A stretch of 64,000 nucleotides of DNA from an uncultured Nitrososphaerales archaeon (GTDB lineage Archaea; Thermoproteota; Nitrososphaeria; Nitrososphaerales; Nitrososphaeraceae), in contig CAVPXM010000036.1 of assembly GCA_963709405.1 (NCBI GenBank), positions 32,001 through 96,000 of the forward strand, written 5' to 3'. Under the pieces are notes generated by a model. That model did not search any database. It had not been told where the DNA came from and was given only the letters and a program-made list of their open reading frames with translations. Shown here piece by piece: positions 1 through 64,000 of the stretch. A program made the position numbers and the translations under genes. How positions within the stretch are numbered: the first letter of the stretch is position 1; each line of letters opens with the position of its first letter.

Positions 1-472
1 TAGAGGCTTTTGACGAGGTCAGCGCCAAGAATCTTAGAATAATCCGGACCGACGAAATTAACTGGGCATACGGCAAGAGATATTGTACATATACATTAGT
101 GTTGCATAATATTAACAGCAACCACTTCTTAAATTGAGATATTTGTAATCTAAAATATGCATGAATATTGTATGGAATTGGTTCGTCTTATAATTACGAC
201 GCAGATATTTAATTAGAATATTCAATCCTTAATACAAATCTCAATCGAACGACCGTGCTGGGAGTTGCGCAAGTGAACAAACAGAAAAGCTTTGTACGCA
301 TCCTTGTTCGTCTGCAAACCATGTCGATTAGGTTTACATAGACACCAAAAGTAGTACATATTAGTCATTGGATCGAAATTTTTAACTTAATTCAGATCAT
401 GTTTAGTAAGGCCCGCTATCTGGCTCAGAGTATGAACATTTAATTAGATAGGAAAATAATTGCTGTTAGCCA

Positions 473-1711
473 TTGACTGGAAAGACTTGTGAGAAGGAAA
501 TAGAGGTAAGGGGACATCTTATCGATTCGATGATCCTCACGAAAATATTTGACAAGATAATGGATCTTAAGGGTGATTTTGAAGTTTTAGAGTTCAATAT
601 AGGAAAAAGGAAGAGAGATCATAGTTATGCACACCTTTTAGTTCGTGGCAACACACCGGAGCATTTAACTGAGTTATTGGAATCGATATATATTGAAGGA
701 GCGCAACCCGCATCGATCGAACAAGTCATCCTTGAACCAGCTCCTAAAAATATGGTAATGCCTATTAATTTTTATAGTACTACAAATAATACCACCGAGA
801 TTTATTACAAAGGTTCATGGATTACTGTCGACAATATGATGATGGATAAGTGTATAGTAGTAGATACAAGAAGTAACAAAGCAGAATGTAAAATGATACG
901 TGATATAAAAAAAGGAGAAATGATCGTTATTGGAGAACAAGGTATCAGAATAATTCCCCAAGAACGACCGAGGGAAGGTGTGGATATCTTTCAATTTATG
1001 AGTAGTAGTAGTTCGAGTGAACGTCCTACTCAACAAATTGCTCGAAAAGTTGCATCGGATATCGATCGAACTAAGCATGTAGAAAAGGGAAGAATCGTGG
1101 TAGTGTCAGGGCCAGTCCTAATTCACTCTGGTGCTTCTGAGGCTATGGTTAAGTTGATTCGTATGGGCTATATAGATGGTCTTTTGGCTGGTAACGCATT
1201 AGCTGTTCATGACGTAGAAAATGCATTGATGGGAACTTCTCTAGGAATGCGAGTGAATGATGGCACTCTCGCAATAAGAGGTCATAGAAATCATATGCAA
1301 GCTGTTAACGAGGTATTCAGAGCAGGATCCCTAAATGCAATGGTTAAAGAAAAGATATTAACAAGGGGAATATTCTACGAATGCATTACAAGGAATGTTC
1401 CATTCGTATTAGCAGGTTCAATAAGAGATGATGGGCCTATTCCAGACGTCTTAACAGACATAGTTGAAGCCCAACGCCAATATAAACAAATTTTGAAGAA
1501 TGTAAAGATGGTTTTGATGTTTTCTACAATGTTACATTCTATAGCTGTCGGTAATATGCTTCCAGCTTCGGTTAAGGTTGTTGCTGTAGATATTAGCCAA
1601 TCAGTTGTAACAAAGCTTCTTGACAGAGGAACTACCCAAGCTATCGGGATAGTAACTGATGTCGGAACCTTTCTGCCGATGGTGTTGCAACATTTAGAAA
1701 AACTAACATAA
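473..1711 (+). CDS. TIGR00300 family protein (LOR/SDH bifunctional, ornithine cyclodeaminase-like)
   Basis: GHLIDS N-terminus, FYSTTN, FxFMSSxxSSER, LAGNALAVHD and LAGSIRDDGP motifs; TTG start. Confidence 0.9.
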   Translation: MTGKTCEKEIEVRGHLIDSMILTKIFDKIMDLKGDFEVLEFNIGKRKRDHSYAHLLVRGNTPEHLTELLESIYIEGAQPASIEQVILEPAPKNMVMPINFYSTTNNTTEIYYKGSWITVDNMMMDKCIVVDTRSNKAECKMIRDIKKGEMIVIGEQGIRIIPQERPREGVDIFQFMSSSSSSERPTQQIARKVASDIDRTKHVEKGRIVVVSGPVLIHSGASEAMVKLIRMGYIDGLLAGNALAVHDVENALMGTSLGMRVNDGTLAIRGHRNHMQAVNEVFRAGSLNAMVKEKILTRGIFYECITRNVPFVLAGSIRDDGPIPDVLTDIVEAQRQYKQILKNVKMVLMFSTMLHSIAVGNMLPASVKVVAVDISQSVVTKLLDRGTTQAIGIVTDVGTFLPMVLQHLEKLT

Positions 1712-2229
1712 CGTCAAGAAAAACCCATTTATTTTTCAATTTTCAAGTTACAACTCGTTCGCTAATAGTCCTGATGAATGAACACATTATGGATTATTCC
1801 AGCGAGTTTCACGACATCATGGTATAAAAATTTATGTTACAATTGTCTATAGATTAATAATGTAAACGGAATTCCTTTATGTAGGAACGAATTAGTAATA
1901 TGACCAAATTGTAGTGTTATTCACGTTATATAAAAAGACTTGCTCATTTATATTACGTTTGGCCAAATTCATATACATCTTATTTTTAGGTGATTATGAA
2001 TCGCCAATTTGAAAACTAAAATAATCTATGACGAATGTCAGTACCTATGAATTAAGAAAGTCACGGGATTGCAAATTACATCATGACTTTGATACAACGA
2101 AACCAATGGCAAAAATTTGATACGAACGTGACAATGCAAAATTTATGGTATAGTACCGAATCGATAATGTTTAATACCCAAACTTTTGAATGGTGTGATC
2201 TCGATATCAGTACTGTGTGACAATATCAC

Positions 2230-2630
2230 GCATGAATTCAACTCAAATACATTATTGAAGAAAAATAATGGTGCAGTTCTGTCAAATTAGAATTGAATTT
2301 GTATGCATAAAATGTGCAATTTGTTGGAATTATCATTGGGCACATGAACAGATTAAAAATCTGGGTTTTGACCATCGATATATACTTCTAAACATACTAA
2401 TCCTCTTTCCAGCAATTCTTCCCCTTCTCACGTTCAATCAATAGTTTACGAAGAAAAAATCATTATTACTGACAAATATCTTTGATAAAAAAGTAGTCGA
2501 TGTGTACGGGACAGAAATACAACCAATCTACAACTACCTTAGATGTCGTCATGAATTCTCATTGCATGGTTTGGAAGCACTTAGAAGAAATTGTACGTCG
2601 ACATCCCCAAAATTCGACGATAGGTGTAAC
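2230..2630 (+). pseudogene. Degraded paralog of the Cys/His-rich protein at 51380-51799
   Basis: Manual translation gives IEFVCIKCAICWNYHW, VVDVYGTEIQPIYNYLRCRHEFSLHG and RHPQNSTIGV, matching FACIRCGYCWTCH, VDVFGKASEPICNYLRCHHKFLIHG and RHPQNRILGV; stops and frameshifts present. Confidence 0.7.
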
Positions 2631-2909
2631 GAAATGGATACTGGCGATATAATAGCCAATCTACCTGTCTTAACATAACATCAACATAATGTAGATAGTA
2701 ACTAAGATTATCAGAAATTGATAATGTTACCGCTAATTAGAATTCATGCAAGAATAGAAAATTTTGTCCACGTTTTTATTTAATAGTAGATTAAAATTAT
2801 TAAACATAATAACTCCATTTTAAATGTAATGTTCAGAATTGGTGTAGCATTGTTGAAATTATCAAACGATGGATTAAAACTTAAATATAACTAAAATCTT
2901 TCTATAATA

Positions 2910-3161
2910 ATGAGCAAAGATTCAAACAGGAAATATGTAACAATCTCCATGATTGCAATAATAGCGGTATTGATAGGAACCTTGTCAATAAGCCAGGTAT
3001 TACAACCGGTATACGCTCAAAACACTACTGGTCAAATGGGTCAAAAAATTGGGCAAGCTGCTGGGAATGTATCTGGATCAGTCAATAAGACAGGCAACCA
3101 GTCAGCAAATCCACTGGCAAAAGTTGGCGAAGCACTAAAAGGTATGTTCGGCGGCAAATAA
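2910..3161 (+). CDS. Small secreted/membrane-anchored protein
   Basis: Basic N-terminus, hydrophobic helix, VYA-Q signal-peptidase-like site, G/Q/N-rich tail; TATA-like element upstream. Confidence 0.7.
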   Translation: MSKDSNRKYVTISMIAIIAVLIGTLSISQVLQPVYAQNTTGQMGQKIGQAAGNVSGSVNKTGNQSANPLAKVGEALKGMFGGK

Positions 3162-3216
3162 CCTACTTTTGTTGTAGGTACCTATCACTACTTGCAGTAG
3201 TGAGGTAGATTTTTTT
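3161..3216 (+). terminator. Double hairpin followed by a T-tract
   Basis: ACCTAC/GTAGGT and TCACTAC/GTAGTGA stems, then a T-run, directly after the stop codon. Confidence 0.45.
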
Positions 3217-3991
3217 AAACGGCTTCTTTAAGAAGTAATTACTAAATTAAGCTGTCATGTTTTTATTAAACTGGCGTTAATAACAGTTTCTCATATATAA
3301 CAAGGGGCTTGCGTTCGTAATCGCACTAATATTCAATATAACCACCTCACATTAATCATTTTCGTCATCAATAAAATGAAAAATAGTAGGTTTAATTTAT
3401 GACCAATGTGTGAGCTAGCTGAGAATTAGTTTTGAACTTGATTCGTGATTCGTGTGGATTATCTCGATGGTTCTCTTGATCGTTAAGAGAAGGTAATTTG
3501 TGTGGGCTAGCTATTATTTATTAATAGTACAATAAGACGAAGGAAATTCGCAGTACAGACCTGGTACACCTAATCAAATAAGAGAAATCCAGCTAGCTTC
3601 CAATTTATGTCCCATTGGTTGACAAAAGCCAAATATTAAATGTTGAGAGGATCAAACAGGAAGATATTACTTAACTGAGATCTTCACATTCCTGTATTGT
3701 ACACGCAACGGTGCTATAGTAACAGCAGTTGATTCGTTGGGAAAAAGTGAATAACAATGGGACTGGGTGCACAATAATAGTGTTACGGCTATTCGCACAA
3801 GGAGTAGCTTAATTTATCAATGCAATAAATAATGGAATTAGAGAATCTGCGAATGACTTAACAACTTCCAAAATACCAATTTCAGTAGGATACCAAGTTG
3901 TATCCATATCATTTGACAGAACAGGAGAGTGGCAATCTTAATAAGCAAGTAAATATTCACAGTTATATTACAAAATAGGAGTGCCTGTCAA

Positions 3992-4231
3992 ATGTCTAAT
4001 AGTATGGAAAATACGGATGATGAAGAACATAAGGAGAGTGGCAACTTACCTAAATTATCAGCGGACTTTCAGTGTTCTGTTTGTGGGTCAATATTCACCA
4101 CCGATCAAGATAGAGAACAACACCTGAAAAAAGAAGCTGATGGCGATTTGCATGAGGGTAGTACCTCTGAAGATATTGAAATTGCTAGGAATCAACAAGA
4201 ACTGAACAAAAATCGTATGCATTATGTATAA
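3992..4231 (+). CDS. Small C2H2-like zinc-finger protein
   Basis: FQCSVCGSIFxxxxDREQH; the last His ligand appears replaced. Confidence 0.65.
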   Translation: MSNSMENTDDEEHKESGNLPKLSADFQCSVCGSIFTTDQDREQHLKKEADGDLHEGSTSEDIEIARNQQELNKNRMHYV

Positions 4232-5500
4232 ATTTGCATACTTTTATTGTTGTCCATATATAAGACTCCACAAACAGTGAATTCGTTCGATATGTTAGGC
4301 TAATAGATGCTATATATCGTGTGGAGATTCAATACCGCTGCTGATGGAAAGGATAATGTTGTGATCTGCTCGGATATTGTGCATTGTCAGAATATATTAC
4401 AACTGCTCTAAAAGTACAAGGGGACCATATACTGTGTTCGAAAAATTGCGTTGAATTAGTATAAACTGCACTAGACGTGCTATACTATATTACGAAAATA
4501 TTATAATTCATGATTTTTCATGTATATGACTGTATGAACGAAATTAATTAATAATGCAATATCTGACAAATGGAAAAAAATGAAAATGATGTGGTAACAC
4601 AATCACAGCAGGGATCTCTTTGGTTGAGAATATAGATAAATGTGACATAATAAATGCAATTAATCAATGATCTATATAAATACTATAAAAAAGAATTATA
4701 GTATTTAATAGGGTATAAAACATATAGAATATTTATATCCTCAATATCTTTTATCTGGTTCAGTTATTTAGTGACAATAAGATAATTTGCCTCAATCTAG
4801 AACATGATCCTGATCGTAGAATCCCCACCCGTTTTTTAGATCATATGTTACAAATTCGGAGCATGTGTTGACATTATAAAAAACGTTATCATTCTAAATA
4901 TTACCATAAAACAGAGCACGGTAGTAAATAATCGAATTTCTGGCTAAGATTAAGGTACAACCAGCTACGTTAGATCAATATAGGAGGTAATCATGCATAT
5001 ATACATCCTACCTTTGGTTTCTCGGTGTAGATAAGTTTCAGATATACCTAAAGCAGTTTGATGTTTAAGAGTGATAGACGAAGTGACAAATTTAACAATG
5101 AGCTCAGAAGAATATTGTGTTAAAATATGTTGATCCTATCAAAATACGGCTCTTGTTATTAATTAGGCTATATTACGTATTGTTCTATTTAGAACGTCAT
5201 GAATTATATCTATTCAATCCAAAAGCAACTTCGCAGAACTTTAGCTCAACGTCCCAAAACATAATAATTTTAAAAGTCTTTCGAATATGACATTTTGTAC
5301 GTCATGATTGGATTTGTAATAAATGTCTAAACTATTGATAATATGATATATAATTACTAAATAATATTTTTCTTATGATTAAAAAGTTTAAAAGTATATC
5401 TGAAAAATGCATTTTTTTCTTAAACGCCATGATGAATAATGCTAGAGAGAATTTGAAATGTTGGATAGTAAGATATAACTTCCTCTAATCGTTTAATACA

Positions 5501-7022
5501 TTGTTTGTGACAAGCAAGGACACAGAGCAGCCAGGGCATGATATATGTCCATTATGTGGAAAGATCTTAACTAGTCGCCATGAAAAGTCCTCATTTGTAG
5601 AATATACAATTGATGGGGTTAGTTATAGATTTGACTCAAAGGATTGTGCAATTATGTTTAAACGGTTTTTGAGTGTGTATGGTAACGATTTTAAGCGTTT
5701 TTCTGGGCAACAGCAATATATTTCAGATCCTTTTTGGGATAAAGCAATTCCTAAGGAGCATGAAATTAATGAGATAGAGGAAGAGCGACTGAAGAATATA
5801 TCGGGCACAATACAGGAAAAATCTAACCAACATATTGTTGTTATTTCAGATCCCCTTGAAATACAGCGAGCTTGGTATTAATCTTGTAAGATCTGCCAAA
5901 GAAGATATCGCGATAATATTCTCTACGTCTAACGCATTTCGTAGACAATTGTGTATTGGGGGAATTCAATTCTTAGAAGAAGTAAGGAAATCTAATAAAT
6001 ATGTAAATATTAGACTTATAACACCTGTAAACGATGAAATTAGGAAGATTTCAGTAGATTTGAAGAGAAACTTTGGAATTGATGTTAAACATATAGTTGA
6101 TTCTATGCAATCAAAGATCACACTAGTAGTAATTGATAGAAAATTTTCTTTGGCGGTAGAACTAAAAGATGATACAAAAGATAATATTTATGAGTCAGCA
6201 GGGTTAGGAATTTATTCCAATCATAAGTCAACAGTTTTGTCCTATATTTCAATATTTGAAAGTCTTTGGAAGGAATTGGAATTAAATGAACATGTAGCTG
6301 ATCTTTGTGAGCAATTGAAATTTAAGGAAAAGATGCAAACAGAATTTATCAATATCGCAGCTCATGAATTTAGAGCGCCTATTCAACCAATACTGGGCTT
6401 GGCTGAAATCCTCCGATCTAGAGAAAAAGTAGATATTGAAAAACAACAGGAACTCTTGACGGTTATTATCAGAAATGCAAAAAGACTAAAGACTCTCACA
6501 GAGAATATTTTAGATATCACGAGAATTGAAAATCAACCTCTTATTCTACATGAGCAGATTCTTAATATCGAAGATGTCATATCTGATGCGATACAAGATA
6601 TAAATAGTCAAGTAGATTACGAAAGAGCAAATGTTAAAATATTATACAATCCAGTAAGGAAAAACAATGGAATAAGACTTGTGAAAGCTGACAAAGGAAG
6701 ATTAATACAAGTCCTTTCCAATTTGCTTGATAATGCAGTGAAGTTTACTGAGGAAGGAACGATATCGATTAATCTTGAGGAAAATACTATCAAAAATGAA
6801 CTCGTGGTTAGTATTATAGATACTGGGATAGGGATTAGTGCCGACATCAAACCGTTATTATTCACAAAGTTTATGACAAAAGCAGATAAAGGGACAGGTC
6901 TTGGGTTGTATATCTCCAAGAGTATTATCGATGCACATGGTGGCAGGATGTGGGCTGAAAATAATATCGACGGGAAAGGAGCAACTTTTAGATTTAGTCT
7001 ACCGTTAAGAACCAATAGTTAG
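5501..7022 (+). CDS. Sensor histidine kinase with N-terminal TRASH/YHS-like metal-binding domain (one frameshift near 5866)
   Basis: CPLCG...IDGVSYRFDSKDC; H-box AAHEFRAP, N-box NLLDNAVKF, G1 DTGIG, G2 GTGLGLYI. The two ORFs join as DPLEIQ|ELGINLV if one base is removed. Confidence 0.85.
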
Positions 7023-7175
7023 AATTATTACAAATTAATTCTAACCGGCGCACCATAAATACGTGGGGGTGGTAATTATACAATTATACATCCATTCCAT
7101 ATTCAAACATGTACGATATGAATGAAAAGCCTCCGCTAATCAATGCATTCGTTCTATATTCAACTTTAGTTTGAA

Positions 7176-8063
7176 TTAGATAGATTTTGTTATCAAATTC
7201 CTTACTGCCTTAAGAAACTGCAGTTGGGTTATTGGTTTTCTAATAACGTTATCATGAGTCACATCTGGAAATATCTTTACTAATTCTTCAGCTGCGTCAA
7301 GAGCAGACACAAAGAGCACTTTGACATCGTCATCTATTGCCTTAAATGTCTGATAAATCTGTATACCATTAAATTCTGGTATTCTAATATCTAATACTAC
7401 GAGATCATAATAAACGGAATTCTCTACGTTGTTTTCAAGGAAAGCCTTTAATGCTTCATATGGATTAGTATATCCATCCACGCTATACCCTTCATTTATT
7501 AGGAATGACTTGTAAGTGAATAGTACATCCATTTCATCTTCCACTATCATGATCTTGCAAGGTTTTTGTCCTTGTTGTCGATGCCTATCAATTTTTGGGA
7601 CTTTTTCTCTTATTCCTGTCATCTTACTTGATGAATAATAATGATCTTCCTTCGTAAGGATGTCTTTAATTATCTTATTTTTACCTATTATGACATCGAT
7701 AAATTTTTCTCGATCTTCCTTTGGATATTCATCATAGAGTGAGTCAATTGCCTTAAGTTTCAAATGATTATCGGCTGCGTTTTCACCTATCATTTGCAAA
7801 TAGTAAAATACCTTGCCCAACGAAGTCAGAGAATATTTTCGATTCAATTTGCTACCCTTCGATCTCTTCACTAATCCTGTATCCAATAGTTTTGATAATG
7901 TCTTATAATACTGCTTACGAGTAAGATTTAATTTAGTCCTAATGTTTTGACTATTATATCTTTCATTCTCATCGCGGCGAACAAGCGTATTAAGTAGAGT
8001 ATGAACAACTGGATTAGAGAGAATTTTATAGATATCAGTGATGACGATGAACTTCTTTTGCAT
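7176..8063 (-). CDS. Response regulator, N-terminal winged-HTH plus C-terminal receiver domain
   Basis: LTRKQYY...LLDTGLV...YSLTSLG wHTH; IMIVEDE, DLVVLDIRIP, FVSA, RKP receiver motifs; convergent with the kinase. Confidence 0.85.
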   Translation of the reverse strand: MQKKFIVITDIYKILSNPVVHTLLNTLVRRDENERYNSQNIRTKLNLTRKQYYKTLSKLLDTGLVKRSKGSKLNRKYSLTSLGKVFYYLQMIGENAADNHLKLKAIDSLYDEYPKEDREKFIDVIIGKNKIIKDILTKEDHYYSSSKMTGIREKVPKIDRHRQQGQKPCKIMIVEDEMDVLFTYKSFLINEGYSVDGYTNPYEALKAFLENNVENSVYYDLVVLDIRIPEFNGIQIYQTFKAIDDDVKVLFVSALDAAEELVKIFPDVTHDNVIRKPITQLQFLKAVRNLITKSI

Positions 8064-8697
8064 GAGCTACACCATTAATGATAGTGTAAACTACAATAAT
8101 ACTATTACATAAAATGAACGGTTTTCAGACAGCACTGTATTTATATTAGCGAACTTGTTAATGCAATAAGAATAATTATTCTACATCCGGTCATACCTAT
8201 CTTTCTTGATAAGTTATGACAGTTCAAATACAGTCGAAAGAAACATTACAAACGATCGCATGATACAGACTAATATACGTACGGTCTTTAGGTATTTTTA
8301 TTAATTACCAATATGATAATAGAATATTTATAAAATGGAAAAATGCCCCAAATTTACAATCACAGCTCTAAACCAGTACTGCTACTATTATTTAGATATG
8401 TAGTCTTTTTTTGCTATCTTAATATCTCTAGCGATAACTTTAAATATTGTGAAAAAATAAAAATTTACAAACGAGCAAGTAAATTTCAAATAGATTCATT
8501 ATTTAGGCATAGATCAAGTAAAATTGAGACGTTAGTAGGCAGACATTCTATGATTTAGTAATAATTTGCTTCTACAAATTAAATGATGACAACTCCAAAA
8601 TCAATATAATGTGAAATTGGTTTCGATTACTCGATGATCTGGTATAGGAATGAATAATCTAATATTAACCCCATCATATTTGATTCATTAGCTAGAG

Positions 8698-9379
8698 GGC
8701 TCTGTAAAGTTAAGATAACAAATTATTGTTATGATGACTAACAAATAGATCCAACCATTTTTGTATGTGTTGCAATTTACACTTACTTTTTCTACAAGGA
8801 AAATAATCATCGAAATATTCTGTTCTATCTTTGATGTATTGTACCGTCCTTTCTATGATACTTTTCTCATATGGAGAATGGATGTGATGGTGCAGTCTCA
8901 AGAATCTACAAGCCTGTGGATACCATGTACCTCCATCAGTTGAAACAGGATAGATGTTCTCCATATCTTTTTACAAGGTTTAATATAAAACGTTCTGCAA
9001 CAAACATGTTTCTCTCTTTTGATATGCTTATTTGAAGGATTTCTCGGTTATCATTCATTTTCAATGGCTATCCATAACCAGATATATTCGGAACCAACTT
9101 TAATGATAGTTTCATCAATTATAAATTCGGTAATACGTATCTATCTTTCTGGAACTTAACATCTCTGGTTTATATTTTTGAATCCAGTCTCTGATGGCAG
9201 TATGACTTCTTTTAACAAATCTAGACACAGCTTTGGATGTATTTCTTAATGAAAGACCAAGGAAATACAGATACAGAGAATATGCTATATCCTCAGGTTC
9301 TGTTCTCTTTCTTATTTGACACATCATAACCTATATCGGAGTCATAAAGCTATAGATTTTTCCTTAACTTTACAGAGCC
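8698..9379 (-). mobile_element. IS6-family insertion sequence, frameshifted transposase
   Basis: Perfect 17-bp terminal IR GGCTCTGTAAAGTTAAG (8698-8714 / 9363-9379); IDET, STDGGTWY and IERT DDE pieces split across frames. Confidence 0.9.
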
Positions 9380-9427
9380 GAAAAATTTGTAATAGCTTTA
9401 AGTATTTTAAAACCCTAATATAGGATA

Positions 9428-9668
9428 ATGGACAACGGAAGTGTTCAACGGTTAAGCATTGCACCAGGTCTTAGGAACTTGCTAGAAACAGTATGGATTA
9501 TTTACAATTAAATCCGTTGCAAATCAGAGCCAAGGAGAAATTGCTGTCTTGTTGGGAATTGATACATATGTTGCAGGAATAATTATTCAAGCTGCAAAGA
9601 AATCTCTAAAAGATACTGAACACAATATGGAAAATACAGCTGCAGGAGTTATTAGTACTATCCATTAA
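9428..9668 (+). pseudogene. Small helix-hairpin-helix (RadA N-terminal-like) protein, frameshifted
   Basis: MDNGSVQRLSIAPGLRNLL / FTIKSVANQSQGEIAVLLGIDTYVAGIIIQAAKK. Confidence 0.5.
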
Positions 9669-9834
9669 TATATTATAATATCCATTTTTTATGTCACTCC
9701 ACCATCAGGTATTGCTAATAGAAATTAGTACAAATGTAATGTGTCGACATTGATTCTCTATCGATATGTATAGTAGCATAATACATTTTATAATACGAAA
9801 CTTTGAATAACATTATATCTGTAATATATTTGAT

Positions 9835-9948
9835 ATGAAATGTGCTTGTTGTGGAGGAGATATGTTAAGAAATAAGGAATTGGAAAACACTATAATTTAC
9901 AAATGTAAAGAATGTGGTCTTAGCAATACCGAACTAAGAAGCAAATGA
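9835..9948 (+). CDS. 37-aa zinc-ribbon micro-protein (not in ORF track)
   Basis: MKCACCGGDMLRNKELENTIIYKCKECGLSNTELRSK; two CxxC knuckles; TATA-like element upstream. Confidence 0.7.
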   Translation: MKCACCGGDMLRNKELENTIIYKCKECGLSNTELRSK

Positions 9949-10509
9949 TATTCGCAGGTACATTATTTTTATATGAATTTGAGCATATCTTCTACGATAG
10001 TACATATCTTTTTAACAAGTATTCTATGTTAACGCACACCCAAATTGCTCATTCTCCGATCAAGACAAAATAAAGAAATATGAAATTATCTAGTTGATTG
10101 GATTGCTCTGAATAGATAAACCCGTATATAACAATGCATAATTGAGTACTGAATTATCTAGCTCAATTACGATAGAAGGCCAGAAAATTATACAAATTAT
10201 TTTAGATTAACAAAGTTAATCGAGAGTTATTTATGATGGTTTATAATATGATACATATGATACAAAGTCTTTCCTATTTCAGCAGTACAATTACAAGATT
10301 TTATCTCGAACATATTCCCATAGTTACAAAAGAAGGAAAGTCCTACGATTAAGTCAGTTACTTTTGATCCAGCAGTATCATTGTCGGTGACAATAGCGAA
10401 GCACATTACAACTGATAATAACGATTTAAAATGAATTTGTTATATACATGAGAACTTACTCAACTTACATTTGATTAACGTGATCAACTAAAGAAGATAA
10501 TACTAGCTT

Positions 10510-11460
10510 ATGAAAAATCCTTTCAAGAAATCAAACAGGAGGACGCCCGAAGGGGAACCTCTTGAACATGTAGGATCAGGCTCTGGTGCGGGCTCTAAAA
10601 AACTACTAATTATCGCAGCTATGACGACATTTATCGTTATTATTTTAGTGATGTCTGAATCAGTAGTTATCGTGCAGGCAGGACATCGAGGAGTTGTTCT
10701 ATATGCTGGTGCAGTCGAGAGCAGAGTATTAGGGGAAGGTGTGCACTTCATAATACCATTTGCTGAGCAGGTTATACCATTAGAGGTACGCACACTCAAG
10801 TTCGTGGCTAATGCGTCAGCCGCTTCAAATGATTTACAACAAGTACAGACGGTAATAGCACTAAATTACCATCTGAATCCAGCTGATGTAAATAAGATCT
10901 ACCAACAGCTGGGTCCAGACTATGCAGATAGAGTAATAGCGCCGACTATACAAGAATCAGTTAAAGCAAGTGTAGCGAAATACAATGCTGAGGAGTTAAT
11001 CACAAAAAGAGCTATTGTTAAAGATGTTATAGCAAATACGATAAGAAACTCCTTATCAGCAAAAGACATAGTGGTAGAGACAATATTTATTACTGATTTT
11101 AAATTCTCGCCAGCATTTTCTACTCAGGTTGAAGATAAAGTGGTAGCTTTTCAAAAGTACTTGACAGAACTGAATAATTTGAGAGCAATTCGAGTAGTAG
11201 CTAACCAAACAGTTGTACAGGCACAAGCACAGGCTAGAGCTAACATAGCAAAGGCTGATGGAGAATCACAAGCAATTAAAATTATTACATCACAATTAAG
11301 ACAAGACCCTCAATATCTTCAGTGGCAAGCGATCAATAGATGGAATGGACAAATGCCTTATTCTTTAGGTGGACAAGGCGCAATCCCATTTTTCCAACTA
11401 CCGCAATACTCACCTCAATCGTCAGTATCTGGATCACAACAACAAAATCAATCTAAGTAA
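10510..11460 (+). CDS. Prohibitin/SPFH (band 7) family membrane protein
   Basis: TM helix then VxAGHRGVV, LGEGVHFIIPF, SNDLQ, YNAEELITKR, AKADGE, WNGQMP. Confidence 0.92.
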   Translation: MKNPFKKSNRRTPEGEPLEHVGSGSGAGSKKLLIIAAMTTFIVIILVMSESVVIVQAGHRGVVLYAGAVESRVLGEGVHFIIPFAEQVIPLEVRTLKFVANASAASNDLQQVQTVIALNYHLNPADVNKIYQQLGPDYADRVIAPTIQESVKASVAKYNAEELITKRAIVKDVIANTIRNSLSAKDIVVETIFITDFKFSPAFSTQVEDKVVAFQKYLTELNNLRAIRVVANQTVVQAQAQARANIAKADGESQAIKIITSQLRQDPQYLQWQAINRWNGQMPYSLGGQGAIPFFQLPQYSPQSSVSGSQQQNQSK

Positions 11461-11715
11461 ATTAATAAAGAGTTGGCATTATTCCAGCCTTGAATCCAAA
11501 CAGCATATACCGCCATAGTTTGAATAACAAAATCAGACTAGCAGATGAACATTATACAAGTACACGGTCAATGATGCAAGATGAAGCAAAATAAACACTA
11601 ATGCTGAGTATATTATGCTACTAATTACGTACAAATGAAATCAAACATAATAATGAAATATCTAATGTACTCAATGACGAATACTATAAAACCTTGATAG
11701 TATGTTCTATTAAAT

Positions 11716-12363
11716 ATGAAAATCGTCGACCTGACTCTTGAGATTACTTCCAATATGGTCATTTTCTCTGGGGACCCTACCCCTATTTCTATAGAATGGT
11801 CCAAATTTGACATTCAAGGCTATGTTTCAGAATGTTTGTTTTTGAGTACTCATACAGGAACTCACATGGATGCTCCATTTCATTTTAGTCCTAATGGATT
11901 GAGTATAGATCAGATTGAAGTCAACAGATTCATCTGCAATGATACACTACTTCTAAGAATAGAAAAAGATTGCAATCAATTGATTACCACCGATGATATC
12001 TTAGGCAATACCAAAAATGAAATTAAGGAAAAAGATACTGTGGTACTGCATACAGGTTGGGAAACACGGAATAAGGAAAAAGATATGTACCTCAAAAATA
12101 ACCCAGGTCTATCAGATGATGCGGCAGAATATTTGGTAAAGAAAAAAGTTAATGCCGTAGCCATAGATGGTCCGAGTATTGATGTGGGTATTAACAGAGA
12201 ACTTCCTGCACATAAAATTCTTTTATCAAATAATATTTTAGTAATTGAAAATCTATGCAATTTGGATAGATTGAATAATCAAAATATTACAGTCATAATT
12301 ACTCCATTAAAACTTGTGGGAGCTTCTGGCTCACCAGTACGGGCAATCGGAATTGAAGAATAA
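11716..12363 (+). CDS. Cyclase family metal-dependent hydrolase (kynurenine formamidase-like)
   Basis: HTGTHMDAPFHF motif, IENLCNL, GASGSPVRA. Confidence 0.92.
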   Translation: MKIVDLTLEITSNMVIFSGDPTPISIEWSKFDIQGYVSECLFLSTHTGTHMDAPFHFSPNGLSIDQIEVNRFICNDTLLLRIEKDCNQLITTDDILGNTKNEIKEKDTVVLHTGWETRNKEKDMYLKNNPGLSDDAAEYLVKKKVNAVAIDGPSIDVGINRELPAHKILLSNNILVIENLCNLDRLNNQNITVIITPLKLVGASGSPVRAIGIEE

Positions 12364-12401
12364 ATAAACATGATCGATCATTAGAACCGTTTGGGCGACC
12401 T

Positions 12402-12632
12402 ATGACATCACACGTAACAAAATGCATTGCATGTACACGGAATAATTATTTGGACTCCAAATACTGTACCTATCATTATGATGCATTCTTAAATTTAAAA
12501 CAACAGTACAAGATATGGGTTGAGGCATATGGTCAAATTTCTTGGCAAGAATATCTGAATAAACTGATAGTGATGAATGGAGTGGGGGTTTGGGTAAAAG
12601 AAGTGATTGCCGTAGAATCAAAAAAATCTTAA
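12402..12632 (+). CDS. Small Cys/His-containing hypothetical protein
   Basis: CxxC...YCxYH, WxxAYG; follows the cyclase gene in an operon-like arrangement. Confidence 0.7.
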   Translation: MTSHVTKCIACTRNNYLDSKYCTYHYDAFLNLKQQYKIWVEAYGQISWQEYLNKLIVMNGVGVWVKEVIAVESKKS

Positions 12633-12639
12633 ATAGATT

Positions 12640-12923
12640 AGTCAGTCATTTAATTATTTCAATCCGTCTGGATAGAAATTCCCGTGAGAGTACAAGAGAT
12701 TGAGAGAAGGGAACAACAAGTTCAATTGAATTAGTGGATGCATCCCATACATATCGGATTCGCAGAAAAACTAAAACGAGATTCCTATAAAGTTTCAGTT
12801 TTGAGTCGTGCCGGGGAGAGTAGGCAACTCTATTAAGCCTCAATTTGGCTTACCTGCGGACTTGAACTTATTAGGTATGTCTTTATTCGTAAATGTGTAT
12901 TATTTAATTGACCATGACTGACT
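12640..12923. ncRNA. Candidate structured ncRNA (or MITE), ~284 nt
   Basis: Ends pair (AGTCAGTCAT-TTAATTA with TAATTGA-CC-ATGACTGACT); several internal hairpins and a GC-rich three-way junction; no credible protein. Confidence 0.5.
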
Positions 12924-13113
12924 TTAGATTCTAGTCTCAGGATCGATGATAGGAATGAATATTAAAATAATACGACAATCGGCTATGAAATGGTAACAAC
13001 AACAATATCATTAAATTCATTGGTAAAAGCTCTATTGACTATAAAGTAATCCTATGTGCTTGCACCTCATAAGATCAGATGCGGTCGATTAAGTCTACTA
13101 AAACCATTAATTG

Positions 13114-14421
13114 TTAATTTCTCCAGATGAAGAATCCGTCTTTTCTGGTCACAGTATCTATCGAACGGGATAAAAATTTGCTTTTTATTAGTGTGCTCTG
13201 ATCACCTACAATAATTGTCTTCCTTTTACTCCTAGAAAAGGCGACACATGATCTCGGGATATTTACAAAACCTATAGCCTTTTCTAGGTCAGTTTCATTG
13301 TTTGACCTCACCATTGAGACGATTGTGACCTCTGATTCCTGTCCCTGGAACTCGTCTATTGTCCCAATGCGTATCCTCCTATTGTTCCCATTGTGGAGAT
13401 GAAACTGCAGCATTCTTTCTTGTTGCTTGTAGGGAGTAGTAATTATGACATCATCAATTCCCATGTTCAGAAGCCCATCAATTATCTCTTTGACTAACGA
13501 AATCTCACCAATATTTATAAAATGTTTTTGCTCCTGACTGTTACTATTTGTATCTACAAACACTATTCTCTTTTCATGGTTCAGAATTTTTGCCAGATTA
13601 TTGTTCGTTCCACTATAATCATTCTTTGCAATATCTACTGTTGAAATTTCTTTCACTGATTCATCTGCCTTCAATTGATACTGGTAATTTGGATTTATCA
13701 GGTCCAAAATATCTTCATTAAACCTATATTCTGTTTTCAGTAACGTAGTTTCGTATTGTTTCAAAATAGAACTAAAGAGGCTGTATCCGATAAAATCATG
13801 TGAAGCAGGTGGCAACTGTTTATCATCTCCTATTACTAGTATTTTCCCATTATCATGCCTCAGCGATGAGAATAGCATTGCCATTGTGTCAAGTCCTACC
13901 AAACCTGTTTCATCCACTATGACTGCTCCAACTTTCGTGACTTTTACCAAATCTTTTGCGCTATAAGTCGTAGTAAGTATAATTTGTGCATTCTGAAAAT
14001 ATTTTCTACCTATTTCAGATCTATTAAATGAATTCATTTCATTGCTATCTACCAGAATATTGTCCATCGTATAGGTTCGAAGATACGGATACGATAATTC
14101 TAAATCCATTGTATTACCGTACCTAATTATTGGTCCTTTTAGAAACGGTAGATTAGCTCTATGGAGGAGAGAGTCTATCTTTGCTAGTATGCTATTAACC
14201 ATCACGTTTGTTGGAGCCGTGACCAACACTGGAGAATTTTCAGCCAATAGATCAAAGCAGCAATGAGAAATGACTGTTGATTTGCCTGTTCCTGGCGGTC
14301 CAGTAACTGGGACAGTACTCTCCTTGTTAATTCTATATCTCGCAGCCTTCTGATCGGCATTTTCGTAATTTAGAAACTTATCTAAAGAATTATTATTATT
14401 ATTATGGTTGCTGTTAGTCAT
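13114..14421 (-). CDS. Superfamily 1 (Upf1/Dna2-like) helicase core, AAA_11/AAA_12
   Basis: Q motif NADQ, Walker A GPPGTGKS, TAPTN, VDETG, GDDKQLPP, EYRF, TPYKQQ, TIDEFQGQE, VRSN, VAFSRSK. Confidence 0.92.
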   Translation of the reverse strand: MTNSNHNNNNNSLDKFLNYENADQKAARYRINKESTVPVTGPPGTGKSTVISHCCFDLLAENSPVLVTAPTNVMVNSILAKIDSLLHRANLPFLKGPIIRYGNTMDLELSYPYLRTYTMDNILVDSNEMNSFNRSEIGRKYFQNAQIILTTTYSAKDLVKVTKVGAVIVDETGLVGLDTMAMLFSSLRHDNGKILVIGDDKQLPPASHDFIGYSLFSSILKQYETTLLKTEYRFNEDILDLINPNYQYQLKADESVKEISTVDIAKNDYSGTNNNLAKILNHEKRIVFVDTNSNSQEQKHFINIGEISLVKEIIDGLLNMGIDDVIITTPYKQQERMLQFHLHNGNNRRIRIGTIDEFQGQESEVTIVSMVRSNNETDLEKAIGFVNIPRSCVAFSRSKRKTIIVGDQSTLIKSKFLSRSIDTVTRKDGFFIWRN

Positions 14422-14427
14422 ACCGAT

Positions 14428-15969
14428 TTAAATATCGTATTCCTCTTCAATTGCGTTGACCTTATGTTCAAAATCTTTTTGTTTGTCTCGCTTGCTATAC
14501 ATTAAATCAGTGTGATCATATTTTTGTTCTTCAATTGTATCAGTTATTTTTTGTATCGGAATCGAATTCCGATACTGAAGTATAACATCGGCATAAGGTG
14601 AACGCCTAAAGAAGTTATCCAGAAATCGCATGCTAGTGAGCCCACCACTAAAGTTAAATCTATCAATTGTAATCATTCTAAATTGGTGTCTGTTTTCATG
14701 CATCAGATAGTACATGTCGCCTCTATGAAATCTAAGTTTGACCGATCTTGAGGCGAGGTTTATATCTATAATCGTTGCAGTAGGATTGCTACCAAGGTTT
14801 GGATTGCCATCTGATACGGTCACTTGATCCCCTACGCTAAAGTCTATGAATTGGCCAAAGGATTCATCTCCCATTAAAGTAACTGTCTGATCATGAAAAT
14901 CAAAAGTTTCCGTGATTAGAGTGAGATTAGTTATCGCAGACCCCTCAGCCTGTCGTTGCTTTGCATTCCTCGAATCGACATATACCTTCCATCTATCTTC
15001 ATGAGATATTTCTTCTCTAATCCTTTTTGAAACATTGAATTCTGTTCTTCTTCTCACTATTTCATTTTCATTAAGTTTGCTGCTATGCGCAAAGGCCCAA
15101 TCTAAGCAACCTTCTTTTAATGAACAATTCTGACAATAGCCAGTAATAGCAGGAGATATTTCAGACTTCCAGAATCGTACATATTTGTCAATGGATTCGT
15201 ATACCCTTGTAAAATTGAATTTCTTTCTGTGACTATCTCTATCAGCAAATTGCCATATGTATTCTGGAGGTGATTGTAAATTTAGCGCCTTCATGAGTAA
15301 GAGTGCTTCAGCATCGGCTTGAAGCTTCCATGTAGATGAGGGAGTCTTAAACCTGCCAGTTTTGATCTGTGTTACTTGTACGAGATTTTTTTCTAAATTT
15401 TGTAAACTTTCAGAGCTGATATATGAGTTCTGTTCAACATATGGAATTCTAATTTTTATTAGATCAAGTCTACCTTCAAGTGGAATATGAATATCGCGTA
15501 TAGTGAATTCAGGTCTGATCACTGATTGTTTATTTTCCGATTCATCCACAATGAGTTTGTCTACGAGTCTATCTCCCCTGGTATAAAGGTCATCCATAAT
15601 AGGGTCAAATGGTTTGTCAACCCCAGCTAGAAGAAATCGTTTCCAGTTTGTGTCTATATCAACCTTGGCATTATGTTCGAAGATTCCGATACCATGTTCC
15701 TTTTCTATGGCATGTCCTCTTTTTGAAAGGTTTATTATTTCCAGCATTGACTTTACAGTGATTCTGTGAACTGCGTTTCCTATCTCACCGCTTGCAGTAT
15801 ATTCATTTGATTCCATTCCAAAAAATGAGATATTGTAGGCTCCGCGTTCGCACAATGCCATTTTTGCAATGGCACCAACTCTTGGAATAATTGTAGGTTC
15901 AAGATGTCGGATAATATCATTTGAACTTGATATTTCTGAATTTGTACTACTAAGATCAAAAACCATCAA
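14428..15969 (-). CDS. Cas4/Dna2-like PD-(D/E)xK nuclease with 4Fe-4S 'staple' cysteines and a C-terminal beta-barrel
   Basis: N-terminal C(ER), GNAVH, PEF...LEGRLD...QIKTG, WKLQ, C-x2-C-x5-C (CQNCSLKEGC), then an FSVGDQVTVS barrel. Confidence 0.8.
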   Translation of the reverse strand: MMVFDLSSTNSEISSSNDIIRHLEPTIIPRVGAIAKMALCERGAYNISFFGMESNEYTASGEIGNAVHRITVKSMLEIINLSKRGHAIEKEHGIGIFEHNAKVDIDTNWKRFLLAGVDKPFDPIMDDLYTRGDRLVDKLIVDESENKQSVIRPEFTIRDIHIPLEGRLDLIKIRIPYVEQNSYISSESLQNLEKNLVQVTQIKTGRFKTPSSTWKLQADAEALLLMKALNLQSPPEYIWQFADRDSHRKKFNFTRVYESIDKYVRFWKSEISPAITGYCQNCSLKEGCLDWAFAHSSKLNENEIVRRRTEFNVSKRIREEISHEDRWKVYVDSRNAKQRQAEGSAITNLTLITETFDFHDQTVTLMGDESFGQFIDFSVGDQVTVSDGNPNLGSNPTATIIDINLASRSVKLRFHRGDMYYLMHENRHQFRMITIDRFNFSGGLTSMRFLDNFFRRSPYADVILQYRNSIPIQKITDTIEEQKYDHTDLMYSKRDKQKDFEHKVNAIEEEYDI

Positions 15970-16071
15970 TCGTGCACCATTCTTATTTTCTTAGTATTCT
16001 GTGGCATTAAATGGTCAGGCTGTGCAGGCAAAGAATATAAGGATTAGCAACTGATTAAACTTATCACATTG

Positions 16072-16098
16072 ACTAAACATACTAATCATACTAAACTT
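16072..16098 (+). promoter_or_regulatory. 3x 9-bp direct repeat next to a TATA-like box, in the divergent promoter
   Basis: ACTAAACAT ACTAATCAT ACTAAACTT running into TTATAGA, ~20 nt before ATG 16117. Confidence 0.4.
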
Positions 16099-16116
16099 AT
16101 AGATGAATCTCTGGAA

Positions 16117-16848
16117 ATGTTACGAATCCATATTGCGCCAGTTGGGTTTGAGGTAGATCGCATCGTTTTACCAGCCAAGAATATGAAAGCCGACCGCATA
16201 TGGCTGATCATCCACAGTGACCCTACCGATGATGCAGGACAACCTTTTGGTAAGTTGATAACCGAACAACTGGAGGCCATCAATATCGAATACTACATTG
16301 AATACGCAGATCGAACAGACTTATTTGACACACTTAGGGCTTTAAGGAAGATAATTTTAAGAGAGAAAAATAATGCCATACTTGTTAATGTTTCTGTAGG
16401 AAGTAAGATCCAAGCAATTGCATCCATGATGGCATGTATGATGTTCAAGGACGAGGTAGACATTATGCCTTATTATGCAGTACCTGAAAAATATGCGACA
16501 ATCCCAAGAGAACAAGAGACTGTTGGCTTGAAGAAGGTTCTGAAGCTACCAGAATATAAGATAGAAACTCCACCAAATAATTTAATCAGGTGTTTGGAAA
16601 TTATTCATCAAAGAACCGGCAACCGGATTGCAAACAAAGACTTGAGGGACCAAGCTTTAGCACAGCAACTTATTCATGTAGAACGTCATAAGAATAAAGA
16701 GCAGTCAGCATATATGGCGCTAAAGACCAACCTACTTGATCCGCTATTAGAATGGAAATTCATAACGGTTGAGAGAGTTGGCAGACGTCATGATTTAATA
16801 TTAACAGAAGATGGACTAAATGTGTTGAAATTTCTTCATTCGACATAG
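16117..16848 (+). CDS. DUF6293/HFX_2341-like protein (CARF-like Rossmann domain plus wHTH)
   Basis: LRIHIAPVGFEVDRIV, VNVSVGSKIQAIA, YYAVPEKY; C-terminal wHTH ending GRRHDLILTEDG. Likely start MLRIH. Confidence 0.82.
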   Translation: MLRIHIAPVGFEVDRIVLPAKNMKADRIWLIIHSDPTDDAGQPFGKLITEQLEAINIEYYIEYADRTDLFDTLRALRKIILREKNNAILVNVSVGSKIQAIASMMACMMFKDEVDIMPYYAVPEKYATIPREQETVGLKKVLKLPEYKIETPPNNLIRCLEIIHQRTGNRIANKDLRDQALAQQLIHVERHKNKEQSAYMALKTNLLDPLLEWKFITVERVGRRHDLILTEDGLNVLKFLHST

Positions 16849-17041
16849 GATCAAAATATATTAAATATCAGCAGTTTTTCTTCAGTTGATTTGAATTGAG
16901 GATTTTTTTAGCAAACATGTCCAAACATGAAAATACTATTATTCAAATACCCTCAATTATACTTCTTCTATAGACTATTATACATCATATGAAATGGCTT
17001 CAATTCTATCTTTAATCTTTAATATTCAATATCTTAATTGG

Positions 17042-17060
17042 CACCTGTAATGAACAGGTG
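17042..17060. promoter_or_regulatory. Perfect 7-5-7 palindrome, candidate operator or hairpin
   Basis: CACCTGT-AATGA-ACAGGTG in intergenic DNA. Confidence 0.35.
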
Positions 17061-17452
17061 ATATGTTATTCTAATATTATGGTAACAATACATTAAGGGT
17101 ACAATTATGAAACCACATAAATTTTAATGACCGTAATTTTGTCGAGGCATAGCCTGGTAGAACATATGATGTTTGGTAGCATATAGCCTCTCCTAGCAGG
17201 ATGATGAAATAATTTGATATTAACGGTAGCATGATATACTGGAATTATAATACTAAAATTATAATATTGTGTTTAAAGTAGGAAACTAAGATTTGCGAGG
17301 TAATCATCATACTTCAATCTGCGAGAAATATTACGCGCAAATACGTGAGTGGTATTTAAGCTTCTATCACATACACTTGATCAGATCTATGAGTTAACTG
17401 GGGAATGCTTGACGCAAGTCTTATATCAAGTCCAATACCGTACCTATATAGC

Positions 17453-17854
17453 ATGCCAAAGCCTGGATTTAAATCGATTACAGTAAGTGAAAATGTCTAT
17501 AAAAAATTCTATGAGTCATATGAAAAAAATAAGAAAAAGCTAGAACTCAAAGGTATTACCAGCTTCTCGGGATACATGACTAGTTTGATGGAAGAAACCG
17601 TAATAAGATATGAAACTTTTGCCAAACATGGTCCTTACATGGAAAAAATCTCAGTTGATGAAGATCGGATTTTGATAAAAGACAATAAAAGAAACAGGAT
17701 TGCTGAGATACTATTAAAAGATGGAGAATTACAATGCTTATTAGATGAGAAAACTGATTGTGTTCATATAGGATTTGTTTACTCCGTGCCTGAGATATAC
17801 CTAATGATAGATAATAGACATACCCCATCTGCACGCGTTCACTCTATGTTATAA
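17453..17854 (+). CDS. Conserved thaumarchaeal protein with RHH-like N-terminus
   Basis: MPKPGFKSITVSENVY; CxxDxxxDCVH motif; TATA-like CTTATAT about 30 nt upstream. Confidence 0.75.
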   Translation: MPKPGFKSITVSENVYKKFYESYEKNKKKLELKGITSFSGYMTSLMEETVIRYETFAKHGPYMEKISVDEDRILIKDNKRNRIAEILLKDGELQCLLDEKTDCVHIGFVYSVPEIYLMIDNRHTPSARVHSML

Positions 17855-18622
17855 AATAATAATCTATATACCAACTAGTCTGACTTAATCTTGAGTTTTA
17901 AGCTAAATCGTGTGCTCACTTTCCATTGCGAACTACACTGATAGTAATATCGCTCTGAATGCATTATTCGATCTACATTAAACACTAAAATTTGATCTTT
18001 TGATTTAAATCTTGTACGATTCTATAGAGCGTCTGGCACGTTCCATCTGGACAATGAGCGTATGCATATATTGAATACACGCATCGAAGTGATAGTTATT
18101 GTTGAATAAACATGGCTAGGCAATCGTTAATGAGATGAACACAACTGATGTCAAAGATTGTTAAATTGAATTTACTCTAGGTTTACAGATAAAGTCCATA
18201 TTAACATAAACCAGTTCTCCAATTGCTTACAAATTGCATGATCATCTGTATAAAGTCCAATTATGTATATCCGCGCAATTTAATATATTACCTCACATGA
18301 CTAAAGTCTACGCATTAATTGAGCCTTTAAGGTGGACACCAGAAGCGTAGTCAAAGCATTTCATAATACCTAGTTAGAGAGTATTACAAATTGAAGGTCA
18401 TCTATCCACAATTATCATATTATAATTTATAGACACGTTTCTTTGTCCTTTCTTAAACATAGAACAAACCTTGTTGGCACAGCTTCCAGCTCTTCATATG
18501 CTTATGTTTCCATCCATAGTCTATATTAGCGACAATTTTAAATCATGACCGCACATACGTAAATTCTTTTCCAGTTAAGAACGAGTGTATCCTTTCAGAT
18601 ACTGCAATTCAGATACTGATCG

Positions 18623-19021
18623 TTAGTACATTGAGACAGCAATTGCAGCGCCCATGGAATCTGAACCACGATTTGGAAGATTTTTAAAGACTAAGTTAAC
18701 CTTACCGGTTTGAATGTATGTATCATTAATTTTTGGTTCTGTAGCTTTAGCATATCGAGCACATAGATGGCATTGAAAGTCGCTAAAATCAATTAAAGTA
18801 ACAGCCGCAGATGTAGATCCCAAGTGTGGAGAACCTTCTTTTATCAAGTTTGCCAAAGAGATATTATTAGCGTTATTACTTCCTAGCGCCAACACTGAAA
18901 CTCCATCAGAGTGATAAGTTAAACCAATTAATATTCCAAAAAAAGCTAGAAGAGAGACAAAAAAGATGCTGTCTATAAACATTATTTCCTTATAATTACT
19001 GCTCCTTCTGGGCTTCATTTT
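18623..19021 (-). pseudogene. DsbA/thioredoxin-like protein, 3'-truncated
   Basis: TM helix, GSxxAxVTLIDFSDFQCHLC, YIQTGKV; breaks off after AAIA. Confidence 0.8.
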
Positions 19022-19210
19022 TATTCTATTTAGACACATAACCTGCTATAAAGCCTTTAGAAATTGTAGCATATTCGTTAACATTCAGAAAGTTATAGTA
19101 CATGCGTTCAAAATCTGTGATCAGATAGGTACGAACTATTAATGGGCACTGAGGGTAATGATTACCATTTAAGACCAATGTTTATATATGGATGGGTGTT
19201 ACTAATAGTT

Positions 19211-19711
19211 ATGTCAACATCAGAAAGTAAAACATCAAAAGATAGCACAAAGATTACGAAAGATGTCAATGTAACTCTATTCGATGTAGCAAACGAAAAC
19301 TTCACAAAATTGGTAAATGAATCTGCAAAGGTTCAGCCAGAGTATGCACAAGCAATCTCCAATTTGCAGCAAGAGTACATAGAAGCATCTAGGAATGCCA
19401 TTCAGACAACAACTTCAGTTCAAAAGCAATTTGCAAACAGCAACAGCAGTTTCAATAACGTCATCATCTCAGACACAACAGCACCATACATTCAGAACTT
19501 GGTAAAACAATCAAATGATTTTACGAACAACATCATTAGAATGACAGACATCAACAATCAGCTAACAATCAACGTATTAAACGCATTAAGAGAAAATGTG
19601 AAAAACTATAGTAGGACAGTCGAAGCTACTGCTGAATTTAACTCTAATCTGGCAAAAGCTTGGGCATCATCCTATTCGTCGGTCCAGCAACAACTTACTA
19701 GAGGACAATAA
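19211..19711 (+). CDS. Amphipathic helical phasin-like protein
   Basis: N/Q/T-rich helical sequence with QPEYAQAISNLQ; paralog of 38285-38752. Confidence 0.65.
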   Translation: MSTSESKTSKDSTKITKDVNVTLFDVANENFTKLVNESAKVQPEYAQAISNLQQEYIEASRNAIQTTTSVQKQFANSNSSFNNVIISDTTAPYIQNLVKQSNDFTNNIIRMTDINNQLTINVLNALRENVKNYSRTVEATAEFNSNLAKAWASSYSSVQQQLTRGQ

Positions 19712-19799
19712 ACAAATAGGAATACCCATATTTTTTAGGTACTGTTGAGTCAACTAATTTCAGCGTATTAAGAATCGTACACAACTTGTTATTCATTTA

Positions 19800-20695
19800 G
19801 AGCCTATCCCAAAATTATCCTCCTGTAAATAAGAATACAACAACCCAAACATACTAACGCAAAATAGTTTTCTAATTTCTTTTCGTATCTAACTAAAAGT
19901 TTTCTGAACTTGTTGTGCCAGGAGTTAGTTCTTTCTACAACCCATCCTCTTCTTGTATTATGCTTACCGCTCTTTTGTTATTGGTTGTTCGCCTCTATGT
20001 CGAATATTTGGTAAGTATCCTTTCTTGATAACTTCGTTTTCAATCTCCCGAAAGTCATATCCTTTATCAAGACAGAGGTTCTGGTTCTTTCTATAAATCT
20101 TAGAGGATGGTCTTTTAACTACGATATTATCCAGTGTATTTATAGCAGCCTTCATATCATGTGTATTAGTCGCAGTTACAACAACAGATAATGGTATACC
20201 TTGTCCATCAGTTAATACATGATGACGTTTTGTTCCTAGCTTACTCTATCTGTAGAATAGTGCCAGCCAGTCATTTCCCCCCTAAAGGTGTCTTTATACA
20301 TACACTATCAAGTGACTGCCATCTCCATTGGATGCCTACTATACCATCATATACTTTTAGCAATCTAGTCCATAATCTTTGAAATACCTTAGATGTTGAC
20401 CATTGTTGGAATCGTCTATGGCAGGTATGATCCTGAGCCATACTCCTTTGGCAACATCTTCCATTGACATCCAGTTCTTAAGACAAATAGAATGCCATCC
20501 AGTACCTTCCTAAATGATATTGCTGGACGTCCTATGGTATTCGCTGGTTTTTCTGAGGGAAGTATCAATCTTATTTCATCCCATAACTTGTCAGGAATTC
20601 TTTTGACAGTTGGAAGATACCTGATCCTATCGTAAGTCACACTTATGAGAAAAACTCTCTCAAGCTATATGTCTATCTATTTTTGGGATGGGTTC
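19800..20695 (-). mobile_element. IS5-family element (IS427/IS1031-like), degraded transposase
   Basis: IR GAGCCTATCCCAAAA / rc GAACCCATCCCAAAA flanked by TA; GILFVLRTGCQW, LDKGYD and RWVVERT motifs. Confidence 0.88.
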
Positions 20696-21331
20696 TAACT
20701 CAAATATGGCTGGAACATTTGGATATCACTGCCTATACCATCCAACTACAATGAAGGGAATAATACAAGTACATTGACTAACAAAAAATTGTGATTATGT
20801 TTTCCTGCAATTTCTTTGAAGTGGATCATTTTACTCTTCCATAAAAAGCCGAGTGGGTCTATCATATAGTGGTGTCTACAGATAGAAAATATCATGAATA
20901 AATTGCAAGTCGTATAAGCGATAGAGAGAAAAAGAATAGCGACTCTCGTCAGATTCACTCCAGATCATTCTGGAGGACGACCGCCACCTCCGCCCACCAG
21001 ATCCACCGTCATGTCCATGCCCTGAATGATGTGAACCAGAGTGGTGTGGCTATGCCGGTGTTGAGAAAGTAAATACTGATAGTATCTACACTGCTGCTAC
21101 TCTCGTTACTATGGTAACGTTCAATAATAGTGCTTTTACCCCGTAGTGCATATGGTTTTATCAGTTATTGAGAATTCAAAAGTCTTAATGTTAAATTTGT
21201 TAGAAAAACCTCTCTTTTAAGCGAAAAATCTATTGTCATAGTTGCTGTTGTCATGATAGGATCAAAAGTTAAAGAAAAAAGAAATGGAATTTCTTTCTCT
21301 CGTCTACCTACTTACTATTCTGTGTCTGCTC

Positions 21332-22250
21332 CTAAACATGCACGTTAACAAATGGACAGTTAACTATTACTCCCGCAATGTTAGTACTTAGCTTTCCAGC
21401 TTGGGCTGCAGATGTAATTTGACTCAATGAACTCAGGAATTCAGCATGCGATGGATCCTTCCATGTTGTAGCCTGTATTCTCCATAATGGACTGTAGCCT
21501 GTATCACCTACATTTGCAGATGCAATGCTTGCTTGAAAACCCATAGGTCCAGTTCCTTTGATTCCGTTTGCAAACACGTAAAGATCAGACGATGCTCCAG
21601 AAAGTAACGCTGCACCTGTCTTGTTTACAAATGTCACGCCTAATGCATCAGCTACTTTCTTGATAGATGCGTCAGTTGCTATATAATAGATTGTTGAACC
21701 ATCAGGAGCAAATCCTCTATGTCCTAGAAACGTGATCTGCATTTTCTTAATATCGATGTTCAGAACTTGTCCTCCACCATATGCCGTCAGATCAGTTAAA
21801 GTTTTGTCACTTCTTTCTTTCAACGAACCGCCATGCCACTGCACAAAAGGACAATTAACTACCGCATCTGATGGAGTTATAGTTAATTCTCCGTTCTTCT
21901 GTGCAGATAGTATATCAGCTTCTGATTTAATCTCCCTTGGACTAACTCCTTGTTTCCATTCTACATTGTTAATTCTCCACAAAGGACTATATGCTGGATC
22001 GCCTGGCTGAGAATCTGCTACGTTAGGTTGAAAACCTAAGGGACCAGAACCTTTAATGCCATTCCCAAATACATAGATATTTTCGAGTGATTGTGGTGGT
22101 GCATTCTTTAATGCTGGTGTATATGATACTCTTGAATGAGTAGAGTTTGTCAAGTGATCTGCTAGCCCTTTATCTGAAGCTTCCGTTGATATATAGAATA
22201 CCTCGAAACCATTAACATATCTTTCGATTTCTGAGACAGGAGGAGTAATT
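21332..22250 (-). pseudogene. Two-domain thaumarchaeal protein (YIxTxAS...GPxGFQ...YSPLW repeats), 5'-truncated
   Basis: Two internal repeats ending VNCPF; frame extends upstream (VFYISTEASD) but no proper start or signal peptide. Confidence 0.65.
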
Positions 22251-22777
22251 GCAGGCTGTGTTGTCGCGCCATGGACAGGAAATTACGTTTAATTATTGTC
22301 TTTTCAGGATTGAAAATCAAGGGGGGTACTCTTCTCTCTAGATAGCAGAAGATATAAAATTTGAATGTGTTTCCAATCTATGGTAACTTGTCATGTATCT
22401 CCATACTACCAGCTTTAAAATTTTTTACCATGGTAAATATAGTTTTCATCTAACTTAGATCATTAATTGTGCACTCCCTACACCATATCAAAATAGTCCT
22501 GTATTTTGTCAGATCAGTTCCGTTAGTTATATTATAATTTGGTTTCCATTATTTGCTGTTAACCTTCCAATGTCTCACTTTCCATATCACACTTCACTCA
22601 CGATAAATGACATAAATTTGATATTAAACGTTCTAGAAAACAGATATGTTGATGATTCTTTGAGGACATAGGTATCTGGAACCAAGTTTGTTTTCATATT
22701 AGCATTTTTTAATATTTTTGTGTAGATTTGTACATATCTCAACGCTCATGAATTGAGATATACTTTCTCTATTTATA

Positions 22778-23701
22778 TCAACTGATATTCATAATATTGA
22801 GAAACAAATTGTCGTTGCTATCTGAAAGATCTACTTTACAATATTCTGCAAACTGTTCAAACTTTTTCTGTCTATCTTTGTATAAATGTTCGATAACGCC
22901 ATGAACGGGGCGATCCTTGTGATGATTTTTCAGATATGCAATGGTTGTATCATAGTCATGAATCGTGCCTAGCATATCTTGGACTTTTGCTAATTCTTCT
23001 ATCACTTGAGAGACTTTATCTTCATCTTTATTTTTGCCATTTTCACCAATTGGTAAAAGTTCTAACAGATAACGAAGCTTTTTACAATCCTTTCGCATTT
23101 CATGCAATTCTGATATCCTTTTAGGAGAACTAAGTACTATAGGATAATTCCTCTCTATTGTATTGGCCAATTTGCAAACAACATTATCAAATCTTTTCTC
23201 TAGCTTCCTTTCTGATTTATTGGTCATATTACCATCAAGTTTAGGAAGGCTTAATTTTCTTAATTCCAAAGCTATGCTTTTCGCCTCGCTGAGCTTCCTA
23301 TTTCTAAGGGTTTTTAGCGACTTGAATAAGTTCGTACCTGTTTGCGAAGACTGTATCTGTTGTTCTCGTTTTGGTGAAGGTTCAACAGATAGATATTTGG
23401 ATAACATTTCGAAAATAATATCGTAATCTCTTATCTTGCTATTTATGGAAAAAAGTTCCTTACTTTTCGCTACAAATTCTTTCATTTTCTTTTTATTTCG
23501 GATTGCCTTTGGAAGCGATTGATAGCTAGCTCGTAGTCTTCTGATCGCGGTCCTAATGTCATGAATATGTTCCTCATTAGAAGCCTTGAGATATTCATCT
23601 AACCTGTTGTTTACTCGTTGAATATTTCTCTCTGACTTGTTTAGATATGTCTTGGGATCAATAGTATACAAAATATTATCAATGGAAATGGATTTCGACA
23701 T
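22778..23701 (-). CDS. CHAD domain (polyphosphate-binding) protein
   Basis: IHDIRTAIRRLRA, IRDYDI, LHEMRKDCKKLRY, QDMLGTIHDYD. Confidence 0.88.
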   Translation of the reverse strand: MSKSISIDNILYTIDPKTYLNKSERNIQRVNNRLDEYLKASNEEHIHDIRTAIRRLRASYQSLPKAIRNKKKMKEFVAKSKELFSINSKIRDYDIIFEMLSKYLSVEPSPKREQQIQSSQTGTNLFKSLKTLRNRKLSEAKSIALELRKLSLPKLDGNMTNKSERKLEKRFDNVVCKLANTIERNYPIVLSSPKRISELHEMRKDCKKLRYLLELLPIGENGKNKDEDKVSQVIEELAKVQDMLGTIHDYDTTIAYLKNHHKDRPVHGVIEHLYKDRQKKFEQFAEYCKVDLSDSNDNLFLNIMNIS

Positions 23702-23721
23702 AATAGAATTTATACGTGCAT

Positions 23722-24285
23722 TTACAATATTAATACCGCTGCACTTATAACTGTTGTCCAGAGGCCTTCTTTGTGACCCTCTGCAGATTGCGTAAAATTT
23801 TGTGTCTTGTATATTTTCCCCGAAAGCCTCCATTGTTCTTCCCTCTGATCCCAAGCAAGAGTGGGATCATCTGGTAAACCAATAATTGTGGCAAGCATCT
23901 CCATGGCCATATCCTCAGCATAATCCCCAGCCTTCTGAGCTGTTTCGCCAGTTGAATGATGTTCAGATAAATATCCATATTGTGTATCATCAACCGGTCT
24001 GGCTAAACCAATAGATGCAGCTATTAACCTATTCGGCTCATTAGTAGCAGATCTGGCCATAACTGTAAAAGCAATTTGTCCTGGGTTCAAGTATTTTCTT
24101 CCCTCATCCTTGGCCACGATCTTGCATTGTGGAGGCTTGATACTCGATACAAAGACAAGATTTAGATCTCCAATCGAAGCATCGCGCAGAGCCACCTCAA
24201 AACTTGTAAGATAATCTTTATGTAATCCTTTCCCTTTTGTAAAAAAAATCATCCTCGGAACATATGAAAGATGATTAGATTCCAA
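23722..24285 (-). CDS. pdaD: Pyruvoyl-dependent arginine decarboxylase
   Basis: SFEVALRDAxIGDLNLVxVSSI (Ser-Ser cleavage site), GYLSEHH. Confidence 0.9.
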   Translation of the reverse strand: MESNHLSYVPRMIFFTKGKGLHKDYLTSFEVALRDASIGDLNLVFVSSIKPPQCKIVAKDEGRKYLNPGQIAFTVMARSATNEPNRLIAASIGLARPVDDTQYGYLSEHHSTGETAQKAGDYAEDMAMEMLATIIGLPDDPTLAWDQREEQWRLSGKIYKTQNFTQSAEGHKEGLWTTVISAAVLIL

Positions 24286-24546
24286 TTCTAACCCAAATCA
24301 CCATCCTCATTCTGTGATTGTTTTCCCATCCTTCAAGGCGGATGACATGATATTTAGAAGTTACTAACCAGTCACCTAGAGGCTACGCACTCAGTTGCAA
24401 GTACATGTAATAAGGATAGCGGGAGGAGCGTTATATACGACAATAACCATAGGCAGGATGATAATACTGATAGTGATATTGACTCGATAGTAGTTGGTCA
24501 TGTTAGCCCACAACCAATCTATGTAGAGGTAACTTCTGGCGATAAA

Positions 24547-25164
24547 TTGATTCTACTTAAGACTGCGATTAATGATCATTTTAGAGTCAATACGTCAGAT
24601 TCTATGACAGAAATTAGTTGTACCTTGTCAGAGATACTTCACAATGTTCAACAAGGACACAGAGTATTCATAGATGATGGAAAAATTGAGGCAGTTGGGC
24701 TTTCACACACTAAAAATTATCTTGTATTGAAGATAGTACCACCTTCTGACACAACCGCTAAAATAAAAACAGAAAAAGACCTAAACTTTCCAGATTCGGA
24801 ATTAGCTGTGGCTGCTATTACTGCTGAAGACATCGAAAATCTTGATTTTATAGTTAATCATGCGACCGCGGTTGAGCAGTCTTTTGTTCACTCATCTAAG
24901 GATATTCAAGATCTGTATGATGCCTTGGTAAGATGGGTCGTTCAGATTTTGGGATCATGGCAAAGATGGAAACACCTAATGCCATTCATAATTTATCAAA
25001 GATACTTCTGTCTGGCCTTGATCTGCCAGAATTTGGAATATTTATTGCGAGGGGGATTTGGCTGTGGAAATCGGTTTTGAAAATCTGTCACTAGTTCAGG
25101 AGGATATTCTTTATCTTTGTATGAAGCAGATCACGTACCTGTTATTCTAGCGACGGAGATACTA
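24547..25164 (+). pseudogene. Pyruvate kinase-like fragment interrupted by IS630
   Basis: FIDDGKIE, KTEKDLNFPD, SFVHS, RGDLAVE out of frame; close paralog of 54680-55429. Confidence 0.8.
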
Positions 25165-26270
25165 TACTGCCTAACATAATTTGATGCAACTGTCTGATGG
25201 TCTTGGCCAATACAAATTTAGCTTGAGGGCATTGTGTACCTAATCTGTTGGCGACTGCAGCTTTGAGCAACGCCTATAGAAATGAAAAAGATGCTGACCT
25301 AAGGGAAAGAATTCTACTAGTAAGGCTTGTTAGAGAAGATAAGAAAGAAGCATCCAGTGTAGCTGAAAAGGAATTCCATAGATCTAGATGGTGGGCTTAC
25401 AAATGGCTCAAGAGATTTGATAATTCTGGTTTGGAAGGACTAAAGAATAAGCATAGAAGTGGTAGACCTCCAGAAGTGTCGGAAGAAACATCTACCAAGA
25501 TAAGAAAAGAATAGTCATAAAATCAATCAGGATGGATGGCTAAAGAAGTCATGAATTTGATATATGAAAGAACATGAGTCAAATATCATGAAGTTCATAT
25601 CTACAGACTATTACATAGATGGGGTTTCAGTCCTAAAGTACCAAGAATGAAATTTGTTAATGCTGCATCAAAGCAAGAGAAAAACGAGTTTCGAAAAAGG
25701 CAAGAAGGATAATCTCACGAATACCTCAAGGCTTTACCATCACAGTTATGGACGAATCCATCTTTATACATGATTCTTTGGTTCGAAGGAAGATGTGGAC
25801 TGCAGATAGAATAAGACCAATTGTAACTATTACTGGATCACACCAAAGGACCTGTGTATTTGGTGCTCTGTGTATAGACGGAAGACAGTTCTTTCGTCAG
25901 TATGAATCCTTTAACCAATACACCTTTCTGGATTATCTCATACAATTGCAAAGAAGGTTTGGAAAACTAATATTGTTCATAGACAGAGCACGTCAACATC
26001 ACCGGTCCATCATGGTAAGAGAATACATAGAGCAAAACAAAGACGTTCTAAAAGTAATATATTTTCCAAAAGGTTCGTCTGAATTTAATGCTATAGAAGA
26101 ATGCTGGAGACAGGGAAAATATGATCTCTTGGTATCGAAATACTATCCGAAATTTGCAAATTTCAGACATACTATAGCCAACTACTATAGAACAAGACGG
26201 TTCAGACTACACTAGACATAGTCAAATATCTATCGAGGAGTGTGAGTTAGCGAATTAATGTTACTGAGTC
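25165..26270 (+). mobile_element. IS630-family element, inactive (copy 1)
   Basis: TA on both flanks, imperfect IR; HTH ORF with RSGRPP; DDE ORF MDES...DRARQH...NAIEECW; internal stops. Confidence 0.88.
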
Positions 26271-26524
26271 TAGATAGTGGTAAAAAGTATCTTAGGAAAA
26301 CACAATCTCAGATCAATTTGGCATTGAAATTCTCTTAGCGAACTAATGGCCAAGTCTATCCTCATCAGCGTGACATAAATGATTGACCTAATACCATATT
26401 TCTTCTGGAGTATCACTTTTGGAAATTATTTATTCATCGTACCTCATAGTCTCATAAGGGATTTCATCGAAAGTTCACTCAATTATCTCAATCGGAGTCC
26501 TGAGCCAATATAATGATACTAATA

Positions 26525-27073
26525 TCAACGGATATAGGACTGGGTAGTTTTATCAAATTTTTTTACAATTTGAAAGTTGTCTTCAAACGTATTATTTTGA
26601 AATAGTCTTATCTCTGGAAATAGGGACCAAGGTTCGTATCTAGACATCCGAGATGCAAGATGATCTTCTCCGAACATAACTCGACATAAATCGTAAGTCA
26701 TGTTCCTGACTTGCAATTCATCTATAATACCAAAGCTGTGAAGATACTCATGACTAAGCACCATAAATAGATATGAATTATATTCTTCTCGAGATTTACG
26801 TATTCGGATTATGTCTAATATTCGCTTGTTTATTATAATCATATTGGAACCAACAACATGGTAAGCACCTAGCTCACTTGGCAATCCTTGCAATACCAAA
26901 CTTAATCCAGCTCGATGCATACCGAATTTAGTCTCAACTGCTGATTTTATCAATTCAAATATCCCATCAAAGTCTTTTAGTTCTAATAGCGTATCTCGAT
27001 AATATTGTTGTCCATTAGCAAACATTAATGATTTCGATGGAGTGTCATCTTTTATGTCTTTTACACTAATCAC
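26525..27073 (-). CDS. HExxH zincin-like conserved archaeal protein
   Basis: LGAYH...SNMIIIN...VLSHEYLHSFG. Confidence 0.7.
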   Translation of the reverse strand: MISVKDIKDDTPSKSLMFANGQQYYRDTLLELKDFDGIFELIKSAVETKFGMHRAGLSLVLQGLPSELGAYHVVGSNMIIINKRILDIIRIRKSREEYNSYLFMVLSHEYLHSFGIIDELQVRNMTYDLCRVMFGEDHLASRMSRYEPWSLFPEIRLFQNNTFEDNFQIVKKFDKTTQSYIR

Positions 27074-27620
27074 CTATTCACTTATAGGACAAATATTCAA
27101 TATAAATATGATAGTTAGTCAAATAATACTACATTACCATTAGGTAATGTGATATAGAATACTAACTTATAAGATAGATCCAACTTATTCTTCCTAGTTG
27201 AGAAAGCCTGTTCCTGCTGTCTGCAACTATTACAACAAAAGAAAAAGATGAAATAATGGTCAACAGCGCAAAAAGTCTCTATCCTTCTTCTCCTGATCTT
27301 TTAGATAGAAAGTAGAATTTGTTACTGCGGATCTACGTGGCCCACCACCGTGCCTAATGCCTAATTTTGACGCCGTCTGTGGTGTGAGTACATTGTGCGC
27401 GCGCCTCATGGCCGACTATAACCGTTGACTTTAAAAGATTCAATCGTGCAAATTGCAATTTTTACTTCATCTATTAGCAATAGTCACGTTTCCATTTTGA
27501 TTTGTTAGCAATAACATTCTTAATTATTCTAAAATCTTAGATACCTGTATCTATAGTATATTCAAATATGATACAGAGGATGTCCGAACGTCGGTGGTGG
27601 CATAAGGGAAGAGGAAATCA

Positions 27621-28577
27621 ATGACTAGAACTACAATAGACCCATGGCCGCCACTTCAATTGGCAGGGTGGCAAGATACGTATAATACGCTGCATATGTG
27701 GACTCAAATCATTGGAAAGATCAGACTTGCACTTACTCCCCCAGTAAATCATTGGTGGAACTCTACCCTGTATATTACACCACATGGACTCACAACATCC
27801 TCCATGTATCACAATGACCGACTCTTACAGATAGACTTTGATTTCATTTCCCACCTACTGCTCATTATAACGGCTGACAATCCTACCAAGACAATCGCTC
27901 TCCGACCATGTTCGGTAGCCGAGTTTTATCAAGAAACTATGGCAGCCCTAAAATCACTTGGAATACCTGTAACCATTTGGACTACACCAGTAGAAGTCCC
28001 TGACCGAACCCCATTTGAGCATGACCGAAAACACGCCGCATATGATCCTGAATATGCACAGCGATTCTGGCGAATTCTAGCTCAGGCTAGCCGCGTGCTT
28101 TATGAGTTCCGCTCCAGTTTTATTGGCAAAGTGAGCCCTGTACATTTTTTCTGGGGAGCTTTTGATCTAGCCGTCACACGCTTTTCAGGACGCAAGGCGC
28201 CTTCACACCCTGGCGCGCCATACTGTGCTCCTTTTGTGATGGTCGAAGCCTATTCGCATGAAGTAAGTAGCTGTGGTTTCTGGCCTGGTGGTGGACCTGT
28301 TAATGAACCTGTCTTCTATGCTTACTCGTATCCCGAGCCTCAGGGCTTCAATGAGTACCCAATTCAACCAAAGGAGGCTTTCTATCATACTGAGATGAGA
28401 GAGTTCCTGTTGCCCTACAATGTAGTCCGTACCGCAAATTCGCCTGATCAGGTTTTATTGGCTTTTCTCCAAAGCACATATGAGGCTGCTCAACTTGTGC
28501 GAAATGGGATAGAAATGCATTGGAGCGTCAATTGTAGCGGTAACATATCATTGCATTTCCTTTACATAAGAAACTAA
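27621..28577 (+). CDS. DUF5996 family protein (frameshift near 3' end)
   Basis: TLHMWTQIIGK, SPVHFFWGAFDLAVTRFSG, EAYSHEVSSCGFWPGG; GC-richer than flanks. Confidence 0.88.
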   Translation: MTRTTIDPWPPLQLAGWQDTYNTLHMWTQIIGKIRLALTPPVNHWWNSTLYITPHGLTTSSMYHNDRLLQIDFDFISHLLLIITADNPTKTIALRPCSVAEFYQETMAALKSLGIPVTIWTTPVEVPDRTPFEHDRKHAAYDPEYAQRFWRILAQASRVLYEFRSSFIGKVSPVHFFWGAFDLAVTRFSGRKAPSHPGAPYCAPFVMVEAYSHEVSSCGFWPGGGPVNEPVFYAYSYPEPQGFNEYPIQPKEAFYHTEMREFLLPYNVVRTANSPDQVLLAFLQSTYEAAQLVRNGIEMHWSVNCSGNISLHFLYIRN

Positions 28578-28980
28578 TACAGAAAATGAAACAAGAAGAC
28601 AATAGAAAAATCAAACTAGAAGGCTTTGTTAATGAGGGGCTGAAACTTACAATTACTCGTTGTATTTCATTATTCATTTTCTTGACTTTACAACCTCTGC
28701 AATTACTTCATTTAAGTATGATTCCATAACTGTATCGGCAATCTGCTTTTCCATTTAAGATGTACCTATATTATCTAGAAATTTTGATGATACTTAGCAT
28801 TTGAAGATGCGCTTAATGATAAATAACTAAGATATTTTAGAATTTCAGTTGATTAGTACGTTTACGTGGAAAATTGAATATATTTATTTTTTTATAACTA
28901 AGAGAGAATCATCGTAAGCTAGGATACAGAAAAATCAGTAATGATTGTTACGATAGCTTATATACATTACGCGCATAAGA

Positions 28981-30905
28981 TTGCAAGTGCTCTCCATCCC
29001 AAAAAATAAGAGCATGAATAGTAGTAATAACAGGAACCAACTAATGGTTACCTTCAAAGGATTAAAGTATGGAGCCTTTGCTGGTTTTATAGCAACTTGG
29101 TCCATATCTTCAGTGATCGCCGTAACTGAAATATTACTCGGATTGAATATTGGTACATTTTACTCGATTATGGGCATTAGCTTAGGAGTTAATAATATTG
29201 CGGCTACCACATCTACAGCTTTTGGTCTTCATCTTTTGATTGGAACTATAATAGGGGCGATACTTGGTATCATTGGGATCAGATGGAAAAAAGTGCGTAT
29301 GCTCAATCCGTACAAGAGTGCATTGGTTGGCATGGGAGCAGGTATCGTAGTATGGCTAGTATTGTTCCTTCCAATAACTACGTTCCTGGTTCAACCAGCT
29401 ATTAATTCCATCACTACTATGTTGGCTATACAATCGCAGAAGGTACTAGTGTCTGAAGATGCTTTGTTGCACAAAATCATTATCATATAGGTATGAGTTT
29501 GTTGACCAATTGAGATTTAGCTAACATGTAATGAGATTATTGTTGGACATGATTAACTGGTCTTTTTATAACAAATCGCTAGTTAGGCGAGGTGAAGTTA
29601 TTCTAGATTTTGATGTCATAGATAGTTGGTATAGTGAGTTGGACTTAATGAATGATGGAAAGAGGGGTGGACAGTACCACTATCCAGATTCGTTTATCCA
29701 ATTACTAGGTTACATGAGGGTATATTTTCATCTGCCATACCGCCAAGCAGAAGGCGTAGTCATAGCTCATGCTGGTAATAAGAAGATACCATCTATTCCA
29801 AACTACAGTACAATTAACAGACGTATTAATAACCAGGATATCAGAATCAGCGAACGACATGAGGTAGGTAATGATGATGACATCATTATAGCATTAGATA
29901 GTACAGGAATCAAAGTTGCTAATAGAGGTGAATGGATACGACATAAATGGCACGTAAGAAGAGGTTATCTGAAAATACATGTAGCAGTAAACATCAAGAA
30001 TAAGAAGATTATTTCTTTGGAGGTTACTAGTGAAGAAGTACACGATGGCAAGATGCTAAAGAAGTTGATTGATAATGCTTCTGCAAATAACAATGTAAAG
30101 GGTGCGTTAGCAGATGGTATGTATGACAGTAATAAGAATTTTAGATATCTATCCAAGAACCATATTAAACCTGGTATAAAGACAAGAAGTAATTCCAAGG
30201 TCAAGACAGGCAACTGTCAAGCAAGGAATAGGTCTGTAATGAGACAACAAACAAATCTCAAAAGATGGAAACATAGCGTGAGCTATGGACAAAGGTGGAT
30301 GGCAGAAACGGTATTCTCGTCTATCAAAAGAACGTTTGGCGAGTATGTAACTGCAAGAAAGTTTCAGAATATGGCCAAAGAGATGTTGCTAAAAGCATCA
30401 CTGTATAACATGTTTGCTATCGGGATGTAGAGATATAGATAATGTACGAATGATAAAATGATTCATGCAACAGAGCTTCTGAAGATATAAACTTGTCCAT
30501 TAGAAATATTACATTAATTGCAATTGCATTTCACTTGATATGGGGTGCGATATTTGGATTTATTATTAGCTCTCTGCTAAGAATCAGGCTTTTTAGAATA
30601 AAGGAACACTACAAAGATGATGTACTCTCGTCATCATCAAGGTTTAGAGAACTTGCTTACCCCAGAAGGGAGCAAAAAAATCACTTGAGATGGCTATGAA
30701 TGCATGGAAGGTACGTAGCGAACTTTCACACAAGATAGGAAAGGGAATGTACGTAGTCGCAGAGTATGAAAGGATAAAGCGCATCACTATGCCATTTGGA
30801 GATGACTATCTCCTATATCTAACTACAGAGACAGGAGCAGACCATTTTGATATAATCAATCGAATTCGTAAATTAGAAGTGGGGCTAAAGTATTCCAATA
30901 GATGA
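28981..30905 (+). pseudogene. Multi-pass membrane protein plus DUF6659-like domain, split by IS5
   Basis: Removing the IS and one target copy restores VSEDINLSIRN in frame; 3' part IGKGMYVVAEYERIKRITMP. Confidence 0.7.
29461..30477 (+). mobile_element. IS5-family (ISH1-like) element with intact transposase
   Basis: IR GCTTTGTTGCA / TGCAACAGAGC; TSD TCTGAAGA(T); uninterrupted ORF 29531-30430 with LDSTG, ADGMYD and YGQRWMAETVFS. Confidence 0.93.
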
Positions 30906-31112
30906 TTAGCGTATGATCTGCTGGTATTTCCCAAGATTCTCTTATTATACAGTATTTGATTAGCTATATACTAGAATGCATGGAAGAAGGACGGTCCGTG
31001 AAACCTAAAATATAGGATTCAATGTTATTAACTGCCCTGTGTATATCGAACCGTCAATCTATAGATCCGATGTCTCATTTTAGAGAATGTTTATAATCTG
31101 ATATGCTGCACA

Positions 31113-31406
31113 TCATATTAGAGAACACTCTCCGAGATAACTAAACCGGATATTATGAGAATCAGATATTGTCGCGTTTTGACAGCGATAAATTTCGACC
31201 GCATATACATGCTTACACTTGAGATCACGACAAGCATGGTCTGGACATGAACAAACCCATCCAGATTGGGTTACAATGACGTTGTAAGTATCGTAGCCAG
31301 ATTTTGATCTGACACTATAATTAAATTTGTTAATCATCATAATGGCGTCACTCGTGCGAGCTATCAATTTGCCTTGCTCTTCACGGTTAACGAGTTGTCT
31401 AGGCAT
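31113..31406 (-). CDS. SWIM zinc-finger protein (probable fragment)
   Basis: CSCPDH...CKHVYAV. Confidence 0.75.
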   Translation of the reverse strand: MPRQLVNREEQGKLIARTSDAIMMINKFNYSVRSKSGYDTYNVIVTQSGWVCSCPDHACRDLKCKHVYAVEIYRCQNATISDSHNIRFSYLGECSLI

Positions 31407-31480
31407 CTTTAGGCAATCGCGCGTGAAGATCAGATTAATAGCATCTTGAACTAGGTATGATTAGAGTTCGACTAACTAAT

Positions 31481-32915
31481 CTAATCCACTATGTCGGAGA
31501 TCCCCTGTTTCAATAAGAGCTTTTCAAAGTAGTTATCAAATTTATTATTAGTAACTATGTCATCAGAATAAATTCCAAGAGTAATTACTCTTCCTCTTTT
31601 GTAATCAAGTTCATAAGTAGCAATTATAGGCTTATTTGATGCTTGTCCTAGTGATGCAGATGAGGATAGTACTGGGAAATAGGTCTTCGGGATTGAAGCG
31701 TTATAGTTAAACAATACCACATCATGTGGATTGTCTAAATATTGTTCTTCATGTGGTTTATACCCAAATGGATTATTTTGAAATGCTTTTACGCACAGGT
31801 AGCATAGATAATTACTTCCGATCCATTGTGAGGTCTCGTTTTTCCACCTCTCGGCTACACTTTTCCATGCGGTTCTACCATTAAATGCCCAATAATGGCC
31901 TTTGACTAAGCTTACCATGTCTTTCTGATGATCATAGTTTACTTCGGCATAAAACACATTACCATCCAAAAGAAGCATAGTACCACCATTTGCAACAAAT
32001 CTTTTCAAGTTATCATATTCTCGCTGTGTGACATATTCTTGATGTCCCAATAAGACAAGATCAAATGCATTACTTCCATTCTTTGTGAACATAAAGCCAT
32101 TGTCTGCAGCAGGATCATCAAATACTGTAATATTGGAATCAGGACTCACGTGCTTGATATCAGTAAGGAGTTTTAACATTGAAAACACATAAGGCAAGGA
32201 TGGATACCATGAAGCATTAACTGGTACAGATAACAGACTTAGATCGGTAGTAACATTTTTGCCAACTGGTGTGTTACTGTATAGCTTGTAGAATTTATAA
32301 AATCCATTGGCATATGCGGCAACCGTAAATGAAGGTTTAACTAATGCAATACGAGGACCTTTTTCAGACGAAACATCTCCTCGTTTCTGAAGGGTTTCGT
32401 TAGTTATCTGTTGCTGCGACAAATTGTCTCGTCTAGTAACTCTGTTGGAAAGCTGAGCAGAGGATGAAGAAGCATTATTAGCTGATATACTAACACTAGT
32501 ACCATGATTGTTGTAAATGCCACTATTGATGCTCAGCTTCATTAATGTTAGCAGAGATGAAGACAAAGGTATAGAGACGTTTATTAATGAGTTATTAATA
32601 CTACTTTCTTCATTGGCCTTCCTAGTTAGTGAAGGATAATAGCTCGCCTGTCGGGTTTGCATAGTTACCAATCCAAGTATAGTCTCATTATTACGCTTAA
32701 CAAATGGAGAGGTTATTTGTAGTCTTCTTTATGCTATTGCTCAGTTGAGTTTTAACATCATATACTTTGGCTAATGCTGCCGTATGTAGAGATAAGCCAC
32801 CACCTCCATTATTAATCCTGTAATTATTCAATAAATCGTCATAAGCGGACAAGATTACTGCCATGATGATCATGGAAATAATAGTCACTAAGGACAATGC
32901 CTTTAACTTCTGCAT
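31481..32915 (-). CDS. Secreted protein with N,N-dimethylformamidase beta-like (class I amidotransferase fold) domain; frameshift near 32690
   Basis: FTxAAY, LGHQEY, FVANGG...DGNVFYAEV; signal peptide lies in the upstream ORF 32697-32915. Confidence 0.65.
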
Positions 32916-33101
32916 TTTCTAAAGATGTGTCACCTCGTCATCCTCTATTTCTGATGGACATAATAGATTTACGCGACACACACACTATAAATTATTGATT
33001 AACAATGTTATTCAATTTTTAGCCGACAGATCTATGAAAATAATCTTTATCACTTGTGGTCCCAACAAAGAATTAGATGGTGAACTGTGATCTGGTAAAG
33101 C

Positions 33102-33643
33102 GGCTCTGTAAAGTTAAGGAAAAGCTATAGGTTTCTTTCTCGTTTTTATATATGGTATACCAAGTAAGAAAAAGAACGGAACCTGAAGACATAGTATATG
33201 CTTTGCATCTTTATTTTAATGGTATTTCGTTAAGAAATACTTCTAAGGCCATATCCAAATTTGTTACAAGAAGCCATACTGCCATAAGAGATTGGATTCA
33301 AAAGTATAATCCTAAAAGATTGTTCTATAGAAAGACCAAGATATTCGAATTCATACTCGACGAAACCCAAATCAAAGTTGGTTCTGAGTTAATTAATTTG
33401 GCTTTGGGTTGCCATAGAGCCTGAAAGTAAAGAGGTTCTAAGATTGAATATATCAAAAGAGAGAAATATGTTTGTGGCAGAGATTTCTATCAAATGTTGT
33501 AAAAGAATATGGAGAACATCCGGTTTCTACCGATGGCGGTACTTGGTATCCACAAGCCTGTCAATTCTTGAAACTAAATCATCGTCACATCCATTCTTCA
33601 TATAAGAAAACTATCATAGAAAGGACGATACAGTATATAATAA
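33102..33643 (+). mobile_element. IS6-family element, truncated by IS1595
   Basis: Same IR GGCTCTGTAAAGTTAAG at 33102; RKRTEPEDI, LDETQ and STDGGTWY; 3' end missing. Confidence 0.85.
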
Positions 33644-34573
33644 GGTAATACCTAAGAAGTTGGAACAGTTCTTACCATTATTTTAGCTAGTAACCGGAAG
33701 ATATCTTCGTTCCTATGGTTGAATCTAAATTCTATTTCTTTAAGGTACAGGTGAAAGTACTGTTTGGGTACTCCTCGATAATGATACAACCAGGTCTTTG
33801 CATAACTCCAGAATCCTTCAATACCATTGATATGACTAGTATCTTCACGTTACATATTCTTCCATTCGATGAGCAATTATCTGATGTTTTCCGATTAGAC
33901 CTAATGAAGCATATGCAGTATGGTCATCGGTATAATACAAGGAACCCTTCTTAGTATGGAGTTTAATTAATGGAATTAATGTATCATGTATTCTGTCAGA
34001 TACAGGAAATGTGATGACCTTGCCATTCCTCTGATATATTCCAAATACCAGGCTTTTACCTTCTGCACCCCATCAGCGTTTTCCTTTCCTATGTCCACCA
34101 AATAATGCTTCGTCTATTTCTATTTCTCCTGACAGCTTCTTCAGCTCCTTTAATTTCTGAAGTGATTCATTGTAGATTGATTGTCTGAATACCCTGAATG
34201 TTCTCTCTATTGTGGCCAAGCTAAGTGGAACATAAAATCGGATTCTGTACGCTGGTACTCCAAGAGCATAGAGATAGAGTAGGTGTGCTAGTATATCAAG
34301 TGAGAAATAAAACTCTCCAAGATAAGTTCCTGTCAACTCTCCAAATTTGTATCTGCAACGTTTGCATCCAAACCTCTTATCTTTAAGATGGTACAACAAT
34401 CGATATCCACATCTTGGACATCGTCTCCTTCCTTTCCATCTAGCATGACGCAAATATACGCGGCTTTTTGTCACACTTCCAGCGAGTTCTATAGGACTAG
34501 ATTCACGCACGCATCACGAATAGGGCACTAGAAATTATCCCTTATTATCTGTTCCAAGTTCTTGGGTATTACC
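33644..34573 (-). mobile_element. IS1595-family element, transposase with a nonsense mutation
   Basis: 25-bp IR GGTAATACCTAAGAAGTTGGAACAG / rc GGTAATACCCAAGAACTTGGAACAG; Zn ribbon CPRCG..CKRC, EIDEALFGG, then TGA, then WGAEGK. Confidence 0.88.
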
Positions 34574-35340
34574 AAAATTTATAATGATAATCCAAAGATA
34601 TAGAAAGTCCTATTTCGCTAGAAAGTATCTTCGCCACATTTTCATAATCATTTCTTGTTGCTCCATCTTTCCTAAGAAATACAGAATCGGTGTCTGCATA
34701 TACTAGCTCAAAACCCAATTGCTGTATGATGTCCTTTGTCTTTAACAATACTTCTCTTGCCAGCCTGTTGATCTCTTCAAAAGCAAAAACATTGCCAAAT
34801 CTGTTCCATATAGGGCCGGTGGTGCCATACAGACAAACAAGTATTTTCTTTAGAGCTTCAATCCACTGCTCACACCAAAATGCTTCTTCAATATTCTCTT
34901 TGGGAATTTTCTTCAAGAGCTCCTTAAAGTAAGTTCTGCGTTTGAGCACCTATTCTACTACTCGTGGCAGCAATGCCTTCTCCTCTTCATCATCATCAGA
35001 TCCTTTTACTGCTTTTCTCTGACTTGGTGTAGCAGCAGAGGTCGAAGAAATAACTGTCTCATAACTCAAATTATGTTTTACTATTAGATTTGCGTATTCG
35101 CTCTCATAATCTAATACGACTACATTCTCATGCAGACCTATCTGAGGTGAAATTATCATGCCACCTTTATCATTCTCAACTATGTTTTCAACGGTTTTAA
35201 TTTGCTCATGAGTTGCAGCATTTTTCTTATGAGGGATAACAAAGCCTCTTTGAAATAGCTCATAACAATTCCTGCTATCTATCAATCGACTTATTCCGTA
35301 TTGAGATACAAGTCCCAATGGTAAGAAACTGAACCGTTCC
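34574..35340 (-). pseudogene. Family B DNA polymerase fragment (PolB2-like)
   Basis: Motif A variant LDYESEYANLI, motif B KxILVCLYG, motif C YADTDS; in-frame TAG at 34950-34952; cut by IS1595. Confidence 0.85.
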
Positions 35341-35492
35341 TGTCTGTCTACAAATTTCGCCTACTCTAGTTGATTCTCTTCTTGACCTTTGATGTATTAC
35401 AACTATACTTTTTTTCCCTGCGTATTATAAACTAAAAATTGAATAGGATTAGCCATGAGTAAATCAAACTTGACGGAAATGGAGAAAGAAAT

Positions 35493-35735
35493 ATGCCAAC
35501 AATAGTGCACTTTGAAATTCCTTCGGATGACATCGAAAGATCAAAAAAGTTCTATAATGAATTGTTTGGATGGAAAATAGAAAAATTGGCTAGTGCAGAT
35601 AATAGCCAGTTGACCTCGGCAGCAGATGGTCAGCCAATGGAATATTGGATGGTGACAACAATAGATGATAAAGGAAATAAAGCATTAGGTGGTGGAATGA
35701 TGAAAAGACAAATGCCAGACTTTCATACTCTGTAA
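35493..35735 (+). pseudogene. VOC/glyoxalase family protein, truncated
   Basis: IVHFEIPSDDIERSKKFYxELFGW, GGGMMKRQ; second half missing. Confidence 0.75.
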
Positions 35736-35777
35736 CAAAAAGGGACTGATCTCCTTACATATATACTATGACAGTTA

Positions 35778-36159
35778 ATGAGTACAAATGAGACAGGAGA
35801 GACCATGAATCCTGAGAGAGACGGTATCAATCCAACTGCAAAACCGACCGGTACAGGTTGCGTCGAGTGTTTGACAACGGGTGAGTGGTGGCTACACCTC
35901 CGCCGATGCGCCGAATGCGGGCACATCGGCTGGTTGCGATAACTCGCCAAACCAACATGCCTCAAAGCACAACGCGACTACCGGTCATCCGATTATCACG
36001 AGCTTCGAGCACGGAGAGGATTGGTTCTACGACTACCGCACAGGAGAGTTCTTTGCAGGGCCTAAGCTACCCGGTCCCCATGGCCACCCCTTAGATCAGT
36101 CCGTGCCTGGACCGGCTGGACGGGTGCCCATAGAGTGGCAATCACTCCTCCATGAATAA
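35778..36159 (+). CDS. UBP-type zinc finger protein (one frameshift)
   Basis: GCVECL..WWLHLRRCAECGHIG | CDNSPNQHASKH...SFExGEDWFYDY; GC-rich. Confidence 0.85.
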
Positions 36160-36610
36160 AGTGCAACTTGCATCCAAGCGGGGCTTGGGAGCGATGCGCC
36201 AGATGTTCCCCCTGACTTTCCTGTGCGCGCTTCTGGTGATACGAGAAACCTTGCCAAAGGCACAATGTCTTTGATCTCGCCAAGCTGCCCGTTGATGCTC
36301 TGACCCTTAAAATATTCCTTCGGGTCAGGATATATCTCATCTAAAACAGATTCTAATGAAATGAACTGGTTGTATTGGAATGCCGGAAGGCATAGTAAGG
36401 ATGGTCACTGCCTAAGAGCAAAGACATCGATGAATCCAAGATTTACTTTTCTTTTCTCTACATGTGTAGGAGTTGAAGGGCTTACAGGTTTTTCTGTCCT
36501 TTCCCTCGACATATCCTCTGATCTTTGTTTGTTTGTTTGTTTGTATTATTCTACATGGTGTTGGTGAACAAGCTGGTCATAGAATCTAACCGACTTGATA
36601 TTGACAAACT

Positions 36611-37018
36611 CTAGCATACCATACCAAATTCCTCGTGCCTCATGAGCTTGCATTCCGCGTTCATTGCAGCACCTCTTATCAATAATGCTCTGATCTTGTT
36701 TGCTTTATAGAACACTATGCCAATTTCTCTAAAAAAAGCTACTTTATCAAGATGTTTGCCCGAGTACTTTCCAGCAAGGCTACAGAGCATGTTTTGATCT
36801 TCAGCTGCTAGATTAACTCCAAACTCCTTAGACGCCTTGATGTTTTCGGCTGTCGCATCCATGCTACGAATATTTACAGCAATTAGACTTGGGCTATAAG
36901 ATATGTGATGTGTCCATTCAGCTGCCATTACATTAGGACCATAAGGCCCATCACTTGTAATTAGCCCTACATTTGTCAAAAATTGCCTAGTACGTCTATC
37001 ATTCCAAGAAAGATCCAT
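36611..37018 (-). pseudogene. Flavin reductase-like protein, 3'-truncated
   Basis: PNVMAAEW, SPSLIAV, TAENIxxSKEFGVN, AECK; GDH motif missing. Confidence 0.75.
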
Positions 37019-37739
37019 ATCTGTGAAATTATTAATTATAAATATATACTAACGCCTCTAGCAAAATAAGATAAATAATTACTTTTGTTATAGTAGGCAT
37101 TAATATAATTCGCATCTATCTTCGCTGCCTGTTTGTGCATTGTCGTGCTTTGTCGCACGATTCATTATCGGACCTATATCAGGGCTTGCCAGCCGCTACT
37201 GTAATTCAGAACACATTGTGAAAAAAGCTATAAGACGGTTCCCCGTTCGGACGAAGATCACGCTCGAATCGCTAGGGGATATTAACGCGAAACCTAGCTG
37301 GAACAGTGAGGAGCGCGCGCACGTTCATGTTCCCAATTACATAGTAATTCAGATATACATATAGATGAACTCAGCAAATCCCGATCATATAGTTAACTTC
37401 TTTTAGGGAGATTCAAATATGCTCTATACACCGTTGCCAGTTGCAAGGAACGCACTTTAAAGCAAAGCCCTCTTAATGCGATAATTGCTAAAAACAAGAT
37501 TACTTTTATTGCACATTATGTCCAGACATAAAGATTGTACAACTGGAATCAATAGAGCACCATACCAAGTACAAAGATCCCGAGAAGCATAAATCAGAGT
37601 CTGTTAGTTCCCTAAGCTTACTCATGACTAGGCGGATTCTATGACTAGGTAAAACATTCAGGACTTGTGATGAACTCATAAACAAATCGGCCTGCTAATT
37701 TATTCTATAATTCAAAAGGAAAAATCTAAAATAAGTAAC

Positions 37740-38018
37740 CTAATGCGCCGTAATAACTAGCATAGATGCATACCAATCAGCTGTTAATTTATGTGCCATA
37801 GCACTCATTAGGTCACCTGATTTTATATTTGAGTCTGCCTGTTCCTGTTCTTCTTTGATTTTCTGAATGAAATATTCGTGTTGACGTATTTGTTTTTGCT
37901 TAAATATATCGTCGATTGTTTTTTGAAATTTGCTCAAGTCACCAGAAATTTTTTCATTAAGTTTTCGGGTTAATTCATCTTGTTGTACTTGTATTTCACG
38001 CATCTCATCATTAATCAT
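37740..38018 (-). CDS. Small coiled-coil hypothetical protein
   Basis: Clean ORF with helical heptad character. Confidence 0.5.
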   Translation of the reverse strand: MINDEMREIQVQQDELTRKLNEKISGDLSKFQKTIDDIFKQKQIRQHEYFIQKIKEEQEQADSNIKSGDLMSAMAHKLTADWYASMLVITAH

Positions 38019-38284
38019 TAGTAGATCTTCAAAATATCATACTTTTAAAGATTTTTCTAGAATAGCCCTCATTTCTAGCCTATCTGAGTTCCCATGACTG
38101 TAAGTTTAGTAGTTTTAATATCTTGTTGTTTTAGCCCTGCAGACACAAGAATAACAGTGGCACATGCATGCATAAACCATCATATTCCCTCGATAACTGC
38201 ATTCTAGGTTAAATCAAAAAATGTATATTATAAACATCTATACAAAGAAAATGGACACAAAAAAAATTATTGTTTGTGGAGGAA

Positions 38285-38752
38285 CTATTGGTGTTGAACT
38301 GGGCGGAATGAATTCCAAGCCTTTGCGGCGCTCGTGTTATATTCTGTCATAGACTCAATTGTTCGATTAAAGGTTCTGAAGTTTTCTGCTGCTGCATTTA
38401 TCGCGTTGACTGTCAATTGGTTGTTGATCCTAACTGCTTTGACTATGTTCTCGGTTATCTCGTTTGATTGCTTTACAAATTCATCAGTGTATGGTGGTGC
38501 TACTGGTGGAACGTTCCCGTTACTTGCAAACACCTTGTGAGCTGAAACCATACTTTGGATAGTATCCTTTGCTGCGTCAATGCAATTAAGCTGTAGATTA
38601 GAGACCGATTGTGCATATTGTGGTTGAGCTTTTGCATACTCGTCTACTATTCTAACGTAGTTTTGTCTTACTGTGTCATAAAAGTTAGCTGCTTCAGCTG
38701 ACCTAGTTGAAGTGGTGGTTATGTCGTCTTTAGATTTAATATTATCTACCAT
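38285..38752 (-). CDS. Phasin-like amphipathic protein (paralog of 19211-19711)
   Basis: AQPQYAQSVSNLQ, APxY..FVKQSNE, INNQLTVNA, AKAW. Confidence 0.65.
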   Translation of the reverse strand: MVDNIKSKDDITTTSTRSAEAANFYDTVRQNYVRIVDEYAKAQPQYAQSVSNLQLNCIDAAKDTIQSMVSAHKVFASNGNVPPVAPPYTDEFVKQSNEITENIVKAVRINNQLTVNAINAAAENFRTFNRTIESMTEYNTSAAKAWNSFRPVQHQ

Positions 38753-39216
38753 TTTTATCTCATCTATAATACTATTAGCGTCCACCTTATATATACGTTG
38801 GTATTTAATGGGTCTAAATTCCATATAAAACCATATAATGTCGCAATTCACCGGTGGCAATGCAGAAGGATACCAGCAAGTTCCACGACTTTCCCGAGTT
38901 CCCGTTTGGACGAAAATCACGCTCAAATTCATTGTGATACAAACGGGAAAGATGACGGCGATGTTGAAAGGCGCGCATACTCATGTTCTCCGTTACCAAC
39001 CAAACTATCTATAGATATAGAAGACACGACTCATCTTAGCTCATTAAACGATTTCTTTCATGACAATCCAAATATATCATATATGGTTCCTCCGGAACAC
39101 GTTCTAGAGCAAAGTCCGTGTCGCACAATAGTTGTCATAAAACAGGGATACTTTTATTGCAGATTGCATCCTGACATAAAGAACGTACATCTGGAATTGG
39201 TAGAACTTGAATATGC

Positions 39217-39620
39217 CTAGATGATTCTATAGAAAGGAAACTTCAGAACTTGTAGTGGTCTTGCATAATCCTTCATACCAGTAAAGTCAATCATAATGCA
39301 CGGTTCATTTCCAACAACCCATGCATTGTGTCCAGGCGGTATTACAGCAGTATCTCCAGGTCCGCCTTCAACTTCTGTGCCATCGTCCATCTTGACTTTC
39401 ATTCTCCCAGAAATAGTATATGATGTATGAGGAGCTTGGCAACTATCTGTATTAACTAGTGACTTGATACATTTTTCCCAACTCCATCCTGGTTCTAATG
39501 TTCCTCTACCTATGGTGACGCCGCTATCCATAAAGTTTACAATTTCTATCTTTCCTTTTCAAATGTCCTTACTTCGTCAGGTGAAGCAAAGCTTTTTGCC
39601 AATATTTTTGCTGATGACAC
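39217..39620 (-). CDS. Cupin domain protein (frameshift near 5' end)
   Basis: SPDEVRTF | TLEPGWSW, CQAPH, IPPGHNAWVVG. Confidence 0.8.
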
Positions 39621-39839
39621 TGACTATTGGAAAGATAGCATTAACATTAAAGGATTACGAAGCTTGTGATGCCTCTAGTAATTTTAGTCATATATGACAC
39701 TATCTGATTCTTGATGTCAGGTTTTATTGGCATGCTGAAGCAAATACATCTTGTTGGCAAAAATTATTTTGGTGAGTTAGTTATAACATCGGAACGCAGA
39801 AACTATCTTCAAACACCGCCGAGTCCATGAGTTCGACGA

Positions 39840-40274
39840 CTACCTATTGCTATTTGCCAACCCGGGATTTCTGTCCAGATAATCAGCTATCTCTTCGAAT
39901 GTCGCACCAGAATCATTCAGCTCTATCAGTAATTCTTTACTGATACCGGCCTGTCTCAATGCGACTAACGCAGCATATAATTTTCTTTCTGCGTTAGTGA
40001 TGCATTTGCCGTCCCAACCATAATAAGACATGATGACACCCATAACACATCTTCCACCAAGTCCGTCGGTATACTGCTTTCTAATCTGTGTAAACTGTTT
40101 TCCATATGTCCGTAGTATTTGAGAAATAGATGATTCTTGGTTCGACTGTTGACTAATGGTACTAATATCTGGCCCATGGGTATGTCGCTCGATGTTCTGT
40201 GTTAACTGCTTTTTATACGTCCGTAGTATTTGAGAAACAGATGATTCTTGCTCTAATAGTTGTTGCTGAGCCAT
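39840..40274 (-). CDS. Hypothetical protein with an internal duplication
   Basis: QESSxSQILRTYxKQxTQ twice; GRCVMG, ELNDSGATFEEIADYL C-terminus. Confidence 0.6.
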   Translation of the reverse strand: MAQQQLLEQESSVSQILRTYKKQLTQNIERHTHGPDISTISQQSNQESSISQILRTYGKQFTQIRKQYTDGLGGRCVMGVIMSYYGWDGKCITNAERKLYAALVALRQAGISKELLIELNDSGATFEEIADYLDRNPGLANSNR

Positions 40275-41719
40275 ATATTGCCAATAAATAATCACAAACA
40301 AACTATTTAGAAGCTACGTTTACTGCGTTTCTATGGAAATGGTGTGTGGACTCCCCTTTTAGACATTTTGCAGGAATCTAGGTTTCGGTGGGATGCAATA
40401 CACCAGTGTATGTAATCCATTATCGCTCAATCTATGTCACATAATTAGACATCATTTAACCCATAGCTCTAGTCTGGACATATTTACAGTGGAAGTACGC
40501 TACAAAAGAACATCGTTTAGTAGATAGCGATCTTGATCCTAAATTCATAGCAAAAATGTCAAGAAGATGATGCCTCTTCTTTGGAAAAATGTAGGTTTCA
40601 ATTTTGTAGATAGTCTTAGAATAGCTATAGCTCAAGGTTGCTGTTTGGGCGGCTCAACAATAATCAATGTCACTGTTTGCTTTGATACTCCTTTGCGAGT
40701 TGATTTTAGCTTGGGTCTACGTCTTCTCTGAATCTACGTAATCGTGAATAAATGTCTGCTTTATATTTTCTGCTAGGCTACAAAGCTCTTCGAGATTATT
40801 AAACTCATTTCTTTTCTTTATTACTAATCCCAGCGAGGCTAACTCATTTCTCCACCACGCGGGTCAGATTATCAAATTTTGTGTTTGATAGAATTTTCCG
40901 ATCGAAATAACACTTCTGAGATACACCCCTTTGAAGATTCCATTGATAACCATAGGACCAATAAGTCTCGCATAGTGCAGTACCAGTCTATCACTCTCTA
41001 TGACTGGACTGCCTTCATCCTTCTTGATTAGTTTAACGGTAATAATTATCGTATCAGAAAACGCTCTGATATCGTAGTTTACATTGGAGGAATCAGAGGT
41101 TTTTAGGGCCTGGTTCTTGTACAGTTACCAGTTGGCGAGGGGAGGGTCACCTTTGAAGATTTAACTTTAGTTCCACTGAGAGCTCAACAGAGATCCTTGA
41201 TGTATGGTAGGACACGACCAATGTAACAAAAAGAGTATTATAGCATTTTCGTTTTGATAGCATTTACAATCATGCCAGTGTCTGTTAACTTGTCTATTCC
41301 ATGATAGCATTGTCCTAACAATTTCAAAATCTGATACAATTCTAGCACTTCTAGTTGTTTCATCGTTAGAATCTAAATTATTTGATGAGTGCGCATAGTA
41401 TATGACATATTGGTAAGTCGCCGCTCGTATCGCTACCACCTTGCACAGATTGGCCTTGATTTACAGTAACGTGATTATCATTTCCTTCCGGTATCTTTTG
41501 GTCCACTTGATGCCACCAATTACTGTATCCATGTGAGTCATTTCAAAAGTCTAACTTACTGAGGTAGATTGCAATCTTTTGAACGTTGCGCTCTCCCAGT
41601 TTTGGAGTTAAGAAAAATGATTTATCTGATTGTTTTATAGATTCTTTCGTTGGGTAATCTGAAGGAAGTATTGTTCTACCAATATCTAACGGGGACGGGA
41701 AGCTATTAAACTAGCACAA

Positions 41720-42200
41720 TTATTTTTTAACGTTAGCACCAGCAAAGAAATTGTTAAGCATATTTACTACAAAGTCTGGCCGCTCTTCTGGAATCCAGTG
41801 TCCTGATAGAGGAACCTTAATACCAGTAACATTTTGAGCTAATTTTTGCATTCCGTAGAGTGCATAGTTAATAGTAACATCGCCTCCAAAAGCCGGAATA
41901 TATCCCGCTCCTACTGCTAGTACTGGCATTGTAAGCTTTGTCTTTGAATAATTCATATTTTGAATCGCATCTTCTGGGAATGCTCTAAAGTAGTTAAATC
42001 CGTCACGCATTCCACCTGGAGCAGAATAATGACTAACAAATTCATCGATATCTGCCTGCGTTATTGCAGCCGGATTGGCTGCAATGTTATGATAGAACCA
42101 TGACAAGTACATGCGCTCCTTTCCATCTACAAGTGCTTCTGGTACGTCTGGTGTTTGATGAAAAGGAAACCACCATACTTTTCCTTCAAGCTGAGGAGGC
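41720..42200 (-). pseudogene. Alpha/beta hydrolase (epoxide hydrolase-like), C-terminal fragment
   Basis: WWFPFHQTPD, FNYFRA, SGHWIPEERPD. Confidence 0.8.
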
Positions 42201-43105
42201 TTGTCGCTAACTTATACCTAGAAGAATTAAAGAAATGGTCTTATACAACTATGGTTTAGGTAAAATGGTTTGAGAATGCAAAGCGGTAAGATAAGGAAGT
42301 TCTCTTGATTGGCCTATTGCTGTTGTCTTTGACATTGATAGTATCAGTTTGTCACGCCGCCTACACCACTTTAGGAGTAAAAATTCGGGAGGTTTCGATA
42401 GGCCAAAGCGTGATCAGCATATTTGGAGTTTTCAACTGATAATTGGTGCTGGTTTGGCATATCTTATCCCCGTGCTCCTCTTGGATATACTTCATTAGAA
42501 GCTTCTACTTAGGGCTGTAGCCCATACACGAAAGCTCGAAAAGGAGTCATTTCGGAATGAGATCTCTACAACGTCTGAATTAACCTCTAGACATCTTACA
42601 CAAATTCATACTATAGGAGGATATTTAGTTTATAGCCTAATTTTTCTATTTGGAGGTCTTTTCATATTTTATGGGACGCCACAGCAATAATAGCATCATC
42701 ATTTCTGTCGCTAAGAGATATAAAAAATAATACGAATAATAGAAAAACGATAATACCACCAACATTGAATGTACAGCAACTCGGCTAAGATAATCGGTAC
42801 TCAAGTTATATGTATCGACAAAAAGGATTGAAATATTTTTTTAAAGCTCCAACTACCCTAAAGACTCTAACGACTTCAGAAAACAGGTGTTTTGTTGCAT
42901 GACTCTGATCCTCGTCTCTTATGGTTTAGAAGAGTCATGTTTAAGATAAATACATGATATTAATTAATACAATATTATCGGCTTATCGTCAAGTAGTTGC
43001 GATTTGCTTAGTTATGCAACAAAGCAGATTCAGTCAATCGAACGAAGGTAGGTCCTTCCTTTAGTTAAAGTTAATATTCAACAGTTAGACCTCTGAGGAG
43101 GCTTA

Positions 43106-44042
43106 TTACTCCTTATCCTGCTTACTTTCAAGATATTTAATTGCATCAATTGCTGCTTTGCAACCAGATCCTGCTGCTGTTACCGCCTGTCTATATATAT
43201 AGTCATAAACATCTCCGGCTACAAAAATACCGTCAATATTCGTTTTATTCTCATCATATTTCTTGATGTATCCCTTGTTATCAAGTTCAAGTTTACCTCT
43301 GAAGAGATCTGTATTTGGTTTGTGTCCTATAGCCACAAATACTGCAGCACACATTATATCCGATAACTCGTTTGAGAGTAAATTTCTTATTCTGATCCCT
43401 TCTACCCTATTTTCACCAAGGATTTCGTCAATCACACTATTCCAAACAAAAGAGATCCTCTTATTGTTGAATGCCCTTTGTTGCGTTATTCTAGCAGCTC
43501 TCAACTCATTTCTTCTGTGAATAACCTTGACACTATTCGTAAGTTTTGAAAGAAATAAAGCTTCCTCTATGGCTACGTCTCCCCCTCCTACTACTACCAC
43601 ATCTTTACATTTAAAAAAGAAACCATCGCAAGTACTGCAAGCAGATACTCCTTTACCTTTCAATCTGCTTTCAGATTCTAGCCCAAGCCACATAGCTGAA
43701 GAACCAGTTGCAATTATGACAGCTTCTGCCATATGGACAGTATCTCCAATGTTGATCTTGAATGGCCTTGATAGAAAATCTACTGAATCAACCGCCGCAT
43801 CGATAAACTTTGTGCCAAACCTCTCCGCTTGCTTTCTCATATTCTGCATTAAATCAGATCCTCCTATTGCATCAGGAAATCCAGGAAAATTTTCAACATC
43901 AGTTGTAAGCATCAACTGCCCTCCTGGTTCATTTCCTGATATTACTACTGGCGCCAGTCCTCCTCTTGCAGCATAGATAGGCAGCCGTTAAACCAGCAGG
44001 GCCGGATCCAATTATGATTACTTTATTGCTATTATCGTTCAT
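43106..44042 (-). CDS. trxB: Thioredoxin reductase (frameshift near 43980)
   Basis: IIGSGPAG | GGQLMLTTDVENFPG, CSTCDG, GGGDVA, AGDVxD, RQAVTAAG. Confidence 0.92.
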
Positions 44043-44765
44043 GTAGATTCTGGTGAATGAATAAGGGGAGATTTTGTTATTAAAAGTTAACAAAAGGGTA
44101 CGTTTAGTTTATCACTTATTTACTTGCCCAATCAAACAACCTAAATAATTAATAAATAAATGATAGTGATAATGACACAAGACATGTTTATTTGTGATAT
44201 TTGTAGAAACGAAATATGCTCCACTCGTTATCAGAGATCAAGGAAGCAAACAAGTTAAAAGTTTGTACATATGAAATGCTGTTCGGTTGAAGAGATAAAA
44301 AAGAATTTTCTGTCATATGCCCAAAATCAGATCAGATTTTATCATGATATTATGGATCTAGTCAATGATACTAATGTAAAGAATATCAAGGATTTTGAAA
44401 TGAAATATGGCAATTATGAAACGTATTCGTATAGAAAACAGACAGTGCAATCATATAGCAGATCAGTACAAACTAAGCAAGATCAATAAAGCAGCCGCAA
44501 CCTTTGACCCACTGGAAACAACCGAACCCTATACTAATGAAAACGACGTAACCCTTGATCTCCTTGCCGAAGAGTCCCGAAATAATGCGTTTGTCATATC
44601 TGGAACCAAATCTCCCAACGTTGAGAATGCTGGAAGAGAACTGACCTCAGAATCAAGCGCAGATCAAGGCCTCGTATTAGTTCAGAAAGTGGGTAAAAAA
44701 CTTAGCTGTAAACATTGTGGGCATTCATGGATATTTAGCGTTCGAGTCATATATTAATATCCTAA

Positions 44766-45383
44766 ATGAGATCATTATTTAAAGATCATATGTCCGCAAT
44801 TTGCATTGCTTTCTATTTTCCAGAATATAGCGGGCATAGAGCATTTCTGCAATTGGGCAGTCAGAAACTCCTATATGAGGCAATAAGACAAATTGATGAT
44901 CCTCCAATTCTCTACGGTCAGGAGCTAGGTGAAGTTCTTGGAAGAGAGCGCACAGTTAAATTCTTGCAATTTGTTATCAAAACATGCTGTGAAAATCTTA
45001 TTGAAGGCAAATCTGAGTCTCTTATTACGGACAGGATACGTGCAGAACTTACAACTTATTTTCAAACTTTGGAACAGGATGTGGTTCAAATAGCAGCCAA
45101 TCACGCTACTTTGCTAGTTGAGATCGCAGAAGCTGTAAGGAACACTGTTCTTAATAACAAGTACCGCCAGGATCACGATCTTGCAGATAGGAATTCCAAA
45201 AAGGCTAAGATATGGGGGAATAAGGCAGATGCTTTAGTTAAAGAGATTCGCACTTTGACAAAAAAACCAACTAACATTCCGAGAGTGTTTGAACGAATTA
45301 TTGTAAAAGCTGACGATGCAGCAGATTTTTTAGAAGAGGCAGTATTTCTGATGAGTCTCTCACAAAGGCGCGGAGCATTTTAA
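44766..45383 (+). pseudogene. Fragment of a DUF47/PhoU-like phosphate transport regulator
   Basis: AKxWxxKAD and ADDAADFLEEAVF helical-bundle motifs; appears cut at both ends. Confidence 0.55.
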
Positions 45384-45767
45384 TAATACGCTCAGTTACA
45401 GAGGTGTAAGCATCTACCGTTTTCAAAATGGAAAGATGACAGAGACTTGGCATGTAGTTGATGGTTTCCCATTGAAACAGAGGCGAAATACATTCCAGGA
45501 CGTAATATATTTAGTGCCAAATCTAAACCAAAATAGATAGTTGGACCAGAGTTACATCTTCATAACGTAGGCCTAAGGCCTATTACCGTCATATTATCAT
45601 TATTGCCATCTAATTACCTCTATTTTCTCTATTACCAAGATATTTTAGTTTGAATTCAAATGAGGATGGAATATGCTATATTTTGCAATGATATTTTCTT
45701 TTCATCGTCCTGACTTGACTGAACATAAAAGATCGTTGTAAAGTGATTTTTAAATGTAATCTCTCAT

Positions 45768-46472
45768 TTACGTTCTCTTTATTAGATTGCCTTTCATCTG
45801 TACAAATTCTGCTTCTGTAATTACTCCTTGATCCCTTAATTTTGCAAGTTTAGATAATTCATCAGCTATGGATGTTACTGGATTACTAATTCGCTGATTT
45901 TGCGTATTGGTCATTTCTTTATTGTCTATCGTTTCTGGTTTTACTTGGGCTGATGATTCTTGTCCTTTCGTGTATGTAGAGAAAGAAGATTTTTTACTAC
46001 TTTGCATCCCAGATCTAATTATTTCAATTAAATCCTCTGCTTTTTTCTTTGGAATAGCTTCAATTGTACCACCTTCTTCATCCTCTTGTCCATCAATAAT
46101 CTCTTCCATCATTCCTAATCTGGTAGAACTGACTAATCCTGGAGCTTTGAATCTAATTGTAGATGTCAATATATTTTTCTCAAGCCTAACGCTTGTAATA
46201 ATATCATAGGGAATATCTACAATATTTTCTTTGAGCCCTAGCATATATGGATCTCTTATAATTATCCTCCTATCTGTAGCATACACTGTATTCGGTGTCA
46301 TGTAGGATCCTCCAGGTTTTATCCTGGATTGCTTTGCAACTAGTAGGACTTTTTCATCAGGATTTAGCATTTCAGCAATCTTAGTTATCTCTGATAGCTC
46401 TTCTCTATCCTTCATATTTGTAGTAAATAGGTCAGTATTCTTTTTCTTCCTGCTGCCAAATCCAAATGGCAT
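45768..46472 (-). CDS. Bacterial-type PH domain plus SHOCT protein
   Basis: ATDRRII...DIPYDxITSV; IADELSKLAKLRDQGVITEAEF. Confidence 0.85.
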   Translation of the reverse strand: MPFGFGSRKKKNTDLFTTNMKDREELSEITKIAEMLNPDEKVLLVAKQSRIKPGGSYMTPNTVYATDRRIIIRDPYMLGLKENIVDIPYDIITSVRLEKNILTSTIRFKAPGLVSSTRLGMMEEIIDGQEDEEGGTIEAIPKKKAEDLIEIIRSGMQSSKKSSFSTYTKGQESSAQVKPETIDNKEMTNTQNQRISNPVTSIADELSKLAKLRDQGVITEAEFVQMKGNLIKRT

Positions 46473-46934
46473 ATGTATACTATAATGAAGTAATGATTAT
46501 GATGTATTTAAGCCCATTATGATCACGCATTCGCCAAATCAGAAAAAACAAACATTAGAAAAATGTGTTATATAATTTAGTAGGTATCTTCTTCTTAAAA
46601 GAATAAGTATATTGTTACCATAGAATTTGCTATAGTATGAACCTACATGGTAGAAAAAGCATAACGATATTTATGATTATAGCTGCAATAATCATTACTT
46701 TTGGTTCCATCACTCCGCTCACTGGAGCGGAGGTCTTTGCAAAATCTAGTGCATATCAATCTGGATATAATCATGGAGTAAGTGATGCAAAAACTTGACT
46801 ACGCACGATAGACAATAGTACATTCCATACTGGAATAGCATTTCCTACAATGCAATCTCAAGCTCCCCATAAGCTCAAGAGTCTCTTTTAAGTCATCAAG
46901 AATCATGATAGGATAAGACTGACCGGTTTCTTTA

Positions 46935-46985
46935 TCTAGTATCATAGGTCTAGTATCATAGGTCTAGTATCATAGGTCTAGTATC
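46935..46985. repeat. 14-bp tandem repeat x3.6
   Basis: TCTAGTATCATAGG x3 plus TCTAGTATC, inside a minus-strand gene fragment. Confidence 0.9.
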
Positions 46986-47289
46986 CATGTTTATTTTCGT
47001 AATGATTGTTAGATAGTTCATTAATCTCGCCTGAACGGTCATACTCCAGACATGGTTTTCAGAAACTGGAATAGACTCAGATATGGCTTCGTTTATGGGA
47101 TTTGGGATCTTGATACCAGAGTCCTTTGACTTTAGATTTCTGCTATGTTGCTTGAGCTTCGCAATTATCACCTTAGTTATACCTACGTTCAGAGTACGCT
47201 AGACAAGTATTGGATAAAAGTCATACTGTATTCATATCAATACAGCATCTTGCAATTGATACCTTGCCAGATAGTGTAGTAGTAGGTTA

Positions 47290-47665
47290 TTCTCCGGCCG
47301 ATACACTACTCATGGTTGGAACATCTTTTCCTTATATAGACTATCTTCCAAAGCCAGGCCAAGCAAGAGGAATTCAAATTGATATAAAGCCTGAAAAGAT
47401 TGGTCTTCGTTATCCTGTCGAAATTGGATTAGTAGGCGATTCAAAACTAATACTATCTGCAATGCTTCCAGTTTTAAATCGAAAGGATAACCTAGAATTT
47501 CTAAAATCAAAACAAAAAGCAATGAAAAATTGGAATAGATTATTGGAAGAGTATGGTACTAGAAATGATATGCCAATCAAAGCGCAAGTTATTGCAAAAG
47601 CAGTTTCCGAAGAATTAGAAGATAATGCAATAATTTCTGTAGATTGTGGTACAAACACTTCTTGA
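47290..47665 (+). pseudogene. Pyruvate oxidase/TPP-enzyme internal fragment
   Basis: DTLLMVGTSFPY, IQIDI, LVGD, SVDCGT. Confidence 0.8.
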
Positions 47666-48399
47666 ATTTCTATAAAGTCCTGTGCCCCAGCAAGTCTAGT
47701 TTCCGATTTTGGTAGCATATATTTTGCACATTGTCCGTCTACAGCGTCATTGTCATAATGATCTACTTGTTTGGCAGTATTGCCAAAAGGAATGTCCCTG
47801 ACGGTCTTGGCAGCTGCTTTTTCCAAGTCTGATAGAAATTCCTTCTGTATTATCACGTCATTTCTAGTTCCAATCACCACCAATTGCAAGGATGACAAGG
47901 ATGACTTGCAGATTATAGATATAGATGCAGGATTAAGAGCAGCTTCAGAAGCATAACAATTTAGGTATTAATAAGTAGACATTTAAAGGGAACCGCTGCC
48001 TTCGACAAATTCCCATGCATTACACTCATACTTTCAATATAGTCTATTCTACTTCTTTGCATTATCCTAACAATCGGTTCCTCTCTCTAGTTCCCCAAAA
48101 GTGGTCACAACTAATTTCCTGTAACTTTTTTATACCTAGAGATAGTGTTGATTCCACTGATTCTTTCATCTATTTGTCAGATTATTCGGTGCTTGTAGAA
48201 TTTCCCTTTATTTCAACGGATCTCGCAGCTATCATATTTCTCACATACCAGCTGTATAGAAACGTAAACGACTGAAGCTGGATTGCTTCGGATGACGGAA
48301 AAAAGTGGATAGAAAAATATTATTCAAAAGGATACAATTAGTTTCCTCGCTATTCGTGTAGTGAACATAGCAGTATAGATAGGTATGTTGAATTACGGC

Positions 48400-48561
48400 A
48401 GTCTTATACAATTGCTTTGTATGCTATCATAAGTCAGCTTGAGACTAATGGCAAAGGGAGGTAAATCCATATTGATATGAGCTTAAAATTGACAGACACA
48501 ACATGTAATCGCTCTTCATTATTACCGATGTTCATTTTGTGTGGGAAATGTTACTGGTGTG
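48400..48561 (+). repeat. 162-bp inverted repeat, copy A (copy B at 58582-58743)
   Basis: Only one mismatch seen against the reverse complement of copy B. Confidence 0.92.
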
Positions 48562-48707
48562 CGACATACATTGATAATTCAAGGACGCCAGTAAATAATA
48601 ATTGTCCACAATGTAAAGATTATATTGAATTGTTTGTCTTTCCTATCACGGCTAATGAATCATTTAGATCTGATTACAATGTAAAACGCAGGACAGAATT
48701 GCAATGA
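48477..48707 (+). CDS. Small zinc-ribbon protein
   Basis: CGKCYWC...CPQC; paralog of 58409-58666. Confidence 0.65.
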   Translation: MSLKLTDTTCNRSSLLPMFILCGKCYWCATYIDNSRTPVNNNCPQCKDYIELFVFPITANESFRSDYNVKRRTELQ

Positions 48708-49100
48708 AGTGCCAAAACCTAATGATCCTCCACGAATTTATAATCATACAATTAATACTGATGAAGAAAAACCCGTGACTATTTCCTTAAATGGTACCGA
48801 TTTAGATAGGGATCCTTTAACATTTTCAATAATGAAAAGACCAAATTCTGGTGTTCTGGTGTTCTGGCTCCTAATCTGACATATACAGCTAATGCTAGGT
48901 TCTTTGGTCACGATAGCTTTACGTACAAAGCTAATGATTGTAGTTTCCACTGTGAAGAAATTTTGATAGATGTGAATTGGTATGATGATGAAGAAGGCCG
49001 GGATTATCAATCACCAGATGAGATAATCAGGACTAGTTCATTCAAAACATTAACAAATAAGACTATGGATATCAAAAACGATCATCATATAGTGTAGGAG

Positions 49101-49979
49101 ACAAATGGCTCAAGAGATTTGATAATGCTGCTTTGGAAGGACTAAAGAATAAGCATAGAAGTGGTAGACCTCCAGAAGTGTCGGAAGAAACATCTACCAA
49201 GATAAGAAAAGAATAGTCATAAAATCAATCAGGATGGATGGCTGCTAAAGAAGTCATGAATTTGATATATGAAAGAACAGGAGTCAAATATCATGAAGTT
49301 CATATCTACAGACTATTACATAGATGGGGTTTCAGTCCTAAAGTACCAAGAATGAAATTTGTTAATGCTGCATCAAAGCAAGAGAAAAACGAGTTTCGAA
49401 AAAGGCAAGAAGGATAATCTCACGAATAATTCAAGGCTTTACCGTCACAGTTATGGACGAATCCATCTTCATACATGATTCTTTGGTTCGAAGGAAGATG
49501 TGGACTGCAGATAGATAGAATAAGACCAATTGTAACTATTACTGGATCACACCAAAGGACCTGTGTATTTGGTGCTCTGTGTATAGACGGAAGACAGTTC
49601 TTTCGTCAGTATGAATCCTTTAACCAATACACCTTTCTGGATTATCTCATACAATTGCAAAGAAGGTTTGGAAAACTAATATTGTTCATAGACAGAGCAC
49701 GTCAACATCACCGGTCCATCATGGTAAGAGAATACATAGAGCAAAACAAAGACGTTCTAAAAGTAATATATTTTCCAAAATGTTCGTCTGAATTTAATAC
49801 TATAGAAGAATGCTGGAGACAGGGAAAATATGATCTCTTGGTATCGAAATACTATCCGAAATTTGCAAATTTCAGACATACTATAGCCAACTACTATAGA
49901 ACAAGACGGTTCAAACTACACTAGACATAGTCAAATATCTATCGAGGAGTGTGAGTTAGCGAATTAATGTTACTGAGTC
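49101..49979 (+). mobile_element. IS630-family element copy 2, 5'-truncated
   Basis: Near-identical to ~25399-26270, with the same right end and TA. Confidence 0.9.
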
Positions 49980-50913
49980 TAGTATTTTGTGTGCTCTTTT
50001 TTAAACTGCTTTTTCTCTTCATAAGGGGGTTGCTCTGATGTTTCGCATTTGCCTGTTCTCCATAATATTGAATTCCTAAAATCAACATTAAAACTATGGA
50101 CATCAAGATTGCCGTTTGTATTTTCTTGTGCTGTATTACCTAAATTTATAAGCCTTTGCACTTTTTGTGTTAGATGTGTATCACTACGATCCGTATAGAA
50201 AATCCGAATCTCCCTTGAGGCCCGGTGGCATAGCTCGCCGATCGTTCCGATAACGTATTCATGGTCGATTTACAGAATAATCGAATACAAAAGTTCACAC
50301 ACACAAATAATGGTGGTTTTATAATGAAGTGGTTCTTTCTGCAATTAATCCTTTTCGACATTTTGATTTATCTGCACCTGGGGCCATACGTCCGGGGGAA
50401 ATATATCAATAAGCGAAAGAATACTTTATTTTCTGTTTAGTCTCATATAGTCTACATTAATGCTGCAGTGAATATTAGCAGTCTCTCTACAAACTATCTC
50501 AGTATTAGAAACGACGAGATTGTGTGATTAATGTATTCTCTTCTGGTTCTTAACCGTATTTATTACAAAATATCAATACCATGAACATCCCATCAACCTT
50601 AAGCAAGGCAATTTTGATTTAAATTCAATTTTAATCTTTGCCATAATTTCTCTTTTCTACATGCTCATCAATTTAATAATTGATAGCGTTCCTGATGTAG
50701 AATCATTGGAAACACCAAACTGTATCGGACCCTAGTGTAAGAGTTAGCCTATTAATACGCTGCTGCTCCTATGCGACTTATGTATCACACAGTTCCTTCA
50801 ATGATAATAGTGGTAAGACATCGGGATCAAAGTCAGATAATAACACTCAGAACGATCGGAATCAAGCTTTTCTTACGTAGTTAGATGTTGTACTTACACA
50901 GAACAAATATGAA

Positions 50914-51351
50914 ATGGATACTGAAACTGGAGTAATTGTTGTAGATAGAGTACTAACAGCGAAGATGAACTATCCAAGTAATTATGGATATATTCTCGAT
51001 ACTAGAGAACAAGACGGTGATCATATGGATGCATTTGTGCTAGGCGACTACCCATTAATCCCAACATCAATTATAAAGTCACGTCCGGTGGGAGTAGTAC
51101 TAACTCAAGATCAGGATGGTACCGATTCAAAAATTGTTGCAGTGCCTGCGACAAGTGTGGATCCTAGTTTCTCAAATATAGATGATATAGATGATATCCC
51201 AAACTATATGCTTAGTAAACTTCAACATTTCATCGAACACCACAAGGATTTGGAAAAGGACAAATATGTAAAGATATTAGGATGGAAAGGCAAGGAAGCA
51301 GCAAAGAATCTTATCCTTGAGGCAGCTGAAAGATATAATTTACAACCATGA
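50914..51351 (+). pseudogene. ppa: Inorganic pyrophosphatase, N-terminally truncated
   Basis: NKYE|MD, YPSNYGY, DGDHMDA, DSKIVAV; the EIP N-terminal strand is missing. Confidence 0.8.
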
Positions 51352-51379
51352 ACTCTAGACTAAATCAGAACTATGTGTT

Positions 51380-51799
51380 CTAAATGCTTCGCGACACTCC
51401 TAAAATACGATTTTGTGGATGTCTACATTTACAAATATGAGATTCCTCACCATGGATTAAAAATTTGTGATGGCATCTGAGATAATTGCAAATTGGTTCT
51501 GATGCTTTCCCAAATACGTCAACTATTAATACTTTTTCATAGCGATTCTTATATCCTAATCGATTTGTTTCGGGTGTCGCATCATGTCGGAAATGGTAAG
51601 TTATTGGAGATAAACCTCTAATTGTCAAAAACTTCTCTAGCAATTTTCTCTCCGATTGCTCTTTCTTATAATGGCAAGTCCAACAATAGCCGCATCTGAT
51701 GCAAGCAAATTGGGTTCTACATTTACAATTTTCACATTGTGTATACGTAAACGTCAAGGTACTCCGCAGATATTCATGCGCATATTTATTGACCCTCAT
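51380..51799 (-). CDS. Cys/His-rich putative zinc-binding protein
   Basis: CENC..CIRCGYCWTCH; CNYLRCHH..H..CKCRHP. Confidence 0.7.
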   Translation of the reverse strand: MRVNKYAHEYLRSTLTFTYTQCENCKCRTQFACIRCGYCWTCHYKKEQSERKLLEKFLTIRGLSPITYHFRHDATPETNRLGYKNRYEKVLIVDVFGKASEPICNYLRCHHKFLIHGEESHICKCRHPQNRILGVSRSI

Positions 51800-52922
51800 G
51801 TAAATTGTTTTATATCATAATACCCAAAAGTAAGAAAAAAACCTGTTCGCCATGAACTAAAGTTACTTTATGATCTCAATATAGTATACTAGATCTATAT
51901 GATATATATAAAAAAATTAAGAATCGAGAGATATTTACACTAGCATCCTGCAATCTCTTGTCCTTCCATTCGCCTCTATGCATAGATAATTACTGAATGG
52001 AACTATTATTTCAAGATTAATCCAATATGATCAAAAACAGATCTGACTATCGTGTGGCGGGATTCACTGTGGTTGTTGTCTAATTCGGTATCACATCGGT
52101 GTCACATATAATCTGACGAGCACGCTGCAAATCATATTCTATGTCAAACAGTATCTTAAAGATTTTATTTCGTGAATATGGACATACCCTGTCCTTGCCG
52201 AAATAATGCTTGAAGATTCTCATCGAATATATTCGGCACCAGACGTAGAATGGTTTAACCAAACTCTTGCAACTGATTATCTATAGAAATTGCAACCATT
52301 ATAGGAAGCAGAGCATACTTTGTTGATTATACTGCAGCTACAGCAAATTTCTTAAAATATTTGCCAGTCGCAGAGAAGATGATTGAGTCCTTTCAGAAAA
52401 CAAAATAGACTTGTATCGTGGTGGAAATTAGAACCATCAAACCAAAGACCATTAGGTCAGCCTGTGGGAATATATTTCCAAGGGATTAACTACTCAGCAG
52501 ACTTAACGTATCATTTGACTGCAAAATAAAGGATGACAAATAGTCCGAGCGGTTGTGGCGCACCGAGTACTCTGATTCCAAGCGCTTCATCCATGACTGG
52601 TTCAATATGAAAACTGTAGATCGCAATGTTCTATATAGGATCGTATATTATTGATAGTATATTCTTTTATTTTACTTCGTTGTATAATATTTTAAAGCTA
52701 TCCTCAAGGGGGTAGAGATGGCGGGCAGGAGGACGGCAATGGCTGAGCCTCTTCTCAATATGTGTGAAAGGAGGGAGTATCATTCTATCGATTATACTGC
52801 TCAATATTTCAGGAATCAAAGTAAGCAGTGGTCACAAAGCAACATTGAATCAACTAAACCAAAGAGAGTAGTGCGTGAGTGGGTGGTGACGCAGAATAAG
52901 TAATCCTCATGACGAATTACTT

Positions 52923-53081
52923 TTGCACCCACAGCGGCAACCTGAAAAGGAACAGACAATACAAGATATAGAACAAGAGATAGAATGTCCTCGCTGTTAT
53001 GATATAATGACGTTATCTTCCGATTTTGATAAATTATGCTATTTTTGTCAAGAATGCAACTTGTCACTTTTAATAAATTAA
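52923..53081 (+). CDS. Zinc-ribbon micro-protein (not in ORF track; start uncertain)
   Basis: IECPRCYDIMTLSSDFDKLCYFCQECNL. Confidence 0.6.
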   Translation: MHPQRQPEKEQTIQDIEQEIECPRCYDIMTLSSDFDKLCYFCQECNLSLLIN

Positions 53082-54073
53082 TGAATGAATTTCTTATGTC
53101 ACTCCTGGAGACGCTAATTTACTGTCTTGGTATATTAAAGATAGAAAAAGATAGTGAATTTTATAGAAATGCAGTAGAACTTCAAAAGGTTCCAACAAAA
53201 TTTGTGGATGGTAGCAACGAAAGGTTTACTGCTATGAAGATTATTGCACATGTATATTCCTTCAATATCTTTGCCAGATCACAGTTAGCTGATTTTCTTA
53301 CGTTATCTACAAAAGGTATAGAGGAAAAAAGAAGTTCAGAAATAATAAACAATCTAATCTACAAGATATACATGGATATTATAGAAAACTATGAAAGCTT
53401 CGGTGATAGTTTAAAGTCAAATTACCCTGGAATTATCGTTGATGTTATTTCTATTATCAATCACGGTATGGACACTAAAGGTTTAGAAGTAAGTAATATT
53501 TGGAATTACTACCAATCAAGAAAGCAACAAGCAGCAACAATGGTTGAAGGACAGAGAGAAAAAATATTATCCTATAGCGGAGCATCAAATACTACTACTA
53601 CTGCTGCTACCGCGATAGCCGCAGCCGCTACACATAAGGAGAAAATTCTTCTACTGTCAAAGAAAGAGCTTGTTGGGAGACTTTCCAAATTCACAGATAG
53701 AGACAGAAAAGAGTTAGAACGATCACTTTCAAGATTACAAGATTCAGATCTAAAGAAGATAAGTGAATTATGCAGCAACTATAGTAAACTACAGTACTAT
53801 AGCAAGATGATAGCAAAAGAAGGCTCGCAAGAAGAATTTAGAAAGGAAATACAAAGTGAACTTGGAAGAGAGCTTAGTCCCCATCAGATCGGACGTGCTA
53901 TTAACTCTATAAGAAGAGTTCGAATCTATATTGAAAACATTCTTGATAACAAATTCATACCTGATTCTTCGCATGGTATTAATCATGTCAAACACAACAT
54001 TGAATATGGTTATTACATGATGAATTTAATTGGACCTAGCAAAAGAAAAAGAAGCCCCAGTAGTCAAAGATAA
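53081..54073 (+). CDS. Hypothetical helical protein ending in an HD-like N-motif
   Basis: Long ORF; PDSSHGINHVKHN near the C-terminus. Confidence 0.55.
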   Translation: MNEFLMSLLETLIYCLGILKIEKDSEFYRNAVELQKVPTKFVDGSNERFTAMKIIAHVYSFNIFARSQLADFLTLSTKGIEEKRSSEIINNLIYKIYMDIIENYESFGDSLKSNYPGIIVDVISIINHGMDTKGLEVSNIWNYYQSRKQQAATMVEGQREKILSYSGASNTTTTAATAIAAAATHKEKILLLSKKELVGRLSKFTDRDRKELERSLSRLQDSDLKKISELCSNYSKLQYYSKMIAKEGSQEEFRKEIQSELGRELSPHQIGRAINSIRRVRIYIENILDNKFIPDSSHGINHVKHNIEYGYYMMNLIGPSKRKRSPSSQR

Positions 54074-54421
54074 TTTTAGTTTGCATCTTTCGTAGCTAAT
54101 ACCATATTGACTAAATATGCTAGCGCCCTACTTCGAATTGGTTTTTGGAAGCGTGCTGAAAGTAGTATAACATCAAAGGAGGACAAGAGTCAATTATAGT
54201 GGACGCAGAGAATCGATTACGCCCATTTGGGTGTGACCATTTTTATTGGAATATCATGGAATAGCTATACTTAGCCCAGTGCATTTTTTCTGGGGTGGTT
54301 CTGATCTGGCAGTCACACGCTTTTCAGGACGTACGGCGCGCTAATTCACTTACTTTATTATGTGGTACCTCAATAATCCACACATAGTACAAAATTTGCA
54401 GTTGAAGGTCTGAGTGAATCT

Positions 54422-55429
54422 ATGTCATATGAGCTTGAATCATTCCGAATAAAGGTAATTCTAATTGAACCAGGTTTTGTCAAAACTAACTTTCAGCAAG
54501 CCATGATCAGATCACAAGATTCGAACTCACCAGATTCGCAAATGATGCAAAAAAGTGTCGCTGTTTCTAACCAGCTTTTCCAGAGTGGATCTGCACCTGA
54601 GCTAGTAGCAGTACTCAAAGCTATTAATACTCCAAATCCAAATCTGAGATATTTAGCCGGTAAAGACGTTGAGGAATGGTTGCCAGAGGTACTCCACAAG
54701 GTACAACTAGGACACAGAATATTCATAGATGATGGAAAGATTGAGTCAGTTGTGATTTCGAGCAATGAGGATTATCTTTTATTAAAAGTAGTATCACCCT
54801 ATGGTACAACCGCTAAAATAAAAACAGAAAAGGGTCTAAACTTTCCAGATTCTGAATTATCTTTGTCTGCGATAACTTCTGAAGATATTGAAAACCTTAA
54901 TTTTATAGTTAATCATGCAACAGCAGTTGCACTCTCTTTTGTTCATTCACATAAGGATATTCAAGATCTGTATAGAGCTTTAGAAAAGATAGATCATGCT
55001 GATTTTGGGATTATTGCAAAGATAGAAACACGTAATGCTATTCATAATTTATCTAAGATACTTATGTCTGGCCTAGATCTTCCAAAATTTGGAGTACTTA
55101 TTGCAAGGGGTGATTTGGCTGTGGAAATTGGTTTTGAAAATCTGTCCCTAGTTCAAGAGGATATTTTATGTCTATGCGAAGCGGCTCATATCCCTGTTAT
55201 TCTAGCTACACAGATATTAGAGACACTGGCAAAAAGTGGTGTACCGACAAGGGCTGAAATTACAGATGCAGCTATGGGATATAGAGCTGAATGTGTAATG
55301 CTAAACAAAGGTAAGCATGTACTTGAAGCAGTCAAGATACTGTCCTTTCTATTGGGTGGCGAAGAGAAACACCATATCAAGAAGCGCGAGATCCTCAGAG
55401 ATTTGACAACTCAGTACGGTTTTTCATAA
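54422..55429 (+). pseudogene. Chimeric ORF: SDR C-terminus fused in frame to pyruvate kinase C-terminal half
   Basis: (TKFAVEGLSES)MSYEL..IEPG...RYLAG, then FIDDGKIE, AKIET, ARGDL, ATQILE, TRAEITD, ECVMLN. Confidence 0.8.
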
Positions 55430-55718
55430 ATGAGGAATACACTATCCTAACAACGACGATTTAGTACAATATTCATCTCAAAAGATGTCAACTATAGGAA
55501 AAGACCTTTTTGATTTAATAAAATCACTACCATCTCGTACGTATAGGGATTCTGCCGAAAGTGATTAAAGATTAAAGAGTCTTCTAGAGAAGAAGAAGGG
55601 GTTTTAGACTAAACTAGATTAGGATTTTTTTCAGAATGATATTAGAATTCTTTACAACTTAACGTACAACTGTGTGATATCCTCCTATATGGGAGTGCAT
55701 ATAAGGAAGAAAGAGATG

Positions 55719-58324
55719 CTAAAATTCCACCTTTAAGGTAGTGATCCTATACGGATCAATATCCATCTGTAAGGTGTAACATTTTGATTCTTTAAGCTTT
55801 TTAATTTCATTTTCAAGCAAATCGGTAAGGGCTGCAGATTTGACCATTAGGCCAAACCTTAAAGTTGCAACAGTTCTTTTTCCTTCTGTTTCATAAAACC
55901 TAACAATAATTGACTTCTTATCTTCACTCATCTTAAGCGCGCTGAGGAGAATGTTTTTGGGTGTAATTTCCAAAAGCGAAAATTTGCTATGATACCTCTT
56001 CCTGTTTTCCTTATTTTCGATCTTCTTGGTGACTTGAATCGAAACTAAAGGCATATTAATTTCCATTCCATGCCGGTAACTTGCTGCCTGCTTCCAATCA
56101 CCTTCATGAGGTAATGCTGAATATCTGAATGTGTATGGTCTTGTTTCAGCCGCGTCAGGAGTTGGTATGCATGGTCCCATTATTCCATCTGAGGAGAGTA
56201 AGACTACACTCCGTAGTAATGTCAAATAAATTGATTGGTCTCTAATTTCATGAGAGGGAATTCCTTGATGTAACACACTTACTCCATGATCTTCTATCAG
56301 AATAATCAATCCATTCAAATGAAGGAAATACTCCTGTTGGCTTCTCACTCATTTTCATAGTCTCTTTCTTAGAATAATGTTGATTAGTCCTTCTTCTTAT
56401 TGCACCAAATTGAGTTCCTGACCAATAGTTATTAGCGGATAACGGTGTCTCAAACTTTACTCTAATTCTGGAATGAGGATGACGGTCATGTATGTGTGTT
56501 ATAAAGTCGATACGCGACAATTCATTGTATATAATTATTTCTTTCTTTATCTTGATGTAATTATGTCTAAATAATATTGGTTTTAATTTATCGGTCAATC
56601 TATATGGCCAACGCAATGCATAATAATTACTATCCAATACAATATGGGATCTTAACTTACCTTTTGATACTTTAAAATTGTCTGCTTTAAAGGCACCGTA
56701 TTTTACTCCTTTTCCAGTTTCCGATTTAAGTAAGCCCAGATTTCCCCTGTGATAATATAGATCGCCTAATTCTTCCTCTACACCCAGTTCATTTCCTTTA
56801 AAAAGTACGTTACCATTCTTGGTCATGGTAACAATCGCATTATCAGGATCCACTTGTATTTCAAAATCATCAACAATCTTATGCTTAAAACCCACCTCGC
56901 TTGAAGAATAAATAGTACTAGAATCACTCCTAGACCAATTTCCATCTTTAATTATTTTATACGTGGAGAATCCTAAAGCAGGTACCGTAGGAATAAAACC
57001 TATTTTTATGGTCTTAATACTTCCATCAGAATGAAGGGAGTGGCCTAGAATCTCTATATCAATTATTTCTTCATCATTTTCGGCATCATCATTTGTCGAT
57101 TTCAAACCTACGATCCCTTTCGTTACGCCTTGATTAAATTCTAAATCAGACTCACACCAATTCCTAACCTCCCATGAAAGTGGATTAAAAACAATTAAAT
57201 CGTATTCACACTTTACACCTTTCGCCAGTTCACCAATGTAAGCCGAAATCGTTTTGCTTAATGTATTTTCTACGTCGTCAAATATATCTCTGATTTCTTC
57301 ATATACCTCATCAATTCCTGTGCCTGGCAATGCATCATGCATGACTACAAAAAGAATCTTTTTCCAATAACTTTTGAGCTGATCTGGCGTTAGAATAGTA
57401 GCACATCCTTCCAAATTACAAATAGTATCCAGTCTTTCTAATGTGAGCATAAAGCTTTCAAATTTTTTTGTCCGTTGTTTAATCCACATTCTTGATGAGG
57501 TACAATCAGGGAACACTTCAGACAATTTACCTGAATACATTTCACCCTTCCTCACTCGGAAGTCAATTCTTTCTCTTTCTAATGATTTGAAAAATTCTTT
57601 AGGTGTTGCGATGATCATCTTCACATTATCTTGATGGGCAGACTCATTCCATTTCTTCACCACATCAGATGTTTCTGGCTGTGGAGACATCACTCCACTA
57701 CCAGAAGGCATTAAAATCTGATTAGACGACAGCAAATTTTTTTAATTCATTATAAGATTTATCTAATTCTGTTAGATCTAGGCCTGCTCTGTATCCTAAA
57801 GGCATCCAATGACAAATTATGCGAGATCCGTCTAGTCCTTCCCATAAAAATTCTGAGGGTTTGGGTTTATCCAGGCCTCTCCTAAATGCAAAATATTTGT
57901 ATCCACAACCTAGAAGAATCTGTGGCCATTGTGCATTAAATCCGAATTCATCAGACCCCCATGCAACATGAACGTCCTGATCTAGTTTTTCTTTGACATA
58001 TTTTTTTCCCACTGTTATCTCCCTTATCAAAACTTCTCCATTAGGAAGCATTACATCTGATAATAGGTACTGCCCTCCAGCTACCTCGATTTTGTCTTCT
58101 CTTGCTAAAGCCTTTATATCAGCAAAGAGTTCTGGATATTTATTCTCGATGTGCTCTAAAAGGAAAGTTTGTTCAATCAGGAACTTGTAATCTGTGATCT
58201 TCATTAGCTGCACAGCCTGCTTCAATATAAATTCGATGTTGATATAGTAATAATCTTCCTTATTGAATACCCATATCGCATCATAATGTGTATGGGGTAC
58301 AAGATATATTACTGAATTAGCCAT
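55719..58324 (-). CDS. GH38 alpha-mannosidase-like glycoside hydrolase (two frameshifts)
   Basis: HTHYDAIW, WGSDEFG, HDALPGT, LTLLRS, VRFYE across three overlapping ORFs. Confidence 0.88.
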
Positions 58325-58408
58325 TTTATATAACCCATAATTTTATCGTAATCTCCACGTGATTGAGATCGGCTTGTACCTTTATGCTTATTATACGTTA
58401 TTCCAAGG

Positions 58409-58666
58409 CTAACCGAAACGAGAACTAGGTATAAATTCTAATTCTACTCCAAGTTTTTCGTTATAATCAATAGTAAATGATTTATTAGACATGATAGGAA
58501 AGCTAGATAATTCTGTACCCTCTGTATTGCATTGTGGACAGCTATTATCAACTGGTATTCTAGCCTTATCAAGATATGTTACACACCAGTAACATTTCCC
58601 ACACAAAATGAACATCGGTAATAATGAAGAGCGATTACATGTTGTGTCTGTCAATTTTAAGCTCAT
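58409..58666 (-). CDS. Small zinc-ribbon protein
   Basis: CGKCYWC...CPQC...LSSFPI. Confidence 0.7.
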   Translation of the reverse strand: MSLKLTDTTCNRSSLLPMFILCGKCYWCVTYLDKARIPVDNSCPQCNTEGTELSSFPIMSNKSFTIDYNEKLGVELEFIPSSRFG

Positions 58667-58743
58667 ATCAATATGGATTTACCTCCCTTTGCCATTAGTC
58701 TCAAGCTGACTTATGATAGCATACAAAGCAATCGTATAAGACT
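58582..58743 (-). repeat. 162-bp inverted repeat, copy B
   Basis: Matches 48400-48561. Confidence 0.92.
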
Positions 58744-59140
58744 TACATTAGTCAACGTACCTGACCTTACCACTATATTCACTACATACATACCTATTAG
58801 CAAGAACAAAAACAATGATCTCATACCATATAATATTTTTCTATCCACATTTCTCCCTATGGATAATAATTGCAGCCTAACTCCTCAGCCTATGAAACAC
58901 CTTATGCCGAGTGGCTAGGAAAGTGGTGGTCGTGGTGGTTGAGCATACCAAATGACCAACATCCTGGTGGTGATTCCCACAGATGTTGATCTTTAATATA
59001 ATTCTGCAACAGGATTACATATGCCCGCTCTACCGTTCTTAATAATGTCTGACTGTTTTTCTCAGTCATATGTACATCGGTTATGACTGCATAGTAAAGA
59101 AAGTCTTCCAACATGGTATCAAATATCATGGAATGACCAC

Positions 59141-59290
59141 ATGATTACTCCAAATGCAGAACGTATTTTCGCAAAGCAAATGAATGCTACTACTGTATCA
59201 CTACCATTTAGTTACATATCGCTTGTATCACATCCAAATGAAATAGCCCAATTGATCCTAAATGCAACAAGAGGGTGGTACAAAGTGAGT
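59141..59290 (+). pseudogene. Alpha/beta hydrolase C-terminal fragment
   Basis: AKQMNATTVSL...LVSHPNEIAQLI. Confidence 0.55.
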
Positions 59291-59902
59291 GAGTATAGAG
59301 TACATTTCAGAAGAATACCCTCGTTCTAATTGTAGATTCACTCAATATCTTTCTGTCAGAGCTTGGTAGACTATAGTTTACTACTAAAGCCACAGTGAAA
59401 GGCGTTAGCCTGATCTAAGAGCTGAAAAATATTTTATCCGGCGAAATTCTCTAGTATCAAGGTGGTCTTGTGGATAATGATGGTATTTCGCTGAATGGAC
59501 AGTGGATTTTTGAAATCTGGATCCGTGTCATAACTGACAGTCACTAATTCATCCATTTGACGATTAGTCTTGGGTAAAGCATAGCAGTAAAACATGTAAC
59601 GGATCATCAAACGTGAACTTTGACTTATATTTTACAAATTTTAATGAGAAACATTCACTATTCATCGTTCAATGTGATTCTTAACAATGTTCGGACATAA
59701 TTGCTTCCAAGTAACTATTACTATCAATCTCTAATACATCTTATATTCACAACCCTGCTTTCCCTAAGCATCTACATATGAGATTGGAATGGAATTACAG
59801 CAATCCTGACCTTCCTTTATTGTTTCCATTTATCTATGCTATAATTCTCTAACATAGTTACCAATAGAGAACTGTTAGATCTATATGATATTAGGACTAG
59901 GA

Positions 59903-61079
59903 TTACTAAGTGAAGTGTGCATATTTATGTCGTATTTTATTTATCATCTAGTCTAGATTTTTGTATAGTTAAAGCTTAACATATGTAGAATATCTCTATT
60001 TTATGAATCATCCTTCTACTCTAAAACTTTCTAGAGGTCAGGAGAATATGTTAAAGTCAATCATGAAGAGTACCAATAATAAAAAGGATTATCGTAGGTT
60101 GCTGGCTATACTACAAAAAGGAGAAGGTAGAACCTATCATGACATAGCAAAGGAGCATGGAGTTAGCAGTAGATCTGTACAAAGATGGGTCGCTGCATAC
60201 ATTAAGAAAGGGCTAGTCGGAATAAAGATCAAGAAACCTGGAGGATTGAAATCTAGGATAACTGATAGGGATAAAGAGATTATCCTTTCAGCATTGTTTA
60301 ACGATCCACATATCTTTGGTTATCTAAGGAATACATGGAGTCTAAGGTCGCTGGCAAGGTGTCTTACAGATGAGCTTGATATTCCAATCAGTTTCAAACA
60401 TCTACAAAGAATAACTAAGGATATGGGAATTAGATGCAAAAGACCAAAATTGGAACTATTACATGGAGAGGATTATGAACAAGGGAAAAAGAGAGTGGAT
60501 AACTACAAGCATGTTGCATCAGCTCTGAAAAAAAGAGAGTTATAATGGCATTTGAAGATGAAACTACCATAACACAGAAACCTTGTATTCACAAGTCCAT
60601 GAGTTTTGAAGGCCAGCAACAAAGGATAGAACATAATGGAAGTAGAAGGAAGTTCTCCGCATATATATCCATGCTATGGCCTGAAGAGAAATTAATGACG
60701 TATGATTTCTATGATGATAGAATGAATTCTACGAATACTATTGACCATCTGGAGAATCTAAGAGAAACATTATGAAAAGTGATTGGTAGAAAAGACTCAT
60801 ACTCATATGGGATAACGCTTCATACCATGTAAGCCTAATGGTACGGAATTATATCAATGCACAGAAAGGAGAAGACTGGCTGACCATTATTCACCTACCA
60901 AAGAAAGCACCATACCTAAATCCAAATGAAAGGAAAGTAAACCAGCAGATAAAATCAGATGTGTGTGCAAACAGATTTTATACGCAGATAGAAGAACAGA
61001 AAGCTGCAGTATCAGGTTATCTAGAGAGTAGATTTGGAACTTGGAATGACGACAGACACTACGACACTTGACTTATCTA
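59903..61079 (+). mobile_element. IS630-family element (different lineage), degraded
   Basis: HTH ORF 60003-60545 ending at an A7 slippery site; FEDET, WDNASYH and LNPNE DDE motifs; imperfect IR TAAGT(G/C)AAGTGT; ends approximate. Confidence 0.82.
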
Positions 61080-61247
61080 TTAATTAGATATTATTAGATA
61101 TTAGATATTATCATATGGAATTTAAATCTAAATATATATGATTCATGGTGATCCTATATAGATTAATTTCATTTATTCGAACAAAACTGGCAAAATAAAA
61201 TATAAATTTCTAGATAACTATAAGACAATGTATATATACTAAGATTT

Positions 61248-61712
61248 ATGTCAAAAAATTCCAAAGCAGCTGACGCTGAAGGAGCATCAGTCGCTACCAA
61301 AGACGAATTAATTAGTGGGTTGAATGAGGATCTGGCAAGGGAGTATAAGGCAATTATCCAATATGTGGTTTTCAGTTCTACATTGAAAGGCGCCGAGTAC
61401 GGTGACATTGCAGACCAGTTGAAAGTGCATGCTTCAGAGGAACTCGCACACGCTCTTGAGGTAGCAAGGCAGATCGATTATCTGGGTGGGGATCCGACCG
61501 TGGAAGTCAAGGATGCCGAATATTCTCAGGATTCAAAGAGGATGCTCGAAATTGACCTGAAGCAAGAACAGGAAACTATCAAGCACTACAGAGAGAGAAT
61601 CCGTCAAGCAGAACGCTCTGGCGAATTTGCACTTTCTGAAGCATTAAGGGATATTATCGTACAGGAACAAGATCACGAAATAGATCTGAAAGATGCACTG
61701 GGCTTGCGATAA
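61248..61712 (+). CDS. Ferritin-like (bacterioferritin/Dps-type) protein
   Basis: LAREYxAIIQY, EELAHA, IDYLGGDP, QEQDH di-iron motifs. Confidence 0.88.
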   Translation: MSKNSKAADAEGASVATKDELISGLNEDLAREYKAIIQYVVFSSTLKGAEYGDIADQLKVHASEELAHALEVARQIDYLGGDPTVEVKDAEYSQDSKRMLEIDLKQEQETIKHYRERIRQAERSGEFALSEALRDIIVQEQDHEIDLKDALGLR

Positions 61713-61714
61713 AA

Positions 61715-62933
61715 ATGTCAACAGCAAGTAAAGAGATCAAGCCGCAGAGACCGTTGCCACCTCCGAATACTGACTTCTACCAACTCGCAGAAACTCTGCC
61801 TCCGGAGGAACTTGCGACCGTAAGACAGGTACGCTCGTTCATGGAGAGCAAAGTTGCACCGATCATTAACAAGTACTGGGTTGAAGATTCGTTCCCGTTC
61901 GAGTTGCTTCCCGCATTCAAGGATTTGAATCTAGGAGGTCTTGGAATGCAGGGTTACGGTTGCAGAGGAGGAAGCCCGCTTCTCACAGGTCTTGTTGCAA
62001 TGGAAATGGCACGCACCGACGCTTCGATTGCGACATTTTTTGGCGTTCACACTGGCCTCGCCATGCTTTCCATCTATGATACCGGTTCAGAAGAGCAGAA
62101 ACAAAAGTGGCTGCCGCCAATGGCCCGCTTTGAAAAAATCGGATGCTTTGGCTTAACCGAGCCTCTGGTTGGCTCCGGTGCAACCGGCGGTCTAACGACA
62201 ACGGCGAAAAAGGAGGGCGACACTTGGGTCTTGAATGGCCAAAAAAAGTGGATTGGCAATTCTCCGTGGTGTGACATTTCGATTATCTGGGCTCGCGATG
62301 TCGCGGATAACCAGGTCAAAGGTTTCATCGTTGAGAACAAGACGACGCCTGGCTTTAGTGTAGAGAAAATTCAAAACAAGTTCGCGCTCAAGGTGGTCCA
62401 GAACGGCTTGATCACGTTGAAGGACGTTCGGCTACCAGAAGAAAACCATCTCCAGGCGGGCAAGCAGTCGTGGCGTGATACGGCGCGAGTGCTGCGCCAG
62501 ACACGTTATGGCGTGGCATGGGAGGCGACGGGATGCCAGATGGGCGCTTTCGAACATGCGGTAAAGTACGCCCAGGAGCGCTTGCAGTTTGGAAAGCCTA
62601 TTGGCTCGTTTCAACTAATCCAGGATCTTCTCTCAAAAATGCTTGCTAACCTCACTGCCTGTCAATGTTTGGTGGCTCGCACGGGACAACTGGACGATCA
62701 AGGCAAGCTGACTGATACTCAGGGCAGCGCTAGCCAAGTCGTTTACCACGGCCAAGTGTCGCGAGACTGTGGCGTGGGGCCGTGAGATATTAGGCGGCAA
62801 CGGCCTTTCTATCGATTATAATGTCGGGCGATACTTCACTGACGCCGAGGCGCTTCTCAGCTATGAAGGCACGTATCAGATGCAGAACCTCATTCTTGGC
62901 AAAGCGATAACGGGATTGAGTGCCTTTGTGTAG
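61715..62933 (+). CDS. Acyl-CoA dehydrogenase (glutaryl-CoA dehydrogenase-like), frameshift near 62720
   Basis: FGLTEP, NGQKKWIGN, RLQFGKPIGSFQLIQ; then GREILGGNG and SYEGT in the next frame. Confidence 0.9.
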
Positions 62934-62984
62934 TCCCTACACAATCAGAAAACCAAACAATGCGTCAATAGAGGATACGATCTC

Positions 62985-63783
<799 letters not shown>

Positions 63784-63827
63784 AATACAAGGAGGAATGA
63801 GATATTTTGGTAACTGAAAATACTACA

Positions 63828-64000
63828 ATGATAACCGATAACATCTTCTCGGGACTGAAGGTAGTCGATCTTTCGAGCTTTATCGCTGGTCCAGGCGCAG
63901 CAGTGATCTTGTCCGACTTCGGCGCCGACGTAATCAAGGTCGAACCACCCAATGGCGAGTTGTGGAGGATGGTGAATAGGGTTCAAGCGTACGTTCCGAT
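63828..64000 (+). CDS. CaiB/BaiF class III CoA-transferase (partial, runs off window)
   Basis: FSGLKVVDLSSFIAGPGAAVILSDFGADVIKVEPP. Confidence 0.88.
   Translation, partial: MITDNIFSGLKVVDLSSFIAGPGAAVILSDFGADVIKVEPPNGELWRMVNRVQAYVP

Follow-up and report, generated by a model that had tools for sequence, protein, structure and literature searches.

An accessory enzyme of two subunits, with the architecture of Dna2 and an exchangeable CARF module, is probably the best full explanation of three adjacent genes in a soil ammonia-oxidising archaeon of the family Nitrososphaeraceae. Gene order, motifs, family matches, co-occurrence, distribution and predicted binding are established here, whereas the direction of translocation, the substrate, the cutting activity, the ligand of the CARF protein and the role are inferences. 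The features are placed as follows in the window, the 64,000-nt stretch of DNA that was analysed:

12640–12924, no strand: proposed 'structured RNA', 285 nt of non-conserved intergenic DNA, judged to lie outside the system
13114–14421, minus strand: subunit 2, 435 aa, an SF1B Upf1-like motor of RecA1 and RecA2 only, beginning at motif Q
14422–14427, minus strand: spacer of 6 nt that separates the end of the nuclease gene from the helicase gene
14428–15969, minus strand: subunit 1, 513 aa, an Fe-S Cas4/AddB/Dna2-type nuclease with stalk, Upf1-type 1B beta-barrel and C-terminal helices
14650–14967, minus strand: beta-barrel, about residues 335–440, equivalent to Upf1-like domain 1B and the Dna2 barrel (from model and structure match)
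15070–15882, minus strand: nuclease domain, about residues 30–300 (from invariant columns and motif counts)
15970–16068, no strand: divergent promoter region, 99 nt, with a TATA-like box and presumed operator
16069–16848, plus strand: DUF6293/HFX_2341-family CARF-wHTH regulator, 259 aa (PF19810, PF22665)

A preliminary description of this DNA had reported two co-oriented genes 6 nt apart, with a DUF6293 gene divergent from them and all three intact. Each of these points agrees with the open reading frames, which are unbroken. The nuclease and helicase genes share a strand and form a predicted operon that would be co-transcribed, and the DUF6293 gene is head-to-head with the nuclease gene. The true start of the nuclease reading frame is probably an ATG one codon inside the listed TTG. 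Long stretches of the window hold no open reading frames of at least 90 aa.

The Dna2-like architecture becomes apparent when both subunits are compared with solved structures. In Upf1-like helicases, the stalk and 1B barrel are normally part of the helicase chain. Here a beta-barrel, as earlier proposed, is modelled on the nuclease chain and matches domain 1B of IGHMBP2 (4b3g_B; Z 9.0, rmsd 2.2, 83 aligned, model 335–439 on chain 37–140), with Sen1, SETX, ZNFX1 and Upf1 also among the matches. A search of 48,161 chains with subunit 1 placed Dna2 (5ean_A) at rank 1 (Z 10.4, 170 aligned, rmsd 12.3); confidence is low in both AlphaFold models (mean pLDDT 51 and 57). Both gene products are collinear with mouse Dna2, such that nuclease model residues 57–448 correspond to chain residues 152–569 and helicase residues 21–414 to 628–1025 (E 4.6e-15).

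Prediction of the nuclease-helicase complex yielded an ipSAE of 0.83, compared with 0.06 for the best of three controls. Of 80 solved complexes, 58 attain the ipSAE mark, as do 2 of 110 mismatched pairs; these counts hold only roughly because the analysis used its own alignments. The runs share at least 61% of contacts with partner pLDDT of at least 83, and the predicted interface brings nuclease residues 102–121, 313–324, 374–380, 401–405 and 442–465 against helicase residues 131–223. Because Dna2 is a solved look-alike, this result may reflect memory of single-chain Dna2 and Upf1 structures. The proposal of a split Dna2-like enzyme is supported by the shared order of nuclease, stalk and barrel, and RecA1-RecA2, and by the predicted binding. 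In such an enzyme, subunit 1 would contact RecA1 of subunit 2 through its barrel, its stalk and its C-terminal helices. The motor would move in the 5' to 3' direction along a single strand of nucleic acid, of which DNA bearing a flap or a free end is the most likely kind, and the strand would be threaded past the nuclease site and then cut.

Dna2 of eukaryotes and some archaea (mouse, 5EAN) has the same order of Fe-S RecB-type nuclease, barrel and stalk, and RecA1-RecA2, and both halves of the cassette are collinear on 5EAN/5EAW. However, the cassette divides these parts over two genes, with the break after the stalk and before motif Q, carries Q-x-K in place of E-x-K at motif III, is not matched by the Pfam Dna2 model, and is accessory, patchy and paired with a CARF protein. 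AddAB, AdnAB and RecBCD are likewise multi-subunit assemblies of SF1 motors and an Fe-S RecB-type nuclease, but theirs are SF1A (UvrD-like) or RecD motors with the nuclease fused C-terminally, whereas the cassette has an SF1B Upf1-type motor and an N-terminal nuclease on a separate chain. Hachiman and Gabija are defence pairs of an SF1 or SF2 helicase plus a nuclease, and Mokosh also unites a motor (the Upf1-like helicase MkoA) with a nuclease in a small accessory operon, but its nuclease is of the PLD family rather than the Cas4 type, and the motor core alone matches MkoA. PADLOC recognised no complete defence system, and none of its models takes the nuclease-helicase pair as a system. Solo Cas4-like nucleases are also of Cas4 type, with four cysteines and helicase links outside CRISPR loci; those described in the passages used of Hudaiberdiev et al. 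2017 (PMC5704561) are linked to UvrD (SF1A) and YprA (SF2) helicases, in contrast to the Upf1-like SF1B motor here. The cassette nuclease further differs from Cas4 in bearing the 1B barrel of the motor on the same chain, and no cas1 or CRISPR genes were found in the genome that carries it.

The cassette is accessory and was found only in Nitrososphaeraceae, where 26 of 151 genomes carry it, spread over 8 of the 18 genera, and in 0 of 21 genomes in each of three genera. Comparison with a same-genus relative, G004, shows DNA homology over 13115–16839, which sets in precisely at the helicase stop codon and ceases where the CARF gene ends; the conserved block is therefore exactly the three genes, and the flanks differ. 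The helicase follows the nuclease in all 17 loci with room downstream and in 19 of 20 testable loci overall, the total being made up by L018 and L021, which have it, and L017, which does not. At one locus (G021, contig C128), the CARF gene and nuclease are present and the helicase is absent within 6 kb. Broken copies occur in G043, G020, G316 and G318 and at L038 and L039. Neighbouring genes encode ArgZ-like, histidine kinase, response regulator, Band 7, cyclase and thioredoxin proteins, and the neighbourhood is no defence island.

The DUF6293 protein matches PF19810 (2.2e-33) and PF22665 (8.7e-18), both above the cut-off, as well as PADLOC CARF3 (1.5e-66). Its signature N107-V-S-V-G-S-K113, invariant in 9 of 9 aligned homologues, follows the CARF definition [DN]X[ST]XXX[RK] given in PMC4012209. 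These matches confirm the CARF-wHTH assignment made earlier and identify a predicted transcription factor with an intact ligand-binding signature. This factor probably controls the shared promoter in response to a ligand that would be small and probably nucleotide-like. In that putative operator region, the only inverted repeats found are short and imperfect. An A/T-rich sequence resembling a TATA box, AATATAAGGATTA, precedes the start of the CARF gene by about 40 nt and is conserved in the same-genus relative.

The CARF partner is beside only 5 of 24 type-1 pairs; 13 of the 24 have two upstream genes instead. The regulator is an exchangeable module that is not obligate for the enzyme. Of 15 strong DUF6293 matches, 13 lie at testable loci, and 12 of these have a machine with nuclease or helicase genes as their divergent neighbour (four type-1, seven type-2 or type-2-like, and one nurA-herA-mre11-rad50). 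Among them is a second, distant cassette with a CARF gene, on contig C42 of the genome analysed here; identity is 56% for its CARF protein and 25% for its helicase (E 5e-21), and the nuclease there carries D-W-K. Csa3 and HFX_2341 have the same Pfam families and CARF signature, and HFX_2341 is a transcriptional repressor, also of cas genes (PMC11434293). By comparison, the regulator here is physically paired with nuclease-helicase operons and occurs in a genome without detected cas1 or cas10. A genome-wide search detected no Cas1, as the preliminary description had found for the window, and this 91%-complete genome also yielded no Cas10 or CD-NTase. The single SMODS match, considered as a CD-NTase, is a CCA-adding enzyme. 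The suggestion of cyclic oligoadenylate signalling is weakened by these absences and by the small share of type-1 pairs with the regulator.

We estimate the chance that the cassette serves anti-invader defence at a little under even. A possible but less favoured role is accessory double-strand-break or end processing, in which a non-immune enzyme resembling AddAB, AdnAB or Dna2 would be switched on in a damage response by a Csa3-like regulator. Such a role is favoured by a genome of another genus (G008), where a gene of the same DUF6293 subfamily diverges from nurA-herA-mre11-rad50, an archaeal resection operon. It is also in keeping with findings in Sulfolobus, where Csa3a is a direct activator that binds at the promoters of herA and nurA (PMC5587795) and a regulator of DNA-damage-response genes (PMC5587795, PMC7515695). 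The lack of defence-island character, the failure to find relatives on viral contigs, and the detection of canonical Dna2 in just 1 of the 121 genomes sampled from the phylum point the same way. However, the distribution is patchy for a repair function, several copies have decayed, one genome holds two very divergent versions, regulators are swapped between loci, and DNA methyltransferase genes adjoin two CARF genes, features that one would sooner expect of defence genes that evolve fast. Other roles take up the remaining probability.

Subunit 1 was expected to have one N-terminal cysteine plus C-x2-C-x5-C and a PD-(D/E)xK core. The cysteines are as described, in the 1+3 arrangement of a 4Fe-4S-type nuclease of the RecB/Cas4 family: C40 and C279-x2-C282-x5-C288 are invariant in 18 of 18 aligned relatives, and C-x2-C-x5-C is present in 136 of 136 relatives scanned. 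The core is only partly so, since H68, D169 (in E165-G-R-L-D169) and K203 are in place but the second acid is Gln (Q201-I-K203), and motif III reads Q-x-K rather than (D/E)-x-K in 135 of 136 relatives. The modelled beta-strands bear D169 and Q201/K203. PADLOC Cas4 models match 17 of 18 members (best E 1.2e-6), Pfam returned no family for the protein at E up to 0.1, and neither Dna2 (PF08696) nor Cas_Cas4 matches it. Foldseek with the nuclease domain, one of the checks that had been suggested, placed Cas4/AddB/Dna2-type folds on top (ACE1, Cas4 SSO0001, AddB, Dna2 and AdnAB), but these rows are weak (E 0.04–0.5), with none at 0.001 or better. In the all-chain search with this domain, Dna2 reaches only rank 11 (Z 6.7) amid helical-bundle noise. 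Language-model look-alikes, a lead only, are PDDEXK_1/Dna2 clusters (scores 0.97 and 0.89). Among 1.84 billion representatives there are 53 relatives, the longest of 525 aa.

With Q201 at a metal-binding position, the nuclease may be inactive. It is unlikely, on our estimate, that the domain is catalytically dead and acts only as a strand-threading or Fe-S sensing clamp, with cutting elsewhere; RecC, which has a nuclease-like domain, is the model. The near-universal Gln fits such a clamp, as does the retention of D-x-K in the distant type-2 nucleases. Nevertheless, H68, D169, K203 and Q217 remain invariant among aligned relatives, and D219 and E221 (in Q217-A-D-A-E221), on a helix next to Q201/K203, are present in 136 of 136 type-1 relatives and not conserved in type 2. 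In an active enzyme, these two residues are candidate substitutes for the lost acid, a takeover with precedent in Cfr10I-type restriction enzymes; an attenuated site is the alternative.

Subunit 2 was correctly seen as a bare Upf1-type helicase core, since Pfam detects AAA_12 (3.5e-35), AAA_11 (1.8e-19) and no other domain. Its motifs are invariant (Walker A G41-T49, Walker B D170-E171, Q359-G-Q-E362), and PDB matches include IGHMBP2 (6e-18), Sen1 and Dna2. Source records annotate its relatives as 'helicase MOV-10' or IGHMBP2. An RNA-directed system, with a Upf1/Mov10-like motor that tracks along RNA (a mode of action proposed for Mokosh) and a nuclease whose targets are RNA or R-loops, seems improbable to us. 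Those names, the action on RNA of the nearest solved motors (IGHMBP2, Sen1 and Upf1), and MkoA as the best PADLOC match (2.2e-46) argue for it. Yet the MkoA match covers the helicase core only (profile 755–1081 of 1112) with no PLD nuclease, the domain order is that of Dna2, a DNA enzyme, and the partner domain belongs to the Cas4/AddB/Dna2 type, a group in which the known members are DNA-cutting enzymes (PMC5704561).

We consider it very unlikely that the downstream element is a fourth part of the cassette, working as a structured RNA (guide, scaffold or regulator), because this element falls beyond the conserved block, has no Rfam match (neither at the gathering score nor with E relaxed to 10) and was not found in 40 relatives, including G004, whose helicase is 90% identical. 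It has a perfect 10-nt terminal inverted repeat. The claim that it is highly paired is only moderately supported because its fold beats shuffled sequences on the minus strand (z = -3.5, 0 of 200 as good) but not on the plus strand (z = -1.8, 12 of 200). An RNA-library contig of a near-identical strain spans the region, although only contigs were available and DNA carry-over is possible. Across its 897 nt, that contig, at 12402–13298, differs by 62 letters and 11 gaps, with three of five listed indels inside the element; the figures for the genes are 15 in 593 nt and 21 in 842 nt. The genome has its RNase P and SRP RNAs at other places. Positions 12655–12682 hold a 28-nt hairpin motif common to a dispersed repeat of about 166 nt. 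The genome contains many short dispersed repeats.

The nuclease and helicase constitute a real, conserved and as yet uncharacterised split enzyme of Dna2 architecture, accompanied by an optional CARF-wHTH regulator. Their genes lie on contig C36 of a 4.83 Mb genome (100 contigs, 91% complete), in a window with a G+C content of ~35%, and are arranged as follows.

13114-14421, minus strand: helicase ORF, 435 aa, intact, starting 6 nt past the stop of the nuclease ORF
14428-15969, minus strand: nuclease ORF, 513 aa, intact
16069-16848, plus strand: DUF6293 CARF ORF, 259 aa, intact, head-to-head with the nuclease ORF, 99 nt apart

The nuclease protein yields no matches in Pfam or NCBIfam, and a search of PDB sequences gave none at E values up to 10. 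PADLOC Cas4 models match it weakly (E 4.2e-6), as they do 17 of 18 aligned members (best 1.2e-6). Pfam Cas_Cas4 matches one of the 18 members (E 0.17), and the Pfam Dna2 model PF08696 matches none of them, nor anything in a search of the whole genome. Residues invariant across 18 relatives are C40, H68, E165-G-R-x-D169, Q201-x-K203, Q217, D219, E221, C279, C282 and C288. As judged from these positions, C40 and C279/C282/C288 would supply the 1 + 3 cysteines for a 4Fe-4S cluster that typify the RecB-type domain of Dna2, and both the C-x2-C-x5-C and the QADAE motifs are found in 136 of 136 relatives. The PD-(D/E)xK core assigned in the preliminary description is borne out by D169 and K203, but not at its (D/E) position, where the Dna2 pattern D ... 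(D/E)-x-K is replaced by a motif III of the form Q201-x-K203. Because this Q-x-K is shared by 135 of the 136 relatives, the core is a variant of PD-(D/E)xK with Gln in place of the second metal-binding acid.

AlphaFold models of the full-length nuclease and of its nuclease domain are poor (mean pLDDT 51 and 57, respectively) because the family is shallow. In the domain model, D169 and Q201/K203 nevertheless sit on successive strands of the core, with a helix bearing Q217, D219 and E221 after them, and this predicted strand-strand-helix order is the canonical topology. Of 48,161 chains searched with the full-length model, mouse Dna2 came out on top, its residues 152-569 matching 57-448 of the model (Z 10.4, rmsd 12.3 over 170 aligned residues). 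Next came the 1B barrel of IGHMBP2, with chain residues 37-140 on model residues 335-439 (Z 9.0, rmsd 2.2 over 83 aligned residues), and then Sen1, SETX, ZNFX1 and Upf1. The predicted barrel at 335-440 would correspond to the beta-barrel and stalk that Dna2 carries between its nuclease and helicase 1A domains; its blocks have pLDDT values of 58-87 within a model of low overall confidence. Foldseek with the nuclease domain alone returned no match at E ≤0.001, with ACE1, Cas4 SSO0001, AddB, Dna2, Cas4-Cas1-Cas2 and AdnAB as the top rows (E 0.04-0.5), and an all-chain search with this domain placed Dna2 at rank 11 (Z 6.7). Language-model look-alikes of the nuclease, which serve as a lead only, belong to PDDEXK_1 and Dna2 clusters. 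These comparisons of predicted structures are consistent with a nuclease domain of the Cas4/AddB/Dna2 type, and do not amount to proof.

The helicase matches AAA_12 (3.5e-35) and AAA_11 (1.8e-19) in Pfam, and otherwise nothing of substance. Its nearest solved proteins are IGHMBP2 (6e-18), Sen1, Dna2 (4.6e-15) and then Upf1, with residues 21-414 aligning to residues 628-1025 of the Dna2 chain. RecA1 and RecA2 with SF1 motifs, as in Upf1-like SF1B helicases, are present, and an alignment of 16 relatives shows no variation in Walker A, Walker B, GDxxQLPP or QGQE. Motif Q (residues ~19-27) forms the N-terminus, with Walker A at 41-49. Because the protein starts at motif Q, it is devoid of the 1B domain and stalk that Upf1-like helicases have ahead of this motif. 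Whereas those helicases carry the 1B barrel in the motor chain, here the barrel sits in the neighbouring nuclease protein.

Mokosh systems combine an MkoA-type helicase with a PLD-family nuclease. In PADLOC, the helicase is matched best by MkoA of Mokosh (2.2e-46), through the motor core only (profile positions 755-1081 of 1112), and the partner here is Cas4-like rather than a PLD nuclease, which sets the cassette apart from Mokosh.

The helicase gene directly follows the nuclease gene at all 17 public loci of the window's kind (type 1) that have room downstream, the public-record relatives being Nitrososphaeraceae MAGs. The same order is found in genome G018 and on contig C143 of genome G021, and contig C128 of the latter carries the nuclease without a helicase, for a total of 19 of 20. 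A complex prediction with the two proteins gave an ipSAE of 0.83, compared with 0.06 for the best control, with a contact agreement of at least 61% between runs and a partner pLDDT of at least 83; the ipSAE mark is attained by 58 of 80 solved complexes and by 2 of 110 mismatched pairs. In the predicted complex, RecA1 of the motor is contacted by the stalk, the barrel and the C-terminal helices of the nuclease subunit. Because Dna2 and Upf1-like structures were solved as single chains, this pass may partly be a memory of them. What the multimer prediction establishes is likeness rather than binding.

Dna2 unites its nuclease and SF1B helicase in one polypeptide, whereas here the two reside in separate ORFs. 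A phmmer search of 1.84 billion representatives with the nuclease returned 53 matches, all close kin and none longer than 525 aa, so that a fused nuclease-helicase form was not seen among them. A profile search for distant nuclease relatives recovered the same 233 proteins and added nothing. Within the family, 26 of 151 genomes, from 8 of 18 genera, carry the nuclease gene, with 13/21 genomes in one genus and 0/21 in each of three others, and several copies are decayed. Beyond the family, 24 additional genomes of the order yielded no copy, and viral contigs yielded no relative. Canonical Dna2 was detected in just 1 of 121 genomes of a phylum sample. No account of the pair turned up in the literature searched on DUF6293/HFX_2341, CARF3, Dna2- or Cas4-like archaeal defence, or Nitrososphaer defence, with an earlier mention possible in the 2020 CARF classification or in supplements. 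Passages of a Cas4 phylogenomics paper describe links of Cas4-like proteins with UvrD and YprA helicases only (PMC5704561).

The divergently encoded regulator matches HFX_2341_N (PF19810; 115.7 bits, cut-off 30) and DUF6293_C (PF22665; 65.1 bits, cut-off 27), as well as PADLOC 'CARF3' (1.5e-66) and, more weakly, the CARF domains of Card1 and Csa3. It combines a Rossmann-like CARF domain with a C-terminal winged helix. A passage in PMC4012209 gives the CARF signature after strand 4 as [DN]X[ST]XXX[RK]. The corresponding residues here, N107-V-S-V-G-S-K113, are invariant in 9/9 homologues, so that the earlier proposal of a CARF-like nucleotide-binding regulator withstands comparison at the sequence level. 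A profile of the CARF proteins run against PDB sequences gave no Csa3 match.

The only member of this family studied so far, HFX_2341 of Haloferax, is described in part of PMC11434293 as a global repressor with cas genes among its targets, and as present also in species without CRISPR-Cas. The present cassette lacks the linkage to cas1/cas2 or to a CRISPR array that marks Cas4; no Cas1 was found in the genome at its 91% completeness or in the examined loci. The Cas10 models TIGR02577 and TIGR02578 (Cmr2, Csm1) have no match in the genome, and a CD-NTase was rejected as a signal source since the sole SMODS match is the CCA-adding enzyme. These results make Cas10-made cyclic oligoadenylate an unlikely CARF ligand in this genome.

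Nucleotide homology with a same-genus relative (G004) covers exactly 13115-16839, that is, the three genes and nothing beyond, and the flanks of this block vary between genomes. The CARF gene of G004 is frameshifted. At type-1 loci with upstream sequence, a CARF gene is present in 2 of 21 public cases, or in 5 of 24 when G018, G021:C128 and the window are included. Thirteen type-1 loci carry a four-gene operon instead of the CARF gene, with a P-loop ATPase of ~410 aa, whose C-terminus is winged-helix-like as judged by eye, and a ~345-aa protein ahead of the pair. This commoner form, in which stop and start codons overlap, was seen at loci L025-L037 and L040 (e.g. L037:4554-9828). Two further type-1 loci have a divergent P-loop gene. 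Of the two upstream genes of the four-gene form, c1 gave weak P-loop matches only, c2 gave none in Pfam, PADLOC, PDB or Atlas, and neither has a copy in this genome. The CARF regulator thus belongs to the system in part.

Viewed from the regulator side, the link to the machine is strong. Among 61 genomes there are 15 strong DUF6293 matches, 13 of them testable, and in 12 of these 13 the divergent neighbour is a nuclease/helicase machine (4 type 1, 7 type 2 or type-2-like, and 1 nurA-herA-mre11-rad50 operon). Two of the 12 are incomplete: G021:C128 has the nuclease alone, and G021:C130 has only a type-2-like nuclease at a contig end. Two of these loci are as follows.

C42:40115-44093 of this genome (L047:6116-10094): second cassette (type 2), with nuclease, helicase and divergent DUF6293 genes
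L081 (contig C34 of genome G008), 5224-14923: DUF6293 gene divergent from nurA-herA-mre11-rad50

The type-2 nuclease (489 aa) appears from its motifs to be of a PDDEXK-like Fe-S type, with C38/C40, H66, EGRID, a canonical D-W-K (D188-W-K190) and C-x2-C-x8-C. The Upf1-like helicase of this second cassette (447 aa) is 25% identical to that of the window (E 5e-21), the CARF gene shows 56% identity to its counterpart, and a broken N6/N4 DNA methyltransferase gene adjoins the cassette. A search of 250 other genomes of the phylum turned up no type-2 nuclease. BLASTP between the type-1 and type-2 nucleases gave nothing, and in a profile comparison of the two only EGR(L/I)D aligned (E 0.03, probability 1.6%, not significant). 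In G008, the other side of the DUF6293 gene is occupied by genes for a GIY-YIG nuclease and an N6/N4 DNA methyltransferase.

The evidence does not divide defence from repair as the role of the cassette, with defence slightly ahead. A defence system would fit the patchy distribution with decaying copies, the two very divergent versions within one genome, the exchangeable regulators, the methyltransferase genes close by and the membership of the regulator in the CARF family. A repair enzyme, slightly behind, would fit the ordinary gene neighbourhoods and the adjacency of the same regulator subfamily to the resection operon in G008. It would also fit the behaviour of Csa3a, for which portions of two papers report direct control of herA and nurA (PMC5587795) and control of DNA-damage genes (PMC7515695). 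We regard as rather improbable a joint reading in which the Nitrososphaeraceae DUF6293 CARF-wHTH proteins would be sensors dedicated to activating DNA-end-processing machines, both NurA-HerA-Mre11-Rad50 and the two split Dna2-like pairs that look unrelated to each other, upon a nucleotide signal from neither Cas10 nor CD-NTase. In this reading, the split pairs would represent an anti-invader effector of a new kind, independent of CRISPR and under CARF control, whose unusual Q-x-K site would be rescued by a relocated acid.

Few defence or repair systems have been characterised in soil ammonia-oxidising archaea. A naturally split Dna2-type enzyme would be a simple system in which to study how an SF1B motor is coupled to a nuclease through barrel and stalk, with the 1B barrel of the motor retained on the nuclease chain and an invariant Gln in the active site. 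One CARF-wHTH subfamily recurs beside three different nuclease-helicase machines, which raises the questions of what ligand CRISPR-independent CARF regulators bind and whether they tie DNA-end processing to infection or to damage; no Cas10, Cas1 or CD-NTase is detectable in this genome.

A downstream structured RNA had also been proposed as part of the system. The element concerned (12640-12924, 285 nt, past the helicase stop) has a perfect terminal inverted repeat of 10 nt, and its predicted fold surpasses those of shuffled sequences on the minus strand alone (z -3.5; plus strand z -1.8). Rfam has no match in the window at the gathering score, and those over 12300-13200 are only at chance level (E ≥0.34). 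The complete element has just one copy in the genome, was not found in 40 relatives and lies outside the conserved three-gene block; in a near-identical strain, its region has small indels and higher substitution than the genes. At 12655-12682 the element matches a family of dispersed repeats. This 28-nt hairpin-forming motif has five copies in the genome with at most 4 mismatches (here and on contigs C6, C16, C32 and C45) and is part of a ~166-nt repeat on at least eight contigs. On these grounds we reject the element as a part of the system and conclude that it is intergenic debris, possibly repeat-derived. A multi-copy MITE was rejected as its identity since just the 28-nt motif recurs, as were RNase P and SRP RNA, both of which map to other contigs (C55 and C63). 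Terminator and promoter scans of 12300-13300 gave nothing exceeding shuffles. The genome holds many dispersed-repeat families of 100-340 nt.

Three RNA libraries from as many studies contain contigs that map to the three genes at 90-99% identity. Those of libraries X17 and X19 cover parts of the genes with none on 12400-13750, and a contig of X16 crosses this region. Contigs of this sort, which can neither show absence nor prove transcription, give a weak hint that the three genes are transcribed.

Other features of the window were noted as well. A small Cys/His-rich ORF at 12402-12632 (plus strand, 76 aa, C-x2-C ... C-x-Y-H) is convergent with the helicase gene; it is single-copy, has a weak WRC match as its only one (E 0.01) and is absent from related loci. 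Just downstream, 10510-12363 holds Band 7/SPFH and cyclase genes, both with close paralogues on other contigs (Band 7 on C77 at 93% and C55 at 77%, with a broken copy on C70; cyclase on C6 at 74%). Long stretches are free of ORFs of at least 90 aa (1711-5501, 8063-10503 and 19711-21332), in agreement with the broken genes remarked on previously. The ~150 nt at 19799-19950 have two copies in a G004 contig (82-87% identity) and adjoin a 63-aa transposase-like ORF fragment (19964-20155) that lacks a Pfam match. Finally, 62001-64000 has a G+C content of 0.52, compared with ~0.35 elsewhere, and carries ferritin-like and acyl-CoA-dehydrogenase-like ORFs, as judged by eye; this segment may be of foreign origin or mark a join in the assembly.
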